Shown: positions 1 to 64,000 of the stretch, in pieces
How positions within the stretch are numbered: the stretch's first letter is position 1
How the letters are laid out: every line of letters begins with the position of its first letter
NCBI GenBank assembly: GCA_964016885.1
Contig: OZ024745.1
Coordinates: forward strand, 40,486,001-40,550,000
Length of the DNA: 64,000 bases
Direction of reading: 5' to 3'
From: Eledone cirrhosa
Lineage: Eukaryota
The notes under the pieces: model-generated
Told to the model about the DNA's origin: nothing
What the model saw: the letters and a program-made list of their open reading frames with translations, nothing else
Database searches by the model: none
Made by a program: the position numbers and the translations under genes

Positions 1-296
1 TTACAACCATACGTAAGATGCTTGGTGGAGGTACCTACATAATTCTCATTAATCCTGGGGCTATTCTTATTGTAAATAGTGTTAGAGAGAGAAAGAGTGC
101 TGCTTTGTGGGTGATTTGTGGTGGGGTTGTATTGTGATTTTGTGTTATGTTGTATTTGTGTTGGTGATTTGGGAGGTTGTGTTTTCCAGGTTGAAGGATT
201 GGATTATTTGTCCTTTTAAAAAGTGCAGTCTTTATTAAATTATGTTGTGGTGGTGTGGTCATATTATTTTTAAATTTATAAATGTTGTAGTTGCTT

Positions 297-658
<362 letters not shown>

Positions 659-1086
659 TAATCCTTCGGGTGAGATTTAGATACGTGTCATCCGTAAATT
701 CGTTTTACTGCAAGTTCGTGAGCAAAGAACTGATCTCTTATTCTCAATATATAAAGGTTGTCCATTCTGCCAGATGAGTCAATCGTTGTTATTGAACAGC
801 ATGTTTTGCCATTAAAGAAGGATGGTGTACAATTCTACGTGCATGCGTACGTCGACAACAGTGTAAATATTTGAATATCACGGACAAAGTGACAAGTGTA
901 AAATTGTAACTGTTTAATGAGTAGCAGATATCATATATAAGTAACGTTTGTCAGCAAACACACTTAACATCTCCATAAAACAAAATATTATTTTGAAAAG
1001 CGTTGAGCCCTCTAGCTTCAGGCTGCTTAACTAAGACTCTACACCTAGGGTAAGGTGTTTGTGAAGTGTTTCTTACATTCTGCTTT

Positions 1087-1151
<65 letters not shown>

Positions 1152-1221
1152 ATGTGCATATGCATGCGGGTATGGGTGTGTGTGGGTGTGTGATTGATTG
1201 TTTGTGTAGAGTGCGTAGCTC

Positions 1222-1440
1222 GGAGGTCATTCCGGGTACAAGCTAATTGAGAGCTATCAGCTCCTATACTATGGGCATGTGGTTCGAATATCTCAGGAAT
1301 GAATGAGTCGCTTGTGAGATTGTAGGGGTAAATCGAACGGGCATGAGAGCCAGGTGCAAATCCCGAGCAAGATGCTTGTATAACATTGATCAGCTTGGCT
1401 TGATTCGCTCGAGGATCCAGCCTGACTGGTACGAAGCGTA

Positions 1441-1441
<1 letters not shown>
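1222..1441 (+). mobile_element. Decayed 3' fragment of an RTE-clade LINE
   Basis: Translates to ..QLLYYGHVVRIS.., resembling the RTE C-terminal L-x-Y/F-GHV-x-R motif; ends at an (AAT)n tract. Confidence 0.5.

Positions 1442-1490
<49 letters not shown>
1442..1490. repeat. (AAT)n microsatellite, 5' flank of Dong-like element 1
   Basis: Direct repeat count. Confidence 0.95.
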
Positions 1491-1491
<1 letters not shown>

Positions 1492-4002
1492 GAACCGCAT
1501 GTTCGACAACAACCAGAAGATGCTGTTTGGACACAGAACCGCATGTTCGACAACAACCAGAAGATGTTGTTTGGACAGCTTGAGGGGAAAGAAAGAGGCA
1601 ACGACTTGATCCCTGGGGCGGAGCAAACTAAAACATTCTGGAGAGGAATATGGGAGCAGGATGTTAGACACAATGCCCAGGCAGGGTGGATTGAGACAGT
1701 ACAGAGGGAGATCGGTGAGCAGGCACAGCAACAGACTGATTTGAGTATCACAGTTGAAACTCTTAAGGGGCAGGCCAAAAAACTAACCAACTGGAAATCA
1801 CCAGGCCCAGATGGTGTGCAGGGGTATTGGATTAAACATTTAACATCCCTCCACCCGAAGCTGACGGCCATGTTCAATGACTGCTTGGTGTCGGGTGAGG
1901 TGCCAGAGTGGTTGACAAAAGGTACCACAGTTCTGATAATGAAAGACCGAATCAAGGGTAATGATGTTACCAACTATAGACCTATCACATGTCTGTCCGT
2001 AATGTGGAAACTGTTGACGAGCATTGTGTCTGAGGAAATCTACCATCACCTCCACACAAACAACTTGTTACCGGACGAACAGAAAGGATGCCGAAAGAAG
2101 TCACGTGGTACAAAGGACCAGTTACTTATTGATAAGATGGTAATGGGGAATTGCAGGAGGAGACACACTGATCTTGCCATGGGATGGATAGACTACAGAA
2201 AGGCATTTGACATGGTGCCTCATTCTTGGATCACAAAAGCCTGGAGATCTTCAGGGTGGCAGATAACATCAGACAGTTGCTGGGCAGGAGTATGGGGTCC
2301 TGGGAGACAGAGATGACATCAACTGGAGTATCCTTGGGAAGCGTGAAGATCAAGAGATGTATCTTCCAGGGAGATAGCCTGTCCCCTCTGTTGTTTGTCC
2401 TTGCCCTGATGCCCTTGACCATTATGCTGCGAAAAGTGAGAGCAGGATACAAGTTGGGAAAGAGAGAGCTTACCATCAATCACCTCCTCTTCATGGACGA
2501 TCTTAAGCTCTTCGGGAAAAGTGAGAAGGAGTTGGATGTGCTTGTTGACACTGTCCGTATTTTCAGCAGTGATATATGTATGCAGTTTGGTATTAGTAAA
2601 TGTGGAGTCATTGTGATGAAGAGGGGTAGGTTTAGCAGAAGTAACGGGATCCAGATACCAACAGGTGAGATGATAGAGGAAATTGACTCTGAGGAAGGAT
2701 ACAAGTATTTGGGCGTTCTGGAGGCTGATGGCATAAAGAACAAAAAAATGAAGGAATTGTTAAGAACTGAATACATTCGGAGAGTAAGGAGCGTATTGAA
2801 GTCACATCTGAACAGCAGAAATGCCATAAGCGCAGTAAATTCCCGAGCTGTGTCTATTATTAGGTACAGTGCGGGAATTCTGAGATGGAATGTTGCTGAA
2901 CAAAAAGAAATGGATAGGAAGACTAGGAAGCTATTGACTATCTACAACATGTTCCACAAGGGGAGTGATGTCGATAGACTCTACCTAAGGAGATCTGAGG
3001 GTGGAAGAGGTCTTATCAGCATAGAGGACTGTGTTCAGATGGAGAAAAACAACCTAAACAAATACGTGACCTATAGTAAGGAGCCAATGCTCAGAACTGT
3101 ACTGAAGGAGGGGACAGTAGGCCAGGGGATGTCCAAGGAGGAAATAACATCAAGGAGGAAGAGCAGCCTTAAGGGCAAATCCCTTCATAGTACCTTCTTT
3201 GAGAAAACTGAATTTAGAGATCCACAGACATGGAACTGGTTGAGAAGAGGAGACCTCAAAAAGGCTACAAAGGAATGCTAATGGCTGCGCAGGAGCAGGC
3301 CCTCAAAATGAAGTGGTTGAAGCACCATATTTACAAGGAGGAGGCTAGCCCACTATGCAGGATCTGTGGAGAGAGAGAGGAGACTGTGGCTCACATTGTG
3401 TCCGAGTGTAAACACCTAGCCCAGACCCACTATAAGGGCTGGAGACACGATGTGATGGGCAGGGTGATCCACTGGCACCTGTGCAAAGTAAACAATTTAC
3501 CACACTCTGAGAAATGGTATGAGCATAGGCCAGAGGCGGTGATGGAGAACAATCAGGTGAAGGTGATGTGGGATTTTAGGATACAGACGGACAAAAAACT
3601 GGAACACAATAGACCTGACCTGGTGGTTGTGGACAAAGAAAAAAGATCGTGCCTGATTGTGGATGTGGCCTGCCCTTTCGACACGAGAGTGCAAGAGAAG
3701 GAGAGGGAGAAAATTAACCGATACTAGGACCTACAGTGGGAGGTGAAAAGGATTTGGAACTGCCATGAAGTCAAAGTGATCCCGATTGTCATAGGCGCAC
3801 TGGGGACTATCTCCAAAAGTTTCCAGGGATGGTTAAAGAAAATCGGCCCCGTCACGCTTTTTGGAACGCTTCAAAAGGCATGCTTGCTTGGAACAGCAAG
3901 AACCCTCCGATACGTCCTGAATATCTGAGGCTGCAGGTAGTGGCTTGATATTCATTCCAACGGACTTTCCAGTTAACCAACATCAATGACTGAGATTCAA
4001 GG
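1491..4002 (+). mobile_element. 5'-truncated R4/Dong-like non-LTR retrotransposon (RT + RLE), element 1
   Basis: RT motifs NYRPITCL, WIDYRKAFD, FQGDSLSP, FMDD, YKYLG; CCHC knuckle CRICGEREETVAHIVSEC; RLE motifs RHD, RPDLVVVD, DVACPFD; short 3'UTR; (AAT)n on both sides. Confidence 0.93.
1543..3928 (+). pseudogene. Disrupted RT-zinc knuckle-RLE ORF of Dong-like element 1
   Basis: Split over ORFs 1543-2316, 2226-3281, 3230-3727 and 3743-3928 by two frameshifts and a TAG at 3725-3727. Confidence 0.9.
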
Positions 4003-4011
4003 AATAACAAC

Positions 4012-4074
<63 letters not shown>
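4003..4074. repeat. (AAT)n microsatellite between Dong-like element 1 and the Tx1 fragment
   Basis: Direct repeat count. Confidence 0.95.
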
Positions 4075-4075
<1 letters not shown>

Positions 4076-4447
4076 TTTTCTTTATTAACCACAAGGGTTC
4101 ACATAAAGTAGACATTAAGGACAGTACAGGACAATACAGGACGGTACAAATGGGCATTTCTGCGTGTAAAAAAACAGAGGTCGAAATAAAATAACAAAGA
4201 AAAATTCCCCAATAGGGGGGAGACTTCCAAGGGACATTTGTGGAGAAAGCCCATTAAAAGACCACAGTGGCCCTGACCACCAGGGCAAGTGCCCTCCCCC
4301 AGTTTTCCACCTTTAATTTACAGACACATACTCAGAGAAGGCCCATTCATTCGGGCCATACTTGCTTCTCTCACCCATCTTTCAACAAAATGCTGGGAAG
4401 AGAGCACTTCCCTCTCTACCCTGATTTTCCTTTTCAAATGAAATTTG

Positions 4448-4448
<1 letters not shown>
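4075..4448 (-). mobile_element. 5'-truncated copy (~374 bp, 3' end) of the Tx1-clade element at 7647-13571
   Basis: Near-identical to 7647-8019; minus strand ends AATAAAGAAAAC then (ATT)n. Confidence 0.92.
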
Positions 4449-4539
<91 letters not shown>

Positions 4540-4583
4540 AAGAAGAAGAAGAAGAAGAAGAAGAAGAAGAAGAAGAAGAAGAA
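4449..4583. repeat. Compound (AAT)n(AAG)n microsatellite
   Basis: Direct repeat count. Confidence 0.95.
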
Positions 4584-7500
4584 ATGAATGAGAATGAACT
4601 TGCCAACTTTAAGGATGAAATTATGATCTAATGGATGAAAATGAAAGAATCTGACATGGGGCAACGAGACACCCTCCCTAAGATCCAGAACTCCAAACAG
4701 AACCAAAAGATAATACACAAGACTAACATAATTCTCAAAAACATTATCATCAAACAACAAACTAAACATTACTGATTTAAATCATCTCTATTATGCATCG
4801 GCTAAAGTCACCACTCACTTATGTGGAGTGCAGATGAAAAAACAAAGGAATTCCCACAAGAAATCTAATTGGCAAGAGAACATCAATCGCCAAATAAACC
4901 TTCTCCGATCTGACATAGAAATTTTAACAAACTATAAAGTAGGTGAACATGTTAAACAAACTAAACTTAGAAAATTGAAAAAAAAGTACAGTATAAAATC
5001 AACAAGTGTCATAGACATGCTGATAGAAATAATCAAGCAAAAAAGTGTCGGCCAAAGCTGCTCGTATAAGGCGCTTTAAAAAACGATCTAGATTCTATAC
5101 GGACAATAATATATTCAAAAACAACCAAAGAAACTTCTACAGAAAAATTGGTAAGTCAACAATAACTGCTAAATCAATACCACCCAAGGAGGAAGTGCAA
5201 GAATTCTGGGAATAGATCTGGGCCGAAGAAAAAGTTCATAACATACATGCCCCATGGATAGACAGACAAATGAAAGATTCAGCTCACCTTGAGGAACAAA
5301 TATGGGAAAATATAACAGTTGAACAGTTGCGCTTGGCTCTAAGAAAAACCAGCAAATGGAAATCCCCAGGAAAAGACAAAATACAAAACTTTTGGATAAA
5401 TGCCTTCACAGAGTCTCATGAGCTGTTAGCCCAACTTTACAATGAAATAGTTAAGGAGCCAGAAAAGATACCATCATGGCTAGTTAACGGCATTACATTC
5501 CTGCTTCCGAAGAATGATGAGACAAACAATCCCAAACATTACAGACCGATAACTTGCTTGACCACAATGTATAAAATTTTAACATCAGTCCTAACTGAAT
5601 ACACATATGACCACCTGATAACAAATGACCTATTTCCCATTGAGCAGAAAGGGTGTAAACAAGGCTCATATGGCTGTAAGGATCAGCTTCTGGTTAACAA
5701 AATGATACTGGAAGATTGTCATAATAGACACAAAAATCTATCGATTGCTTGGATAGATTATAAAAAAGCATTCGATAGTTTGCCACACAGTTGGATTGAA
5801 AAATGTTTAGAGATTTTCAAAATATCCCCCGTTGTCAGGAGGATTTTGTCATTCAGTATGAAGACATGGAAAACGACACTCCTTTTGAATAGTGAAACAA
5901 AATCACTGGAAGCTGGAGAAGTTAATATTAATTGTGGAATTTTTCAGGGTGACTCTTTATCACCGCTTTTATTCTGCATCGCACTTATACCATTAAGTAA
6001 AATGCTCAATGAAACAAAACATGGATATAAAGTCTATGACAAAACCATTAATCACCTGTTCTACATGGATGACCTGAAACTATTTGCAAAAAATGATGAA
6101 CAATTGCAAGGGCTATTATCAACTGTGGAGCAGTTCAGTGATGACATTAAAATGGAGTTTGGACTAGGTAAATGCGCCAAAGCAACGTTCACCAGAGGAA
6201 AGCTGCTGAAGAGTTCAGACATTAATCTTGATCGGGGGAACGTGATAAGAGAACTTGATCAAGAAAAAACTTACAAATATCTAGGTGTTTGTGAAGGAGA
6301 CGGAATCAAGCACTCGACAATGAGGGAAAGGATAAGGAAGGAATGTTACCGCAGAGTAAGAGCAATCTTAATAACGGAATTGAATGCAAGGAATAGGATC
6401 GATGCCATAAACACGCTTGCCATACCAGGGAAATCCAGTGGGTTAATCCAGTTAGACATTGAGTTGAAAACTGCGACAATTGGATTATCTACATATCTAA
6501 GGGAATCACATGATTGGATGATCAAACTCGTTTTGAAACACGAGAGCATCAAAAGATCATATTCCATTACAAAAGATGCACAAAGATACAGTAATGGACT
6601 ACAAATTTCAGAAGTCCCATTTACTGCTGAAATGGAAAACACAGAAAAAGCAAAGCAGGTAAAAGTAACTGCAAAGAAAGAACTGCTACAGAAACTGGCT
6701 AAGAAATGGCAAGAAAAGCCTCTGTATGGAAAATACCCAGAGCGAGCTAACAATCCTGATGTTGACAAAACTTTAACCCATCAGTGGTTGGCATCCTCTG
6801 GACTGAAATCGGAGACTGAAGGACTGATTATATCGGCACAAGATCAGTGTCTGCCAACAAAAAATTACCAAGCCAACATAATAAAAAATGGATGCAGCCC
6901 ATTATGCCGTGTATGCAAAAAACAACCAGAGACCATTGACCATATAATTTCAATGTGCAGTCCTATAGCTCCAACCGAATACCTAAACAGGCATGACAGA
7001 GCTGCACAATACATACATTGGATAATGTGTAAGCATTTTGACCTGCCCCATCAAAAGAATAGGTGGGAGCATCAACCACCTCCCATACTTGAAAAAGATC
7101 ACATCTCAATCTTGTGGAACTTTAGCATCCAAACAGACTGAAAAATAGATGCAAATAGACCTGATATAATATTGAAGGACTTTAAAAAGAGGGTATCCGT
7201 TCCAATAGACAAGAATGTATCTATAAAAACATTTGAAAAATTGAGCAAGTATAAGGACCTGGAGATAGAAATTGGAAAAATGTGGAAATTGAGAACTAAA
7301 ACAATACCAGTGGTTGTAGGCGCTCTGGGAATGATACCTAAGGGGGCTAATGATTACTTATCGCAAATCCCAGGAAACCCGCGTATAGGAGAAATACAAA
7401 AGATAGTACTAATGGGAACTGCCCATATACTAAGGAAGATTCTGTCAATATAAGTACATCACAAGTTTAAACACTAAAGATGCATGTGTGTGTATGTATG

Positions 7501-7596
7501 TTCTTTCTTGAAAATGGCGGACCTTGTTGTCTCTTGAGGTCACTGGTTGTGACTTGGTGATAACTCGTATGAACATAAAGCAAGATAAATGCAACT

Positions 7597-7598
<2 letters not shown>
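4584..7598 (+). mobile_element. 5'-truncated R4/Dong-like retrotransposon, element 2 (different family from element 1)
   Basis: RT motifs HYRPITCL, WIDYKKAFD, FQGDSLSP, YMDD; CCHC CRVCKKQPETIDHIISMC; RHD; C-terminus KIVLMGTAHILRKILSI; 3'UTR then (AAT)n. Confidence 0.93.
4828..7453 (+). pseudogene. Disrupted RT-RLE ORF of Dong-like element 2
   Basis: ORFs 4828-5079, 5270-7141 (623 aa) and 7172-7453; apparent internal deletion near 6430 (LAIP joined to GKSSGL) relative to element 1. Confidence 0.88.

Positions 7599-7646
<48 letters not shown>
7599..7646. repeat. (AAT)n microsatellite between Dong-like element 2 and Tx1
   Basis: Direct repeat count. Confidence 0.95.
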
Positions 7647-7647
<1 letters not shown>

Positions 7648-7888
7648 TTTTCTTTATTAACCACAAGGGTTTACATAAAGTAGACATTAAGGACAGTACA
7701 GGACAATACAGGACGGTACAAATGGGCATTTCTGCGTGTAAAAAACAGAGGATGAAATAAAATAACAAAGAAAAATTCCCCAATAGGGGGGAGACTTCCA
7801 AGGGACATTTGTGGAGAAAGCCCATTAAAAGACCACAGTGGCCCTGACCACCAGGGCAAGTGCCCTCTCCCAGTTTTCCACCTTTAAT

Positions 7889-10800
7889 TTACAGACACAT
7901 ACTCAGAGAAGGCCCATTCATTCGGGCCATACTTGCTTCTCTCACCCATCTTTCAATAAAATGCTGGGAAGAGAGCACTTCCCTCTCTACCCTGATTTTC
8001 CTTTTCAAATGAAATTTGAAGAATTTAATCAGGACATCACCGAAGAGGTAAGTGCTCGTCTTCAGCCCTTTCAAACGTGTCCACCATACTATCTCTTTCG
8101 CCATGGCCACCATACTATCTCTTTCGCCATGGCCACCAGACAGATAAAAACTGCCTGCCCTTCCCGGCTAAAGGAAGAGGGCGGGGCATTCCTCACGATG
8201 GAGTCAGCTGATAGCTGGATCCGTCCTACACGTGACAGCAGGTGTTCGACATAAACCCACAAGTCAGCAATGCTCGGACACTGGACGAGTGCGTGCAGGA
8301 CGGTTTCGTCGCCCTGTGCGCATCTCGGACATGCCCGGCTGACGGCACCTCCATGCCTGTAAAGTTTATCCCGAACTGGCAAATCACCCCGGTAGCACTG
8401 CCAGGCCAGGGATTTCTGGAAGATGTCCATAGGCCCCGGCCCGAAAGTCCTTCCGAAGAGATTGGCTAGTTGATTTTCGTCGACGCCTAGAGTCTCTCCA
8501 AGTACGTCGTCACTCTTCCCCTCCACTAATCCCCTATAGAACGCCAAGGTGGAGTTTCCAGCGATCACATTGCCCGATTGGTCGAGGGCTGTGAGCGCCT
8601 GAAGACATTCCAGTCTCCAAGCGCTCCCTCTTGGTCTTCGCTTGACCCAGGACTGCAGCTCCGTCAAGGAGACGAGCTGGGGAAAAACGCGTCTAGCAAA
8701 CGGCGACCACACCTGATCACCGTCGAGGAAGAGGTGGAGATGTCGTAGCCTGAGCGTGTGTCTGCGCATCATCAGCCACGGCATGCCCAGCCCTCCACGT
8801 AGCGGGTGTTGACAGCAGATGGACCGCCTGACCATCGGAGCGCGTCCCTTCCACAAGAAGCGAAAGAGCAAACGCTCCAGCGCAGTCGGGCGGGGCTTAG
8901 GACAAGGTACGACGGTCAGGCGGTAGTAGATGACCGACGCGATGTACGCGTTAGCCACCTCTGCCCGACCTTTCAGGGATAGCTTCCTCTCAGCCCATTT
9001 CTGGGTGAGAGGAGCCACCCTGCTCGTCACCTCGTCCCAGTTTTTGTCCGTCTGGAGGTCTGGACCGAACCAGACCCCTAGCAATTTAACCGGTCAGTCC
9101 GTCCAGCGCCCGACGACGCTGTTGGATGGCATGGACCTGCCTCTCCAGTTGCCGAGCTGCAGGCCCACTGACTTTTCCTGGTTGATAATTGCTCCTGTCA
9201 CCGCTTCGTATTCTCTTAGTGTAGTGCCGATCGCCTCGATGTGTTTGGCGTTCGACACCACTACGGTGACATCGTCGGCATATGCTGACACGGATCTTCC
9301 GCATCCTAGTTCGCGCGGGACCCCCCTCAACGTCTCCAGTTTGTGCAGTAATGGCTCGAGAGTCAATTCGTACAATAGGGACGAGAGGGGACATCTTTGG
9401 CGGACCGAGCGCATGATGTTGAACGGTTCCGAAAGGTGACCGTTCACTCTCACTACAGAGCAGATGTCGCTGTGCATGGCAGCGATCCAGCCTCTGAAGA
9501 CGGGCCCAAAGCCAGCCGCCCTCAGGACTGCCGCTAGGTAACGATGGTCGACCCTAACGAAGGCTTTCGACTGATCTAAATTGATCAAAGACTCACCCGT
9601 GCCAGCTTCCCTAGCTACCCTCTCTACGATGTATCGCATGAGGTGGAGGTTGTCGTGGATGGATCTGTCTGGAATGGTGCATGTCTGCGCCTCTCCCACC
9701 AGACCACCAACGACAAGCGCCAACCTCTTTGCTAGCACCTTGGGCAAAATCTTGAACTCTGTGTTTAGCAGAGATATGGGCCTAAAATTATCTATGTTAT
9801 CCCCCTTGTTCGGATCCTTTCTCAGCAGCGCCACCGCTCCTCGGCTCACAGAGCTGGGAATTCTCCCGTTCTGTTGCCAGTTGCAGTAGACGTCCACCAA
9901 GAGGCCTCCGAACAAGTCTGGCATTTGTACGTAAAGTTCATAGGGCAGACCATCCAAACCAGGCGATTTACCCCTTGTGCAACTAGTCATTGCATCCCGT
10001 ACTTCAGCGGTTGTTATCGGCTTTTCGCAACACTCCGCCTCAGTGGCCGAAAGCCGCGGCAGTCCGTCGAGGTAGACACTAAAGTCTATCCCTCGATTCG
10101 GTAGGGCCACTGCCCCCGAACAGTTGAGCGAAGCGTTGCTGAAAAGCTTCACACATTTGCCCGGGATCGAGTAGCATGCGCCCGTCGTGGTCCACCAAAG
10201 ACCGGATCGTGGCTTTGTTGCCACGACGCGCCTCCGCCACTCGGGCCCATTGAACTGCTTTCGTGCCCTCGTGTCTGAGAGCACGCACCCTAGCTCTGAC
10301 AACGCAGCCTTCGTGCTTTGCATTGAAGTATTGGTCAAGGGCCAATTTCGCCGCAAGTACGTCGGTCGCGATGCCTTTGCTAAGCGCCTCATCTAATTTT
10401 CTAACTAGTTCTCCCTCTGCTCTATTTTTCTCTATTGCTAAAGTCTTACTAAACCTAATGGACTCTATTCTAATTGCTCTTTTCAGAGCAAACCACCACT
10501 TGTTGTTGACGATGGCCCCCGTCAACGCCCGCTTAACTAGTTCGCTAATCCGGTCTCTGTAGGCCTTGCGCGCTGGCAAGGACGCATTTAGCTTCCAGTA
10601 GCCGGGTCCTCGCCTATGAAGCCTATCTAAGTCAAGCACACAGATCACGTATTGGTGGTCCGTGTAGCTGACTATCTTGAATTGTGGACAGCCTATGCTA
10701 GACCTATCTATTTCCCTACAAAATACTCTATCTAGATATGATCTGGATGACCTCATGCGATTTGTCCAAGTCCACATTGGTACATTCGGGAAATCCATTC

Positions 10801-11335
10801 GGTACCTGTCAGACAGTTCAAAACGTCTGAGCAGGTTGGTGAGACTCTTGCACCCTCCTTCGCTATCCAGTAATCCCACACAATCCCAGCGTGCATCTAA
10901 GATCCCTTTCCAGTCGCCCACTAACACTAAAGAGCGGGACGTTCCAAGAAAGGTCTCCAGACGCCGGAAGAAATCAGGCCGCCCTGCTCCTGTCGGGGCA
11001 TAGACGGCCACTGACTTGAAAGCTTGCCCGTCTCCGCTGGTCACGTCCAGCACCACCAACTTACCTTCTGGGTCCAGGAAGATGGCCCGTATGGCAAGAT
11101 CCAAACCTCTTCGAAAAAGCACAGAAACTCCTCCCCCCGATCCCGGACGGCTGGGAGATGCGTACACATCGTAGCCGCCGAAGATCGGTGCGAAAGCCTG
11201 TGCTTCGGAGATTCTGGTCTCGCTGATGGCCACTACATCTATGTTTAGTGACCTGAGGTCGTTGAGCAGGTGGCCCTGCTTCCATGACGACCCCAAGCCA
11301 CGCGCATTTATGCTGCCTATTCTGAGTGAGGTCAT
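7889..11335 (-). pseudogene. Tx1 ORF2 (APE endonuclease + RT + C-terminal CCHC), frameshifted
   Basis: MTSLRIGSINARGL, ISETR, VGDW, SYLDRVF, YTDH (APE); KSPGLDG, NFRPISLLN, DQSKAF, YADD (RT); CPRC..ETVLHALVQC; split over four ORFs. Confidence 0.92.
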
Positions 11336-11369
11336 GTTGGAAAGGAGTGGAAAAGATGGGAAAGACCAC

Positions 11370-13071
11370 TTACCTTACTTCTCGTAGGGGAAGGACGGTT
11401 TTTCCATCCTTTTCACTGCTTGTGGCCTCCTCAGGAAGGATGTCCTTATAAATCCTCCTGGAGAGTGCTTGTCGGAAGTCTCCGATGTCTTTGGGGAATT
11501 TTTGTTTTAGTGTCATGTACGTTTTCTGCGTGATGCGAGTGATTTGTATGTGTGGAGGTGGTGTGAATTTTGGGGTTGTTTTTCTGTGATGCTGGTGTTG
11601 TGTTGGATGTAGTGTAATAATTGCTTGTTGTTCAAATTTAATGCTGTGTAGTGTGTATCGTTTTGGTTGTTTTGTTTTGTTTGCGTTTGTTGTGGGTTTG
11701 TTTCTGTTTCGCATTTTGGTGACTTTTGTGGTGTAGGTGATGGTGGTGTTGGAGTTAATAATGGTGATGGTGTTGGTGTTTGGGTTGATGGGGTTGGTGA
11801 TGCTGGTGTGGATGGTGGCATATCTGTCCTAACTTTTTTGTTTCTTAGTTTATTTGTTTCCCTCTGTATTTTGTTTTTGGAGGGGGAAGGAAGAGAATTT
11901 TTTCTTTTTTGGTTTCTTTTTTTTTTTCCGGATATCGTTTCCCACTCCTCGTCGTCACAATCTGTCTCCAGTTGTGATAGGCCGGGGAGTGGAAAATCCT
12001 CCACAGGCGTTAGTTTTGATTGTGGCGTGGTGGATGGTGTAGGCGCTGGTGCTAGTTCTGAAGCGTTGGGTGGTGGTGGTGTTGGTTTTGCTGGTGGTGG
12101 TAGTGGTGTTGGTTTTGCTACTGTTGCTGGGGTTGTTGCTGTTATAGTTGCTTCTGTTGTTGCTGCTACAGTTGTTGCTGCCATCTCTGCTACTGGTGGT
12201 GTTGATGTTTGTGTCACTGGGGTGGGTAGGAGAGGTGGCCTCAACCTTTTAGCCTGAGGGCAGAAAGCCCTTAGGTGGGTTCCTTCACCACAAACGACAC
12301 ACCTAGGTCTTCTGCCCTCGACAATTACAGTGAGGTGGCTGCCGTCAGTGAGGTCTATTACCTCTGGGATCTCCTCAATGCTTTTTTGGTCTGCTTGGAT
12401 CAGGAGCTCCATCCCAGATCCGGACCAGTTCTCCTGCTTTTCTTTTGCTATTGCTATTATTTTTGTGTTGGCTTCGATGCCGGCGAGGACGGCCGCTATT
12501 AGCCAGGGAATTTCGATGGCCGGTGGAACTTGGGTCACCCTGATCTTTACGAGTCTCTGGCCACAATAGCTTGGGACGAGTGTGAAGTCGTCACTTCTTA
12601 ATGTGGCCATGGAATGTTCTCTAGCCTCCTCTAGTGTTTCAAAGAACACGTCCACGGTTCCATACTTCTGCCCATGTCTGATGTGGGTTTTTCTTGCCCA
12701 AACATGTCCCAAAGCTTTTTGGATTTGGGACTCGGATGCCCGTTCCACTCGTTGCGATTTTACATTTATCGTTCGATACCACACGGTGCATAGGCGCCGA
12801 TGCTCCATTTTATTAGGTGAGGGTGGGGGGTGAGGCTGACCCTGTACCCATCTTTCTTTACCATTTGTTTGGCATTTTCTAAATCCTCCTGAGTTACCGT
12901 AAATGCTTCGAACTGTTTTGCTACTATTGCAAAACTGAGGGTCGTTTTTATAATGTCATTGTTGTTGTTGTTGCTATCGTTATTTGTGTTAATATTAATT
13001 TTAGTTTCAGTTGTGGTGGTGGTGACGTCAGTCGTCTTTGGTGGGGAAGAGTCCATTTTGCTTGATTTCAT
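11370..13071 (-). pseudogene. Tx1 ORF1 (gag-like, CCHC zinc knuckle, Pro/Thr-rich tail), frameshifted
   Basis: ORFs 12766-13071, 11513-12808 and 11370-11714; CVVCGEGTHLRAFC; basic KKKRNQKRK segment. Confidence 0.85.
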
Positions 13072-13571
13072 TTCGACATCACGAGTTAATTAATTTTTTT
13101 CTTCTTTTGTTTCTGTTGACGCGTTGGTGGTGGTGGGGGTGGTGGTTGCCGCGGTGGTGGTGGGTGGTGGAGGCTTTAACACCTGCAGTCATTGGTAATG
13201 GCGGAAAATGAATGTCTGCCTGAGACAAATTTAAAATATTGCTAGTGCTTATATTTTTTTTAGTGTTGGCAAACGTAGTAACATTTAAAATGGTGGTGTC
13301 GGTGTGAGGTGTTAATTTGTGAGGAAGGCTTTCAGCTGCTTGGTGCAGAGGTGAATTAGCCATTTTTTTCAAAGAAATTTTTTGATAATAATAAAGGTTT
13401 AAATTTTGGGCACAAGGCCCCAATCTTTTTGGGTGTCCTTTTCGGAAAACAATGTATGTGCGCTTATATATGGTTAACAATAAAAATTTTCCATAAATGG
13501 CAATTTTTAACAAACGGAAATAACAAACCTTTGCGGAGCTCACGATGATACGATTTACTACGTAGGTCGCC

Positions 13572-13643
<72 letters not shown>

Positions 13644-13830
13644 AAGAAGAAGAAGAAGAAGAAGAAGAAGAAGAAGAAGAAGAATATATTTTACAGAAAT
13701 ACGGGGGAGTCGATTTCAGAAGAAGAAGAAGAAGAAGAAGAAGAAGAAGAAGAAGAAGAAGAAGATATTTTACAGAAATACGGGGGAGTCGATTTCAGAA
13801 GAAGAAGAAGAAGATGAATAAGAAGAAGCA
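13572..13830. repeat. (AAT)n(AAG)n microsatellite with a duplicated ~30-bp interruption
   Basis: tattttacagaaatacgggggagtcgatttc occurs twice inside the (AAG)n tract. Confidence 0.9.
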
Positions 13831-14287
13831 GCTATGAAGCACAAATAGTCTTGACTTCTAAATACTACATGTTTAAATCGTCAAGCCTATATGTTCAATG
13901 TTGGAAAACCTTTGGTGGCATCCTGATTAGAGTCAGTCTAATGTTATATATCAATATGGAGATCTTTATTGCGATGGATTGGAGAATCATTATTACAATA
14001 CTTACCCCCGCTTTTTATGTTGAATGTTCCTCTTCAGCTGCGGTAGACAAACATAAAAAAAAACACTCCAATACTGGAGTCAACATACTCAAATAAACCC
14101 AGTCTCCTTTTGGGTGAAAATATTTATACGAAGCTGAGTTATTTCTAATTTTCTTTAAATTTTCCCCATCTCCTTCCGTTCAATCAGTTGTCTGTCTGCC
14201 AGTCCCTCATTCCATCCAATCCTCTGTAAGGCATGTTGAATCACAACCCTCCTCACCTTAGATCGTAACATAATTCCTCAGAAAGTG

Positions 14288-14315
14288 GGAGAGAGAGAGA
14301 GAGATAGAGAGAAAG

Positions 14316-14393
<78 letters not shown>

Positions 14394-14412
14394 CGGGGGC
14401 ATAGAGAGAGAA
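14288..14412. repeat. (GA)n/(GATA)n microsatellite
   Basis: Direct repeat count. Confidence 0.92.
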
Positions 14413-16409
14413 AGAGGTGTAGGAGATCGAATCAAAAGAAAGAAAGATAGAAACAACCCAAGTACTGTTACTTCTTCAACCTCGAAAGAATGATTACGAC
14501 GAGATTTGAGGTCTTAGCTCCTGAACAGATATTTGGTGTTCTAATGGTTCCGATTTGATATGTTTAATTTCGTTAGGGCTCTATCGTTGATATTAATCTA
14601 AATGTTAATGTTTGTTCATGCTCTTCTCATTAAAATATTATATAGTACCAATACGTAAGTATTAAATGTAAATTAATGTTTGTGGGAGAGAAAAAGAAGC
14701 TAATGGATAAGGAGAACAAAAGGTATGAATAATCACAAGATTATCGCAAAAGCAAGAAAAGAAACAAAAGACAGATCCGCGATCAATATTGTTGTATGAG
14801 GCCATTTATGAAGGATATCTAAGTAGCGAGGTCAGGATATAAATATTTCAGATGAAATAGTATTAAGTGGCTGCTAATCAGGTTGTCGATCAACAAGACA
14901 TCACGGGGGCTGCCTTGATCTGTTATTTATTAGCAGTATCCAATTATATAGCAGATCTAATTTGTATATTACTTAGACTAATCCCATTCATCGAAATCTT
15001 TAGAAAATGTATAAACGTTAAGATCGTGACATCAATAGTGCAGTTTTCCAACACAAATAGACTGCTCGGCCAATTGCCAGCATCAACACTGTTCACTATT
15101 ATAGTTATTGTAGTAATATGAAAAGTGATAATTTTCGAGTAATGGTAAGCTGGATTTCTTCATCACAATATATTTGGTTATATTACAAACATACTGTCCG
15201 TCTACTGTCATTTTTAAAACATTTGTCAGATTTACCTAGACAATAAGTAGCTTTCTTTCCTCGAAAGATCAGAAAGTTACAAGATTAATCCTCTGAAATT
15301 TACAATTAAACTTATATAGAATTTTGCAATCGTAAATCTAATGATTTAGTTATAGTAATAATTGACTCACGAATAAGAAGTACAAACATACGTCTCCGGA
15401 GATTAATTGGCTTATTTCTTTGATACGAATTTAATTTCATTAGAAGAACATATATCATTTAAAATCTACAATGATTGTAAGTTATATAAACTATTGTGTT
15501 ATCCAGTAAGGTGCAATACAATTATAAAGTGATGATGAGGGATCCGTCATCAGTTTCGACACGTGCTTATTCAGTTTTCCGATCAAGTGAAAATCCTGTC
15601 ATTCATATATGTGTACATATATCAGTCTTCCACAGAGATGTGTGTCCTTGACTAAATCCCAATATTGAATCAGCCGGACAAAATATGTGACAAGACAAGA
15701 CCTTTGAATTATGAATATAATCTGCCATCGTAATCTTACCAATATAATTCGGTCACCTCGACGCTTTGGTAAGGACACCTGAAATTCCAAGCAGTGTGAT
15801 CGGATCGGAACATAGAAGTCCTGATTGAAGAGTCAGGTCTTCTTGCAAAGAAATATGAAGGGAATAAATTCCTGAGTGTTACTTCTTTCGGTATATTTTC
15901 AAATGGAAGCATAGCTAAAAATGGCTTCAAAGTGAGCTATGATTGAAAGATCTACCAATTATGTGTGTGAAGCATGGTAATATATATTAATATTCCATGC
16001 CTCCAAAACTTCAGAATATCAAGGAGAAACAATTCAAGAAGGGTATCTAACTAGAATCCATTCCTTAGATAAAAGACCACATATTTACAATGATGGGAAT
16101 TTTGGATTATATTGACACCAGTAACGGATGACACATTATATTATTAACGCTGTGAGAATTAAGATTAATATCGTCGGTAGTTCTATCTGAAATCAGGAAT
16201 CAAGAGGTATATATGAATACCGAAAAGATAATTTCTGGTTGCCTTCAGGATTCTGCCACAACAATGCGCTGAATTAATTAAAGATATCAGCTTACCTATA
16301 TGTTGTGATTGTGTTCTACGGAGCGACATTTTTGGATGACAATGCTGGATTCAGATCTAATGTACAAAGCGTATTACTCAGAGATTAGTTTGTTCGGCTT
16401 ATGATCACA

Positions 16410-16660
16410 AGACTATGTGATCCATTCCCGTTTGAGCAATTTGCATTTGAGCATAACATATTTCATGCTGTTTCAGTCCAATGAACTTGCAAATATGAGT
16501 TGTATTCCAAACGATCACCCATTCACGTCGTATATAATGTTCAGAATTACGTTTAGCGACGTGCCTGTGGAATGCTCAGCCAATTGCACCATAATTTCAC
16601 GACCAGGCTTTTGTGTTGATAAAAAAATCTGGAACACACATCGTCAGAAGCGGAGGCTTT
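16410..16660 (+). mobile_element. Decayed SINE of a second family (related pieces at ~28180-28390 and ~36200-36315)
   Basis: Shared motif tgtgga.tgctcagcca.ttgca...aatttcacga seen in degenerate form at three places in the window. Confidence 0.5.
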
Positions 16661-16794
16661 CCAGCACATACATGGAAACGCAAACCTGTAGAGACACACA
16701 CCCAATCCTACGTCTGGTGTAAATATTTCTTACAAAATGCAGTATTGAATTAGAACGGATATGTGTCGCGTAATTCAAATATTTTGCAATTTAG

Positions 16795-16975
16795 AGGTAG
16801 GGGAAAGTCGATGAAATCGACCTCAGCGCGTGACTGGTATTTTATTTTATCCAACCCATAAGGATGAAAGGCAAAACTAATCGCGGCAGGATTTGAACTC
16901 AGAACGTAAATGGCCTTAAATCTATGCCACGACATTGGGTGTCTGACGCTCCACCGATACGGCCTATTCCCACCT
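16795..16975 (-). mobile_element. tRNA-derived SINE (octopus OK/OR-like family), decayed
   Basis: B-box-like GAGTTCAAATCC and the shared body tttgcctttcatcctt...aaataaaataccag on the minus strand. Confidence 0.75.
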
Positions 16976-17396
16976 TTATATATTTTGTAAGAGGTAACTA
17001 AACAAGCAGATAGTACATTTTTAACATTAAGTCAATTAGAATATTTCAGGATGTGTATTATTTTCGGAGTACGTTTTTCTCCTTCTCTGATTTGAGATGT
17101 CTGAGTGTCAAATGCATCGGTAACATCAATACCATGCCAAATCCAAACGTGTTTCTCTGAATTCCATATTATTTCATTCATTGAAACATATTTTGTAATA
17201 GAATATCCGTATATTTTTGTAACGGACTGTTAGACGAATTGCTATTTCGTATCATCATTAATTTCTAAATTTACTTTGTCGTTTTTAACATTGTATTTTA
17301 TTTGATAACTACGAGACCGGGGTACCATCTCAGTACTTTAGAAAAAGTATAACACGGGGCTTTAGCCAAGTATATGGAATGTGTATTATATAGTGC

Positions 17397-17683
17397 GTGG
17401 AGGCACGTGGCCTAGTGGTAAGAGTGTTGGACTTACGATCATAATGCCGTGGGCTCGATTCCTGGGTTGCGTGTTGTGTTCTTGAGCAAAACACTTCATT
17501 TCATGTTGCTCCAGTATACTCAGCTGAAAATGAGTACCAGCAATAGATGGAGGTTTAACCCTGTGGTGGACTGGCGGCCTGTCCAGGGGGATGTCTTGCA
17601 CTCTCAGTCTCTTCACGCCATGAAACCGGGATAAGCACCGGCCAAATGAGCCTTCTGGCTTAAGACAGACTTTAGACTTAGAC
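17397..17683 (+). mobile_element. Well-preserved tRNA-head SINE with CORE-like centre and 10-bp TSD
   Basis: A box TGGCCTAGTGG, B box GGCTCGATTCC, CORE-like gtgttcttgagcaaaacactt, (TTAGAC)n tail; TSD tatatagtgc at 17387-17396 and 17684-17693. Confidence 0.88.
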
Positions 17684-19148
17684 TATATAGTGCTACTATT
17701 CCGCATTTATGTACATATAAATGGAGAACGAGTCAGTATTTTGAAAACTGCTATGAATAGAAGAAAGGAAGCTACAGAACAAATGATGACATACTGGACA
17801 ATGTTTAGCTACTTCTAATTGTTTAATTAATGTGGGTGAATCATGCTGAGATTTGGCGTTAAATTCCATCTCTCTAGCGTCGATATAATAAGCACCAGTC
17901 AAATGCTAGACTGGATTAATTGAACTTCAACCCCAACTCACAATTATAAATAATTATAATAATGAGAGATACAACTAAATGTTGATAATTCTTTATTTAC
18001 AGTCATTATCGAAAGCACCACTATGTTACTGTTGTACAATGACTAATTAACGTGAAATCCTAATTGCTATGAGACAAATGATAGTTAATATATATAGATA
18101 AATACAATTAATAAATAATGTAGATTGTAAGTCAAAAATAATGAAACAATTAATTGCTCTAAGAGTGCTTCAGATAAATAGACACTCTTATATTTTTGAA
18201 AAGAGGAGGAGGAGAGAGTCAAGGTGATCATGAATGACACAAACATGATAATTCGTTACTCCTTGCATAAAATATTATTAGCCACTCTCTACGAAGGCCT
18301 TAATAATATATTTAAACAGGTTTCATGAATCATAACATAGTTATGAAAGATTAGAGTGCATCCATACTTTAAAATTAAAATAAGTGGAGTTGTGCAATGT
18401 GGCATATTCTTCTCCTCATATTCTATTCAACATGAATAAGCAGCATTACGCATGTAATTCTAAGTTATCTCTCTTCAATAAAAACGAATCTTGCTCTATG
18501 TATACTTCTAACGGCATACGTCAGTAACATAGGTATTCAATCTACAATGGATGTCGATTTCTTTCAATCATAGTGGTTCATAACACTCATATATAGGAAT
18601 AACATAGTACATGGCACGTTTTCATATGTTCAGTGAATATATTCGTGCTGAGGGTGCGAATGTAGGTGTGATATCCATATTATAATCAAAGATATATATA
18701 GATGAATTCGATATCTAATATGTGTTCGAAAATGATATAATATGAGAGGGTCTGTGTTAAAAGATTATAACGAAGGAAAGTTATATAAATAAGTTATATT
18801 TGGACGATCGAGTATGGAAATTATAATAATATAATACCGTGTGCACCAGAGTTAATGGATGTATTTTGAAGAATCATCTACCAAGGTACAATCGAATAGA
18901 GTTTGATTTTTATGCAAACGTCTGATTCACGTCATCAAAGGTGGATGTAATAAAAATAGTTATCAGTTTCTTCGAGCCAAAGGATTTTCTTTTGTCAGTA
19001 GTCTCAAAACACATTACTTTAAGCTTTTAAAGGGAAATACATAGTTAGAAAGTCACAGATCCATTAGTATTAAGAAACTTATTCCGGTAATAACTGCGAA
19101 TGGTAACAAACGCAATGTGATGAACAAACTTGGAGGAATATGCCAATA

Positions 19149-19990
19149 TTAGGCGTCACCATCCATTTCATTGTTTTTTGTGTAGATAACATTGCTTTTG
19201 TTATTAAAATGCAGTGTTGTTGCGTGTAATAGGTGTACCCTATCTGCAATTGTGTTTTCAGATACAGAAATTTCATTATATATGGACTCATCCACAAAGT
19301 CAAAGTCAGTGAGATCTTTAGAGGGGTGCATTGAGCTCATGCGGGGTTCGATGGTTATACCTTTGTTATTGATTTTGTTAATTGAGAGTCTCAGGGCGTA
19401 GTCTAGTGCAATGTTAAAGAAGAATGGCAAGAGTGTCACATTGCAGCCCTCCTGCTGTGATGTCAAAGAACTCTGTGATGGGTGATGATAGTGCACTTGT
19501 GTTGGGATACAGAGCCTTAATTGCTTCCAAAAGTCTTCCTATGATGCAAAATAAGTGGAGAATTACAAACAGAATATCTCTGTTTATGCTGTCAAGAGCG
19601 TTTCTGAAGTCAACAAAATCTAGAACCATTCTGTTTGAGTTTCTCATCTCTTTCACTACACTTCTCAAGGCCTAAATCTGTGCAATAGTAGATCTACCAC
19701 GTTTAAAACCATTTTGGTTGATGCGAAAGATTGGATCAACATTTGGAACTCTACGGTGGAGCATTCGCTTCTTGTAGATCTTGGCAGCAATGGTTATAAG
19801 TGATGTTCCTCGGTAGATTTTGGGGGAGATGAGAGGTCGCACTTTGGGGAGGAATTATGCTGCTTTTAGTCAACTTATTGGAGAAGTTGTGTTGCTTAAG
19901 GTGTCGTTGCACATTGATAATAGGACTGACGTTAGGTTTGGGTCTTTCCAAATTATACTGGGTTATTATCGAGACTGAGCGATTCTTTGC
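19149..19990 (-). mobile_element. Decayed RTE-clade LINE, RT core
   Basis: Degenerate RT motifs NQNGFKRGRST, FVDFRNALDSI, GGLQCDTLA, FNIALDYAL, DFDFVD. Confidence 0.8.
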
Positions 19991-20720
19991 TGTCAAGACT
20001 GAGTGATATGTTTACTATGCGGTTGCCATTTGACATTGCACGTCTTACAGATTGTCTACAAAATGCGCAACCACTTTTGACATCACTCCAGGAAGATTCC
20101 ACTTACTTTAGCCTTCATCTCAGGGACGGTAGAACAGACTACATATCAAACTGCACATCAAAGCAATCAACGGCAGTGATATTAAGCAAGTCGAGGATTT
20201 CAAGGATCATGGACTCTTAGAAGTATTTTGCCACGAGAAAGTTCCAAGCATGGTCAGTTTAGCAACAAGATGCATCAAGTTTGGCGCTCAAATTTTTCTA
20301 ACCACACCAAATTAAGACTCTTCCAATTAACAATTCACTTGGACACTTTCCTGGAAACAACAAAAACGCCTTGATGGCACCTACACTCGCCTGCTTCGAC
20401 GCATTCAGAATTTTTTTTTCTGGTGACACCTGACTTTGAAAGAAATATATGCCGGCCTCCCACGCATAACTGTCGTTGTATGTAAAAGGAGATTAAGATT
20501 TGTTGGCTACTGCCATCGTACCACCTATGAGGCTGTGTCTCCATTACTGCTTTGGAAACCACAAGCAGACACTACTAAGAGGTGGCGCAAGCTCTCCTAT
20601 CCTGACGTCATCTCCAGAGATTCTGGTATTGAAATCCAAGATTTGGCAGCAGAAATGAACGACAGGCCCACGTGGAGATCAATTGTTGAGTCAATTTCGG
20701 CTGAGGCAGCCGGATGATGA
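19987..20720 (+). mobile_element. Decayed RTE-clade LINE, 3' part
   Basis: DIARL...AQPLL after the catalytic motif; RRLRFVGYCHR...LLLWKP...MNDRPTWRSIV; ends TGATGAT. Confidence 0.8.
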
Positions 20721-23700
20721 TATAGACTTATGAAAGAACTAATACCACAGAATTACACGCACAGACTAGTTATTGTGTAGTTCGAGTCGCTATGATGGAG
20801 CCGTCATATGACACATATGAAATCGCCTTAATCATTGGGTGATTCACAAATGTGTATTTCTAGTTGTGCCAGGTCTACGATAGTTACAAATAATATTGCA
20901 CATGAGTAACTACTTAATTATATTTCTCACTTGCAGCATGAGAGTAAAGTAAAGTTCCTGTATATGTGTAGCGAACGAGGATGCAGTACTGGAGCTTGCT
21001 TATTTTACCCAATAAATGTGAGTAGGCGTGCAAAGGAAAATCACTTTCATTTCCTGTATATAATTGGAAAGTGCGTCTGAATTAGTATTATATGTGAATA
21101 TACATAAACTAACTAATGTGTTATTACTGAATCATTTTTATAATGTATATATATTTATATATACATATCTTTATATATATATGTGTGTGTGTCTGAATGT
21201 AAGTGTTATTAGGTTCACGCTTTAGGTGAAAGAGAAAACATTTAAATATATTGGACAGTAGTCCTTCATAAAAAGAGTATAATAGTAGATAGATAAAAAA
21301 ATAAATGATAGATAAAAGGGGATATATGTATATTTTTTTAATGTTTTTGTTGCGTGTCTGTGTATATATTGGTGGAATGGTTTATACATTGTTCGTGCGT
21401 GGCTGCCTCTTGCGATATGAATCTCTCACTGAGATCATAAATCATGGCCTGAACAACGCAGGCTTCTATTCCCATGTGTAGACAGCGGGGCCGGACTGTG
21501 GCGTCGACAAAAGGCCAGATGTCTTGACTATCTTCTAATTCTGCGTGCAAATTACCCTAAATATTGTGACCCATTCTCTAGTGGCAGCTTTGTGCGTTCA
21601 GATGCCAGCCTGAATAAGGGAAACTGTGAAGATATCGGCCGCACTCTCAGGGTTGTGTTTGAGCCTGTAGCAGTGGAGATTTCTGGCATTCTTGGAATAT
21701 GGACCACATAGCTCATAGGAGGAAGGCTGAAATTTAAGATTTATTAATGGCGGTGGCATGTGGATTAGATTTACTTCCATTAGCATGATCAGTAAGAAAT
21801 AAAAAAAAAGAATTAATAGTCGCAGTCTTTCACTCCATTACTATATACATCTTTGAAATTAGTCATAAGTTGGATAATAAACCATACTTAGTTGAACGGG
21901 TTGAACCTGCTGACAGGTGTGTGTGTGAATGGGTGTGAGTGTACCTTTCAACGTGTTTGTTTATTAATATGTCAAATATATTTTGTTGTATGTGTAATGT
22001 ATCTAAGTGTATTTAAGTATATTTATATGGTGAAGCAATGTTTTATCTGAGTTGGTGTGTGCGTGAATACGAGACAATTAGATGGCGATGGGTGGTGCAT
22101 TTAGTCCATTGGGTGTTAGTATAGGAAACATAAACCTCTGTTACTCCTGGTGGTGCGGGTATTGGAGTCCGATGCAAGAGCGTACCCAAACACAGCAAGA
22201 TGGTATGTGGGATTACCGGCAGTAAGGAGATGTCGGTTTACCCACGACGAGTTGCCGATATGGATGTCACAAATCTCTAGGCCTGTTGATGGCCAGTGTC
22301 AGCATAGAATATTGCCTCGCATAGGGTGATCTGGAGCCCATAGACGAGAGTTGTAGAATGCCATCTGAAAGAGACTCTAAAATACTGCTGTTATGTCCGT
22401 TGAAGTTAGTGCTGTGGGTTATAAAGATGCATGCGGCCAAGTAGGTTCGGGTGGAGGGATCGGATACAGGCGAGTATTTGAAAGAAGTGAGGGAATCACC
22501 AGCGAGAAGTTTTCTTAATGTTTGTGTTTCAAACAGAGGACTGGTCGGAGAGGAAAATTAGTAGAGGTGGAGTGATCAGATTGAATGCAGATTAAAGATG
22601 GCTGATGTGATGAATGTACGTTTGTAGCGGTTGATAGAAATAGAGATATCAAGGAAGTTGGTGGAAATATTGGTGATAGAGGTGGTGATAAAGAGGTCAA
22701 AGACACAGATGGCGTAGTTGGTGGCAGAGTGGTCACCAGAGATTTAATGATGGAGTCCCGGAAAGCTGACACAAGATCGGTTGGACAATTTCATGGGTAG
22801 ACGATGGGTGACCCATGTGTATCTGGTTTTTTTAATTTTGGAGACGTTAGGGGGGGGGGTGCATACATTAAGTTTGGTGGTTGTGGGTGGTATATGGGAG
22901 GAGGTAATATGTTCGCGTAAAGTGGAGGAAACATGCTGGTATAGAGGAGTGGCGCCCAAAAAGCGAGAGGCGATAAAAGACTTTGTTGCGGAGCTACTGT
23001 AAGAGCTCAGTTTTGTAGAGTTCAAAGCGCCATACTATCACAGTATTCCATTTGTCAACTGGTTTGGTGACGATGACATCAGTTGTAGTATGGATTGATG
23101 GGCGGCGATTTTAGCACGGGAGATATTACTCCGTTCGAAGCGATGTCGAAATGCGAACAGAGACACGTACCGATGACAGCCTTCAATGAACGTGTCTATG
23201 AACAATTCATGACATAGACACGTTCCTTCATGTTTATTATCGAGTGGTGACTCAGTTCGAATTTCAGAAAAGCTTCCAACGGAGTAACATCTCCCGGGCT
23301 GAAATCAACGCCTCCACTCCCTCAGACAACGTGATGTCGTCGTAATGAAACGAGTCACACAAAATAAACACATAAACACGAAGAAAGTTGAAATATTGAG
23401 AAATGGAATTTCGGTGTCGCTGGATTGTTCATCATCACAACATCGTAACCGGATTTTTAAATCTAGTAGAACAAAGAAACTTGATAAAACATCTATTTTC
23501 CTTCCTATTTTAATTAAATTCTAAAGGAGGATGTTGATGTGTTTCATCAATGTTATTTTTATTCGTTTTAGCCATCTTGTCTTTTGTTATTTCTTTCTCT
23601 TTATTACACACTCCTAAAACTTCGGAATATACGGTTGGCTCTTATGTGTCTCGATATCTATTAACAAACTTGAAATTTCCATTAATCGACAGAGTAATGT

Positions 23701-25479
23701 CAACCAACAGTTTAATTGCCAATGTTGAAACAGCAACGATTTTTGTTGCTGTTTAACACCTGGTTATTCCTGGTCAAACTGACTGCATCTGTAACAATTC
23801 TGTTTCCAGATGCACGTCATTCGTGTGCAACTTTTCCAATTCGCTATGATTTATTTCGTTTTTTTTGTTGTTTTTTTTTTATATTTTATTTCAGAGATTT
23901 GACTGCTATTTCTAGCATGTTGAGTAGCCATCTAAGGACTTTCCCGTAGGCAATTCAAAATTAGTTCTCACAATGTTTCTATTCTATCATATGCCGTAAT
24001 ATATGGTGGTGGCCAAGCGCAGGAAACGCTCTCGGAAAAAAAAGACATTTATACCCCCAATCTTAGCACCGATCTTTAACTTTAATATAAATTTATATAC
24101 GATAAATGTTTATATGTAAATATGTTTCCTTTTCCGTTCCCCATACATTCTAATTCCCCATACATTCTAATTTCAAACCTTCGTGTTTTGTTGCAGGTTT
24201 TTTTTCTTGTATATTTTCCCATTGTACGTTTGAAGAGAAGGTAAAAGGAATATATTTTAATTAGCTGTTACTTATGAATAACACCACTTCTATACTACCA
24301 TGAGAAAACTATAGACAACACAAATTCTTACCTTCTGTCGTGATATTTGACACAGTATAAATTAAAGTTATTCAGTAATTAATTATCATATATAATTGTG
24401 ACTACAGGTCAGAAATCAGTCATGCCCGTGTTCCTTACTAATTTTGATTTCGTGTTTCTGTTATGACAAATAAATGTATGGACCCATAACACCTGAGGGA
24501 GTCGTAGTGGAACCGCATTAACATACGCCGTTTCTGGGGGTTTTCTCTCCTAAACCTGACGGAGACCATCTCTTCTTCAGGTCTAAAAACCACATATTTA
24601 TTTCAAGAGGATCGAGGGTGACAGCATGGAAGTAAGAAAGTGATAAAGAGGAAGAAGGACCCACTTTAGTACTAGACTGATGCTTTTTGATAGCCTTCGA
24701 ATGGAACGAATACCGCAAACCATTCTACCAGACACTTATTCAATTATGATATATGCTTTCTCTAAGTATATTTATAAGATATCGTAATCTCACATCCCGA
24801 ACACCTTTTGAAACTAAATCCTTATGAATATTAATAACTTTTGTTTATTACATTTTTATTATTTTGCTTTCTATGAAATGCTTAACAAAATAATTTTTTT
24901 TTATTAGTTCCGCTGAAATGTTCAGATCTCAATGTCAATTATTATGAACGTAGAGGGCAATACATAAATTGGGAACCTTTCTTCAGTTGCCGCTTAACAC
25001 GCACAACTGACAGGTAGTGAAATCAAGATAGCGAGATTTGAAATCAAAATACACCTATCCAATAGACTGTCGTCGAAAGAAATATGGCAATATTTAGCAG
25101 CTATTAATACCACGAAGGAAAACTTGCGAAATCCATTTCACTTAGAACCTAGCATCTGAACGAACTAATGTGTGTTTGCTCAGCCACAAGAAATATTTAT
25201 CACAATTATGTGAGAGATATTATACAAATATAAATATTTGCTCAACAAAGACGTGGTGAGAGCTTATTTTCTATGATATGTTTTTTTTTTTTATATCAAC
25301 CTATCTGCAGACAGAAAGAAATACACACACACACAACACACATGCATGCATACATTTGTACATATATATATATATATTTATATACAAAGCAACACTCTTT
25401 TTGGTAGAGTTGATTATGCGGGTGCTGGCTGCTCTTTCTAGCAGATGTGGCAATCGATAAATGTTCAGCTTTTTCCTAC

Positions 25480-25638
25480 CTTCCATGACGTATTCCACGT
25501 TACAATTTCTTCCGCCAGAGAAATATTCACTTTCGTACGGTTGGGTTAGGATACATTCCATAAAATGAGGGCTTTCCTGAAGATTGGGCTGCTTCACTGT
25601 GTTGTTGCATTTCTCTGGTGCACAGATGTTGCAAAACA
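25480..25638 (-). CDS. Candidate isolated Cys-containing internal exon of an unknown host gene
   Basis: tttcactcag|TG...GAAG|gtagga; 159 nt, phase 1-1; only one open frame (FCNICAPEKCNNT...NCNVEYVME); no recognisable domain. Confidence 0.25.
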
Positions 25639-27770
25639 CTGAGTGAAATTTTGAAGGAAAGATAAGTAATTATTTGTCTATCCTCGCATTCATAATTTTA
25701 TATATATATTAACATGTTCTTTGACTTTTTTAATGATAAGGTGTAAATTTCGTAAGATGTGGCTGCCACACTGTATTAAACGAACGTGTAGGGGCACATC
25801 GAAGTTGTAATAGTTAATTTGGGGGATTATAGTCAAAGATAAACATTTCCAGAGACCACTATTTTACTTAATCGATAATATAATTAAGAATATTTCAAAT
25901 ATCTTACACAACTAGCGTTAAATTTATATCTCCAAAGGAGAGGCAAATAGTTTTTACATAACGCAAGGAAGCTACTGGGTGGAAAACATCAAATTTTGAT
26001 TCCTCTATAACTCTGCTTCATTCAGTTTCTGTAAGCGAAATAATTTCGAGTAGGATGCCAAACTATAATAGCCAAACTCCATTCCTTGACTATTAATTAT
26101 TTGATGAGACCTTTATTTACCTACATCACATTCAACGTCATCTGGATATCGATTGAGTGTAGATAGAAAAGAACATTTTTTAGGATGTCTTGTCTTCTAG
26201 CCCCGCGTTGTGAGTGAAATGTGTTAAACATCAATGGATGTGACTGTGCTTGTATATGTGACAACAAGTGGGATATAACAGTATGTAAAAGCGTAAATTG
26301 ACAGTTTCATAATTATTGATAGATATAACCCTGAAGTAAATTCATGACTGAATACCATAATTTTTTATATATTTTCGCCGATGGATATTGGTAATGCGTA
26401 GGATTCGAAGTCGTTCACACGTTGCAGGAATGAAATCGGCGTTATTTGTTTTAGCTCTCAACATTTGAAGTTAAACTCCCATTGAGATCAATGGAGCCCT
26501 AATCCTTACTGAGTTGATGAAATGAATTAAATGTCGATTTGAGTGGATTCGCGGGATCCTTAGAGCATCGAGATGCTACCTTAAATTATTGTTCCGAATC
26601 TTTGTATTGTGAGTTGTAATTCCAGCCTGGTACATATATGCGCTCACCTTAACCTGTCATAATTTAACACCACCTCATATATTTGTGTGCATACGTCGCA
26701 GTCTAGGCATTCATGTCAGGTCATCAGGTTGAGGATAATATTTTCTCTCACATTACTAGTCTCAGGCACAACAAAGTGCTTTTTATTATCTTCATAGTAT
26801 GTCAAATACTATGAAGATAATAAAAGAATGTACAAGATCCAATGAAGTATTATATGCTGTCCACTTCCAACTCATTCAGTTAAGAATTCAATAGAGTAAA
26901 TGTTAGCAATGAATAGATTATATTAATTAAAGTTAAGATATAGTTAGCTTCGGATATATTTAGAATCACTTTATTTGAAGCTAGACTTTGCGAAGTAACA
27001 CATCTAACAACCAAAATGTCACGTTGCTAAGAATAATTTTCAGTTCGTCAATTCAAATAAAGACTAAATGTTGAAATGTTGTCTATGTTTGTCATAAACG
27101 AATAAACGAAATCAATATAGAAACTATGGTTAACGAAAATGAATATCTTCGTCAGGATAAATAAATTCCATCAAGAAAAATTCAGCTAGAGATAAATAAG
27201 TATTAAAATGAAGATGGAACACAAATATATGAGTTGCTCAACGAATGCTATTGGTCGAAGTAAATGAATACTGAAACGTGTTCAGATTAAGTGTATTCAA
27301 CTGCCATTTCATGTATATACCATATTAGTTGTTACTACATAGAAACATTGGGTCAATGTCATTAATGGAGATCTAACAGATGAAAGCTTCTTTATAGAAT
27401 CACCCTTTTACGTTTTAAAACTTCGAATTTTCAATTACTGATGTTTTGTCATGCAACTATTGTAGCAGCATACCTAATTCTGTAGAATGGTGGTAGCATT
27501 AGTGGCATTCTAATGGAATTTGAATTGTAAAAGGCTACTGATTATCCAGTAGATTAAACATCGGCATGAGTTCAGGAACGAATAAACAGGAATGTAAAAG
27601 AATATTGTGGATGTGTATTATGGAAAAAATACACTGCTGCTATAAACAAACATACACAAGGAGGGATTTCTAAGAAGGGGAACAATCAAAAATATCTATT
27701 GATTCGTTAGTCTTAGATAGAGTGTTTCAGAGGGGCATATGGAGGCATATAATATATCTTTATGAATAAT

Positions 27771-27933
27771 TGTTTCTACTTTTGGCACAAGGCCAGCAAT
27801 TATTCCAGTGCATTACTGGTACTTTATTTTATCGACCCCGTAAGGATGAAAGGCAAAGTTAACCTCGGCGGAATTTGAACTCAGAATGGCAAGGGCCGTA
27901 ACTCTATGCGTCAAAGCATGTAGTCCGACTCTC
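27771..27933 (-). mobile_element. OK/OR-like SINE with TSD tatgaataat
   Basis: Matches the window SINE consensus; direct repeat at 27761-27770 and 27934-27943. Confidence 0.85.
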
Positions 27934-29599
27934 TATGAATAATACACATATATTAGTCGCGGTATGATTGGTTTTAAGCTCTAATAATATCAGATATTTG
28001 GTAGCCCCTTGAGTACACCAGATACAAATGTTTCACTATTTTATGTCCATCATCATTGATGTATTATTTATATATATACAGACACATATATCTATATATA
28101 TATATATGTGTGTGTATATTATATATATATATATATATTACATGTGCGTCGGTTCATTCGTTAGTTGGCCGGACTATGGCAACGTGTTATGTATTTGGGC
28201 AAGATTCCTTATTTCACGTATTTACAGTCCTCTCAGCTAGCAAGAGTAAAGTGTAAGTATAAATCTCAGACAGTGTCACGCTGAATCTCCCTACAAACTA
28301 TATTAACTTTACAGGTACCTCTGGGTTATGGTATATTCAGCCATTTGCATGTTAATTTTACTACCTGCTTGTTATGATTTTCGAAAGATGAGAAAACTCA
28401 TCGTCGAACAGTTGGAGTCAACAACAAACATCTCTGTGTTTTTATATGCTCGCATATATATGTCTCTCGTTATGTATATGGTTGTGTTTGATTATATAGA
28501 GGCCGAAGACCTGTGTAGTACTGTTGACACGATAAAATTATATTAGTATTTTTTTCATTTCATTTCATCTTCCATATATTAATATTGGTGGGTATTTTGT
28601 TGTGTCCGTTTGACAATAGTAAATCTGACCATAAATTCCATACAAAACCTGATTAGTATTCCTTCCGTTGTAGCTTTGGCAAACATATTAGTAATTAGAA
28701 AAACTGAATCAAAAGCAAGCTCTAGATTAGTACATGTTCGTTCCGGGTTATTGGCTGTTTATTGAACAACGTTGTTTAGTATCTTGTTTGATACATAAAC
28801 ATATTTTATACAATGCAGACTAACTTAATTTAGATTTGTATTCATGTAAATACCTTTTCTTCTGCTAACTAAAGTATTTGTATATCCTGTTGCTTCTAAG
28901 TTTATTTATTCGATTGGAACATCAAATCATGATATGAATCTAATTTCAGATGTTTAGTCGGCTATTTTCATTCTTTATTAAAAACACCAAAGTCAGACAA
29001 GTTATTTTCTATAGGAAAAATACGCACAAAAACAACTATAGCTTTTCGGCAGCAACATTTTCAAATAACTAGTTAGCTTTTAGTAAACGGCTTGTTTCGA
29101 TGTTGAGACTTTAATTGCAACCGTTTGTGTGGTTAACAAAGGAGAAAAAGGTATATGATCAAAGAAATTCTGAGGCCCACTTGTTAGAAGCTACAGTGTT
29201 AAACAGAATGTATCTTCATTCATCATTTGCCAGAACATGTCACTTGGTTTGGAGCCAAAACGTGCGGTTCCTTTAAATTATCTGGAAGGAATGTACTGAA
29301 TACTAATAATAAAACTACTAACTATAATGATTATTATAAGGGTTTCTAATATAGATACAAATTGTGGGTGGGTGACGTATTGATTCGATCGACCTTAGTA
29401 ATTTTCTGGAAAGTTATTTCGTCAGAACGAGGAAGATGGGAGGTAAAGAAAACCACGACAGTACAAATAACACATATCTGACCAAGGTTCGAAGGTTTCT
29501 GTCAATCCTATTGTCTGAGGTGTTTGTCAATAAAATAAAGTACCAGTAATGTACTAGGTAATTGCTGGCCTTGTGCCAAAAGTAGAAACAATTATTATC

Positions 29600-29830
29600 A
29601 TTATCTTCATCAATATTATTTTGCGCTTTATCGCGGCATTTCCGATTTGGGTATATGCAACGTGTTTTTTGTTTGTGTTGTTGCTTCTATTGTATGGAGA
29701 ATACTATTCGTAATATGTGCGCGGTGCCTAGTAGGGCCATTTCTCTATGCCGTATATATTTCTAAGTCCTGGGTTAGGTATTTTTCTGTGTTTTATTAGC
29801 ATTCCGAGAGCACATATTGTTATAGGTAAT
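29600..29830 (-). mobile_element. Old Dong-like 3' fragment
   Basis: Minus translation ..MALLGTAHILRIVFSIQ* matches the element 2 C-terminus. Confidence 0.75.
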
Positions 29831-30395
29831 GTTTGTCTTCACTATTCACATTCTGGTTATTTCTAGTTCTAGATCTTTTCTTGATTTCCTTGGTAGATAC
29901 ATTGTCGCTGTGAATAAAGAGGAATACGGATATGTGATGATCGATATCACTTGACCGTGTCATTCTAGAATGGCGGGGACAGCAATCACGTATAATAATA
30001 GAAAAATTACATAGTCTTAAATATAAATTACAGAGGATGTTGTATTTCCACAAATTATCCCAGTTGAAAGGAGAGTTCAATGAAGTGTGGCAAAATGTTT
30101 GTATTATTATAAAGGTATTTGATATACATCCAACTAAATATCGGTAGAACCAAAACGAAATACTGATAAAGTATGAGAAAAACTACTAATTAAAGCTCAA
30201 TTCCAGGGATGACGGGTTGGAGAACAGTCGATCACATCAGCTGTAGTATATGACTGGTAATATATTTATTCGATGAAAGATAACCTGCAGTAAATTTGAA
30301 CTTTGGATATACAGAAGCCGTATCACAAATCATTCGTCCAAAATTTCAAATGATTTGTCTTATAGGTGCAATGGATTACCAGAATCATTATAATA

Positions 30396-30768
30396 ATTGT
30401 TTCTACTTTTGGCACAAAGTCAGCAATTATCCCAGTGCGTTACTGGTGCTTTATTCTATCGACCCCGTAAAGACGAAAGGTAAAGGTAACCTCGGCGGGA
30501 TTTGAATTCAAGTCAAAAAGAGCCGTAACTCTGCAAAGCATGGCGTCCGACCCTCTACCATAACTGATAATCCAGCTAATCATTATAATAATTGTTTCTA
30601 ATTTTAGTACAAGGCCAGCAATTAACCAGTGCATTACTGGTACTTTATTTTATCGACCCCGTAAGGATGAAGGGCAAAGTTTACCTCGGCGGGATTCGAA
30701 ATCAGAATGGCAAGGGCCGTAACTCTATGCGTCAAAGCATGGCGTCCGACCCTCTACCGATACTGCCA
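30396..30768 (-). mobile_element. Two tandem OK/OR-like SINE copies
   Basis: Two successive matches to the window SINE consensus (~30396-30575 and ~30590-30768). Confidence 0.85.
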
Positions 30769-31231
30769 TTAGTCCAAAGTTTCCGATAAATGTGTAAGAC
30801 TCGTGTCCCCACTTCTTGAATATCTTCTCGGCAGGGCGAAGAATGAAGAGTACTCCAGCTGCCATTACAATAAGACACCGTATTATGCCAATAAAATCTA
30901 AAACTAAGCAGATCAAACAAGTACCATTGCCATACTTACGAAAAATATATCAAGTCTGGACCCTGATGAAGCTTCTAAGAAATCAAAGGTAGGATATTTC
31001 AGGAGATCTATCAATAAAACCAAAGTTAGTACCAACCCTTCGAAAGAACGATAGACCTTTTTTCCATGAATTCCCCAATGGTATAAGGGGAAATATGAAT
31101 AAAGGTGAAAAGGAGATCTACAGTATAGTGCCACACATGAAATTTAGCGTGACAGATTTAAAATCACAACAAATAATTAATTTTCTGTTCAAAAAACAGA
31201 ATTACACACACAAACAGCCATATTCACACAC

Positions 31232-31289
<58 letters not shown>

Positions 31290-31345
31290 GTGTGTGTGGG
31301 TGTGTGTGTGTGTATGTGTGTGTATATATATATAAACACACACAC

Positions 31346-31379
<34 letters not shown>

Positions 31380-32528
31380 ACAATTACTGTAATACGTTAT
31401 TTCTTGTCGACTATTAATCATAGATTCATTTCAATCAAAATTTCAATTTTCTTAAGTCAACCTTACCATGAAAACATTTAGAAAGTAACCGATGAAAACA
31501 CGGCCAACATTAAATTAACGTTTACTCTTGCTTATCGAAAGTATTTTTCGTTTATACTCAACGAAACATTTATTCAGATATTCAATTATAATAGCAAACT
31601 TTGAAAAACATCAAATCATGATTGCGTTTCAATTAACACTTGTATATATATATATGTATGTATGTATATATATATATTTGTGTGTGTGTATACATACAGA
31701 CAGACATATTCACATAATCTTCCAAATTTTGATTCTTTTTTTCTTCCATTCATATTCTATATTGCCTACAATAATCATTATTTGTTTAATCGAAATTATC
31801 TTGAGTTCTACATTTGTACATAAGTGTAATAGCAAGAAGAGAAGAACGTAAGTGACAGATATGAAGATATGAGCATAAAGGCGATTTCTATCATGTTTAT
31901 TCCTTTTATTAAAAAGACCTCAAATAAACTTGAAAATATAACACAGCTGTCATAAATTCCTAGGTCCCCTTTAAAGATAGCTGTATTAAATAATTTATTG
32001 CATCGACTTCATTAACGGCATATAGTCGGGTTTCAGTCAAATCAAGTTGAGGAAATTTCATAACACATCTCTCTCTTTGCCCTCTCTCACACTGTTCTTC
32101 ATCTCTCTCTCTCTCTCTCTCTCTTTCCCCCCTCTCTCTCTCTCTTTCTATCTTTGTATCTCACTGGATGGCATGTGTCTCAGTTTTCCTTATGCACTGA
32201 AGTACACCTACTGCCTGGTATTCTTTTTTCTCGAAGCGCTCGGTTGCGCAAAGCCGTATGAGAGAAATATGTAATGGGAATATATAAATATAGTGGAAGC
32301 CGGTCAGACAGATTGTAACTGTAATTTAATGAACCAGCCTTGTTGCACATTATGTCATGCTGATTCTTCGAGATATTTACAGGAGTTTATATACAAACAT
32401 TCCTGCGTTCATTCATATGTTGTACATTTGGAGGATCGAATATCTGAAGCGTATGTCCTCAAAGCTGATGGTGGAGCTATTATTTTATTTTCCTTCGGTG
32501 TTCTGATTAAATAGTAAGCAATAATAAC

Positions 32529-32602
32529 TGTTTCTACGTTAGGCACAAGGCCAGCAAATACGCGGAGTATTACTGGTACTTTATTTTATCGACCCCGTAA
32601 AT
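32529..32602 (-). mobile_element. 5'-truncated OK/OR-like SINE with 19-bp TSD
   Basis: aatagtaagcaataataac at 32510-32528 and 32603-32621. Confidence 0.85.
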
Positions 32603-35061
32603 AATAGTAAGCAATAATAACACAATTAATTCAGTGCACCATACAGTACATCGTTAGAACACAGTGAACAGAGACAATTTAGATTCATTTTTGGAACACG
32701 TATAACTTTTTAACCACTAGTACTATCAGACATTTTTACAGCATATGTTTGTAGAGTGATATAAACAATGAGGTAAAGATACAAAAAACTAGTCAGATTC
32801 CGTTTAATTTATAATCAAACTTTGATTAATTTAAATTAATAATTCTCGGCTTTGATGCATTTTCTAATGTCAATATGTAACTAATGGATATACGCTGGCT
32901 CGAACACAGAAAGAAACAGACAGACACATGGTTGAATAGGTAGAACAATATAGTCGAACAAAGAACATTGGGTATGAATTCCACTCCACGTCACTCACAT
33001 ACACACACACCCAGAATCTTAACGATAAAGTTCCGTGTTCCTTCAAATAACTCTGACATGTCTACCACGTCTCTCCTTCTCCCTTTCTCTCCCAAGACAA
33101 CATGAATGGACCTGTTATTTTTCTCTAAAAGCATTTTTTTCCGATTCCACCCTGTCCGTTCCCTCATTTTTTCGTATTTCTCATTTTTTTTCTGATGAAG
33201 GGTTAGCGTCCGTAACGTTAATACCCTCTTGGTGTTATTTCAAGAGTTAAACTAATATATTCCTTCAATATACTGTACCCGTTGTGTTGGTATTTCTGTT
33301 TACCTTTTACATACATACATACATATACATATATATGTTATTATAAAGAGTGTGTGTGTGTAGGGGGGGGGGGGGTATATAGTTATGAATACTACTTTCC
33401 AAGAAACATAGGGTCCGAAAATCTGTCTTGATACAGATTCAGTTAAAGAGACTGTCAATGTCAGGGCTTGCTTGACTGGGCTATTGTTTTCGATCTTCGT
33501 TTCTCTCTCTCTCTCACTCCCTATCTCTCTCTTCTTCTTCGCTTTTTCTCTATATCTACCTCTCTGTCCCACTTTCTCTCCTTCTCTCTCTCTCCCTTTC
33601 TCCTTCTTTCTTTCTCTCTCGACATCTCCCACTTTAAACCTATAAATTCTTCATACAAGTATAAAACTGGAATTCTTGTTAAGCGTGACTTAATATTGAT
33701 TGCTGAGGACATGAACACGGCTTTTCAAATCTAATGTAAATGACGCTGATCAAAACTGATGGATTTCTCGCTTTATTAATGTCAAACACTAATATTGCAG
33801 AATATCGATACGGACAGATAAAAACTTTTTATCCTATATATAATTGTTCTTGTGGATAAGTTTACAACAGTGATACAGTAATTTGTTGTACTTCAGAATT
33901 TAGAACCAGTGAAAATTAAGTAGCATTCTTAAACGTAACATCACTTCTGTTTTATTGCTTAACTAAAAAGGAATATAACAATCTATATGCACGTGTTTGT
34001 TGATTAAATTACATCTGTTTTAACAGATGTGTACATCATGTAATTTGAGTAATTGTGTTTACTGTTATTCAAGTCGATGTTTCTCTCGTGGGTCGAGAGA
34101 TAAATATAGGATATTATTGCCTCTGCTTTCTAGACACAAAATCTTTTATATTTAGAACCTTGAAAATCGGTTATCGTTTGAATGAAAACATGGAGCTTAT
34201 ATTAATGCTTTTCGTGCCGATGCTGGTGCGTTCAATATTAATGCATACCATTTAGTGAAAATGGGCTCTACAATGGCTTTGTGTTGAGAATATGTATCAG
34301 CCAAAATACTGTGATAGATGCCCTGATCTAACGCCTTTTGAGACAATGCCCAAACATGAGAATAAGGGAACTCATAATTAGCCAACATGCCACGGTATCA
34401 TTTCTTGCTTTAGCTCAAATTCTGATCTTCGTTGAATGCATATCATTCAGACAAGAACCAATATCAATGAATGCTTTCGATTGTTCAATGAGTTTCTAAC
34501 AGTTTCCATCTACGCAATTTCAATCGCAAAGTTTTGTTCAACCCATGGTTATGGTAAGTTAAGCCCAAGAAGTCGGGATACTATTATTTCAAAGCGATTA
34601 TCTGTTAAAATTTGTTATGCCATATTACAAATTGGCTTTATTCAGGCTTTCCTGTCCAATGAAGATTGAATTAACAGTTGAAACCACATAACCGGATTGC
34701 ATTCGTATAATCTTACATTCGCTTGGTAGCAATCTACATCGGAATACTACACGCTATATAGCATCCTATCTTTATATTTGTATAATAACTATCATGATTG
34801 TGTAGGTTTGTGTTTATAAATTGCATTCCTAACATAACCAGGTTCTACTAAAGTCGAAGAATAGAATACATTTGTTGTTTCATCCAATACTAGGATTGTT
34901 TAAACATGAAATTAACGTTTGACCCTTCCATTTCCACATTATACTGCCTATTAATTTCAAATTATCTTTTAAATAAATAATACTTTTAATGAATTATGTA
35001 ACACAATTAATTTTTTAATTACCAAGCTGTTGTTTCGAACATAACTTAATAGAGATTGTTT

Positions 35062-35226
35062 TGGTAGTATCGGTAGAGGGTCGGACAACATGCTTTGTAG
35101 CACAGAGTTACGCCCCTTTCTGATCTGAGTTCAAATCCTGCAGAGGTTAACTTTGCCATTCATCCTAACGGAGTCGATAATGCACTGGGTGATTGCTGGC
35201 CTTGTGCCAAAAGTAGAAACAGTTAT
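35062..35226 (+). mobile_element. OK/OR-like SINE
   Basis: gagttcaaatcc B box; 3' end gctggccttgtgccaaaagtagaaac. Confidence 0.85.
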
Positions 35227-36749
35227 TTAAAGATATGTTGAAAGGTTCCTCAATAAATATAAACAATTTAAATTAAAGAGCTTAATATTGTAAAACTAAG
35301 GTTGATTTCAGGTCGCATTGTACCAAGAGTTTTAATGAATTGATATAAGTTATTCTCTGTTTCATTTCGCTTTCTGGAAAGCAAATTTTTCTTGATTTAC
35401 TTTTTCTGTATGTGTCTCACCTGCAGAGAATATGTCCTCCGCGTTCATATGAACTACGTCTTCTAAATTTGGAAATATCGACGTAGTATAATTGTAAGCT
35501 ATGTTTTGCTGACGGATAACCTACCGAAAAACTGTGCGTTTCGACAAAAGGGTAATATTCTTCGTTGTTTTGCCATTTCCTAATATTTCCCCCACCTTCC
35601 CGTAACGAGATTTTCCTTTTTCCTACTCATTCCATTACATTTCATTTCTCCCACACTCCACAGAAACAGAGGATACTCACCAATATGCCACTGAGCCTGT
35701 GATTAGCCTATTGGAATTCTATAAGCTACCACACTATTGGTCAACAAAAAGGATTAAAAAGACTACTGTAGTGTTCTTGTTCTGTATATATTATAAATGT
35801 AGATATTGTCTCTACTTACCGTCAGAGTTTATGTTACTGACATCTATGAGCTAGGATCGTATTACAATGGATATCTGTAACATTCTTGTGTATACATTTA
35901 AAAATGTATTTAGGATTTTAAATTGATTTCGTTATTTGATTATTCTGAATTTAAATTGCCAAATTCTGCAAATAAAAATTATATAAGTTTATTTTCAATA
36001 TATCTAATGTACACAATATCTCTTGACAATATTACAAATATGTTTACCCGGGGTTTATTGTTAACATTGCATAGTATATTATTCAGATGTATTAGGTCAA
36101 TCTCATTAGTGAGTTCGATTCTTGGTTGCACCAATGCATTTTAATACCCGTTACTGCAATCCACTCTGTTAGCATGAAGGGATTATACGTACATTGCATG
36201 CAAAGTGCCAGCCTTGTCACATACTGTATCACGTTGAATGCTCCACAACTTGCACATTAGTATCACTTCCATTTTACGAAGAACTAAAAGTCTTATCGTC
36301 GAAACCGACGCAGGTTTAGCAGAGTATTGTATAGCATAATTTAATAGCATGAAGTTCAGAATAACAGTTTCATACTGAAATAGAAATATGTAGGAAATAT
36401 CTACATGTAGGAATTGTCTGATTTAATTGTAAACATATTAGGACAATGACCGGATGTGCAGGCATTAATTTTATTGGAGAAAATCAAATTAAATCAAAAT
36501 ATTACTTGAATGTTATGCATTCAAAATTATTTAAAATACATCTGTAATGAGCCAAGTTATATTAAAACGTGGTGAATGACCAAGAATTTACCTTAAAGAA
36601 CTTGAGGGATGATTTTACATGCTGAAAATCTTTTTCTTACTTGCTTAATATTTTGTTTGTAGCTGCGTACATGTGTATTTTTCGATGGGTGATAAATGAA
36701 TTGCCTTTGTTGCACCTGTTTGGATGTGTTATGTGAAATATACTTTAAT

Positions 36750-36781
<32 letters not shown>

Positions 36782-36875
36782 GGAAAAAGTATGACCTATT
36801 TCCCACTCTACTACCCTAAGTATTGAGTACTCTGGTGCGTTATGGTCCATCTGGTTCCTTACCACAATTCCTTTG

Positions 36876-36911
<36 letters not shown>

Positions 36912-37869
36912 AAATACAATATTGATATAGATATATATGTGTATGTGAGTGTGTGTGTGTGGCAGATTTAATTTGTCACCTGATTTGACACATCCATTTC
37001 ATCACTGGATATATTTAACAGAGTCCACTCTTTTGAACTCATTCGGATCATTTTTCTCGAAGAATAAACTATCATACAATCTCTTCGATATCTTTGTGAA
37101 AGGTCACCATTACTGCCTTTCCTTCGCTGACAAAACATTAAAAATATACAACTCTTATGAAATTCAATGTTTGTTATGAATTTAATTTCAGGGAAAATAT
37201 GCTAAAGTACAAATGTCTAAAATATATATGTTCTTTAAGTGACTTTGTAATTATATATAAATACTCGCAAGCATGCATTCACACACATGCAATCACTCGT
37301 GGATACACACACACACACACACAGACACACACATATATATATATATACACAGAGAGATATAGAGATACAGAGAGAGAGAGACAGAGAGAGAGGGGGATAG
37401 CGGAATACGGGCAGAAAATTGTCAGACGTTAATGCGTGTGTTTATGTATCAGAAAACTGAAATATAGATGCGTTTCAAATACGTTTCCTACACTAATGTA
37501 ACTTAGCATTCCGTATGCATGTTTCAAGAAATGTATCAACTATTATCAATTTTCTTCAGCGATAGCACCGGTATTTGCCACGTTATGTTAGAGCTGGGGA
37601 GGTTGGTATATTGGCACCAATGTGAGACCGTTGAAAGTAGTGCTTTGAGGTTTTCCTTACCGCTTTAAACGTTCTACTCTTCAATTCCCATTCATATGAA
37701 CTTTGACTTTCTTCTTCCCAGAGTCGATAAAATAAAATGCCATTAAATAATTATTTGACATGCCTTCTATTAAATTGCTGGTCTTTTGCCTAAATTAGAA
37801 ATCATTATACTAGAAATCGGAGTATTGATTTATTTCAACTTAAAGTTCAGTGACATGTTCTTAATACAT

Positions 37870-38930
37870 CCACATATTTAAGACTTGTTTCATCTCATTT
37901 GGTTTGCTAAAGGTAAATATCTTTAGTATACCATTCACGATCAAAGTTCTACGCATACGCAAGGGTTTTCTTCTTTTTTGGAAAATTTGAAAATGGAATG
38001 AAACCATAACTGAAACATTGAGAAGACACAAATGGAAGACATGGCCTCTTGACAAATTCAAGGATGCAATAGAGATACTGTTACTTTCTGAATATTTCGT
38101 CCATCTTTGGACATAGATTTATATTCACCTCTAAAATACGCAAGTACTTTCGCCTTTGCATATCACTGTGATCACTGAGAAATCAGATAGATCTACACCT
38201 CCAGACGTTGTTATTTTCCATCTCTTAAGTAGTACCATTTATCTATTCGAAATTGCATTCCTATATACATTCACACTACACTTTCCGTTTGCAGTAATGA
38301 GTCTAGTGCATTCTTACATTTAGCAAACAATTTCAGATCAACTATAAAATATAACTGATTTCTTAGTTCATCATTGCTATGCTCATAGTAAGGCTTTGCC
38401 TCCATGAGAACTAAGTTTAGTGAAATTAGAGCGACGACAGACTGCAAGTGCAAGAATGTGTCGCTCTGGAAAATTCTTCGTTTAATATTAATATCTCCTC
38501 GTTACAGATTTCTTGCCATCAATTCAGCGTTCTAATTCTTCATACTATTAATTAGTCATGCTGCAATATTGTCTGCATCGACGAATATTTGGCCATTTTT
38601 CTAGACTAACGGCTGTAGAACATTATCGACCCCGTTGCACAATATGTATACCTGTTTTTCACTTCCCACAGATTGATTTCCAATATATAACATATGTTTT
38701 CTCATGATTTTCCTCTACACACTTGTTTGATTTTATAGAAGCATCTTTTCTTGTTCAAGAATTCCAAGACGTTTCTTACTTTTGTCATCCATATACAGGA
38801 ACATCCCCACCATTTATGCAGCAATCTATTCTGCTCTGATGTGACATCTCTGAGCCCAAATCTATGGAGCAGTTCAGGTGATACTGAATTCCAATATGAT
38901 AAAATGTAAAGCCATGCATTCACATCACCA
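37870..38930 (-). mobile_element. Heavily decayed Dong-like RT remnant
   Basis: FQSDT...VALISL...NQLYFIVDLKLFAK..LDSLLQT matches FQGDSL...NHLFYMDDLKLFAK. Boundaries approximate. Confidence 0.7.
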
Positions 38931-39449
38931 TCATCATCATCATCATCATTAGCATTGACTATCATTTATATTTAGCTATGTTCAAAACTTTTAGCAGATC
39001 AAGCATGTGAGGCAGTAAACACTCCTTCGTTTGTTAGAAATGTTGATGTAGTTACATACCTGTCCACCAGTAAACAGTATAGTTTAGCTAAAACTGTCTA
39101 CACTTTTAAGTATTATGTCTGGTCGAAAAACATTGTATATATGGTCCGTCAAAGAAGCTATTAATCGTAGAACATCTAGATGTTTCAACGTTTCCATTAT
39201 TTGAAATTTATTTATTTTCATTACATTATTTCCCGAGGACATTAATCAGAGCTCCAAATAATTTCTAATTAGATACTGAACATTCTTAGTGAATAAATAT
39301 ATCGATTGGACGAATTATATATATTTTCTTTGTGAATTTCACATTTGTCTAGTTACGATATAACACGCAACTAGGGATTTTCTGTCGTCAACCTTTTCAC
39401 AATAGAGCAATACGCAGGTATTTTCATGAGTAACAATAATAACAATTAA

Positions 39450-40070
39450 TATAATGAGGTGGCTGAGTTAAATGCTGAAAGGATTGGGTCTCCCACAGTG
39501 ATCTACAAAGAAAATAGAAGCACTGATGATATCAACCCATGATGTCGGAAACAAAGACATATATCACGTTAGTGAAATTGTCTGGAAATAAAAAAAGGTT
39601 CCTCCTACAGAGTGAGTGAGTGCAAAATGCTAGCGCCGAAGGAAGTGTAAACATATGAAATTAGATCTGTATATTCATTAGGTAATGTGCACAATATGGA
39701 TGTCACGACTTTCTGAGGAAGTAGCAGACAAACCCGAGATACTTTCAGATTTCAGTATGCTTCAGCACAGCAACTATGTTATTGTAGTTTGCACAGCTAT
39801 AGGCGTGATGGTCAAATTATTCATGTTGCCATCCCAGGAGACCAAAACTTAGCCTTGAAGCAAATTGAAAAATTATCCTAATATTCTGACATCAAAATTA
39901 TACGATTTCATTCAATACAACACAAATTCTCCTTTTCTGTGCACTGCAGATATACTCAGAAAAGTATAATTGGTCTATGTTCCTTCTTCAGACTCGAAAT
40001 ACTGAAGGACCGATAATCAATGTTTAATGCAGAAACTATCAGTTATAAGGATAATAACAGTAATAATGAC
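39450..40070 (+). mobile_element. Decayed Dong-like RLE/3' remnant
   Basis: ..HVAIPGDQNLALKQIEKLS*YSDIKI resembles the RLE motif DVAxPxD...KExEKxxKYxDL; degenerate AAT runs at both ends. Confidence 0.6.
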
Positions 40071-41138
40071 CGGAATGCACTTACATTGCATCATAAAGCA
40101 CTTCAGTGTATTTTCATATGATATATTAAATGTTACTGTGATTTCAAAGAATTCTATAAGAGGAAAAATATCAGTATGATTTGTTTTGAAAATAATGTAT
40201 TGATGGTATATTCTGAAAGAAATTGTTTTAAATTTGATTTAATAACTGACACAGGAACAGATGCAGTTCATTCTTTAAAGCTGAATGTGGTTTACTGAAT
40301 ATCCGATTACCACAGTTCATCATTTTAATGTTTGTTTCCGGGAGGAATCCATCCCCATTTCACTTGACTTCAATTTTAAAATGCAATTCATTAATACATT
40401 GAGAAGTCCAGTTATTTAAATAGTTGTCCGTTAGCAGTAATGTTTTAAATGTTATTCGAACTATTAGGGTAAGTCATAGTTGTGTCAATTGTTTCATTCA
40501 AACCACTGTGAAGATGGTATGTGAAAAAGCGAAAGAATAACGATTGGCCTTAAACTCCTATCAATTTAAAAAAATTCTGGTGGAGTAAAATATATGACCA
40601 AATTAACAGATTATGTAATACAAATTATTCTGTGAAATGTTATCATTGACTTCATATGAGTAAATTTAGTAACGTCACGCATTGTGAGTATCGTTTCGAT
40701 TTTAAATATTACTTTTATTGATAAAATTACCAAACAATCTAACCTACCGTGTGTTATAGAGGACCATACATATATCATAAAAAGCTTTCATTAAATAAAT
40801 AGATATGTGTAACTCAATTCAACCTAGAAATTGAGCATATCTTTTCGAACATGCTAATCTTGATGAAAATAACAATTTGTACAAGAAGCTGTATCTGGAA
40901 CATAATCCTTTACCAGTATCTATTTCAGCCAAGGGAGGCATCTCTTAATAACTCCATATGTTTTGATAGCTTAAGCTATACGTCAAATATTATCGTGTTA
41001 ATATCATTTTTGATTCTCTGTAGTAAATATCTATTTATCATATGATACCAACAATTAATGGGGAAAAATAAATGCCATATGTGAGAAATGATTTTTTAAT
41101 CGTTGTACAAACTTGTGTTCATTATTTCATAACAACAT

Positions 41139-41328
41139 GGCGGAGGATTGGCAGTATCGATAGAGGATCTGACGCCATGCTTTGCAGCAAAGAGTTACGG
41201 CCCTTTATGATCTGAGTTCAAATCCCGCCAAGGTTAATTTGCCTTTCATCATTGCGGGGTCGATACAATAAAGTACCAGTAATGCCCTGGTAATTGCTGG
41301 CCTTGTGCCAAAAGTAGAAACAATTATT
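41139..41328 (+). mobile_element. OK/OR-like SINE (left member of an inverted pair)
   Basis: Full match to the window consensus, with A- and B-box-like head. Confidence 0.88.
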
Positions 41329-41349
41329 TCATCAAAAATCAGTTATTAT

Positions 41350-41530
41350 TAATTGTTTCTACTTTTGGCACAAGGCCAGCAATTCTCCCATTGCATTACT
41401 GGTACTTTATTTTATCGACCCTGTAAGGATGAGAGGCAAAGTTAACCTCGGCGAGATTTAAACTCAGAATGTAAAGGGTCATAACTGTATGCTGTAAAGC
41501 ATTGTGTCTTATGCTCCACTGATGCTGCAA
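41350..41530 (-). mobile_element. OK/OR-like SINE (right member of an inverted pair)
   Basis: Reverse-complement match to the window consensus. Confidence 0.88.
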
Positions 41531-42837
41531 GTTATTATTAATGTTAATTTAACAGAATTACGAACATTATTTTTAGACCAAATACATTGTAGAAATTTAA
41601 ACAGTCACAATTCACGTCTATATGTAACTACTGTATATTTATTCAAAATGTATATATACAGTTTTTCTTACTTTCAATTCAGTAGTTTACGATATCTCAC
41701 TTATGTAGGTCTTTCTTCTAAGAGCTGGCAAGCAATCAGACGCCCTATACCTACAAGAATCTGAAAGACAAATGTTCAAATACATGTCTCCGAAGGCTAA
41801 ACTTATATCCGGTTTTGTAGTAAAGCAGTGTCATAAATCGCATCCATTTTATTTGCCGATCGTGACTGACTTTTCAGTTCAATTGCTTGGAACATATGAA
41901 TTACGATCAATACTATCACTTTTCAGTTTTCTTTGATCTTACGACATACCGTAATATTTGATAGCATTTGAAGTCCGCCTGAAACCAGACCCTGACAACT
42001 CCTTTACAACAACTGAAGATTTAGAAAAAGAACATCTAATTGGCAGATTCTATTTTAGTTCATTACTGAAAACTGGATATATGCTCTTAGACTCGAACTA
42101 AAACTTAAAATGCCGTTAGACCACAACCATCTACTAATCCAACGTTAGCCTACGCTACATATAATAAACTTGTAATTTTATTTCATTTCATATATTATTT
42201 CACTTTATAGGTAGAAAATCAGAAACACAAAATAGAGTCCCAGTTACTGTAACGCTGGTGATTGATGAAGTTTCTTTTTCCATCCGCAGGACTTGGATTT
42301 ATCGTTCAAATATATATTCTTGAACAGCTTATGATGTAATTATGAATATGCATCGACTAATCTATAATACATGTACTTCTCTTGTGAAGTGTTAAATCAA
42401 CATAATTGTTGATTTAACACTTCACTGCTCGCAAGTGTTTTTTAAGCTTCATATCATGTCTCCCTATTTTATCTGATCAGAACGCAAATATCATCCCATG
42501 ATGATATTTGTTTATGAAATGCGCATAATAAAATACATGGAACTCATTTAACCATCTGTTGATCTTATATTATATATATATATATATATATTATAGCTAT
42601 ATTATAGCTATATACACATACATACACACACAGACACACACACATACACACATATATATTTATATTATTGTATTTTTCATTTATTCCCCTTATTCTCGTC
42701 TATCTTTCCATTTCTTTTTGTAATTCTTTATCAATCTCCCGAGGAAAAGAATTACACCCACTACCACTATCGTTAAAGTAATTATTGTAATAAATTGTTC
42801 CTCTGCCGTTTTTCCTTTCTCCTCCTTGATCTTTCGC

Positions 42838-42886
<49 letters not shown>

Positions 42887-42932
42887 AGATGGTGTGGGAC
42901 AGAACAAAGGAAAGACACAAAGTAAAAACACA

Positions 42933-42975
42933 GTCTCTGAGGATGTCACAGGATGCGTGACGAAATGGCTTTGAC
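42933..42975 (+). ncRNA. Degenerate type I hammerhead motif in a short PLE-like fragment
   Basis: gtct CTGAGGA t gtcac-aggatgc-gtgac GAAA tggc TT tgac; stems I and III imperfect. Confidence 0.45.
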
Positions 42976-44626
42976 AATATATAAACAGTCATCCGGTTAT
43001 CAAACCAATCAACCGTAAATTTATAATATATTGAAGTGAAAACTAACAGGTGTGTGTGTTTTATGTTATCTATTTATTTTTTTATTGGCAACATGACGCT
43101 CCCAAAGTATAACAATATTTATATATATATATATATATTCTGTGTAGGACTAACTAGGCGAAATCCAAAATAATGGTGTGTATAAGGGCGTACTACTGTC
43201 CAACACGTGTATCGGGATTTCTAAACATCAGTAAAACAAGCATGAAATAAAGCAGATATGCACTTTTGCCTATAGAACATAACTTTCCTGGGGCGGGCAT
43301 ATTTGGAACTGACAATGAGAAGCGGCAAAGGCGAGTTGCCTGTGCGCTAAGCCTGTTGATTTGGCTAAACAGAACATTTCATTTTGGGGAGACAGTCTGT
43401 CTAGAGAGGTTATTCTGTGTTTAAAACTGGGGTAGATGAATTCCTTAGTAATGACAAACCATGCATGGTGTCAGGATGCCCAGTAAGTTTACTTAGAGTG
43501 AAGGGCCCTGTGTTGTTTTCTCAGCATTCTTTCAACACAATGTATCTCAAAAGCGAAATTAGCGATTTACGTGTTAACTGTTCATCTTGCTTAGGCTTGG
43601 AAATTTGCGCACCTGCTGTACAAGCGTTAGGCATTATAATGTACAGATGTCACTTTTGTAATCCTCGAATCTGTTATTCCATCTCTCCAGCAATGCAAGC
43701 AGAGACTCTGCATTAGCACAATTGCTGCAGCTATTAGGGTTACCTATAAATTTGTGTGAAATTATACAGGAAAATACATTATACATTTTGTTATGTTTTT
43801 AACGGAAGAAGGGGGAATCATCTTGAATAAGGAAAGACGATAGAGTGAAAGAATATATTGAATTTCCTAAATTGAAATGAAGGGAACAGATAGTACAATA
43901 AGGAGGGGGAGGACTGAGCGTTTTCCTAGAAAAGGGGAATAAAGTAATAACAAATTTGTCATTAAAAGTGGAAACTCTTGCAATGGTAAGACGGCAATAG
44001 TTGGTAAAAAAAAGCGTTGTTTTTAAATATGTGACATATATTACAAACACATACGGACGAAATCAAAAACACAACCCTTCACATAGAAAAGCAAATCCAT
44101 GGTTTCTTTAAATTTTGTCGTGCATTTTTATAAGATTCTGTCAACTGAGGCTCACTTAAAGTAATAAATACTACGACAAAATATTAGTGGGGAATTGAGA
44201 TTATTGTTTACCATTGATAAATCTAGGAAATAGAATATACATACTTAACTTTGCATACAAGGAAATTGACATATTAGCGCATACCTCTGTCCTACAACTT
44301 CTCTACTGACAACAAAATCATTTATGAACGGGTGGTTCTCCTTGTTGAATATAATTTTTCATTAATGTCCTGTAATTTCTACCTCTAGAAATCATTTATT
44401 TCGTCACGTGTAACGTTCTTCAGATCCTCCTTTGCATTCCACTTTATAGAACTGTATTCAATAGTCTACATTCGACAGAAAACTCATAAATGGAACTGGG
44501 TAGACGGCAGGATTTAGAACATATCTCGGATACAATTAATCTGAAGGCCTCTGAGTATTGCATGAGGAGAACACTTGTTTGCGAAGTAGTTAACGACGCT
44601 TCCCGTCACTATATTAAGTGGAAGGT

Positions 44627-44807
44627 CGGTGGATTGCCAGTATCGGTAGAGCGTCAGACACCAAGCTTTGAAGAATATAGTTATGGTTATTTAGGTTCTG
44701 AGTTCAAATCCCGCCGAGGTTAACTTTGCCTTACGGGGTCGATAACATAAAGCACCAGTAATGCATTCGGGTAATTGCTGGCCTTGTGCCCAAAGTAGAA
44801 ACAATTA
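44627..44807 (+). mobile_element. OK/OR-like SINE with ~15-bp TSD
   Basis: Consensus match; tattaagtg(g/a)aaggt on both sides. Confidence 0.85.
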
Positions 44808-47800
44808 TATTAAGTGAAAGGTGTCTGCAGTTTACCGTATTTAAGGGGACTTTATTTATGATAATATAACGCATTTTAAACAGGACACTATTTAATAAAA
44901 CCAACGCTGTGTAATTTTGATAAATTGTTTGATTTTTTTACTATCTTTGTCGAAATTCTATCGTGCTACACTTAATACCTCCCCGCCTCGGAGTTGAGGA
45001 CAAAATACCAGTTATATGAAGCAATCGATAAAATGAAACGTATATTTCCTTTTGACAAGTATTGTATACTGTGAGAGCTATTCTATATTTGGTAGAATAA
45101 TTGATAATTGATGTATTGTAAACCAAGAGTAGAAATAATGTAACGTAATTAATAGAAATGCTAATTCTTGATCATTAGATAGACATCTAATAAGGGCATT
45201 GCAAATATGTTTTTATATTGAAATTGCTCTATTAGTAACGATAATTGAAACAAAGTTGCTTTTGCCTATGATAAAAATATTTGCTTTATATAAATAGATG
45301 AAATTAAATATATCATCAATATATACCGCACTGCGAGCGTATTCGAAATAAAGTTATGTGAGATGTATTCACCTGAAACATTTTAATCAACTATAGCTTA
45401 TGTTAAACATACTTTATTAGTTTCCTATTGTTAATTTAACTTTGAATATATTATCGTGCGTGTAATATCTGGTTATTATATTTCATTATTTACTAATTAT
45501 TTATTTCATAATTTAATCAATAGACAGAACAAAGGCGGCTATAGAAGGGAGAATAATCCAGTTGATTATAGGAGTGTTTAATTCCATTTTTATTTTACAA
45601 TTACAATCTATAAGGAATATTGGATGATACACTGTATTAATGAACACAACTAATTTAATTATTATAATTTTAATTCCTAGATCCAATCTAGATTGGGATT
45701 ATTTCCGGTAGTTAATAAGATTGCAGTATTGTTAAATACAATTAGTTTTATCCATGTATTAATGATATATTAATAAAGCTGCCATTCGTAACACTCCAGT
45801 TTAATAGTAGAACACAAGAGCTGGCGTTAAACAATGTGTTCAAATCCTCGTACATATGCATGAAATGTATTATCCAAGAGTTCACTTTTTTCATTCTTCA
45901 TCGGGCAAACATATTAACTAAATCCTTCCCACCATTCAACTTACATCGTATCAGATTGCCCTATCACCGAATGTACTAACGGAACCTTATCTGACACACA
46001 CACAATCAACTCTAAGTGTGCCCCTTTGTGCGGTTTTGTTCCTCGCATTCGTCCTATAGTTCATCATCGAGCGTCTGGTCTGTCCCCATCACAACCAACA
46101 GCAAGAACAACAATTGCTACACAGATGACACCCCATTGCATTACTTTCTAATCGTTTATACTTAGGCACTGACACATATAAACAAGCACCTCAAAAATAT
46201 TCTAGAAGAGACCTATGAGTGTCGTGTGTCCTTAAGTCGCAAAAACTGCAATCGCTGCTTCTATCAATAGAACATTATTGCATCTTGCCGCCATAAGCAT
46301 ACGTATATCCAGCATGAAAACAAAGCCCTCAACATTGATACAAATAATCGATCTCACTCTCAATGAGCATATGTTTTATTGAAATATCATGTTTTATCAT
46401 AGAAAGACCGTGTATTTCTCTTCAGAATCGTAATATAAGCACAAAATATAAGCACACAAGAACCTCTGCAAAATTAAAGTGATGACCAAAATGTAGCACT
46501 GCTTTTACACCTGGTATCGTGATGATGTTAACCACATTCCTGAGTGCATCTAGATGAACATGACTTGTGTGATTGCCATGATATCACCCACACATGTACT
46601 CCATCCTCTTACAGACACATGTGCCCTTCTCATGCTTATGATACCTTAACATAATCAACGCACACGTCTCTGCTCTCATCACAAATGCTGTGTCAATACG
46701 ATTTCACCTAGAGTTAAAAGTGAAGGACATCCAGTTTTACGGTCATAAAGAGGCTGTTACAGCTATGGCAAAGTCAGATCTTTCTTCAAACTAATTAAAG
46801 GAAAAAATATTATGAAATCCCGATTGCTATTTTCAGCAAGTCAATGGTTATGGACTTTTCAGAACATTATTTTATATGATTGATAAATAAATTATTTTGA
46901 ATTTTGTGTTGAAACATCGAATGCCGACATTTCAAATTTGGAAAGCTAAACCTTTTTGACACTTATCTCCTTTGAAATAAAACACGGGAGACAATATCAT
47001 AGACTATTAAACTTGAAACACAGATTTAAAACACCCCATTATAAACCAGTATAAGCTGTTCTTCTTTATCCTAAAACCAACTTTAACGGGTAGACTTACG
47101 ATGAAGACTGTTGCAGTTGTGAACATCCCAACCACTTTATTTAATATATATTTTCCCTTTTCTAAGATTCCAATGAGTATTTAAGAGAGGTAGGTAACTA
47201 CTTTTTGTGGCAGCTGGATGGACGCTATTGATGACACTATATTGATCAAGTTCATTCAGCCTGGTGACGCATGTGAGCAGTCTAACTTAACAAAGCACCA
47301 CATGCAGCATGTATTCATCACAAACTGAAATTCATATAGATCGATGTGATATCTATTCATCTCAGAAATAGATGAACTAATTAATATAACAGAGTTAATT
47401 GCTTTTCCTGGAGGACAGTCAAATCAAGCGGATGTGTACTATTTCTTAACATGGAGGTGGCTAGACCTGACACTTTATCCAATCAGCTACTTAGAACCTA
47501 AGGTGATTTACTGGACAAATTATCCAGATTCATATCTCACCCATTTGTAATCGAAGATAAATTCCGCTGAAGTTATCTCTCAAAAAATAAAAAAAAAACG
47601 GAGCCAATCTTCAGATCAAAGGCAATTATATATAATTAAACCTAAGCATTTTTGATAACATTCGTCAATCTCAAAGTTTGTCAAGAAATGTTGGAATTTG
47701 AACTCAGAACCGATTAAACCGTATCAGATATCGCAAACTATCTTGTCCGATTCTTTAGCAATTCCAACAATCTAGCGCTCCTGGATTGATATTTTGTTTA

Positions 47801-49698
47801 CCAACTCCGTTACGATTAAATTGACCTATGTCGAATATCTCAGAAATAAGCGAGCCTCAACAAATACTGAGACATTTCCACCGTCACTCGAAGTATTTGT
47901 AATACGACAAGTAGGAGATTTCATCCCTTTACAAGCAAATATTAAATGGATGCTAGTTATTTTGGAGGACTTTCTCAGCAAGAGATATACTAATATTGCG
48001 CTGAATAAATATGGATATTAATATTAATTATTTTCCCTTAGAACAAGGTAAGATTATACTTAATAGTTTTTGAAAAAGATCATTGCGTACGTTCATGCTA
48101 ATTCCCATGACAAAGAATGCATATCATATCAACTAATGATATGATATCATGAAATAACGCAAATTAGAAGGTGAAATATTAGGTACTTGCTTTATGAAAT
48201 GCTATATTTTACAGATGAAACGCGTATTAACTTTAAAATATACATTGTTTTAGTTAGTACTATATACATTGAGGAATTACGGTAATTAAATAGCTACGAT
48301 TTATACTAAGCTGGTTAGGGCTGATTGTACCTCAGCTGCAACACGTGGGAATATGCACTTAAATATATATTGTTATCACATTCCTTGTTTTTATAAATTA
48401 TCTGTGTATTATATACAATTGTAATAGAGAAACAAGTTGGTATCTCTGAATTCTACTATCATATATGTGCCCTTTGGATATATCATGATTTCGAACTTGT
48501 ACTAGACATACGTAATTGGTTGTTGGAGCTTTCCATCTGTATTCAAACGCTAAATTATTTAAACCTAATGAAAAATTCCATTAATGTTATATGGCGCCTG
48601 ATGTTATCCCACAATTCTGTAGATATATTTTGTGACTCTATTGACCATGACATCACATTTTATTGTTTTCATATTATTGTTACAGACATGAGTTAATGAA
48701 ACACAAATTTGGTATTTGGATACTAATATAGAATTTCTCTTTCCATTCTTATCTTTTACACACATCTAATCACATTTCTCTCAATTTTAATCTCTAATTT
48801 TCTCTCGTAGAGCTAGCCTAGGAACTAACACAAGTAATGATTTGTGTAATAAATTCTAAATTTTTATCTCTCAAGCAACCAAAGACGAATCGCTAGAAAC
48901 AATTCAAGATGGAAATCTCGAACACATCAATTAAGGAACAATGTTAATAAAATGCTGTCTCCTGACGAAGTCGTAAATTTGACTCTTCAATCTATCAGTG
49001 TCTCAAGATAAGATAACAAGGTTAGTAAAATATACAGTCAGAAAGTCAATAAAACAATATATAAATAAGAAGGAATCTTACAGTCAAATACTGTGAAGCA
49101 GAAAATTGAAAAAGAAGACATCCAACACAACAATCATCTAAAAACAGGAAACGTATCACTTTCCTGGACTATATGTGTAATATCAATCAACCTACGTATT
49201 GATATAACTTTATAGGTTCATGAGTGTGTTTAATTCGAGAAAAGAATACTTATCTATACGTGTTTGTTGTTAGTTTTTATATCGAAACTCATGATAGGAG
49301 ACACTTCATTCACAGTGATGCAACTGTTTCGTAGTATATCATAAACTCTGGGACATACGACTACCTGAAGCAAGTATAATTATCTCGGTAATAAATTACG
49401 TGCAAATAAATTCGATCTATCATAGTGTAGGCCAGAAACATTAGAGTAAACTATAAATAAAGAAGATAAGAGTCAAACCAAAGATGTGAAGAAGATTTGT
49501 AAAAGTTTGCTCTAATAGTTTAGAGAAATGAGACAAAGTTTAACCTAGCGTCCAGACAGATAAGAGGAAAATTTATTTTGTTTCATTATTCAACCGACGT
49601 AATGGCGATATTTGACTTTACAGACACCAGAGTTTACTTAGCCAACTGGACACAGCAACTAATTCCCAAGTGATGCCTCATACACATAAATAGATAGT

Positions 49699-49700
<2 letters not shown>

Positions 49701-49774
<74 letters not shown>

Positions 49775-49788
49775 ATATATATATATAT
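49701..49788. repeat. (TC)n(TA)n microsatellite
   Basis: Direct repeat count. Confidence 0.95.
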
Positions 49789-50350
49789 GGGTGCATGTGA
49801 GAAAGACACAAACTATTTGCACTGAATCCCATAGGTACAACCAATATCACTTTTGTCATTAATGGTGACGAGTTACTTTAAAGATGTGCTAGTTTGCCAG
49901 CTTGTCAAATAATTGTTATATCAGCAACATAGCAAAGAGAAGAATGACCAATAATAATAGTTTCTACTATTTGCACAAACCCATGAATTTAAAGAAAGTC
50001 GAGTAAGTCAGCCCCAGTGAAATTCTGGTTCGTGATTTTATTGACACCGTAAGGTTGAAAAACAAAGATAACTACGGAGAGATTTGAACTCATGGCGCAA
50101 TGAACTGGCCCATCACCAAATTGTATTTCGTCCAACATTCTCGTTCTCTTATATATATATATATAAGCAAAGAGATATTTAATATTTTGATTATTCAACA
50201 AATTTATTTATAACTGATTCGAAGAACGCTACAGGTTTTCTGGAGTATAATATCAATGATATTAATAAATGGGAACTACATTTATAAAACCATATTTATT
50301 ATTTTATATTTATTTCAACATTTTGGTACGCCCACTCTCTCTCTCTCTCT

Positions 50351-52155
50351 CTAATAAACCCGGCACGCACAGATATGGGTCTAGTCAGTAAGGCCATACT
50401 TAGAAACATAGTTAAGACCATTAGGACCAAGTCCAACCTGCCCCAGTGGGAGAACAACGACTCCGTAATTAAGTGGTTTAACTCCTTAAAATCCAAAAAA
50501 GCGAAGTTCACACAGTTTGACATTGTCGATTTTTACCCGTCGATCTCCGAGACCCTGTTAAATAAAGCGTTGGACTTTGCTACCACTTATACCACCGTCG
50601 ATGGTTAAGATAGGGAAATCATCGCTCACCGCCGGAAAACCCCCCTCTTCAACGACAGAGTAGCCTGGGCAAAGAAGTCTACAACTTCAGACCTATTCGA
50701 CGTCTCCATGGGATCGTTTGACAGTGCTGACGTATGTGACTTGGTTGGCCTATTTATCTGAAACATATTACGTGTTAGATTCCCGGACTTCCACACGGGA
50801 ATATACCGCGAAGATGCACTAACTTTATCGAGCCATAAAAGTGGTCACAACATCGACCTGTTTAAAAAAGACTTAGTTTCTACCTTCAATGAGTGAGGAC
50901 TTAGGATAACAGTAGCCACCAACCTCTCTAGCGTAGATTTCTTAGACATTAATTTATACCTTCGCACACACACCCACAGACCCTTCCATAATCTAAACAA
51001 TAAATTCAATAAACATTCACAAGGACTCATGCCACCCTCCCACTGTTTTTAGAAACTTCGTTAAGAATATCAGTACTAGAATCTCAAACCTCTCCTCTAA
51101 TAAGGCTATCTTTGACATGGTGGCACCCTACTACAACACGGCGTTGGCTAACAGCGGCTTCTCACAACCTATCACTTATTCTACCACTAGCAACAACACC
51201 ATTAAGAAAAGTAAGCGCAATATAGACAAAATATCTAGTCTCTCCGCCCTTCTCACTCAAAGTTAAAACCAATGTTTGAAAACAATTCCTAGCCCTCTAA
51301 GATAGACACTTTCCCATAGGTCATAAATACCGCTCCATCTTTAACCGACACAAAGTTAAACTATGATACTCCTGCGCTAAGAACATGAAGGCCCACATCA
51401 CCAGCAGCTCTAGGAGCAACACCTCACCAGAGTGCCCTTGCCGTAAGCGTGAAGCTTGCCCCCTTCAACAGCAATGCAACACGCCATCTGTAATTTATGA
51501 AGCTGTGGTAAATTCAAATCGACCAAACGAACCACAGGAGGTCAAATCATATGTGGACATGGCGGAGGGCCGATTTAAGGAACGTTTCCTGAACCACCAG
51601 CCTACCTTCAGGCACCCGGACAAACGTTCATCCACGAAACTCGCGAGCCACGTATAGTCACTCAAGCACTCAAGTATAGACTACTCCATTCAATGGAAAG
51701 CCATCACTAAGTCCAAGCCATACGCAGGGGGAAATCCTACGTGTGGCTTATGTATTGACGAACGAATAACTATTCTAAAGAGATTACGCTATAGTGATTG
51801 CCTAAACTAGAGAAATGAATTTTTCACGAGTTGTCCACCCGTCGCCAAACACCTATTGCATAACTACAAGGCTCCGGACTGATTCTTTGTCATTTTATTG
51901 TCAACCTAAATATTTTCGGACTTCGCACGCAATCTAGTATTGCCTGTGTAAGGTGACCGGGTTTCTGCGCATGCGCGTTCGTACGGTTGTCCTTCCTGTT
52001 CCTATAACCATGCCCATTCCGAGCTGAGTAACCGCTAAGGTGAGACAATTGTTCTCGGTATGGTGAACTAACTGTTGTGTAACCACTTCTACCTAACTCG
52101 TCCCATGGACTGAGTGTTCTACCACTACCCATATTACCTTCCAGTGTTCCACCAC
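50351..52155 (+). mobile_element. 5'-truncated, inactivated Penelope-like element (RT + GIY-YIG + pLTR), probably Naiad-type
   Basis: LINPARTDMG..SK..QW..VIKWF..FDIVDFYPSI, MGSFDSADVCDLVG, GIYRED, DFLD; CPC..CPL..C, VIY/YVD (GIY-YIG), CGLCIDE, LN.R.E..C; many stops and frameshifts; ends ccaccac|(TA)n. Confidence 0.88.
52019..52058 (+). ncRNA. Mutated type I hammerhead in the PLE pLTR
   Basis: ccgag CTGAGTA acc-gctaa-ggt GAGA caattg TT ctcgg; core substitutions relative to the copy at 58685. Confidence 0.7.
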
Positions 52156-52216
52156 TATATATATATATATATCACAGAAAAAAGAGAATTAGTGTTGCGA
52201 CGAAAATAATTTATTG

Positions 52217-52311
52217 GACATATTACAATTGTTTCTCAGGCGACCAACTCGAGGCACGATCGATATGGTGATCAAACCTGATTTTGAAATCGCGCGGTCC
52301 TCGGATACGTC
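52217..52311 (-). ncRNA. Hammerhead-like motif with enlarged stem II region, followed by AATAAA
   Basis: Minus strand: gacgtat CCGAGGA ..62 nt.. GAAA caattg TA atatgtc caataaa. Confidence 0.45.
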
Positions 52312-52314
52312 TCG

Positions 52315-52552
<238 letters not shown>

Positions 52553-52699
52553 CAATGCAATATAGACAAAGAACAAGTTCCTTATTTTAAAAAGTTCATA
52601 ATTTTATGATCGTTTCTATATGTATTTTTGTGTTGGTATGTATATCATATAGATCTATGCAAAAATATTACAAATTATCAGAGGAAATATACATACCTT

Positions 52700-54366
52700 C
52701 AGAAATATATATATTATATATAAGGGTTAAAATACTGGAGTGTGTTAGAGTTAAACACCCTCTTCGTATTATAGAAATGACAGTAAAAGGTATAGCTCAA
52801 TGTAGTTAAACAGAGCCGAAAAATAAGAGAGTAAAAGAAAGAAGCCTTCAATACATCAAAAGTCTTTATTAGCCGACAATGTTTCTCCCTATTAAGGACT
52901 CATCAAGGCAATTAAAACAACAAGAAGTAATATCGGCAGATACAAGCCGGAAGCTCCGAAGAATATGGAGTGTACATACACTGAAGTATTACAAAAATAT
53001 ATAATAAAAATATATGATAAAAATTACTAAGGATGTATATAACACTAAGAACCATATTACAAATATAGTCCAAAGCAAAAACTAGAGCTAAACAAAGGTG
53101 GTTATATAGAGCAGGAATTATATATAATACAATATCATATACTATAATATACCTTTACCAACATTAAAATTACAATAAAAATCAAAAGATACAATATGCA
53201 TATGCATATATGTGCGCACACGTACACACACATATACACATACAACAATACACACATCCATCCTCAACTGCACAAATTAAACCTTATTAAGAATTTGAAT
53301 ATAAAAATAAGCATGATAGGAATGAAAATAATAATAATAATAATAATAATACATCTACATGAGGTAATAATATGATATAATTATAAGTAGTACATAGGTA
53401 ATAATATGATATAATTATAAGTAGCACATATAATAATAAATAATACAATTATATACTATATAATACAATATAATAGAATATATAATCTCCGGTTAATTTA
53501 CACAAACAATATAGATGTCACAATAATAATATAATAATAATATTTACAATATACAATATACTAACATTCTAAATGTACTCGAGTTAACAAGTCAATCCAT
53601 ACTGGGTTACAGAGTAGGTGAGGAAAAATAAAATGTACAATACCTCAAAAAAATGTTGATGATACAGAAGTATGAACATCTTACAAGATATATAAGGTTT
53701 AACATATCATAATGTTACATATAATTAACGGTAAGTAATAAGGATCAATATTACAATAAAAAATACAATATAATATAATATATTATATAAAATAAAATTA
53801 ATACAATATAATATATAATTACTTATAATTACAAGGTTGGTAGACAGACATGTACATGGATGAGTGAGTAAGTGCCAGACAGTAAATATAATGCACAGTA
53901 GTATTACAAATAAAATATAATATATAAAAAATATAAAATATAGAATCAACCGGAAATTAAAAAACAAAAACAAACGTATACATTTAGGTCTCACATGCAG
54001 TTAAGTAGTTAAGTAAAAGCTAAGGAAACAACCCCTGTAAATGACTCGAAAACCCTATTTGATAATTTAATATTAAAGTATTGTTGTATGTGTATATGTG
54101 TGTGTACGTGTGCGCACATATATGCATACGCATATTGTATCTTTTGATTTTTATTGTAATTTTAATGTTGGTAAAGGTATATTATAGTATATTATATTGT
54201 ATTATATATAATTCCTGCTCTATATAACCACCTTTGTTTAGCTCTAGTTTTTGCTTTGGACTATATTTGTAATATGGTTCTTAGTGTTATATACATCCTT
54301 AGTAATTTTTATCATATATTTTTATTATATATTTTTAATACTTCAGTGTATGTACACTCCATATTC
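52700..54366 (-). mobile_element. PLE-like non-coding remnant with ~290-bp inverted arms
   Basis: 52961-53250 is the near-perfect reverse complement of 54078-54366; minus strand has a hammerhead remnant plus AATAAA at 52865-52909; no ORF recognised; left boundary approximate. Confidence 0.6.
52872..52909 (-). ncRNA. Degenerate minimal type I hammerhead
   Basis: gcc TTGATGA gtcc-ttaata-ggga GAAA cattg TC ggc, then taataaa. Confidence 0.6.
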
Positions 54367-54583
54367 AGTCATACGAAAGTGAGTTACAAACGAAACGAAA
54401 TTTAATTTCGTTTCGTTATTTGTTTTTATCGTCTCCGCTGAACCGGTGCGTACTCACACTCTATGCAAATTAGTCTGCCCACTACTAATTTTCATAGAAA
54501 AAGCATATAACGATAATTTTCATAGAAAAAGCATATAACGATATGAGCTTTTACAATTCTCCAGAAAGGCCGGTAGATAGATA

Positions 54584-54628
54584 AATATTGCTGATGAGTT
54601 GTAACAACAACGAAACTAGTTCAATGTT
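54584..54628 (+). ncRNA. Type I hammerhead ribozyme, copy 1 (predicted cleavage after 54621)
   Basis: aatattg CTGATGA gttgt-aaca-acaac GAAA ctag TT caatgtt: complete core, paired stems I and II, palindromic minimal stem III. Confidence 0.92.
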
Positions 54629-54958
54629 CCTTGTCTGGCTTTCTGAAGAATAGTGGGAAGGTGTTCCCCCGAAAAACCAGTATGACTCTAAAAACCGGTT
54701 TGTCTGTGTGTTTACATACAGAATAGCTGGGCCGCTCACTGTAAAGCGACCAGTGAAAGACTTGGTACACCTACATATGTATACGTGTGTGTATTCATAT
54801 ACACACTAGTATTTCAGTATGCATATGTAGATGTACATTTTTAACTTAATTGTTTAAGCGTCAGTCATACAAAAGTGAGTTACAAACGAAACGAAATTTA
54901 ATTTCGTTTCGTTATTTGTTTTTATCGTCTCCGCTGAACCGGTGCGTACTCACACTCT

Positions 54959-54966
54959 ATGCAAAT
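54959..54966 (+). promoter_or_regulatory. Octamer ATGCAAAT in each repeat unit (also 54463-54470 and 55427-55434)
   Basis: Exact octamer motif; function inferred only. Confidence 0.35.
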
Positions 54967-55051
54967 TAGTCTGCCCACTACTAATTTTCATAGAAAAAGC
55001 ATATAATGATATGTGCTTTTACAATTCTCCAGAAAGGCCGGTAGATAGGTA

Positions 55052-55096
55052 AATATTGCTGATGAGTTGTAACAACAACGAAACTAGTTCAATGTT
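55052..55096 (+). ncRNA. Type I hammerhead ribozyme, copy 2 (predicted cleavage after 55089)
   Basis: Identical core to copy 1, 468 nt downstream. Confidence 0.92.
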
Positions 55097-55519
55097 CCTT
55101 GTCTGGCTTTCTGGAGAATAGGGGGAAGGTGTTCCCTCGAAAAACCAGTATGACTCTAAAAACCGGTTTGTCTGTGTGTTTACATACAGAATAGCTGGGC
55201 CGCTCACTGTAAAGCGACCAGTGAAAGACTTGGTACACCTACATATGTATACGTGTGTGTATTCATATACACACTAGTATTTCAGTATGCATATGTAGAT
55301 GTACATTTTTAACTTAATTGTTTAAGCGTCAGTCATACAAAAGTGAGTTACAAACGAAACGAAATTTAATTTCGTTTCGTTATTTGTTTTTATCGTCTCC
55401 GCTGAACCGGTGCGTACTCACACTCTATGCAAATTAGTCTGCCCACTACTAATTTTCATAGAAAAAGCATATAATGATATGTGCTTTTACAATTCTCCAG
55501 AAAGGCCGGTAGATAGGTA

Positions 55520-55564
55520 AATATTGCTGATGAGTTGTAACAACAACGAAACTAGTTCAATGTT
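55520..55564 (+). ncRNA. Type I hammerhead ribozyme, copy 3 (predicted cleavage after 55557)
   Basis: Identical core to copies 1 and 2. Confidence 0.92.
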
Positions 55565-55854
55565 CCTTGTCTGGCTTTCTGGAGAATAGGGGGAAGGTGT
55601 TCCCCCGAAAAACCAGTATGACTCTAAAAACCGGTTTGTCTGTGTGTTTACATACAGAATAGCTGGGCCGCTCACTGTAAAGCGACCAGTGAAAGACTTG
55701 GTACACCTACATATGTATACGTGTGTGTATTCATATACACACTAGTATTTCAGTATGCATATGTAGATGTACATTTTTAACTTAATTGTTTAAGCGTCAG
55801 TCATACAAAAGTGAGTTACAAACGAAACGAAATTTAATTTCGTTTCGTTATTTG

Positions 55855-55859
<5 letters not shown>

Positions 55860-55892
<33 letters not shown>

Positions 55893-55945
55893 GTGTGTGT
55901 GTGTGTGTGTGTGTATGTGTGTGTGTGTGGGGGGGGGGGGGGGGG
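55860..55945. repeat. (TA)n(TG)n(G)n microsatellite at the 3' junction of the array
   Basis: Direct repeat count. Confidence 0.93.
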
Positions 55946-57247
55946 TGCCTATCTTTCTCTTTCTCTCTCTATGCCCCTCTAGATTATTTAGGATATGAAG
56001 ACACCATTTAGTGGCTATTTTATTTGACTCACATCCGTAAGTTTGAGGCTTCGAATTGCGGTGGCGTGCTGTGTCGTTGCTTGAGACAATATATTTTGCG
56101 AGTATGGACATGTCAAACATTTCGAGATTAATTTTCCTGTGAAATTGTTTTTGGTGGTCTTTCCTTTGAAATGCTGCGCAGCTTTCAAAGGAATTTCCCG
56201 TGCAGGACATTCGTCCATTACCTCAACATGATTATGCATTGTTAAACCCAACGAAAGTCTAATACAAATCATGACACACCCATACACGTACACACACACA
56301 CACACACACGTGCACATACGCGCACATAAACGCACGCATACATATAATGCGTGTGTAAACGTAGATATTTTTCTCAGTAAACCCATTGAGACAATAAATC
56401 AAAATGCAAGAACTTTTATTATTACCAACATAAAGAAAAAAATTGTCGTTTTGTAAATACAATTTCATTTGAAATTTATGTTGCAGTATAACATAGTTAC
56501 GTTAATCTCTATTATCACCGCGGAAACTACATCACACCTTATCTAATCTGAAGACAGCCAATCAACGTGCTGCATTTATTTTCCATCTGCTTATGACATG
56601 ATATGATAATAAATTGATCGATCGGTCTAAGGTATCAATTTATGTTATACGCTTGAAAATGAATCAAATATAGTACAGAGACTAAATATGATAACTGATA
56701 GAGCGATTCAGTTTAAAATGTAATACATGCACCTAAGTAAATACATTCACTACCACATATCAATGTCACATACAGATCAAATCTATTATAAATATTAACG
56801 ATGTTACCAATGCTATGTCGATGCTTCAATGAATGTAAAGAAATGAGGTGTAACAGATACATAATAAACTTCTATTCCCAGATCAGAAGGATTCCTGTTA
56901 TAAAAACAAACTAGAACTTGTAGGTATTGAAGTGATAGAAAGAAATTCGTAAAAATATTTGATATGGGAACTGTAAAATGATAGGGTGAGCTAATAATAT
57001 TAGGGAACAGAAGAAATGTTTAATATATTTATTCAGATTGAAATAAAATTTTGTTTGGCAAATTACAAACATACTCTACATAGCTATACTGTATAAATAA
57101 ACCTTCTTTGAACATTTTATGAATTGTAAAAATATTGTAATGATGTGAAGAAATCTGAGGATGCGTGGCGTATATGAGCTGTATATTTATATAAGGTTTG
57201 AAACTAGAAAGAACAATATTCATTGTATGAAACTATTCTTGGGATTG

Positions 57248-57299
<52 letters not shown>

Positions 57300-57397
57300 T
57301 ACGTGCATGTGGGGGGGGCGTGCGCGCGTGTGGCAGAGAGTGGGACGAGGTGAGGTATATTCCTTTAAAATTCTGGTGACGCATCCCCATTCAGTAC

Positions 57398-57654
57398 AGC
57401 TATTTCCACAAATAATACGACTCATTGAATTAGTGGAATACATATATTGAGACCACAATAAATCAGTACAGATACGCAAATATTGCATTCTATTCTTGAT
57501 TCTATAGGGTAACTGTATTGCTTTATAATTTATATATATATACGCTAAACAATCAAGAATAGAATGCAATATTTGCGTATCTGTGCTGATTTATTGTGGT
57601 CTCAGTATATGTATTCCACTAATTCAATGAGTCGTATTATTTGTGGAAATAGCT
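57398..57654. repeat. Inverted repeat with 104-bp arms and 49-bp spacer
   Basis: 57398-57501 versus 57551-57654; two mismatches seen. Confidence 0.92.
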
Positions 57655-57658
57655 TTCC

Positions 57659-58094
<436 letters not shown>

Positions 58095-58818
58095 GTAGAA
58101 GTGGTTACGCAACAGTTAGTTCACCTTACCGACAACAATTGTTTCACCTTCGCGGAACTTCAGCTCGGGATATGTATAGTTATAGGAACAGGAAGGACAA
58201 CCGTACGAACGCGCATGGGCAGAAACTCGGTCACTTCACACAGGCAATACTAGACTGCGTGCGGGAGTTGTAAGGGAGATAACTGCGAAAGTCCGGACAT
58301 TTTTAGGTTGAAAATAAAATTTAAAAAAATTAAAAATAAAATTACAAAGAATCAGTCCGATGTGTGGCTTATGTATTGAAGAACGAATAACTATCCTAAA
58401 GAGATTACGCAATAGTAATTGCCTAAACACGAGAAGTGAATTTTTCACACGTTGTCCACACGTCACAAAATATCTATTGTATAACTACAAGGCTCCGGAC
58501 TGATTCTTTGTAATTTTATTTTAAATTGTTTTGTTTTTTTTCAACCTAAAAACTTTCCGGACTTTCGCAGTTATCTCCCTTACACCTCCCGCACGCAGTC
58601 TTGTATTGCCTGTGTGAAGTTACCGAGTTTCTGCGCATGCGCGTTCGTACGGTTGTCCTTCCTGTTCCTATAACCATACATATCCCGAGCTGAAGATCCG
58701 CGAAGGTGAAACAATTGTTCTCGGTATGGTGAACTAACTGTTGTGTAACCACTTCTACCTAACTCGTCCCTTGGACTGAGTGCACTACCACTACGGATAT
58801 TACCTTTTAGTGTTCCAC

Positions 58819-58821
<3 letters not shown>
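58095..58821 (+). mobile_element. Short PLE copy (GIY-YIG C-terminus + pLTR) with inverted pLTR at the 5' end; same family as 50351-52155
   Basis: 58360-58821 matches ~51742-52155; arms 58095-58359 and 58496-58758 are inverted; (TA)n on both sides. Confidence 0.92.
58685..58724 (+). ncRNA. Type I hammerhead in the PLE pLTR (core intact, predicted cleavage after 58719)
   Basis: ccgag CTGAAGA tcc-gcgaa-ggt GAAA caattg TT ctcgg; first pair of stem II mismatched; mutated inverted copy at ~58129-58168. Confidence 0.82.
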
Positions 58822-58903
<82 letters not shown>

Positions 58904-60266
58904 GCTGATGGCTTAAATACATATGAAATGTTACCATTGGTCGCGAAACTTTGAATGAAATTATTAAGTTTAATTAAGAGTTAGAAATTTTACGATCCTA
59001 AATTTGTCTGAAAGTAATAAACTCTTCGATAATATATAGATATCATTTTATATAGATATCAATTTATATAGATATCAATTTCGTTTCAATAAATTGCCTA
59101 ACAAAATATAATTTCATTTCACAATAATATCTTTTAAAATCTACTACATTTGAAATGTCTGGAATGTCTGACGTACGTTTTATCTGTTTTACTAACACAA
59201 ATACTGCCCTCCAAACAGTTTTCTGCTAATCTAAATATGGGTGCTTGCTTGAGTTTTGTATGTTTTCTATTAATATATACAAATTGATCATATGGAAAGC
59301 TATATTTCTGGCATGCAGTTGATACGAACTTGCATCAACATATTCCGTACTGCCATTTATTCATTTAATACTGAAGGACAATACTTATATTGGTTGCCCT
59401 TGTTGTTGATGCTTATCTGTGTGTCTCTAAGTAAATTATATATGTGGTTGGTGAGTGTGTAATTCATTTCTTATACAGGTACTGGTATAATTTTTGTAAA
59501 GGCAATAAGTTCAACCCATAACGTTTTAATTTGGTTTCCCACTTGAATTTAATACCACGTTATAATACCATGTCTGACATCATCGGCAGCAAGGAGTAAT
59601 TTATTTGCCGAACACACAAATAAGATCTCACAATATTGTTGTAGATAACGTTTGTTAGATTCTACTTACTGAAAAATATATATATTTAGGATAGAGTATT
59701 AACAAAATATAAAATTATATTTAACCTGTAGGTCATAATTATTATATTTGCTGAAAACCCCATGTTACATTGGTGATACTATTAAAACTTTGAAAAGAAA
59801 AAAAGTCCTATATACATTGATGGATTTCCTGGTCTACTAGTCGATTGCATTGTTTAGGAACTTACAAACACAATATCTGTTCAAATTAAATACTAATTAA
59901 GAAAGTTATCCGGAGAAAATACAATGGCATACATCCTCGTCGATAAGGCATATTGGAATTCAATCGATCCTTAAGCCCAATTTAATAATTTCAGATATTA
60001 AACCAAAATAGGTTGTAATAAATCATATTAGTGAAAATCACTTTTAGACAGTGATTCAAGGATCTGTGTCTTTTTCCATTACAGCACAATACCAGCAACA
60101 CGATCTCAGGCCTCCTACAATCAAGTGTATTACATCTGGTGTAGTTGCAATAATACACCGGCAACCATTCACCACGGTGAATCGTGAATATATTACGCAC
60201 AAGAAGTGAATCGTAGGCCGATTCGTCTCATATATCTAATACATATACTTATACACATATATATAA

Positions 60267-60303
<37 letters not shown>

Positions 60304-60487
60304 CGATATTAACAATATTATAATTAAACATGGTATCCTTGAAATATGTATAATAAAATAGATATGGTTTTAAAAATATAGTTTCCATTTGTTAATATCG
60401 TATATTTACTCGAAATAATTGTCGAGTGCTTTATATCAGTTATAAAAATATTTGCTTGTTGTATCCCAACAATTTAAATAGAACTTT

Positions 60488-60524
<37 letters not shown>

Positions 60525-60540
60525 TTGATCACATTGACAC

Positions 60541-60757
60541 ATAACATTTCAAGCATAAATCTCGTAACATTCTACAAAACTTTGTGGAGCAATGAAAATG
60601 TTTTTTCTCAATGAAACTGAATAGAAAGAGAGGTGTCTTTAGACACCATATGTCATATTTCAGGATTTCTGAGTGAAAAATACATATAAGTACTGTCAAA
60701 TCTCAAAACATCACTAATATATAATAAAGTGACTTGAAAGTATATAATTGCCTGAAG

Positions 60758-60856
<99 letters not shown>

Positions 60857-60880
60857 GTGTGTGTATATATATATATGTGC

Positions 60881-60937
<57 letters not shown>

Positions 60938-61192
60938 AATATATATATGCACACACACATATATATATATTTATATTTCAGGCAATTATATACTTTCAAG
61001 TCACTTTGTTATATATTAGTGATGTTTTGAGATTTGACAGTACTTATATGCATTTTTTACTCTAAAATGCTGCAATATGACATATGGTGTCTAAAGACAC
61101 CTCTGTTTCTATTCGGTTTCACTGAGAAAAAACATTTTCAATGCTCCACAAAGTTTTGTACAATGTTACGAGATTTATGGTTGAAATGTTAT
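60541..61192. repeat. Inverted repeat (~230-bp arms) centred on a (TA)/(TG) microsatellite; MITE- or foldback-like
   Basis: 60541-~60770 is the reverse complement of ~60961-61192 with scattered mismatches. Confidence 0.88.
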
Positions 61193-61564
61193 AACAATGA
61201 GATACGCGACCGGGTGAAAGCCCAACAAATGAATTAATGTGTATATGGAGGAATATTCTTTAAACAGGTGTATCTTTGTAATTATATGGAATTAACTGTA
61301 TAACAGAATCTTTGTGTTGTTACCATGCCTCCGATCTTTCAAGCTATTTTCCCTCCCAGCTTTGCATGTGTATGTGTACGTCCGCACATCAGTGTAGATA
61401 CGCCTATGTATTCTAGTGTACAGACAGTGTGTGTGTGGTTGTAAGTGGGTGTATGTCTCAGAAGCAGCAATAAAATCAGCTTGCTTTGGGAAGCTCCAAG
61501 TGCCTGGGAAGGCATATATCTCGTTTTCCATGTGTTTTATATTATAATTTTATTATTATTAATC

Positions 61565-61745
61565 TTTAAAACATCAGCCAATATGTTTTGTCGCATAGTT
61601 CAAATCCTACCGATGTTAGTTTTGCCTTTCAAACTTACAGGGTCGATAAAGTAATGTACCAGTCAAGCACTCGGTTTGCTTTAATCGATTTACCCCTCCC
61701 CCGAAATTGCTAGCCCTGTGCCTAACTCAAAATCGATTATTGTTA
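61565..61745 (+). mobile_element. Decayed OK/OR-like SINE
   Basis: agttcaaatcc, tttgcctttc, gggtcgataaa, aaattgctagccctgtgcc. Confidence 0.7.
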
Positions 61746-61759
61746 TTATTTTTTAACGC

Positions 61760-63540
61760 TTTTGTCTTGCATCGAGAATACACCAAAAGAGCAAGCCATA
61801 GCCAACCGCCAAAGATATTTGGGTAATTCCTTCTCCTTCAATTTTCTAACACCCTTCTTAAAAAATAAAGCTGTCTGTTTCAGCTTTTAATCCCGAACTT
61901 CGTAGCTACTGATGTGTTTGGACTTCATCTAAATCAGCATCTTAGAAGCGAAGTTGCAACTGGTCGTGCAGGGGTGTTTGTTGCCATATTTCTCTAAATA
62001 TTTTCGACTTTCTAGTTTTGACTTGATTCTCTGAATTTTTCCTGCCTTAGTTGGAATTGGGTCATCTTCTATTTTTAGGTGTATGTAATTAGTTTTTAGT
62101 TCTTCTCTCTATTGCCCTGCCTCTTTGAGTTTTGACTGGAGTTTCTTCTGGTTTTTGTTCCCTTACTGACTCCATCTTCCCGCGTTTTGTGTACTCTAGG
62201 TAGGTTACTAAGCGTATTGTACTTATGGCTGTCACAGGCGGATTACACCTCTTCCTCATTCTTGTCTTGGCAACTATAAGCGGTCAACATCTGCCTTAGG
62301 GTGATGTATTTTGTTGGCTGTAAAATGTTTCCGAGTTTATGAGTGTATTCATTGCACATCAGATAAGTTTCAAATGATGATGTTATAACTGTATCGTACT
62401 ACTAGTGCAGCTAAATTGTTTATAGTCTGGAAGTGTTTTTTTTTTTTAGAATTTAATTTAATTTAAGATCAGCTTTAACCTTCTGTACTATTCTTTCTGT
62501 ATTTTTACTTCTATTTAATTGTGTTTAAATCCATCACCTTCATTTATGCCAAGATATTTTCATGTACCTCCTGTGTCTAAACGTTTTCAAAGAAAATATC
62601 CTGCTTTGCAGCATCGTAAATGTTAATCTTATAAGTATCCATTTGTTTGTTTTGAAACTGAGGTAACTTCTCTTTCATTTTGATACATAAAGTTTTACTT
62701 AATTTTATGGTAATGTCATTTTTAGCTTTTGCAATATCTGACAATATTTTTTTAATCTTTTGCAATGTCTTGTGCATTGTGTTTTAGAACTCTGTTGTCG
62801 CTTTATTATCCTCAGCAGTTGTTCATCACCAATATTTCTATTCTTCATATTTCATCTATCTTCTCATTGAATTTTTCTCCCAATCATTGTTACTATCGGA
62901 GTCATGAATCTTTTAGCCTGGATTGTATGACTGGTTATCTGTCATTACATTGTGTTCTTATCTGTTCTAATTCAATCAATGTCAATTTGCTTTCTTTTAC
63001 AATATGTTTCCATATTTATTAACATCTATGTACAGGCAGGTGTTTTCGCCGAGCAGTTTCTTTCATTCAATATACAATTGTTTTGTAACATTTCATTGGG
63101 GATTGTTTACTGCGTTATAGAATGATGTCATCCCCCCTTTATATTTTACAATTTTGCATTATTTTACGTGAGTTTCCTTGTTTATTATTAACTATGTAAG
63201 GGCGCATGCTGTCGCTGATCAATTTTCTCACACCAATGTATGCTAATTTTGTAACATTTGATTGGGTTTCTTAATCCCGTACAGAATACTGCCATGACAT
63301 GTTTATGTTCCTCCCCAGTCCACTTTTCTTTTGTTTTCTGATTTCGAGTGTTTTTTGTTAGTGTTTGTTCTATTGGTTCAAGACTGTTGATTTTCTGGTT
63401 CTGGTGACCTGTTGAACAGTTAGACGGGGAGGTCGCTCCAGTTGTCAATTTACGATCCCAGCCTGTTGCACCACTGAGAGATGCATCACTGGTAACACGC
63501 ACGTTGTATGCTGTGGTATAATTTGGCATATACAAATTTC
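61760..63540 (-). mobile_element. Decayed 5' (N-terminal) part of an R4/Dong-like element
   Basis: ..KEKWTGEEHKHVM.. resembles the R4/Dong N-terminal KWTxEE motif; a downstream stretch resembles the pre-RT region of element 2; boundaries approximate. Confidence 0.5.
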
Positions 63541-64000
63541 ATCTTACTGGCAAGACTATATTCGTGTACCATACAAAACAGGTTTGCTTAAAGAAGCTTA
63601 GAGACGCTAGTCTGCCTTCATTGAGGTGGTTAACTGCGCTGGCCACCATCATAGTATTTCGAAAGCCCGCAGCAACCAATCTAAAGTATAAAGTTTGACA
63701 GCCTAATACAAGTCTTTACGCCTAAGTAATTCATTAGCGCCATTTACATGTTATCCGTGATGTGTTAATGTTTGCTTTTGTTGCAGTGGTGGTGATGGCT
63801 TTTGAGTTGTTACTCTATTAATCTGTGGTACAGTGGATACTAGTAGTTGTGACAGTCTCTTCGCGTATTCTTTTCGGAACTGGTAGCGGTACTTTTTCAA
63901 ATGCTTCTGTGATGACATAGTGGTGACGAGGGGGGTGGGGGGGGGGTGATAGAGTGGTGATAGGGAAGTGACGGTGGAGCTGATGGGATATTGACGGCGA

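Follow-up and report, generated by a model that had tools for sequence, protein, structure and literature searches.

The question raised by this locus is how four non-LTR retrotransposons, representing three families, came to be chained in one microsatellite. The window is the whole stretch of Eledone cirrhosa DNA analysed here, 64 kb in length. The chain (1442-13683; Table 1) comprises two Dong/R4 elements on the plus strand and two L1-group, Tx1-like elements on the minus strand, and very probably arose by four independent insertions in a single (AAT)n tract, targeted by both classes from opposite strands. The spacers consist solely of (AAT)n or (AAT)n(AAG)n, with no unique DNA, and none of the elements is inserted inside another; in order, strands and spacers the chain was as described in the first-pass annotation. 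All four copies are defective (stops, frameshifts or truncation). The LINE remnant on the left flank, presumably RTE-like going by its motif, is possibly the first source of the tract, which is speculation. A 79-bp local tandem duplication (13639-13828) lies beyond the right end. Chance was excluded as the source of the repeat-joined chain, because (AAT)3 or (ATT)3 was present in just 60 of 5,135 45-bp windows (1.2%) from the rest of the 64 kb. No ribozyme was found with Rfam in positions 1-20,000; its six matches there failed to reach the gathering score, and all of them lay in or next to simple repeats.

Table 1. Features of the chain and its left flank (positions in the window).
Feature	Position	Strand	Remark
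Old degenerate LINE remnant, left flank	1267..1421	+	old copies in L152 and L156 are about 70% identical
(AAT)16.7, left end of tract	1442..1491	+	
Dong1, 5′-truncated R4/Dong element (RT, CCHC, RLE)	1492..4011	+	
(AAT)21, tail to tail between Dong1 3′ end and Tx fragment 3′ end	4012..4074	+	
Tx-like family 3′ fragment, 373 bp	4075..4447	-	98.4% to full copy
Compound tract (AAT)21(AAG)24.7	4448..4583	+	(AAG)n side adjoins truncated 5′ end of Dong2
Dong2, second R4/Dong family, 5′-truncated	4584..7597	+	
(TAA)16, tail to tail between Dong2 3′ end and full Tx 3′ end	7598..7646	+	
Full-length L1-group, Tx1-like LINE, 5,925 bp	7647..13571	-	
(AAT)14.7(AAG)23, right end of tract	13572..13683	+	then local tandem duplication and unique DNA

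Pfam searches detected RVT_1 in Dong1, Dong2 and the Tx1-like family (Tx), and Exo_endo_phos in Tx alone. In alignments both Dongs have a CCHC knuckle towards the C-terminus and, after it, RHD, RPD and D..K motifs, which we take to be those of a restriction-like endonuclease (RLE). A natural Dong copy of 1,141 aa (L141) was likewise positive for RVT_1 and negative for Exo_endo_phos in Pfam, and the solved structures most related to the Dong protein are R2 proteins. The features that define R4/Dong were found: one ORF in which RT precedes a CCHC knuckle and an RLE, no APE, and a (TAA)n target in sense orientation, the last from the flank counts of both families. Dong1 starts near position 2,050 of a 4,522-bp copy, has a frame broken by frameshifts plus one stop and a 44-bp duplication (1491-1577) at its 5′ end, and is by identity the youngest of the chain (nearest fetched copy 98.8%). 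Dong2, whose family shares 40% amino-acid identity with that of Dong1, starts at position 1,836 of a 4,995-bp copy, has a broken frame and is missing about 150 bp internally near 6430; its 5′ junction meets (AAG)n, which overlaps the element's internal sequence by 5 bases. An N-terminal Myb/SANT domain gave no Pfam hit at E 0.01 in Dong; the divergent domain of this kind in the R4/Dong clade was found by profile-profile search (PMC7998251).

The full Tx copy has an ORF1 (~11513-12955) with a CCHC knuckle, presumably consistent with Tx1, and a broken ORF2 (~8089-11336) that carries APE, RT and zf-RVT. In the ORF2 of another copy (L131) Exo_endo_phos, RVT_1 and zf-RVT were identified with Pfam, and the best PDB match of Tx ORF2 was L1 ORF2p (E 2e-48, residues 14-865), with R2 at only 6e-20. 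The hallmarks of the L1 group were present (two ORFs; an ORF2 with APE at its N-terminus, RT, and a zinc motif at its C-terminus, nearest to L1 ORF2p), and membership of the L1 group with APE is established. The narrower Tx1 label of the first-pass annotation is likely; none of the homologs bears a Tx1 name, the nearest named being from Argonauta hians (72%), followed by turtle and medaka proteins. Among recently active LINEs of Octopus vulgaris, L1-Tx1 is the sole L1-group entry in the accessible part of the report (PMC13282606). The 3′ end of the full copy has a small hairpin and AATAAA immediately before (ATT)n; the stability of 3′-end hairpins was no greater than that of shuffles. An abundant SINE has the same 5-base loop as the Tx 3′ tail, with compensatory stem pairs; the one SINE end in the window folded differently, and the hairpin did not exceed shuffles in stability.

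Flanks and orientation were tabulated for the three families outside their own loci in the window, each search contributing its best 30 loci out of many candidates, so that the sample is one of young copies; as proposed in the first-pass annotation, 5′ flanks were mostly repeat and polarity was strict. The 5′ end was next to (AAT)n in 25 of 27 visible Dong1 copies (24 distinct start points; two without) and in 18 of 24 visible Dong2 copies (23 distinct start points; six without), and the 3′ end was next to (AAT)n at 29/29 Dong1 copies and next to repeat at 29/29 Dong2 copies. Full-length Tx copies adjoined (ATT)n at the 5′ end (29/29) and repeat at the 3′ end (28/29), counts well above the >20% of flanks of one type by which target specificity is recognized in PMC4494074. 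Truncated Tx 5′ ends were next to repeat in seven of nine cases and without it in two. The 5′ end of a control RTE-like LINE was next to repeat in 0/10 visible copies. The (TAA)n flanks described for the chain hold for it generally but not for the 5′ end of Dong2, and Dong 5′ junctions in (AAG)n recur elsewhere (L098, L101). A (TC)n or (TTC)n target of the Kibi/Koshi type was not found for Tx, and (TTC)n was ruled out: (ATT)n abuts the junction and (TTC)n lies just beyond it in a few loci.

Neighbours across a tract were scored at 116 loci, in which some junctions were possibly counted twice. Dong-Tx neighbours were on opposite strands in 54/54 cases, Dong-Dong neighbours on the same strand in 43/44 (the exception being a 5′ inversion) and Tx-Tx neighbours on the same strand in 11/11; at 87 of 116 anchored ends another library element lay within 140 bp, a figure derived from the ends with no neighbour, since the D2 class of that tally takes in SINE pieces. 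Dong1-Tx tail-to-tail junctions were present at 11/29 Tx 3′ ends, and chains of like grammar with differing truncation points in many of 40 10-kb regions. The SINE had the polarity of Tx (17/17 and 23/23).

An RTE-like LINE bears a (TTA)n tract in its 3′ UTR and thereby provides a known empty site. Dong1 was inserted in this tract 29 times in antisense and never in sense, Tx 11 times in sense and never in antisense (Fisher p 4e-10, the four search patterns of this 2x2 test using differing anchors and gap ranges). A fifth pattern, from the RTE tail to the 5′ end of full-length TxA, found 0, yet such junctions are carried by L300 and L303, and the search patterns therefore miss cases. The RTE sequence resumes on the far side of the insertions. 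The earlier proposal that RLE and APE elements converged on one microsatellite with opposite polarity was supported genome-wide by the repeat 5′ flanks, the opposite pairs and this split.

Duplicated non-repeat markers were seen in five of 15 Dong1 single insertions read (none visible in the other 10), and markers flanking the Tx insertions in L248 and L307 were duplicated; target DNA was lost at some sites (L245, L272, L276, L282, L283 and L299). SINE duplications often start with ATTA. Tracts on the 5′ side of 15 Dong insertions had a median of 15 units, and empty RTE-borne tracts (30 copies) a median of 7 (range 2-12). RTE tails with at least 14 units numbered 171; among the first 30 examined 24 were empty, mostly of one subfamily, and a need for new repeat synthesis at Dong 5′ junctions, suggested by the two medians, was thus not supported. 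Preference for long tracts fits the tract lengths as well as new repeat synthesis does. The first-pass annotation had each insertion regenerating its target. This stands in the weak sense, with tract on both sides, target-site duplications and close neighbours at most anchored ends; the strong sense, a net gain of repeat with every insertion, was not demonstrated when tested. Tract remains on either side of each insertion, and chains therefore grow.

Insertion with no active targeting, by elements that carry their own repeat tails, enter AT-rich sites and last in repeat-rich places where they do no harm, is very improbable and already largely refuted. Every 3′ tract could indeed be a tail, and the insertion sites of the related SINE are short and of ATTAT type, just 6-7 of 30 5′ flanks having (ATT)3; tails cannot, however, account for the 5′ flanks of full-length Tx, Dong1 and Dong2 against those of the control LINE and the background rate, nor can survival account for the consistently opposite Dong-Tx pairs or for the split within one inherited tract. 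Much the same low standing is given to composite travel, by which read-through transduction or template jumping would copy whole chains not built in place. The frequent Dong1-Tx tail-to-tail junctions would suit it, and the repeated spacers at tandem TxB copies could be transductions, but partners and truncation points vary from locus to locus, template jumping on sense RNA cannot give opposite-strand neighbours, and RTE sequence picks up again past the insertions.

Scarcely less improbable is a local rearrangement or misassembly in which pieces were joined by duplication or recombination between repeat tracts. It would draw on the likeness and identical 3′ junction of the two Tx copies (98.4%), on the two occurrences of (AAT)n(AAG)n and on tandem TxB units with repeated spacers of 100-250 bp elsewhere. 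The junctions were also not verified in the contig pieces listed (one sample's short contigs, others RAD-seq): 0/24 bridged an element-to-element junction or spanned the chain, so that the reads neither confirm nor refute the assembly. Against it, Dong1 and Dong2 are distinct families, and chains of the same grammar with varied truncation points recur. The Tx fragment and the full copy have no private variant in common, and both have nearer relatives elsewhere (99.2%); the fragment as a local duplicate of the full copy was ruled out, and from its variants it is best regarded as an independent insertion.

Four separate, targeted insertions are supported by repeat at both ends genome-wide, strict polarity, varied truncation, and target-site duplications and deletions. 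Under target-primed reverse transcription cDNA synthesis would start from the nicked strand, which would be (TTA)n for the Dong proteins and (TAA)n for the Tx-like protein, the nick probably falling at a T-A step, since full-length Tx junctions end in TATT at the 5′ side and begin with ATTA at the 3′ side (counts of junction phase include loci fetched twice). Each insertion would split the tract, usually duplicate about 10-17 bp and add the tail of the element, and landing tracts would multiply, the next element settling beside the previous one. For polarity, control by the endonuclease, assisted by the tail, is somewhat favoured over pairing of the RNA repeat tail with the nicked strand. For the inner (AAG)n, duplication of target by Dong2 is the most likely origin, at about an even chance; a slipped remnant of the GAA-rich 5′ end of Dong itself is less probable, as is, to a similar degree, an origin from two pre-existing compound tracts. 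It is conceivable, though rather doubtful, that four members form a repeat ecosystem, in which the RTE-like LINE would seed (TTA)n, the Tx1-like LINE and a SINE mobilised by it would use one strand and Dong the other, RNA-tail pairing would set polarity and the preference for long tracts, and insertions would lengthen the tract.

The (TAA)n target and REL endonuclease of Dong are published (PMC7998251), and Dong, DongAg, DongBg and an ostracod Dong, known in molluscs, resemble the Dongs described here in these traits and in a single ORF with RT (PMC3812793, PMC7998251, accessible parts). Five recently active Dong-R4 families are listed for O. vulgaris (PMC13282606, Table 1). Unlike the known Dongs, two families here share a tract with an APE lineage, and 5′ junctions sometimes lie in (AAG)n. 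Kibi (TC)n, Koshi (TTC)n and crocodilian Tx1 (TTCC)n/(TTTC)n are, like Tx, microsatellite-specific L1-group APE elements (PMC4494074), whereas the target here is (ATT)n, unlisted for Tx1 in the accessible part of that paper, and is shared with an RLE clade. SINEU is trans-mobilised by target-specific Tx1 (PMC4494074); the Tx1-like LINE is a candidate for mobilisation partner of the abundant SINE. Keno (APE, Tx1) and Utopia (RLE) in U2 snRNA genes show parallel APE/RLE evolution for one site, but they share the 3′ flank and so the orientation, their target is a low-copy gene, and mixed chains are not described in the available text (PMC4640811). In Bombyx, SART and TRAS are two families that enter the telomeric simple repeat in opposite orientations and form arrays, but both belong to the R1 clade of APE elements and are telomeric (PMC10088271), whereas here unrelated endonucleases meet in dispersed tracts. 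Four components are each published singly (the (TAA)n target of Dong, targeting of microsatellites by Tx1, convergence of APE and RLE elements, and opposite polarity); their combination, a candidate partner SINE, and an (AAT)n/(ATT)n target shared by a Tx1-like kind were not found in the literature searched.

The system offers a natural paired test of how endonucleases of two unrelated types recognise a single three-base repeat, each from its own strand, and its resources include many young copies, natural copies with open frames and an inherited empty site from which duplication lengths can be read. A 2026 repeat paper on O. vulgaris maps hotspots, with no target analysis in its accessible part (PMC13282606); the targeting described here offers a concrete cause of some of the clustering of LINEs in the genomes of octopods. 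The (AAT)n tracts of such genomes are insertion hotspots, relevant to markers and assembly.

The four-element chain that the first-pass annotation had described was borne out in the assembled sequence, with strands and spacers as claimed. RT was present and APE absent in Dong1 and Dong2 (two R4/Dong families), and the full minus-strand Tx contained ORF1 plus ORF2, the latter encoding APE, RT and zf-RVT. All four elements were broken; compared with single natural copies, the large Tx was full length, Dong1 started at about position 2,050 of 4,522 bp and Dong2 at position 1,836 of 4,995 bp. The claimed (TAA)n flanks held for the chain generally and not for the 5' end of Dong2, which joins (AAG)n, instead of (AAT)n, via a 5-base overlap.

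The best matches among solved structures were L1 ORF2p for an open-frame Tx copy (L131, 1,130 aa) and R2 proteins for an open-frame Dong1 copy (L141, 1,141 aa). The Dong families were 40% identical, and in the alignment each ended in a CCHC knuckle with motifs of the RLE type. The nearest named relative of the Tx RT was a protein of Argonauta hians (72%), which points to an octopod as the probable host. Tx is a likely member of the Tx1 clade rather than L1; the name Tx1 was absent from all Tx homologues retrieved in protein homologue searches. Compared with the main Tx family (TxA), TxB was 95% alike in ORF2 with a different 5' half, suggesting an origin through a 5' swap, and TxC was about 75% alike. 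Tandem TxB copies flanked by repeated spacers of 100-250 bp, each spacer extending between successive (ATT)n tracts, were seen at L298, L301, L302, L305 and L306; the spacers would represent either long target duplications or tandem amplification. L245 showed a deletion that looks like the reciprocal event.

Features of the window and of loci retrieved from the rest of the genome (L numbers)
Feature	Location	Strand	Remarks
Old LINE remnant	1267-1421		immediately left of the tract; a relative at L156 ends in (GAA)50, abutted by a Dong2
Dong1	1492-4011	+	
Tx fragment	4075-4447	-	
Dong2	4584-7597	+	
Full Tx	7647-13571	-	
79-bp tandem duplication	13639-13828		includes (AAG)n; right edge of chain
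SINE, 186 bp, abundant	16786-16983, 27747-27944, 30369-30776, 35057-35236, 41116-41548, 44621-44817; L161-L190		
Degenerate Dong-like RT fragment	38238-38627		37% to Dong1 protein; away from any (AAT)n tract
468-bp unit, x2.9	54514-55861		99% identity between repeats
TxB and TxC	L157:3690-9712; L241		both with (ATT)n
ORF1 frames of three Tx copies with weak MBD matches	L131:2113-3702, L157:3855-5993, L129:1704-3701		Pfam, sub-threshold, E 0.005-0.008
RTE-like LINE	L191-L220; L136:4735-6880		young; RT and C2H2 fingers; 3' UTR of successive microsatellites, (TTA)n among them; terminus (ATGT)n

The genome (3.0 Gb) was queried with element ends alone, the flanks never forming part of the query. 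The best 30 loci per search were taken from 1,676, 1,752, 118 and 103 candidates, 40 loci were lengthened to 10 kb, and the window's own four loci were left out of the counts. Among the best-30 loci, (ATT)n adjoined full-length Tx 5' ends in 29/29 cases and Tx 3' ends in 28/29, and (AAT)n adjoined all 3' ends of Dong1 and Dong2 (29/29 each) and their visible 5' ends in 25/27 and 18/24 cases, respectively. Truncated Tx 5' ends at the retrieved loci were flanked by (ATT)n in 7/9. The start points were nearly all distinct (Dong1, 24/27; Dong2, 23/24; truncated Tx, 9/9), which fits separate insertions. For comparison, repeat-flanked 5' ends numbered 0/10 for an unrelated RTE-like LINE (from L136) and 6-7/30 for the SINE, and 60 of the 5,135 background pieces (45 bp, elsewhere in the window) held (AAT)3 or (ATT)3. 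A further library element lay at most 140 bp beyond 87 of the 116 anchored ends. Pairs facing across a tract were on opposite strands when Dong met Tx (54/54) and on the same strand for Tx-Tx (11/11) and Dong-Dong (43/44, the lone exception being an inverted internal piece). The tabulation of flanks and orientation called for by the first-pass annotation returned mostly repeat flanks and strict polarity at the sampled loci.

Since a (TTA)n tract is situated within the 3' UTR of the RTE-like LINE, copies of this element show the pre-insertion sequence; 7 of 30 carried Tx, Dong or SINE within the 3' region. In whole-genome pattern counts, which miss cases (one pattern expected to match gave 0), the 3' end of Dong1 was antisense to the RTE tract in 29 cases and sense in 0, and that of Tx was sense in 11 and antisense in 0 (Fisher p 4e-10, with patterns that differ in sensitivity). 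These counts and the facing pairs uphold the proposed convergence of RLE and APE elements on one microsatellite with opposite polarity, and the shared-tract, opposite-strand pattern is well supported as real and genome-wide. The 29 Dong sites and L243 were retrieved; 15 of the 30, each holding one insertion with an RTE anchor on either side, were used for duplications, the other 15 having multiple insertions, a lost anchor or an extent past the retrieved stretch. A non-TTA marker was found on both sides in 5/15 Dong insertions (duplications of about 10-17 bp), and Tx duplications measured 14-17 bp at L248 and L307. Target was lost at Tx sites L245 and L299, and about 100 bp at four Dong sites. 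Several truncated RTE-like LINEs had (GTAT)n or (TA)n as 5' flanks, hinting at a repeat preference of their own.

Each insertion had also been proposed to regenerate its target. Target tract does persist to either side of an insertion, with duplication in some cases, and the median tract of 15 units on the Dong 5' side, vs 7 in empty RTE copies, suggested new repeat synthesis. Such synthesis is unneeded: 171 RTE tails had at least 14 units, and of the first 30 examined 24 were empty, 4 Dong-filled and 2 Tx-filled. A preference for long tracts is sufficient to explain the longer Dong-side tracts.

Within the chain, the Tx fragment and the full Tx had no common private variant (against 64 other copies) and each had 99.2% relatives elsewhere, so they represent separate events. 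By nearest-copy identity Dong1 (98.8%) is the youngest element, followed by Dong2 (about 97-97.7%) and the full Tx (96.8-97.4%). For the doubled (AAT)n(AAG)n the preferred reading is a duplication made by Dong2, because Dong 5' flanks copy downstream target at the RTE-tract sites and at L076; the full Tx would then have inserted in the 3' tract of Dong2. Against this, the duplication needed would be long, and the Dong 5' end is itself GAA-rich: a full-length Dong2 at L153 has a long (GAA)n/(GAC)n array on its 5' end (about 6500-6830), apparently slipped from that GAA-rich start, and another Dong2, at L156, adjoins pure (GAA)n.

Dong is known to have a (TAA)n target and a REL endonuclease (PMC7998251, PMC3812793), and the targets given for Tx1 families are (TC)n, (TTC)n, (TTCC)n and (TTTC)n (PMC4494074). 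One U2 site is reached convergently by APE and RLE elements (PMC4640811), and SART and TRAS occupy telomeric repeats in opposite orientations (PMC10088271). In octopuses, Dong-R4 and L1-Tx1 are described as active or expanded, without target analysis in the parts consulted (PMC13282606, PMC8967140, PMC9115989); the portion seen of PMC11481361 mentions neither Tx1 nor octopus. The literature searched yielded no (ATT)n-specific Tx1 and no tract common to Dong and Tx1; one may be described in subscription journals, in supplements, in the notes to Repbase or by Kojima and Fujiwara (2004). Every ingredient has a precedent, and the combination appears undescribed.

In target-primed reverse transcription, cDNA synthesis is primed by the strand that was nicked, and this strand ends up antisense to the element. 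Priming would accordingly be on the (TTA)n strand for Dong and on the (TAA)n strand for Tx. The polarity may come from endonucleases nicking opposite strands; alternatively, the repeat tail of each RNA may choose the strand. A polyadenylation-like AATAAA sits 6 bases ahead of the Tx repeat, and Tx RNA could therefore carry a few repeat units. The SINE is a candidate Tx partner. Its polarity was that of Tx in 17/17 cases and opposite to Dong in 23/23, and its 3' stem-loop resembles the Tx 3' end, with a common 5-base loop and compensatory stem changes (second pair C-G in 56/56 Tx and G-C in 94/102 SINE copies; third pair A-T in 55/56 TxA/B and G-C in 95/102 SINE copies). SINE insertion sites were short and of ATTA type, the brief duplications often beginning ATTA; if the partnership is real, the Tx protein would need no long tract.

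Follow-up and report, generated by a model that had tools for sequence, protein, structure and literature searches.

The window analysed here (the whole 64,000-nucleotide stretch of the Eledone cirrhosa genome, within a 3.0 Gb assembly) contains, at 54365..55861 on the + strand, a short tandem array whose unit was predicted to fold into a branched, hammerhead-bearing RNA. The question that this locus raises is whether such a fold has been selected as RNA and, if so, how the element that carries it moves. In our reading, which we consider probable, the array belongs to a high-copy family of non-LTR retrozymes in which the + strand fold is selected and a likely circular RNA is copied by a Neptune-type RT, via rolling-circle TPRT, into (AT)n. 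The array consists of monomer positions 240-468, two full monomers and positions 1-304, with a period of 468 and 99% identity between units. The full monomer at 55090..55557 (+) runs from one predicted cut to the next, 55090 being the first base past the predicted cleavage site. It is non-coding (the longest ATG-started frame has 20 codons) and low in G+C (176 of 468 nt, GC <50%), and it is devoid of LTR structure, its ends being (AT)n junctions. At 55861 in the window, which is monomer position 304, the 'long' end abuts an (AT)n target tract (55859..55885). The leftmost unit contains a 28-nt duplication (54486-54543, +) and departs from units 2 and 3 at clustered sites over 54486-54669, several of these differences being private to the window insertion.

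Each of the three units contains one type I hammerhead on the + strand, at 54573..54644, 55041..55112 and 55509..55580, with predicted cuts at 54621/54622, 55089/55090 and 55557/55558, respectively. The second copy has its core at 55059, a stem I of 7 bp plus an extension, a stem II of 5 bp, a U at position 17 and a palindromic helix III (55083-55088). All three matched the Rfam model HH9 with E values of 1.3-2.3e-6 (2.3e-6 for 55041..55112) and 35 bits, below the gathering score of 52. At the gathering threshold the whole window gave no Rfam match; miRNA and other low-score Rfam matches in the window were disregarded as hairpin look-alikes. The core motif and the HH9 matches were found on the + strand only. 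Of 425 copies sampled, 413 had an intact catalytic core, position 17 was occupied by U in 312, C in 119 and G in 2, and the subfamilies differ by a U-A/A-U swap (a double transversion) in stem II.

A precursor with two hammerheads (55023-55590), folded as a linear molecule, had a double hammerhead as its MFE structure, in which stem I joins both monomer ends and adjacent units pair with each other over 6 bp through their palindromic helix III halves. Helix III had a probability of about 0.42 between units and 0.0 within a unit, and the double hammerhead beat the fold with two local stems by only 0.5 kcal/mol. According to the available text of PMC4209133, metazoan type I hammerheads whose helix III is short and palindromic use such a dimeric mode. 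An earlier note on this DNA had proposed that stem I brings the monomer ends together; it does close them, and the same pairing is the predicted double-hammerhead conformation of the precursor. Self-cleavage of the transcript at the hammerhead is predicted from the fold.

Genome-wide, the pattern of the hammerhead core matched exactly at 9,503 places (0 for the reversed control), and a pattern for subfamilies other than that of the window has 7,828. Monomers are 461-470 nt long, tandem repeat periods are 466-470 and the subfamilies are 87-100% alike. We fetched 144 insertions, 143 of them with usable segments; the sample is non-random (about 45 were selected for their similarity to the copy in the window, and the others were taken successively along contig C1) and represents a small part of at least 2,294. 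Arrays reach about 30 seamless head-to-tail units with no body between them, and the median is about 2 monomers (72 loci chosen by the long end). This is a new and very abundant family of non-LTR retrozymes. It resembles the metazoan non-LTR retrozymes of coral, mussel and axolotl (available text of PMC7229834) in being tandem, non-coding and low in GC with a type I hammerhead in each unit, in having a self-paired predicted circle that leaves the ribozyme free to form and in coexisting with Penelope-like elements, and it shares with axolotl HHR_Amex1/2 the short palindromic helix III. Its unit, at 468 nt, exceeds the 170-400 nt circles and the 150-450 bp repeats of that source, a length within the 51-972 bp given in the accessible part of 10.64898/2026.07.22.740005. 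At one locus an unrelated 277-bp element is inserted within a retrozyme unit (L013:2072-2349). Other hammerhead-like cores with a different stem II occur at five sites of contig C1 (G000:C1:47159378, 68823820, 69807374, 73953620 and 136130241) and probably belong to further Penelope-like or retrozyme families.

The earlier note described the monomer as tiled almost entirely by hairpins in a viroid-like fold. Every helix that it listed was found in 55090-55557, and the ten helices as written have 99 canonical pairs out of 100 (95 Watson-Crick and 4 G-U, with one C-U mismatch). The hairpin said to be perfect in unit 3 is so, with a C at 55605 where 55137 has a T, while one given as 14 bp with a 1-nt loop is present but folds as 13 bp with a 3-nt loop. 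The circular MFE of 55090-55557, -159.8 kcal/mol, compares with -99.9±5.4 for 100 dinucleotide shuffles (z -11.1; best shuffle -113.8), a stable self-paired fold as in retrozymes, and the reverse complement is less stable (-137.1 vs -93.4±6.7, z -6.5). The coverage, on the other hand, had been overstated: the listed helices span 198 of 468 nt (42%), and the paired fraction of the full MFE is unremarkable, 66% vs 61±3% in 30 shuffles (maximum 68%). The 10 hairpin loops compare with 8.9±1.5 in shuffles. The unusual feature of the fold is the length of its helices and not the paired share, 45% of the nucleotides lying in runs of at least 7 bp vs 27±6% (maximum 41%; 30 shuffles). The ends are closed by a helix in which the 5' arm of the long stem I (55090..55119, +) pairs with 55491-55526.

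Energy alone is insufficient to establish selection on RNA, because the reverse strand and an unrelated palindrome also score low. Out of 16 other 468-nt segments of the window, 15 had z values between -3.5 and +1.7 and one reached -10.7; a single such palindrome already deprives a low z of diagnostic value by itself. The sequence concerned (23058-23355) is an imperfect palindrome with 72% arms and a folding z of about -10.7, possibly a MITE or foldback element. The hairpins of the retrozyme might likewise be DNA palindromes (foldback, MITE-like or AT/GT microsatellite-like by-products) and not selected RNA structure, as the stability of the reverse strand far above shuffles, the palindrome at 23058-23355 and one long (AT/GT)-rich hairpin would suggest. 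We hold this to be very unlikely, given the strand-specific constraint and the compensatory changes described below (the stem II double transversion among them), the intact single-strand core of the ribozyme, the lack of terminal inverted repeats and the RT-type 5' truncation.

In a compensation test with 12 representative monomers, the structure being derived from the same alignment, 98.5% of cells were paired vs 32-49% with slid partners, and 6 of 152 pairs showed compensatory (two-sided) change, including the stem II U-A/A-U swap. The compensatory pair count alone was not above the column shuffle (102/500), the events being few and related. Compensatory pairs lie in the end-closing helix (alignment columns 20/426 and 24/422) and in the 7-bp hairpin at 55121..55138 (+), which has two (G-C/A-U, columns 33/48 and 36/45). 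Two tests were carried out with structures not derived from the alignment. With the helices of the earlier note, the pair was kept by 17 of 29 shared variants (those in 3 or more of the 143 insertions) vs 58 of 205 single-unit changes (p 0.002); with the single-sequence MFE it was kept by 26 of 43 vs 85 of 287 (p 1e-4). The remaining 17 of these 43 shared variants break an MFE pair; two pair-breaking shared changes amount to a register shift in the stem I extension. At monomer 110-131 two hairpins compete. Across the first 57 insertions, 32 of the 310 paired positions were variable, compared with 34 of the 158 that are unpaired (p 0.002).

The constraint is also biased to one strand. The 25 substitutions that separate one insertion (L056) from the window copy give a + strand energy of -160.0 vs -133.1±7.9 when they are relocated at random (0/60 as low), whereas on the - strand the values are -124.1 and -117.9±7.2 (12/60). 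For the 54 substitutions of L085, from the most distant subfamily, both strands beat the null (z -4.8 on the + and -3.5 on the -). With DNA folding parameters the two strands are nearly equal (-84.9/-82.1). The claim that most imperfections are G-U pairs on the + strand was right in direction, although the number of sites behind it is small: in the + fold 11 pairs are G-U and the 1x1 mismatches number just two (C-A and C-U), while the - fold, too, has 8 G-U. The G-U:A-C ratio was 17:11 in shared variants vs 62:88 in single-unit changes (p 0.065) and 20:8 by tree-based event counts (p 0.004), which cover the 130 insertions (of 143) where 380 or more positions were called and are secondary since the tree is rich in homoplasy. 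Part of the G-U excess may stem from A-to-G changes on RNA and not from selection alone. Taken together, the compensatory pairs, the pair-preserving shared variants and the strand-biased null test support selection on the branched + strand RNA fold, as the earlier note had proposed, and are evidence at the population level that selection acts on the whole fold and not on the ribozyme alone.

The best-conserved part of the monomer, positions 216-304 plus 336-403 (8 variable positions of 157 vs 58 of 311 elsewhere, in segments picked after seeing the data), is the end region and not the ribozyme. The first segment (55305..55393, +) contains both fixed insertion ends and a 13-bp hairpin between them; the fixed end at 230-235 lies in a small hairpin loop, and 304 lies at the end of a 12-nt unpaired U-rich linker. 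We infer that it is the RT start region. The second (55425..55492, +) has two conserved hairpins with 3 of 68 positions variable and is possibly a protein-binding region. Hammerhead viroids (the branched Avsunviroidae such as PLMVd) are likewise small, non-coding, branched self-paired RNAs processed by double hammerheads. The term viroid-like stands as an analogy only, the element being a genomic non-LTR retrozyme: viroids have ribozymes in both polarities and replicate from RNA to RNA with no DNA stage, whereas the retrozyme has its hammerhead on the + strand only, exists as thousands of DNA copies and would spread via reverse transcription.

What the earlier note overlooked is the anatomy of the insertions, which is of the Penelope type. 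Two outward, head-to-head arms were found in 97 of 140 loci, an arrangement that corresponds to an inverted 5'-truncated copy. In 57 insertions there are 98 outward ends, of which 49 map to monomer positions 299-306 and 41 to 228-237, leaving 8 at other places. The two fixed ends are about 70 nt apart, and 33 of 41 two-ended insertions have one long and one short end, that is, a tail. (AT)n adjoins 82 of 90 ends, a target bias like the (TA)n preference of Neptune and Naiad. Exact long-end junctions number 2,294 in the genome (control, 2), and in the 72 loci picked by their long end the second end was short in 46 of 50. An inverted truncated copy, a tail and (TA)n bias are features of Penelope-like elements in the accessible text of 10.1101/2021.04.23.441226. 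For PAc, of the anole, the available part of PMC11167929 explains the tail by two internal RT start sites, with both strands cut and extended. These insertion ends suggest mobilisation by a Penelope-like enzyme. The likeness to Neptune and canonical EN+ Penelope-like elements extends, as far as these texts go, to the inverted 5'-truncated copy, the one-end tail, the two internal ends, the (TA)n bias and a hammerhead in the terminal unit. In contrast to them, the retrozyme has no ORF, a tail of about 70 nt instead of 30-40 bp, seamless multi-unit arrays instead of partial tandems and a hammerhead of canonical and not minimal size.

In the window the retrozyme array is the right part of a composite insertion. 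Its left arm (52722..54078, -) is the 3' UTR/pLTR of an autonomous Neptune-type family, here called B, and ends in a short (AT) tract; it includes the minimal hammerhead of this family (52872..52911, -), the core of which is mutated in the window copy. Between the two lies an inverted fragment of B (B828-1118; 54078..54366, +) that overlaps the retrozyme by 2 nt (54365-54366). Upstream in other copies of family B is a frame of some 700 aa, in which RT motifs are accompanied by a cysteine linker and a GIY-YIG domain. The RT motifs of these ORFs we take as support for the Neptune clade name. The assignment also draws partly on the CxC..CxxxxxC linker as described in the available text of 10.1101/2021.04.23.441226. 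Pfam gave only sub-threshold GIY-YIG matches for the Neptune-type ORFs, and the ESM Atlas placed them in unnamed animal RT/HTH clusters. Family B has 3,643 candidate places in the genome, including a full-length copy with a frame break (L046:2567-7990), and most of the first 100 of 1,820 matches to the minimal hammerhead belong to it.

The end anatomy of family B, with two fixed ends (B1255-1258 and B1357), is similar to that of the retrozyme, and pieces of Neptune-type ORFs lie within 5 kb of many arrays. One could conclude that the arrays are merely 5'-truncated pLTRs of an autonomous Penelope-like element and no element in their own right. The sampled loci largely refute this idea, to which we leave a small probability. 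An ORF with RT and GIY-YIG between terminal repeats was found neither in the unit nor, as a shared body, in the 140 loci; 97 of these consist of two outward arms of the unit only, and the 43 one-arm loci have nothing in common upstream apart from (AT)n and short remnants of the unit in inverted orientation. The long head-to-tail arrays, with nothing between their non-coding units, also contradict it. Comparison of the monomer with five Neptune-type stretches gave no homology, only microsatellite-like matches. At their short ends, the retrozyme and family B have a 7-mer in common, which is to be expected where ends are AT-rich.

A second chimera (L193:1700-4695) has three parts in head-to-head arrangement, with (AT)n on either outer side: an arm of the retrozyme is linked, through about 145 nt of RT sequence resembling that of LINEs, to an element of another Neptune-type family. 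The LINE piece is presumably RTE-like. Chimeras with Neptune-type elements thus amount to 2 of 143 insertions (the window copy and L193), and since the two involve different Neptune families the partner is a candidate only. They fit template switching by a Neptune-type RT, although a deletion fusing neighbouring insertions is possible. A query with the B junction revealed no second B chimera among the best 40 of 2,077 candidates.

The nature of the template can be approached through the 5' ends and the mutations of the arms. The 5' ends (n=233 arms) are spread evenly round the monomer, and the pile-up at the cleavage site that would mark cleaved linear templates is absent (5 of 233 arms near the cut, vs 4 expected), which excludes cleaved linear monomers as the usual template. 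We detected 39 insertion-wide private variants, each fixed in every covered unit of a single insertion and almost never seen outside it. Both arms carry the change for 24 of these, which come from 19 of the 143 insertions. In one insertion all 18 units share three private changes, and its 14 full units are without differences. A circle is the simplest template for even ends and array-wide variants, judging from the sequences.

Retaining the same family and a Penelope-type enzyme, the template might instead be a linear, uncleaved multimer, the fold serving protein binding and the choice of RT start, and the long arrays growing later in DNA. The even spread of 5' ends fits this equally well, and so do the array-wide variants, because a homogeneous parent array would also transmit them. 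It is further favoured by the conservation of the end region above the ribozyme, by PAc, whose main substrate is unprocessed RNA and for which hammerhead cleavage is dispensable in vitro (available text of PMC11167929), and by the cleavage of only 1 of 9 Xenopus dimers (accessible part of 10.64898/2026.07.22.740005). A linear copy, however, never exceeds its parent, yet arrays of 18-30 seamless units occur where most insertions have about 2; the private changes in all units of both arms imply a one-monomer bottleneck before insertion; and the hammerhead core and stems are conserved with covariation. We consider the linear multimer rather unlikely.

With the circle as the preferred template, the cycle might proceed as follows. 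A tandem array would be transcribed, and in the transcript the long stem I would align the monomer ends while neighbouring helix III halves meet, so that a double hammerhead excises the monomer; the fold is predicted and the activity would follow from it. Among the 6 sequencing runs listed, none that contains the sequence is recorded as RNA; two look like DNA, one of them covering the unique flank at a depth of about 2. The juxtaposed ends would be ligated, probably by a host RtcB-type ligase as in other animal retrozymes. A Penelope-type protein would then nick (AT)n on both strands, and cDNA would start at monomer 304 and 230-235; the fixed ends are observed, and the nicking and priming are modelled on PAc. 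The cDNA could run any number of turns round the putative circle, and two cDNAs would join head to head. Lastly, only variants that keep the fold would found new insertions, a step for which the evidence is statistical.

The mutations themselves have a further pattern. Read in the sense of the RNA strand, single-unit changes comprise 100 G-to-A vs 55 C-to-T (p 0.002) in arms of both orientations; in the 143 insertions the G-to-A changes are mostly outside CpG. RT error or deamination of cDNA may possibly account for the bias, with assembly error as an alternative. Changes of A to G make up 13 of 39 insertion-wide variants vs 47 of 474 single-unit changes (p 1.6e-4), and clusters of A-to-G only (3, 3 and 2 changes) occur in all units of three insertions. 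Counted per insertion, A-to-G and T-to-C are 8 vs 6 (not significant), and per site 13 vs 6 (p 0.07). Clusters across all units, mostly in stems, were seen in L099/L100/L116 (monomer 338, 342 and 343), L179 and L097. The A-to-G clusters are possibly the product of A-to-I editing of the RNA template. Tentatively, and as a reading less likely than not, these observations might be combined into a genomic record of the full life cycle of an animal circular RNA: a double hammerhead would cut out the monomer, a Neptune-type enzyme would copy the circle by rolling circle from two starts into both arms, and host A-to-I edits in the stems would be written into DNA and filtered for a G-U-tolerant fold.

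Self-paired circles of retrozymes are already known, so that the fold alone is modest news. In the available text of PMC7229834, repeats of 150-450 bp are reported to give highly self-paired circRNAs of about 170-400 nt, dimers are cleaved efficiently and RtcB circularises the RNA far better than self-ligation does. Target-site duplications are mentioned there; arms in inverted orientation, a tail, targeting of (AT)n, covariation and traces of rolling-circle copying are not. The family matters for the question of how retrozymes of animals are mobilised and of whether their circle serves as the template. In the accessible part of 10.64898/2026.07.22.740005, animal retrozymes are regarded as non-autonomous Penelope-like elements on the basis of co-occurrence and of pLTR homology across 35 genomes, most of them from vertebrates, local DNA amplification is favoured for the tandems and the ends are outside the analysis. 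We arrive at the same mobilising class on a different basis, namely insertion anatomy, chimeras and array-wide private mutations, the five Neptune stretches compared here having no pLTR homology. An octopus repeat annotation (PMC13282606) has 0 occurrences of ribozyme or retrozyme, and our literature search, within accessible text, returned no paper on the present family, nor any that treats retrozymes with regard to inverted arms, tails or RNA editing. The added value lies in the Penelope-type anatomy together with the signs of rolling-circle copying, for which the literature searched, as far as accessible, contained no earlier description. The family comes with a target, RT start sites that are defined, thousands of young copies and, from two chimeras, candidate partners of the Neptune type, and its mutation pattern fits rolling-circle copying of one RNA, a hypothesis that can be taken to a reconstitution experiment as done for PAc.

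Two further repeats were noticed in the window. At 58092-58761, inverted arms of 248 nt (89%) stand beside extended tracts of (TA)n, and 51924-52095 is another, partial copy; this may be a further family with inverted anatomy that targets (AT)n. At 30383-30758 there are two copies of a 194-bp repeat, which may resemble octopus SINEs.
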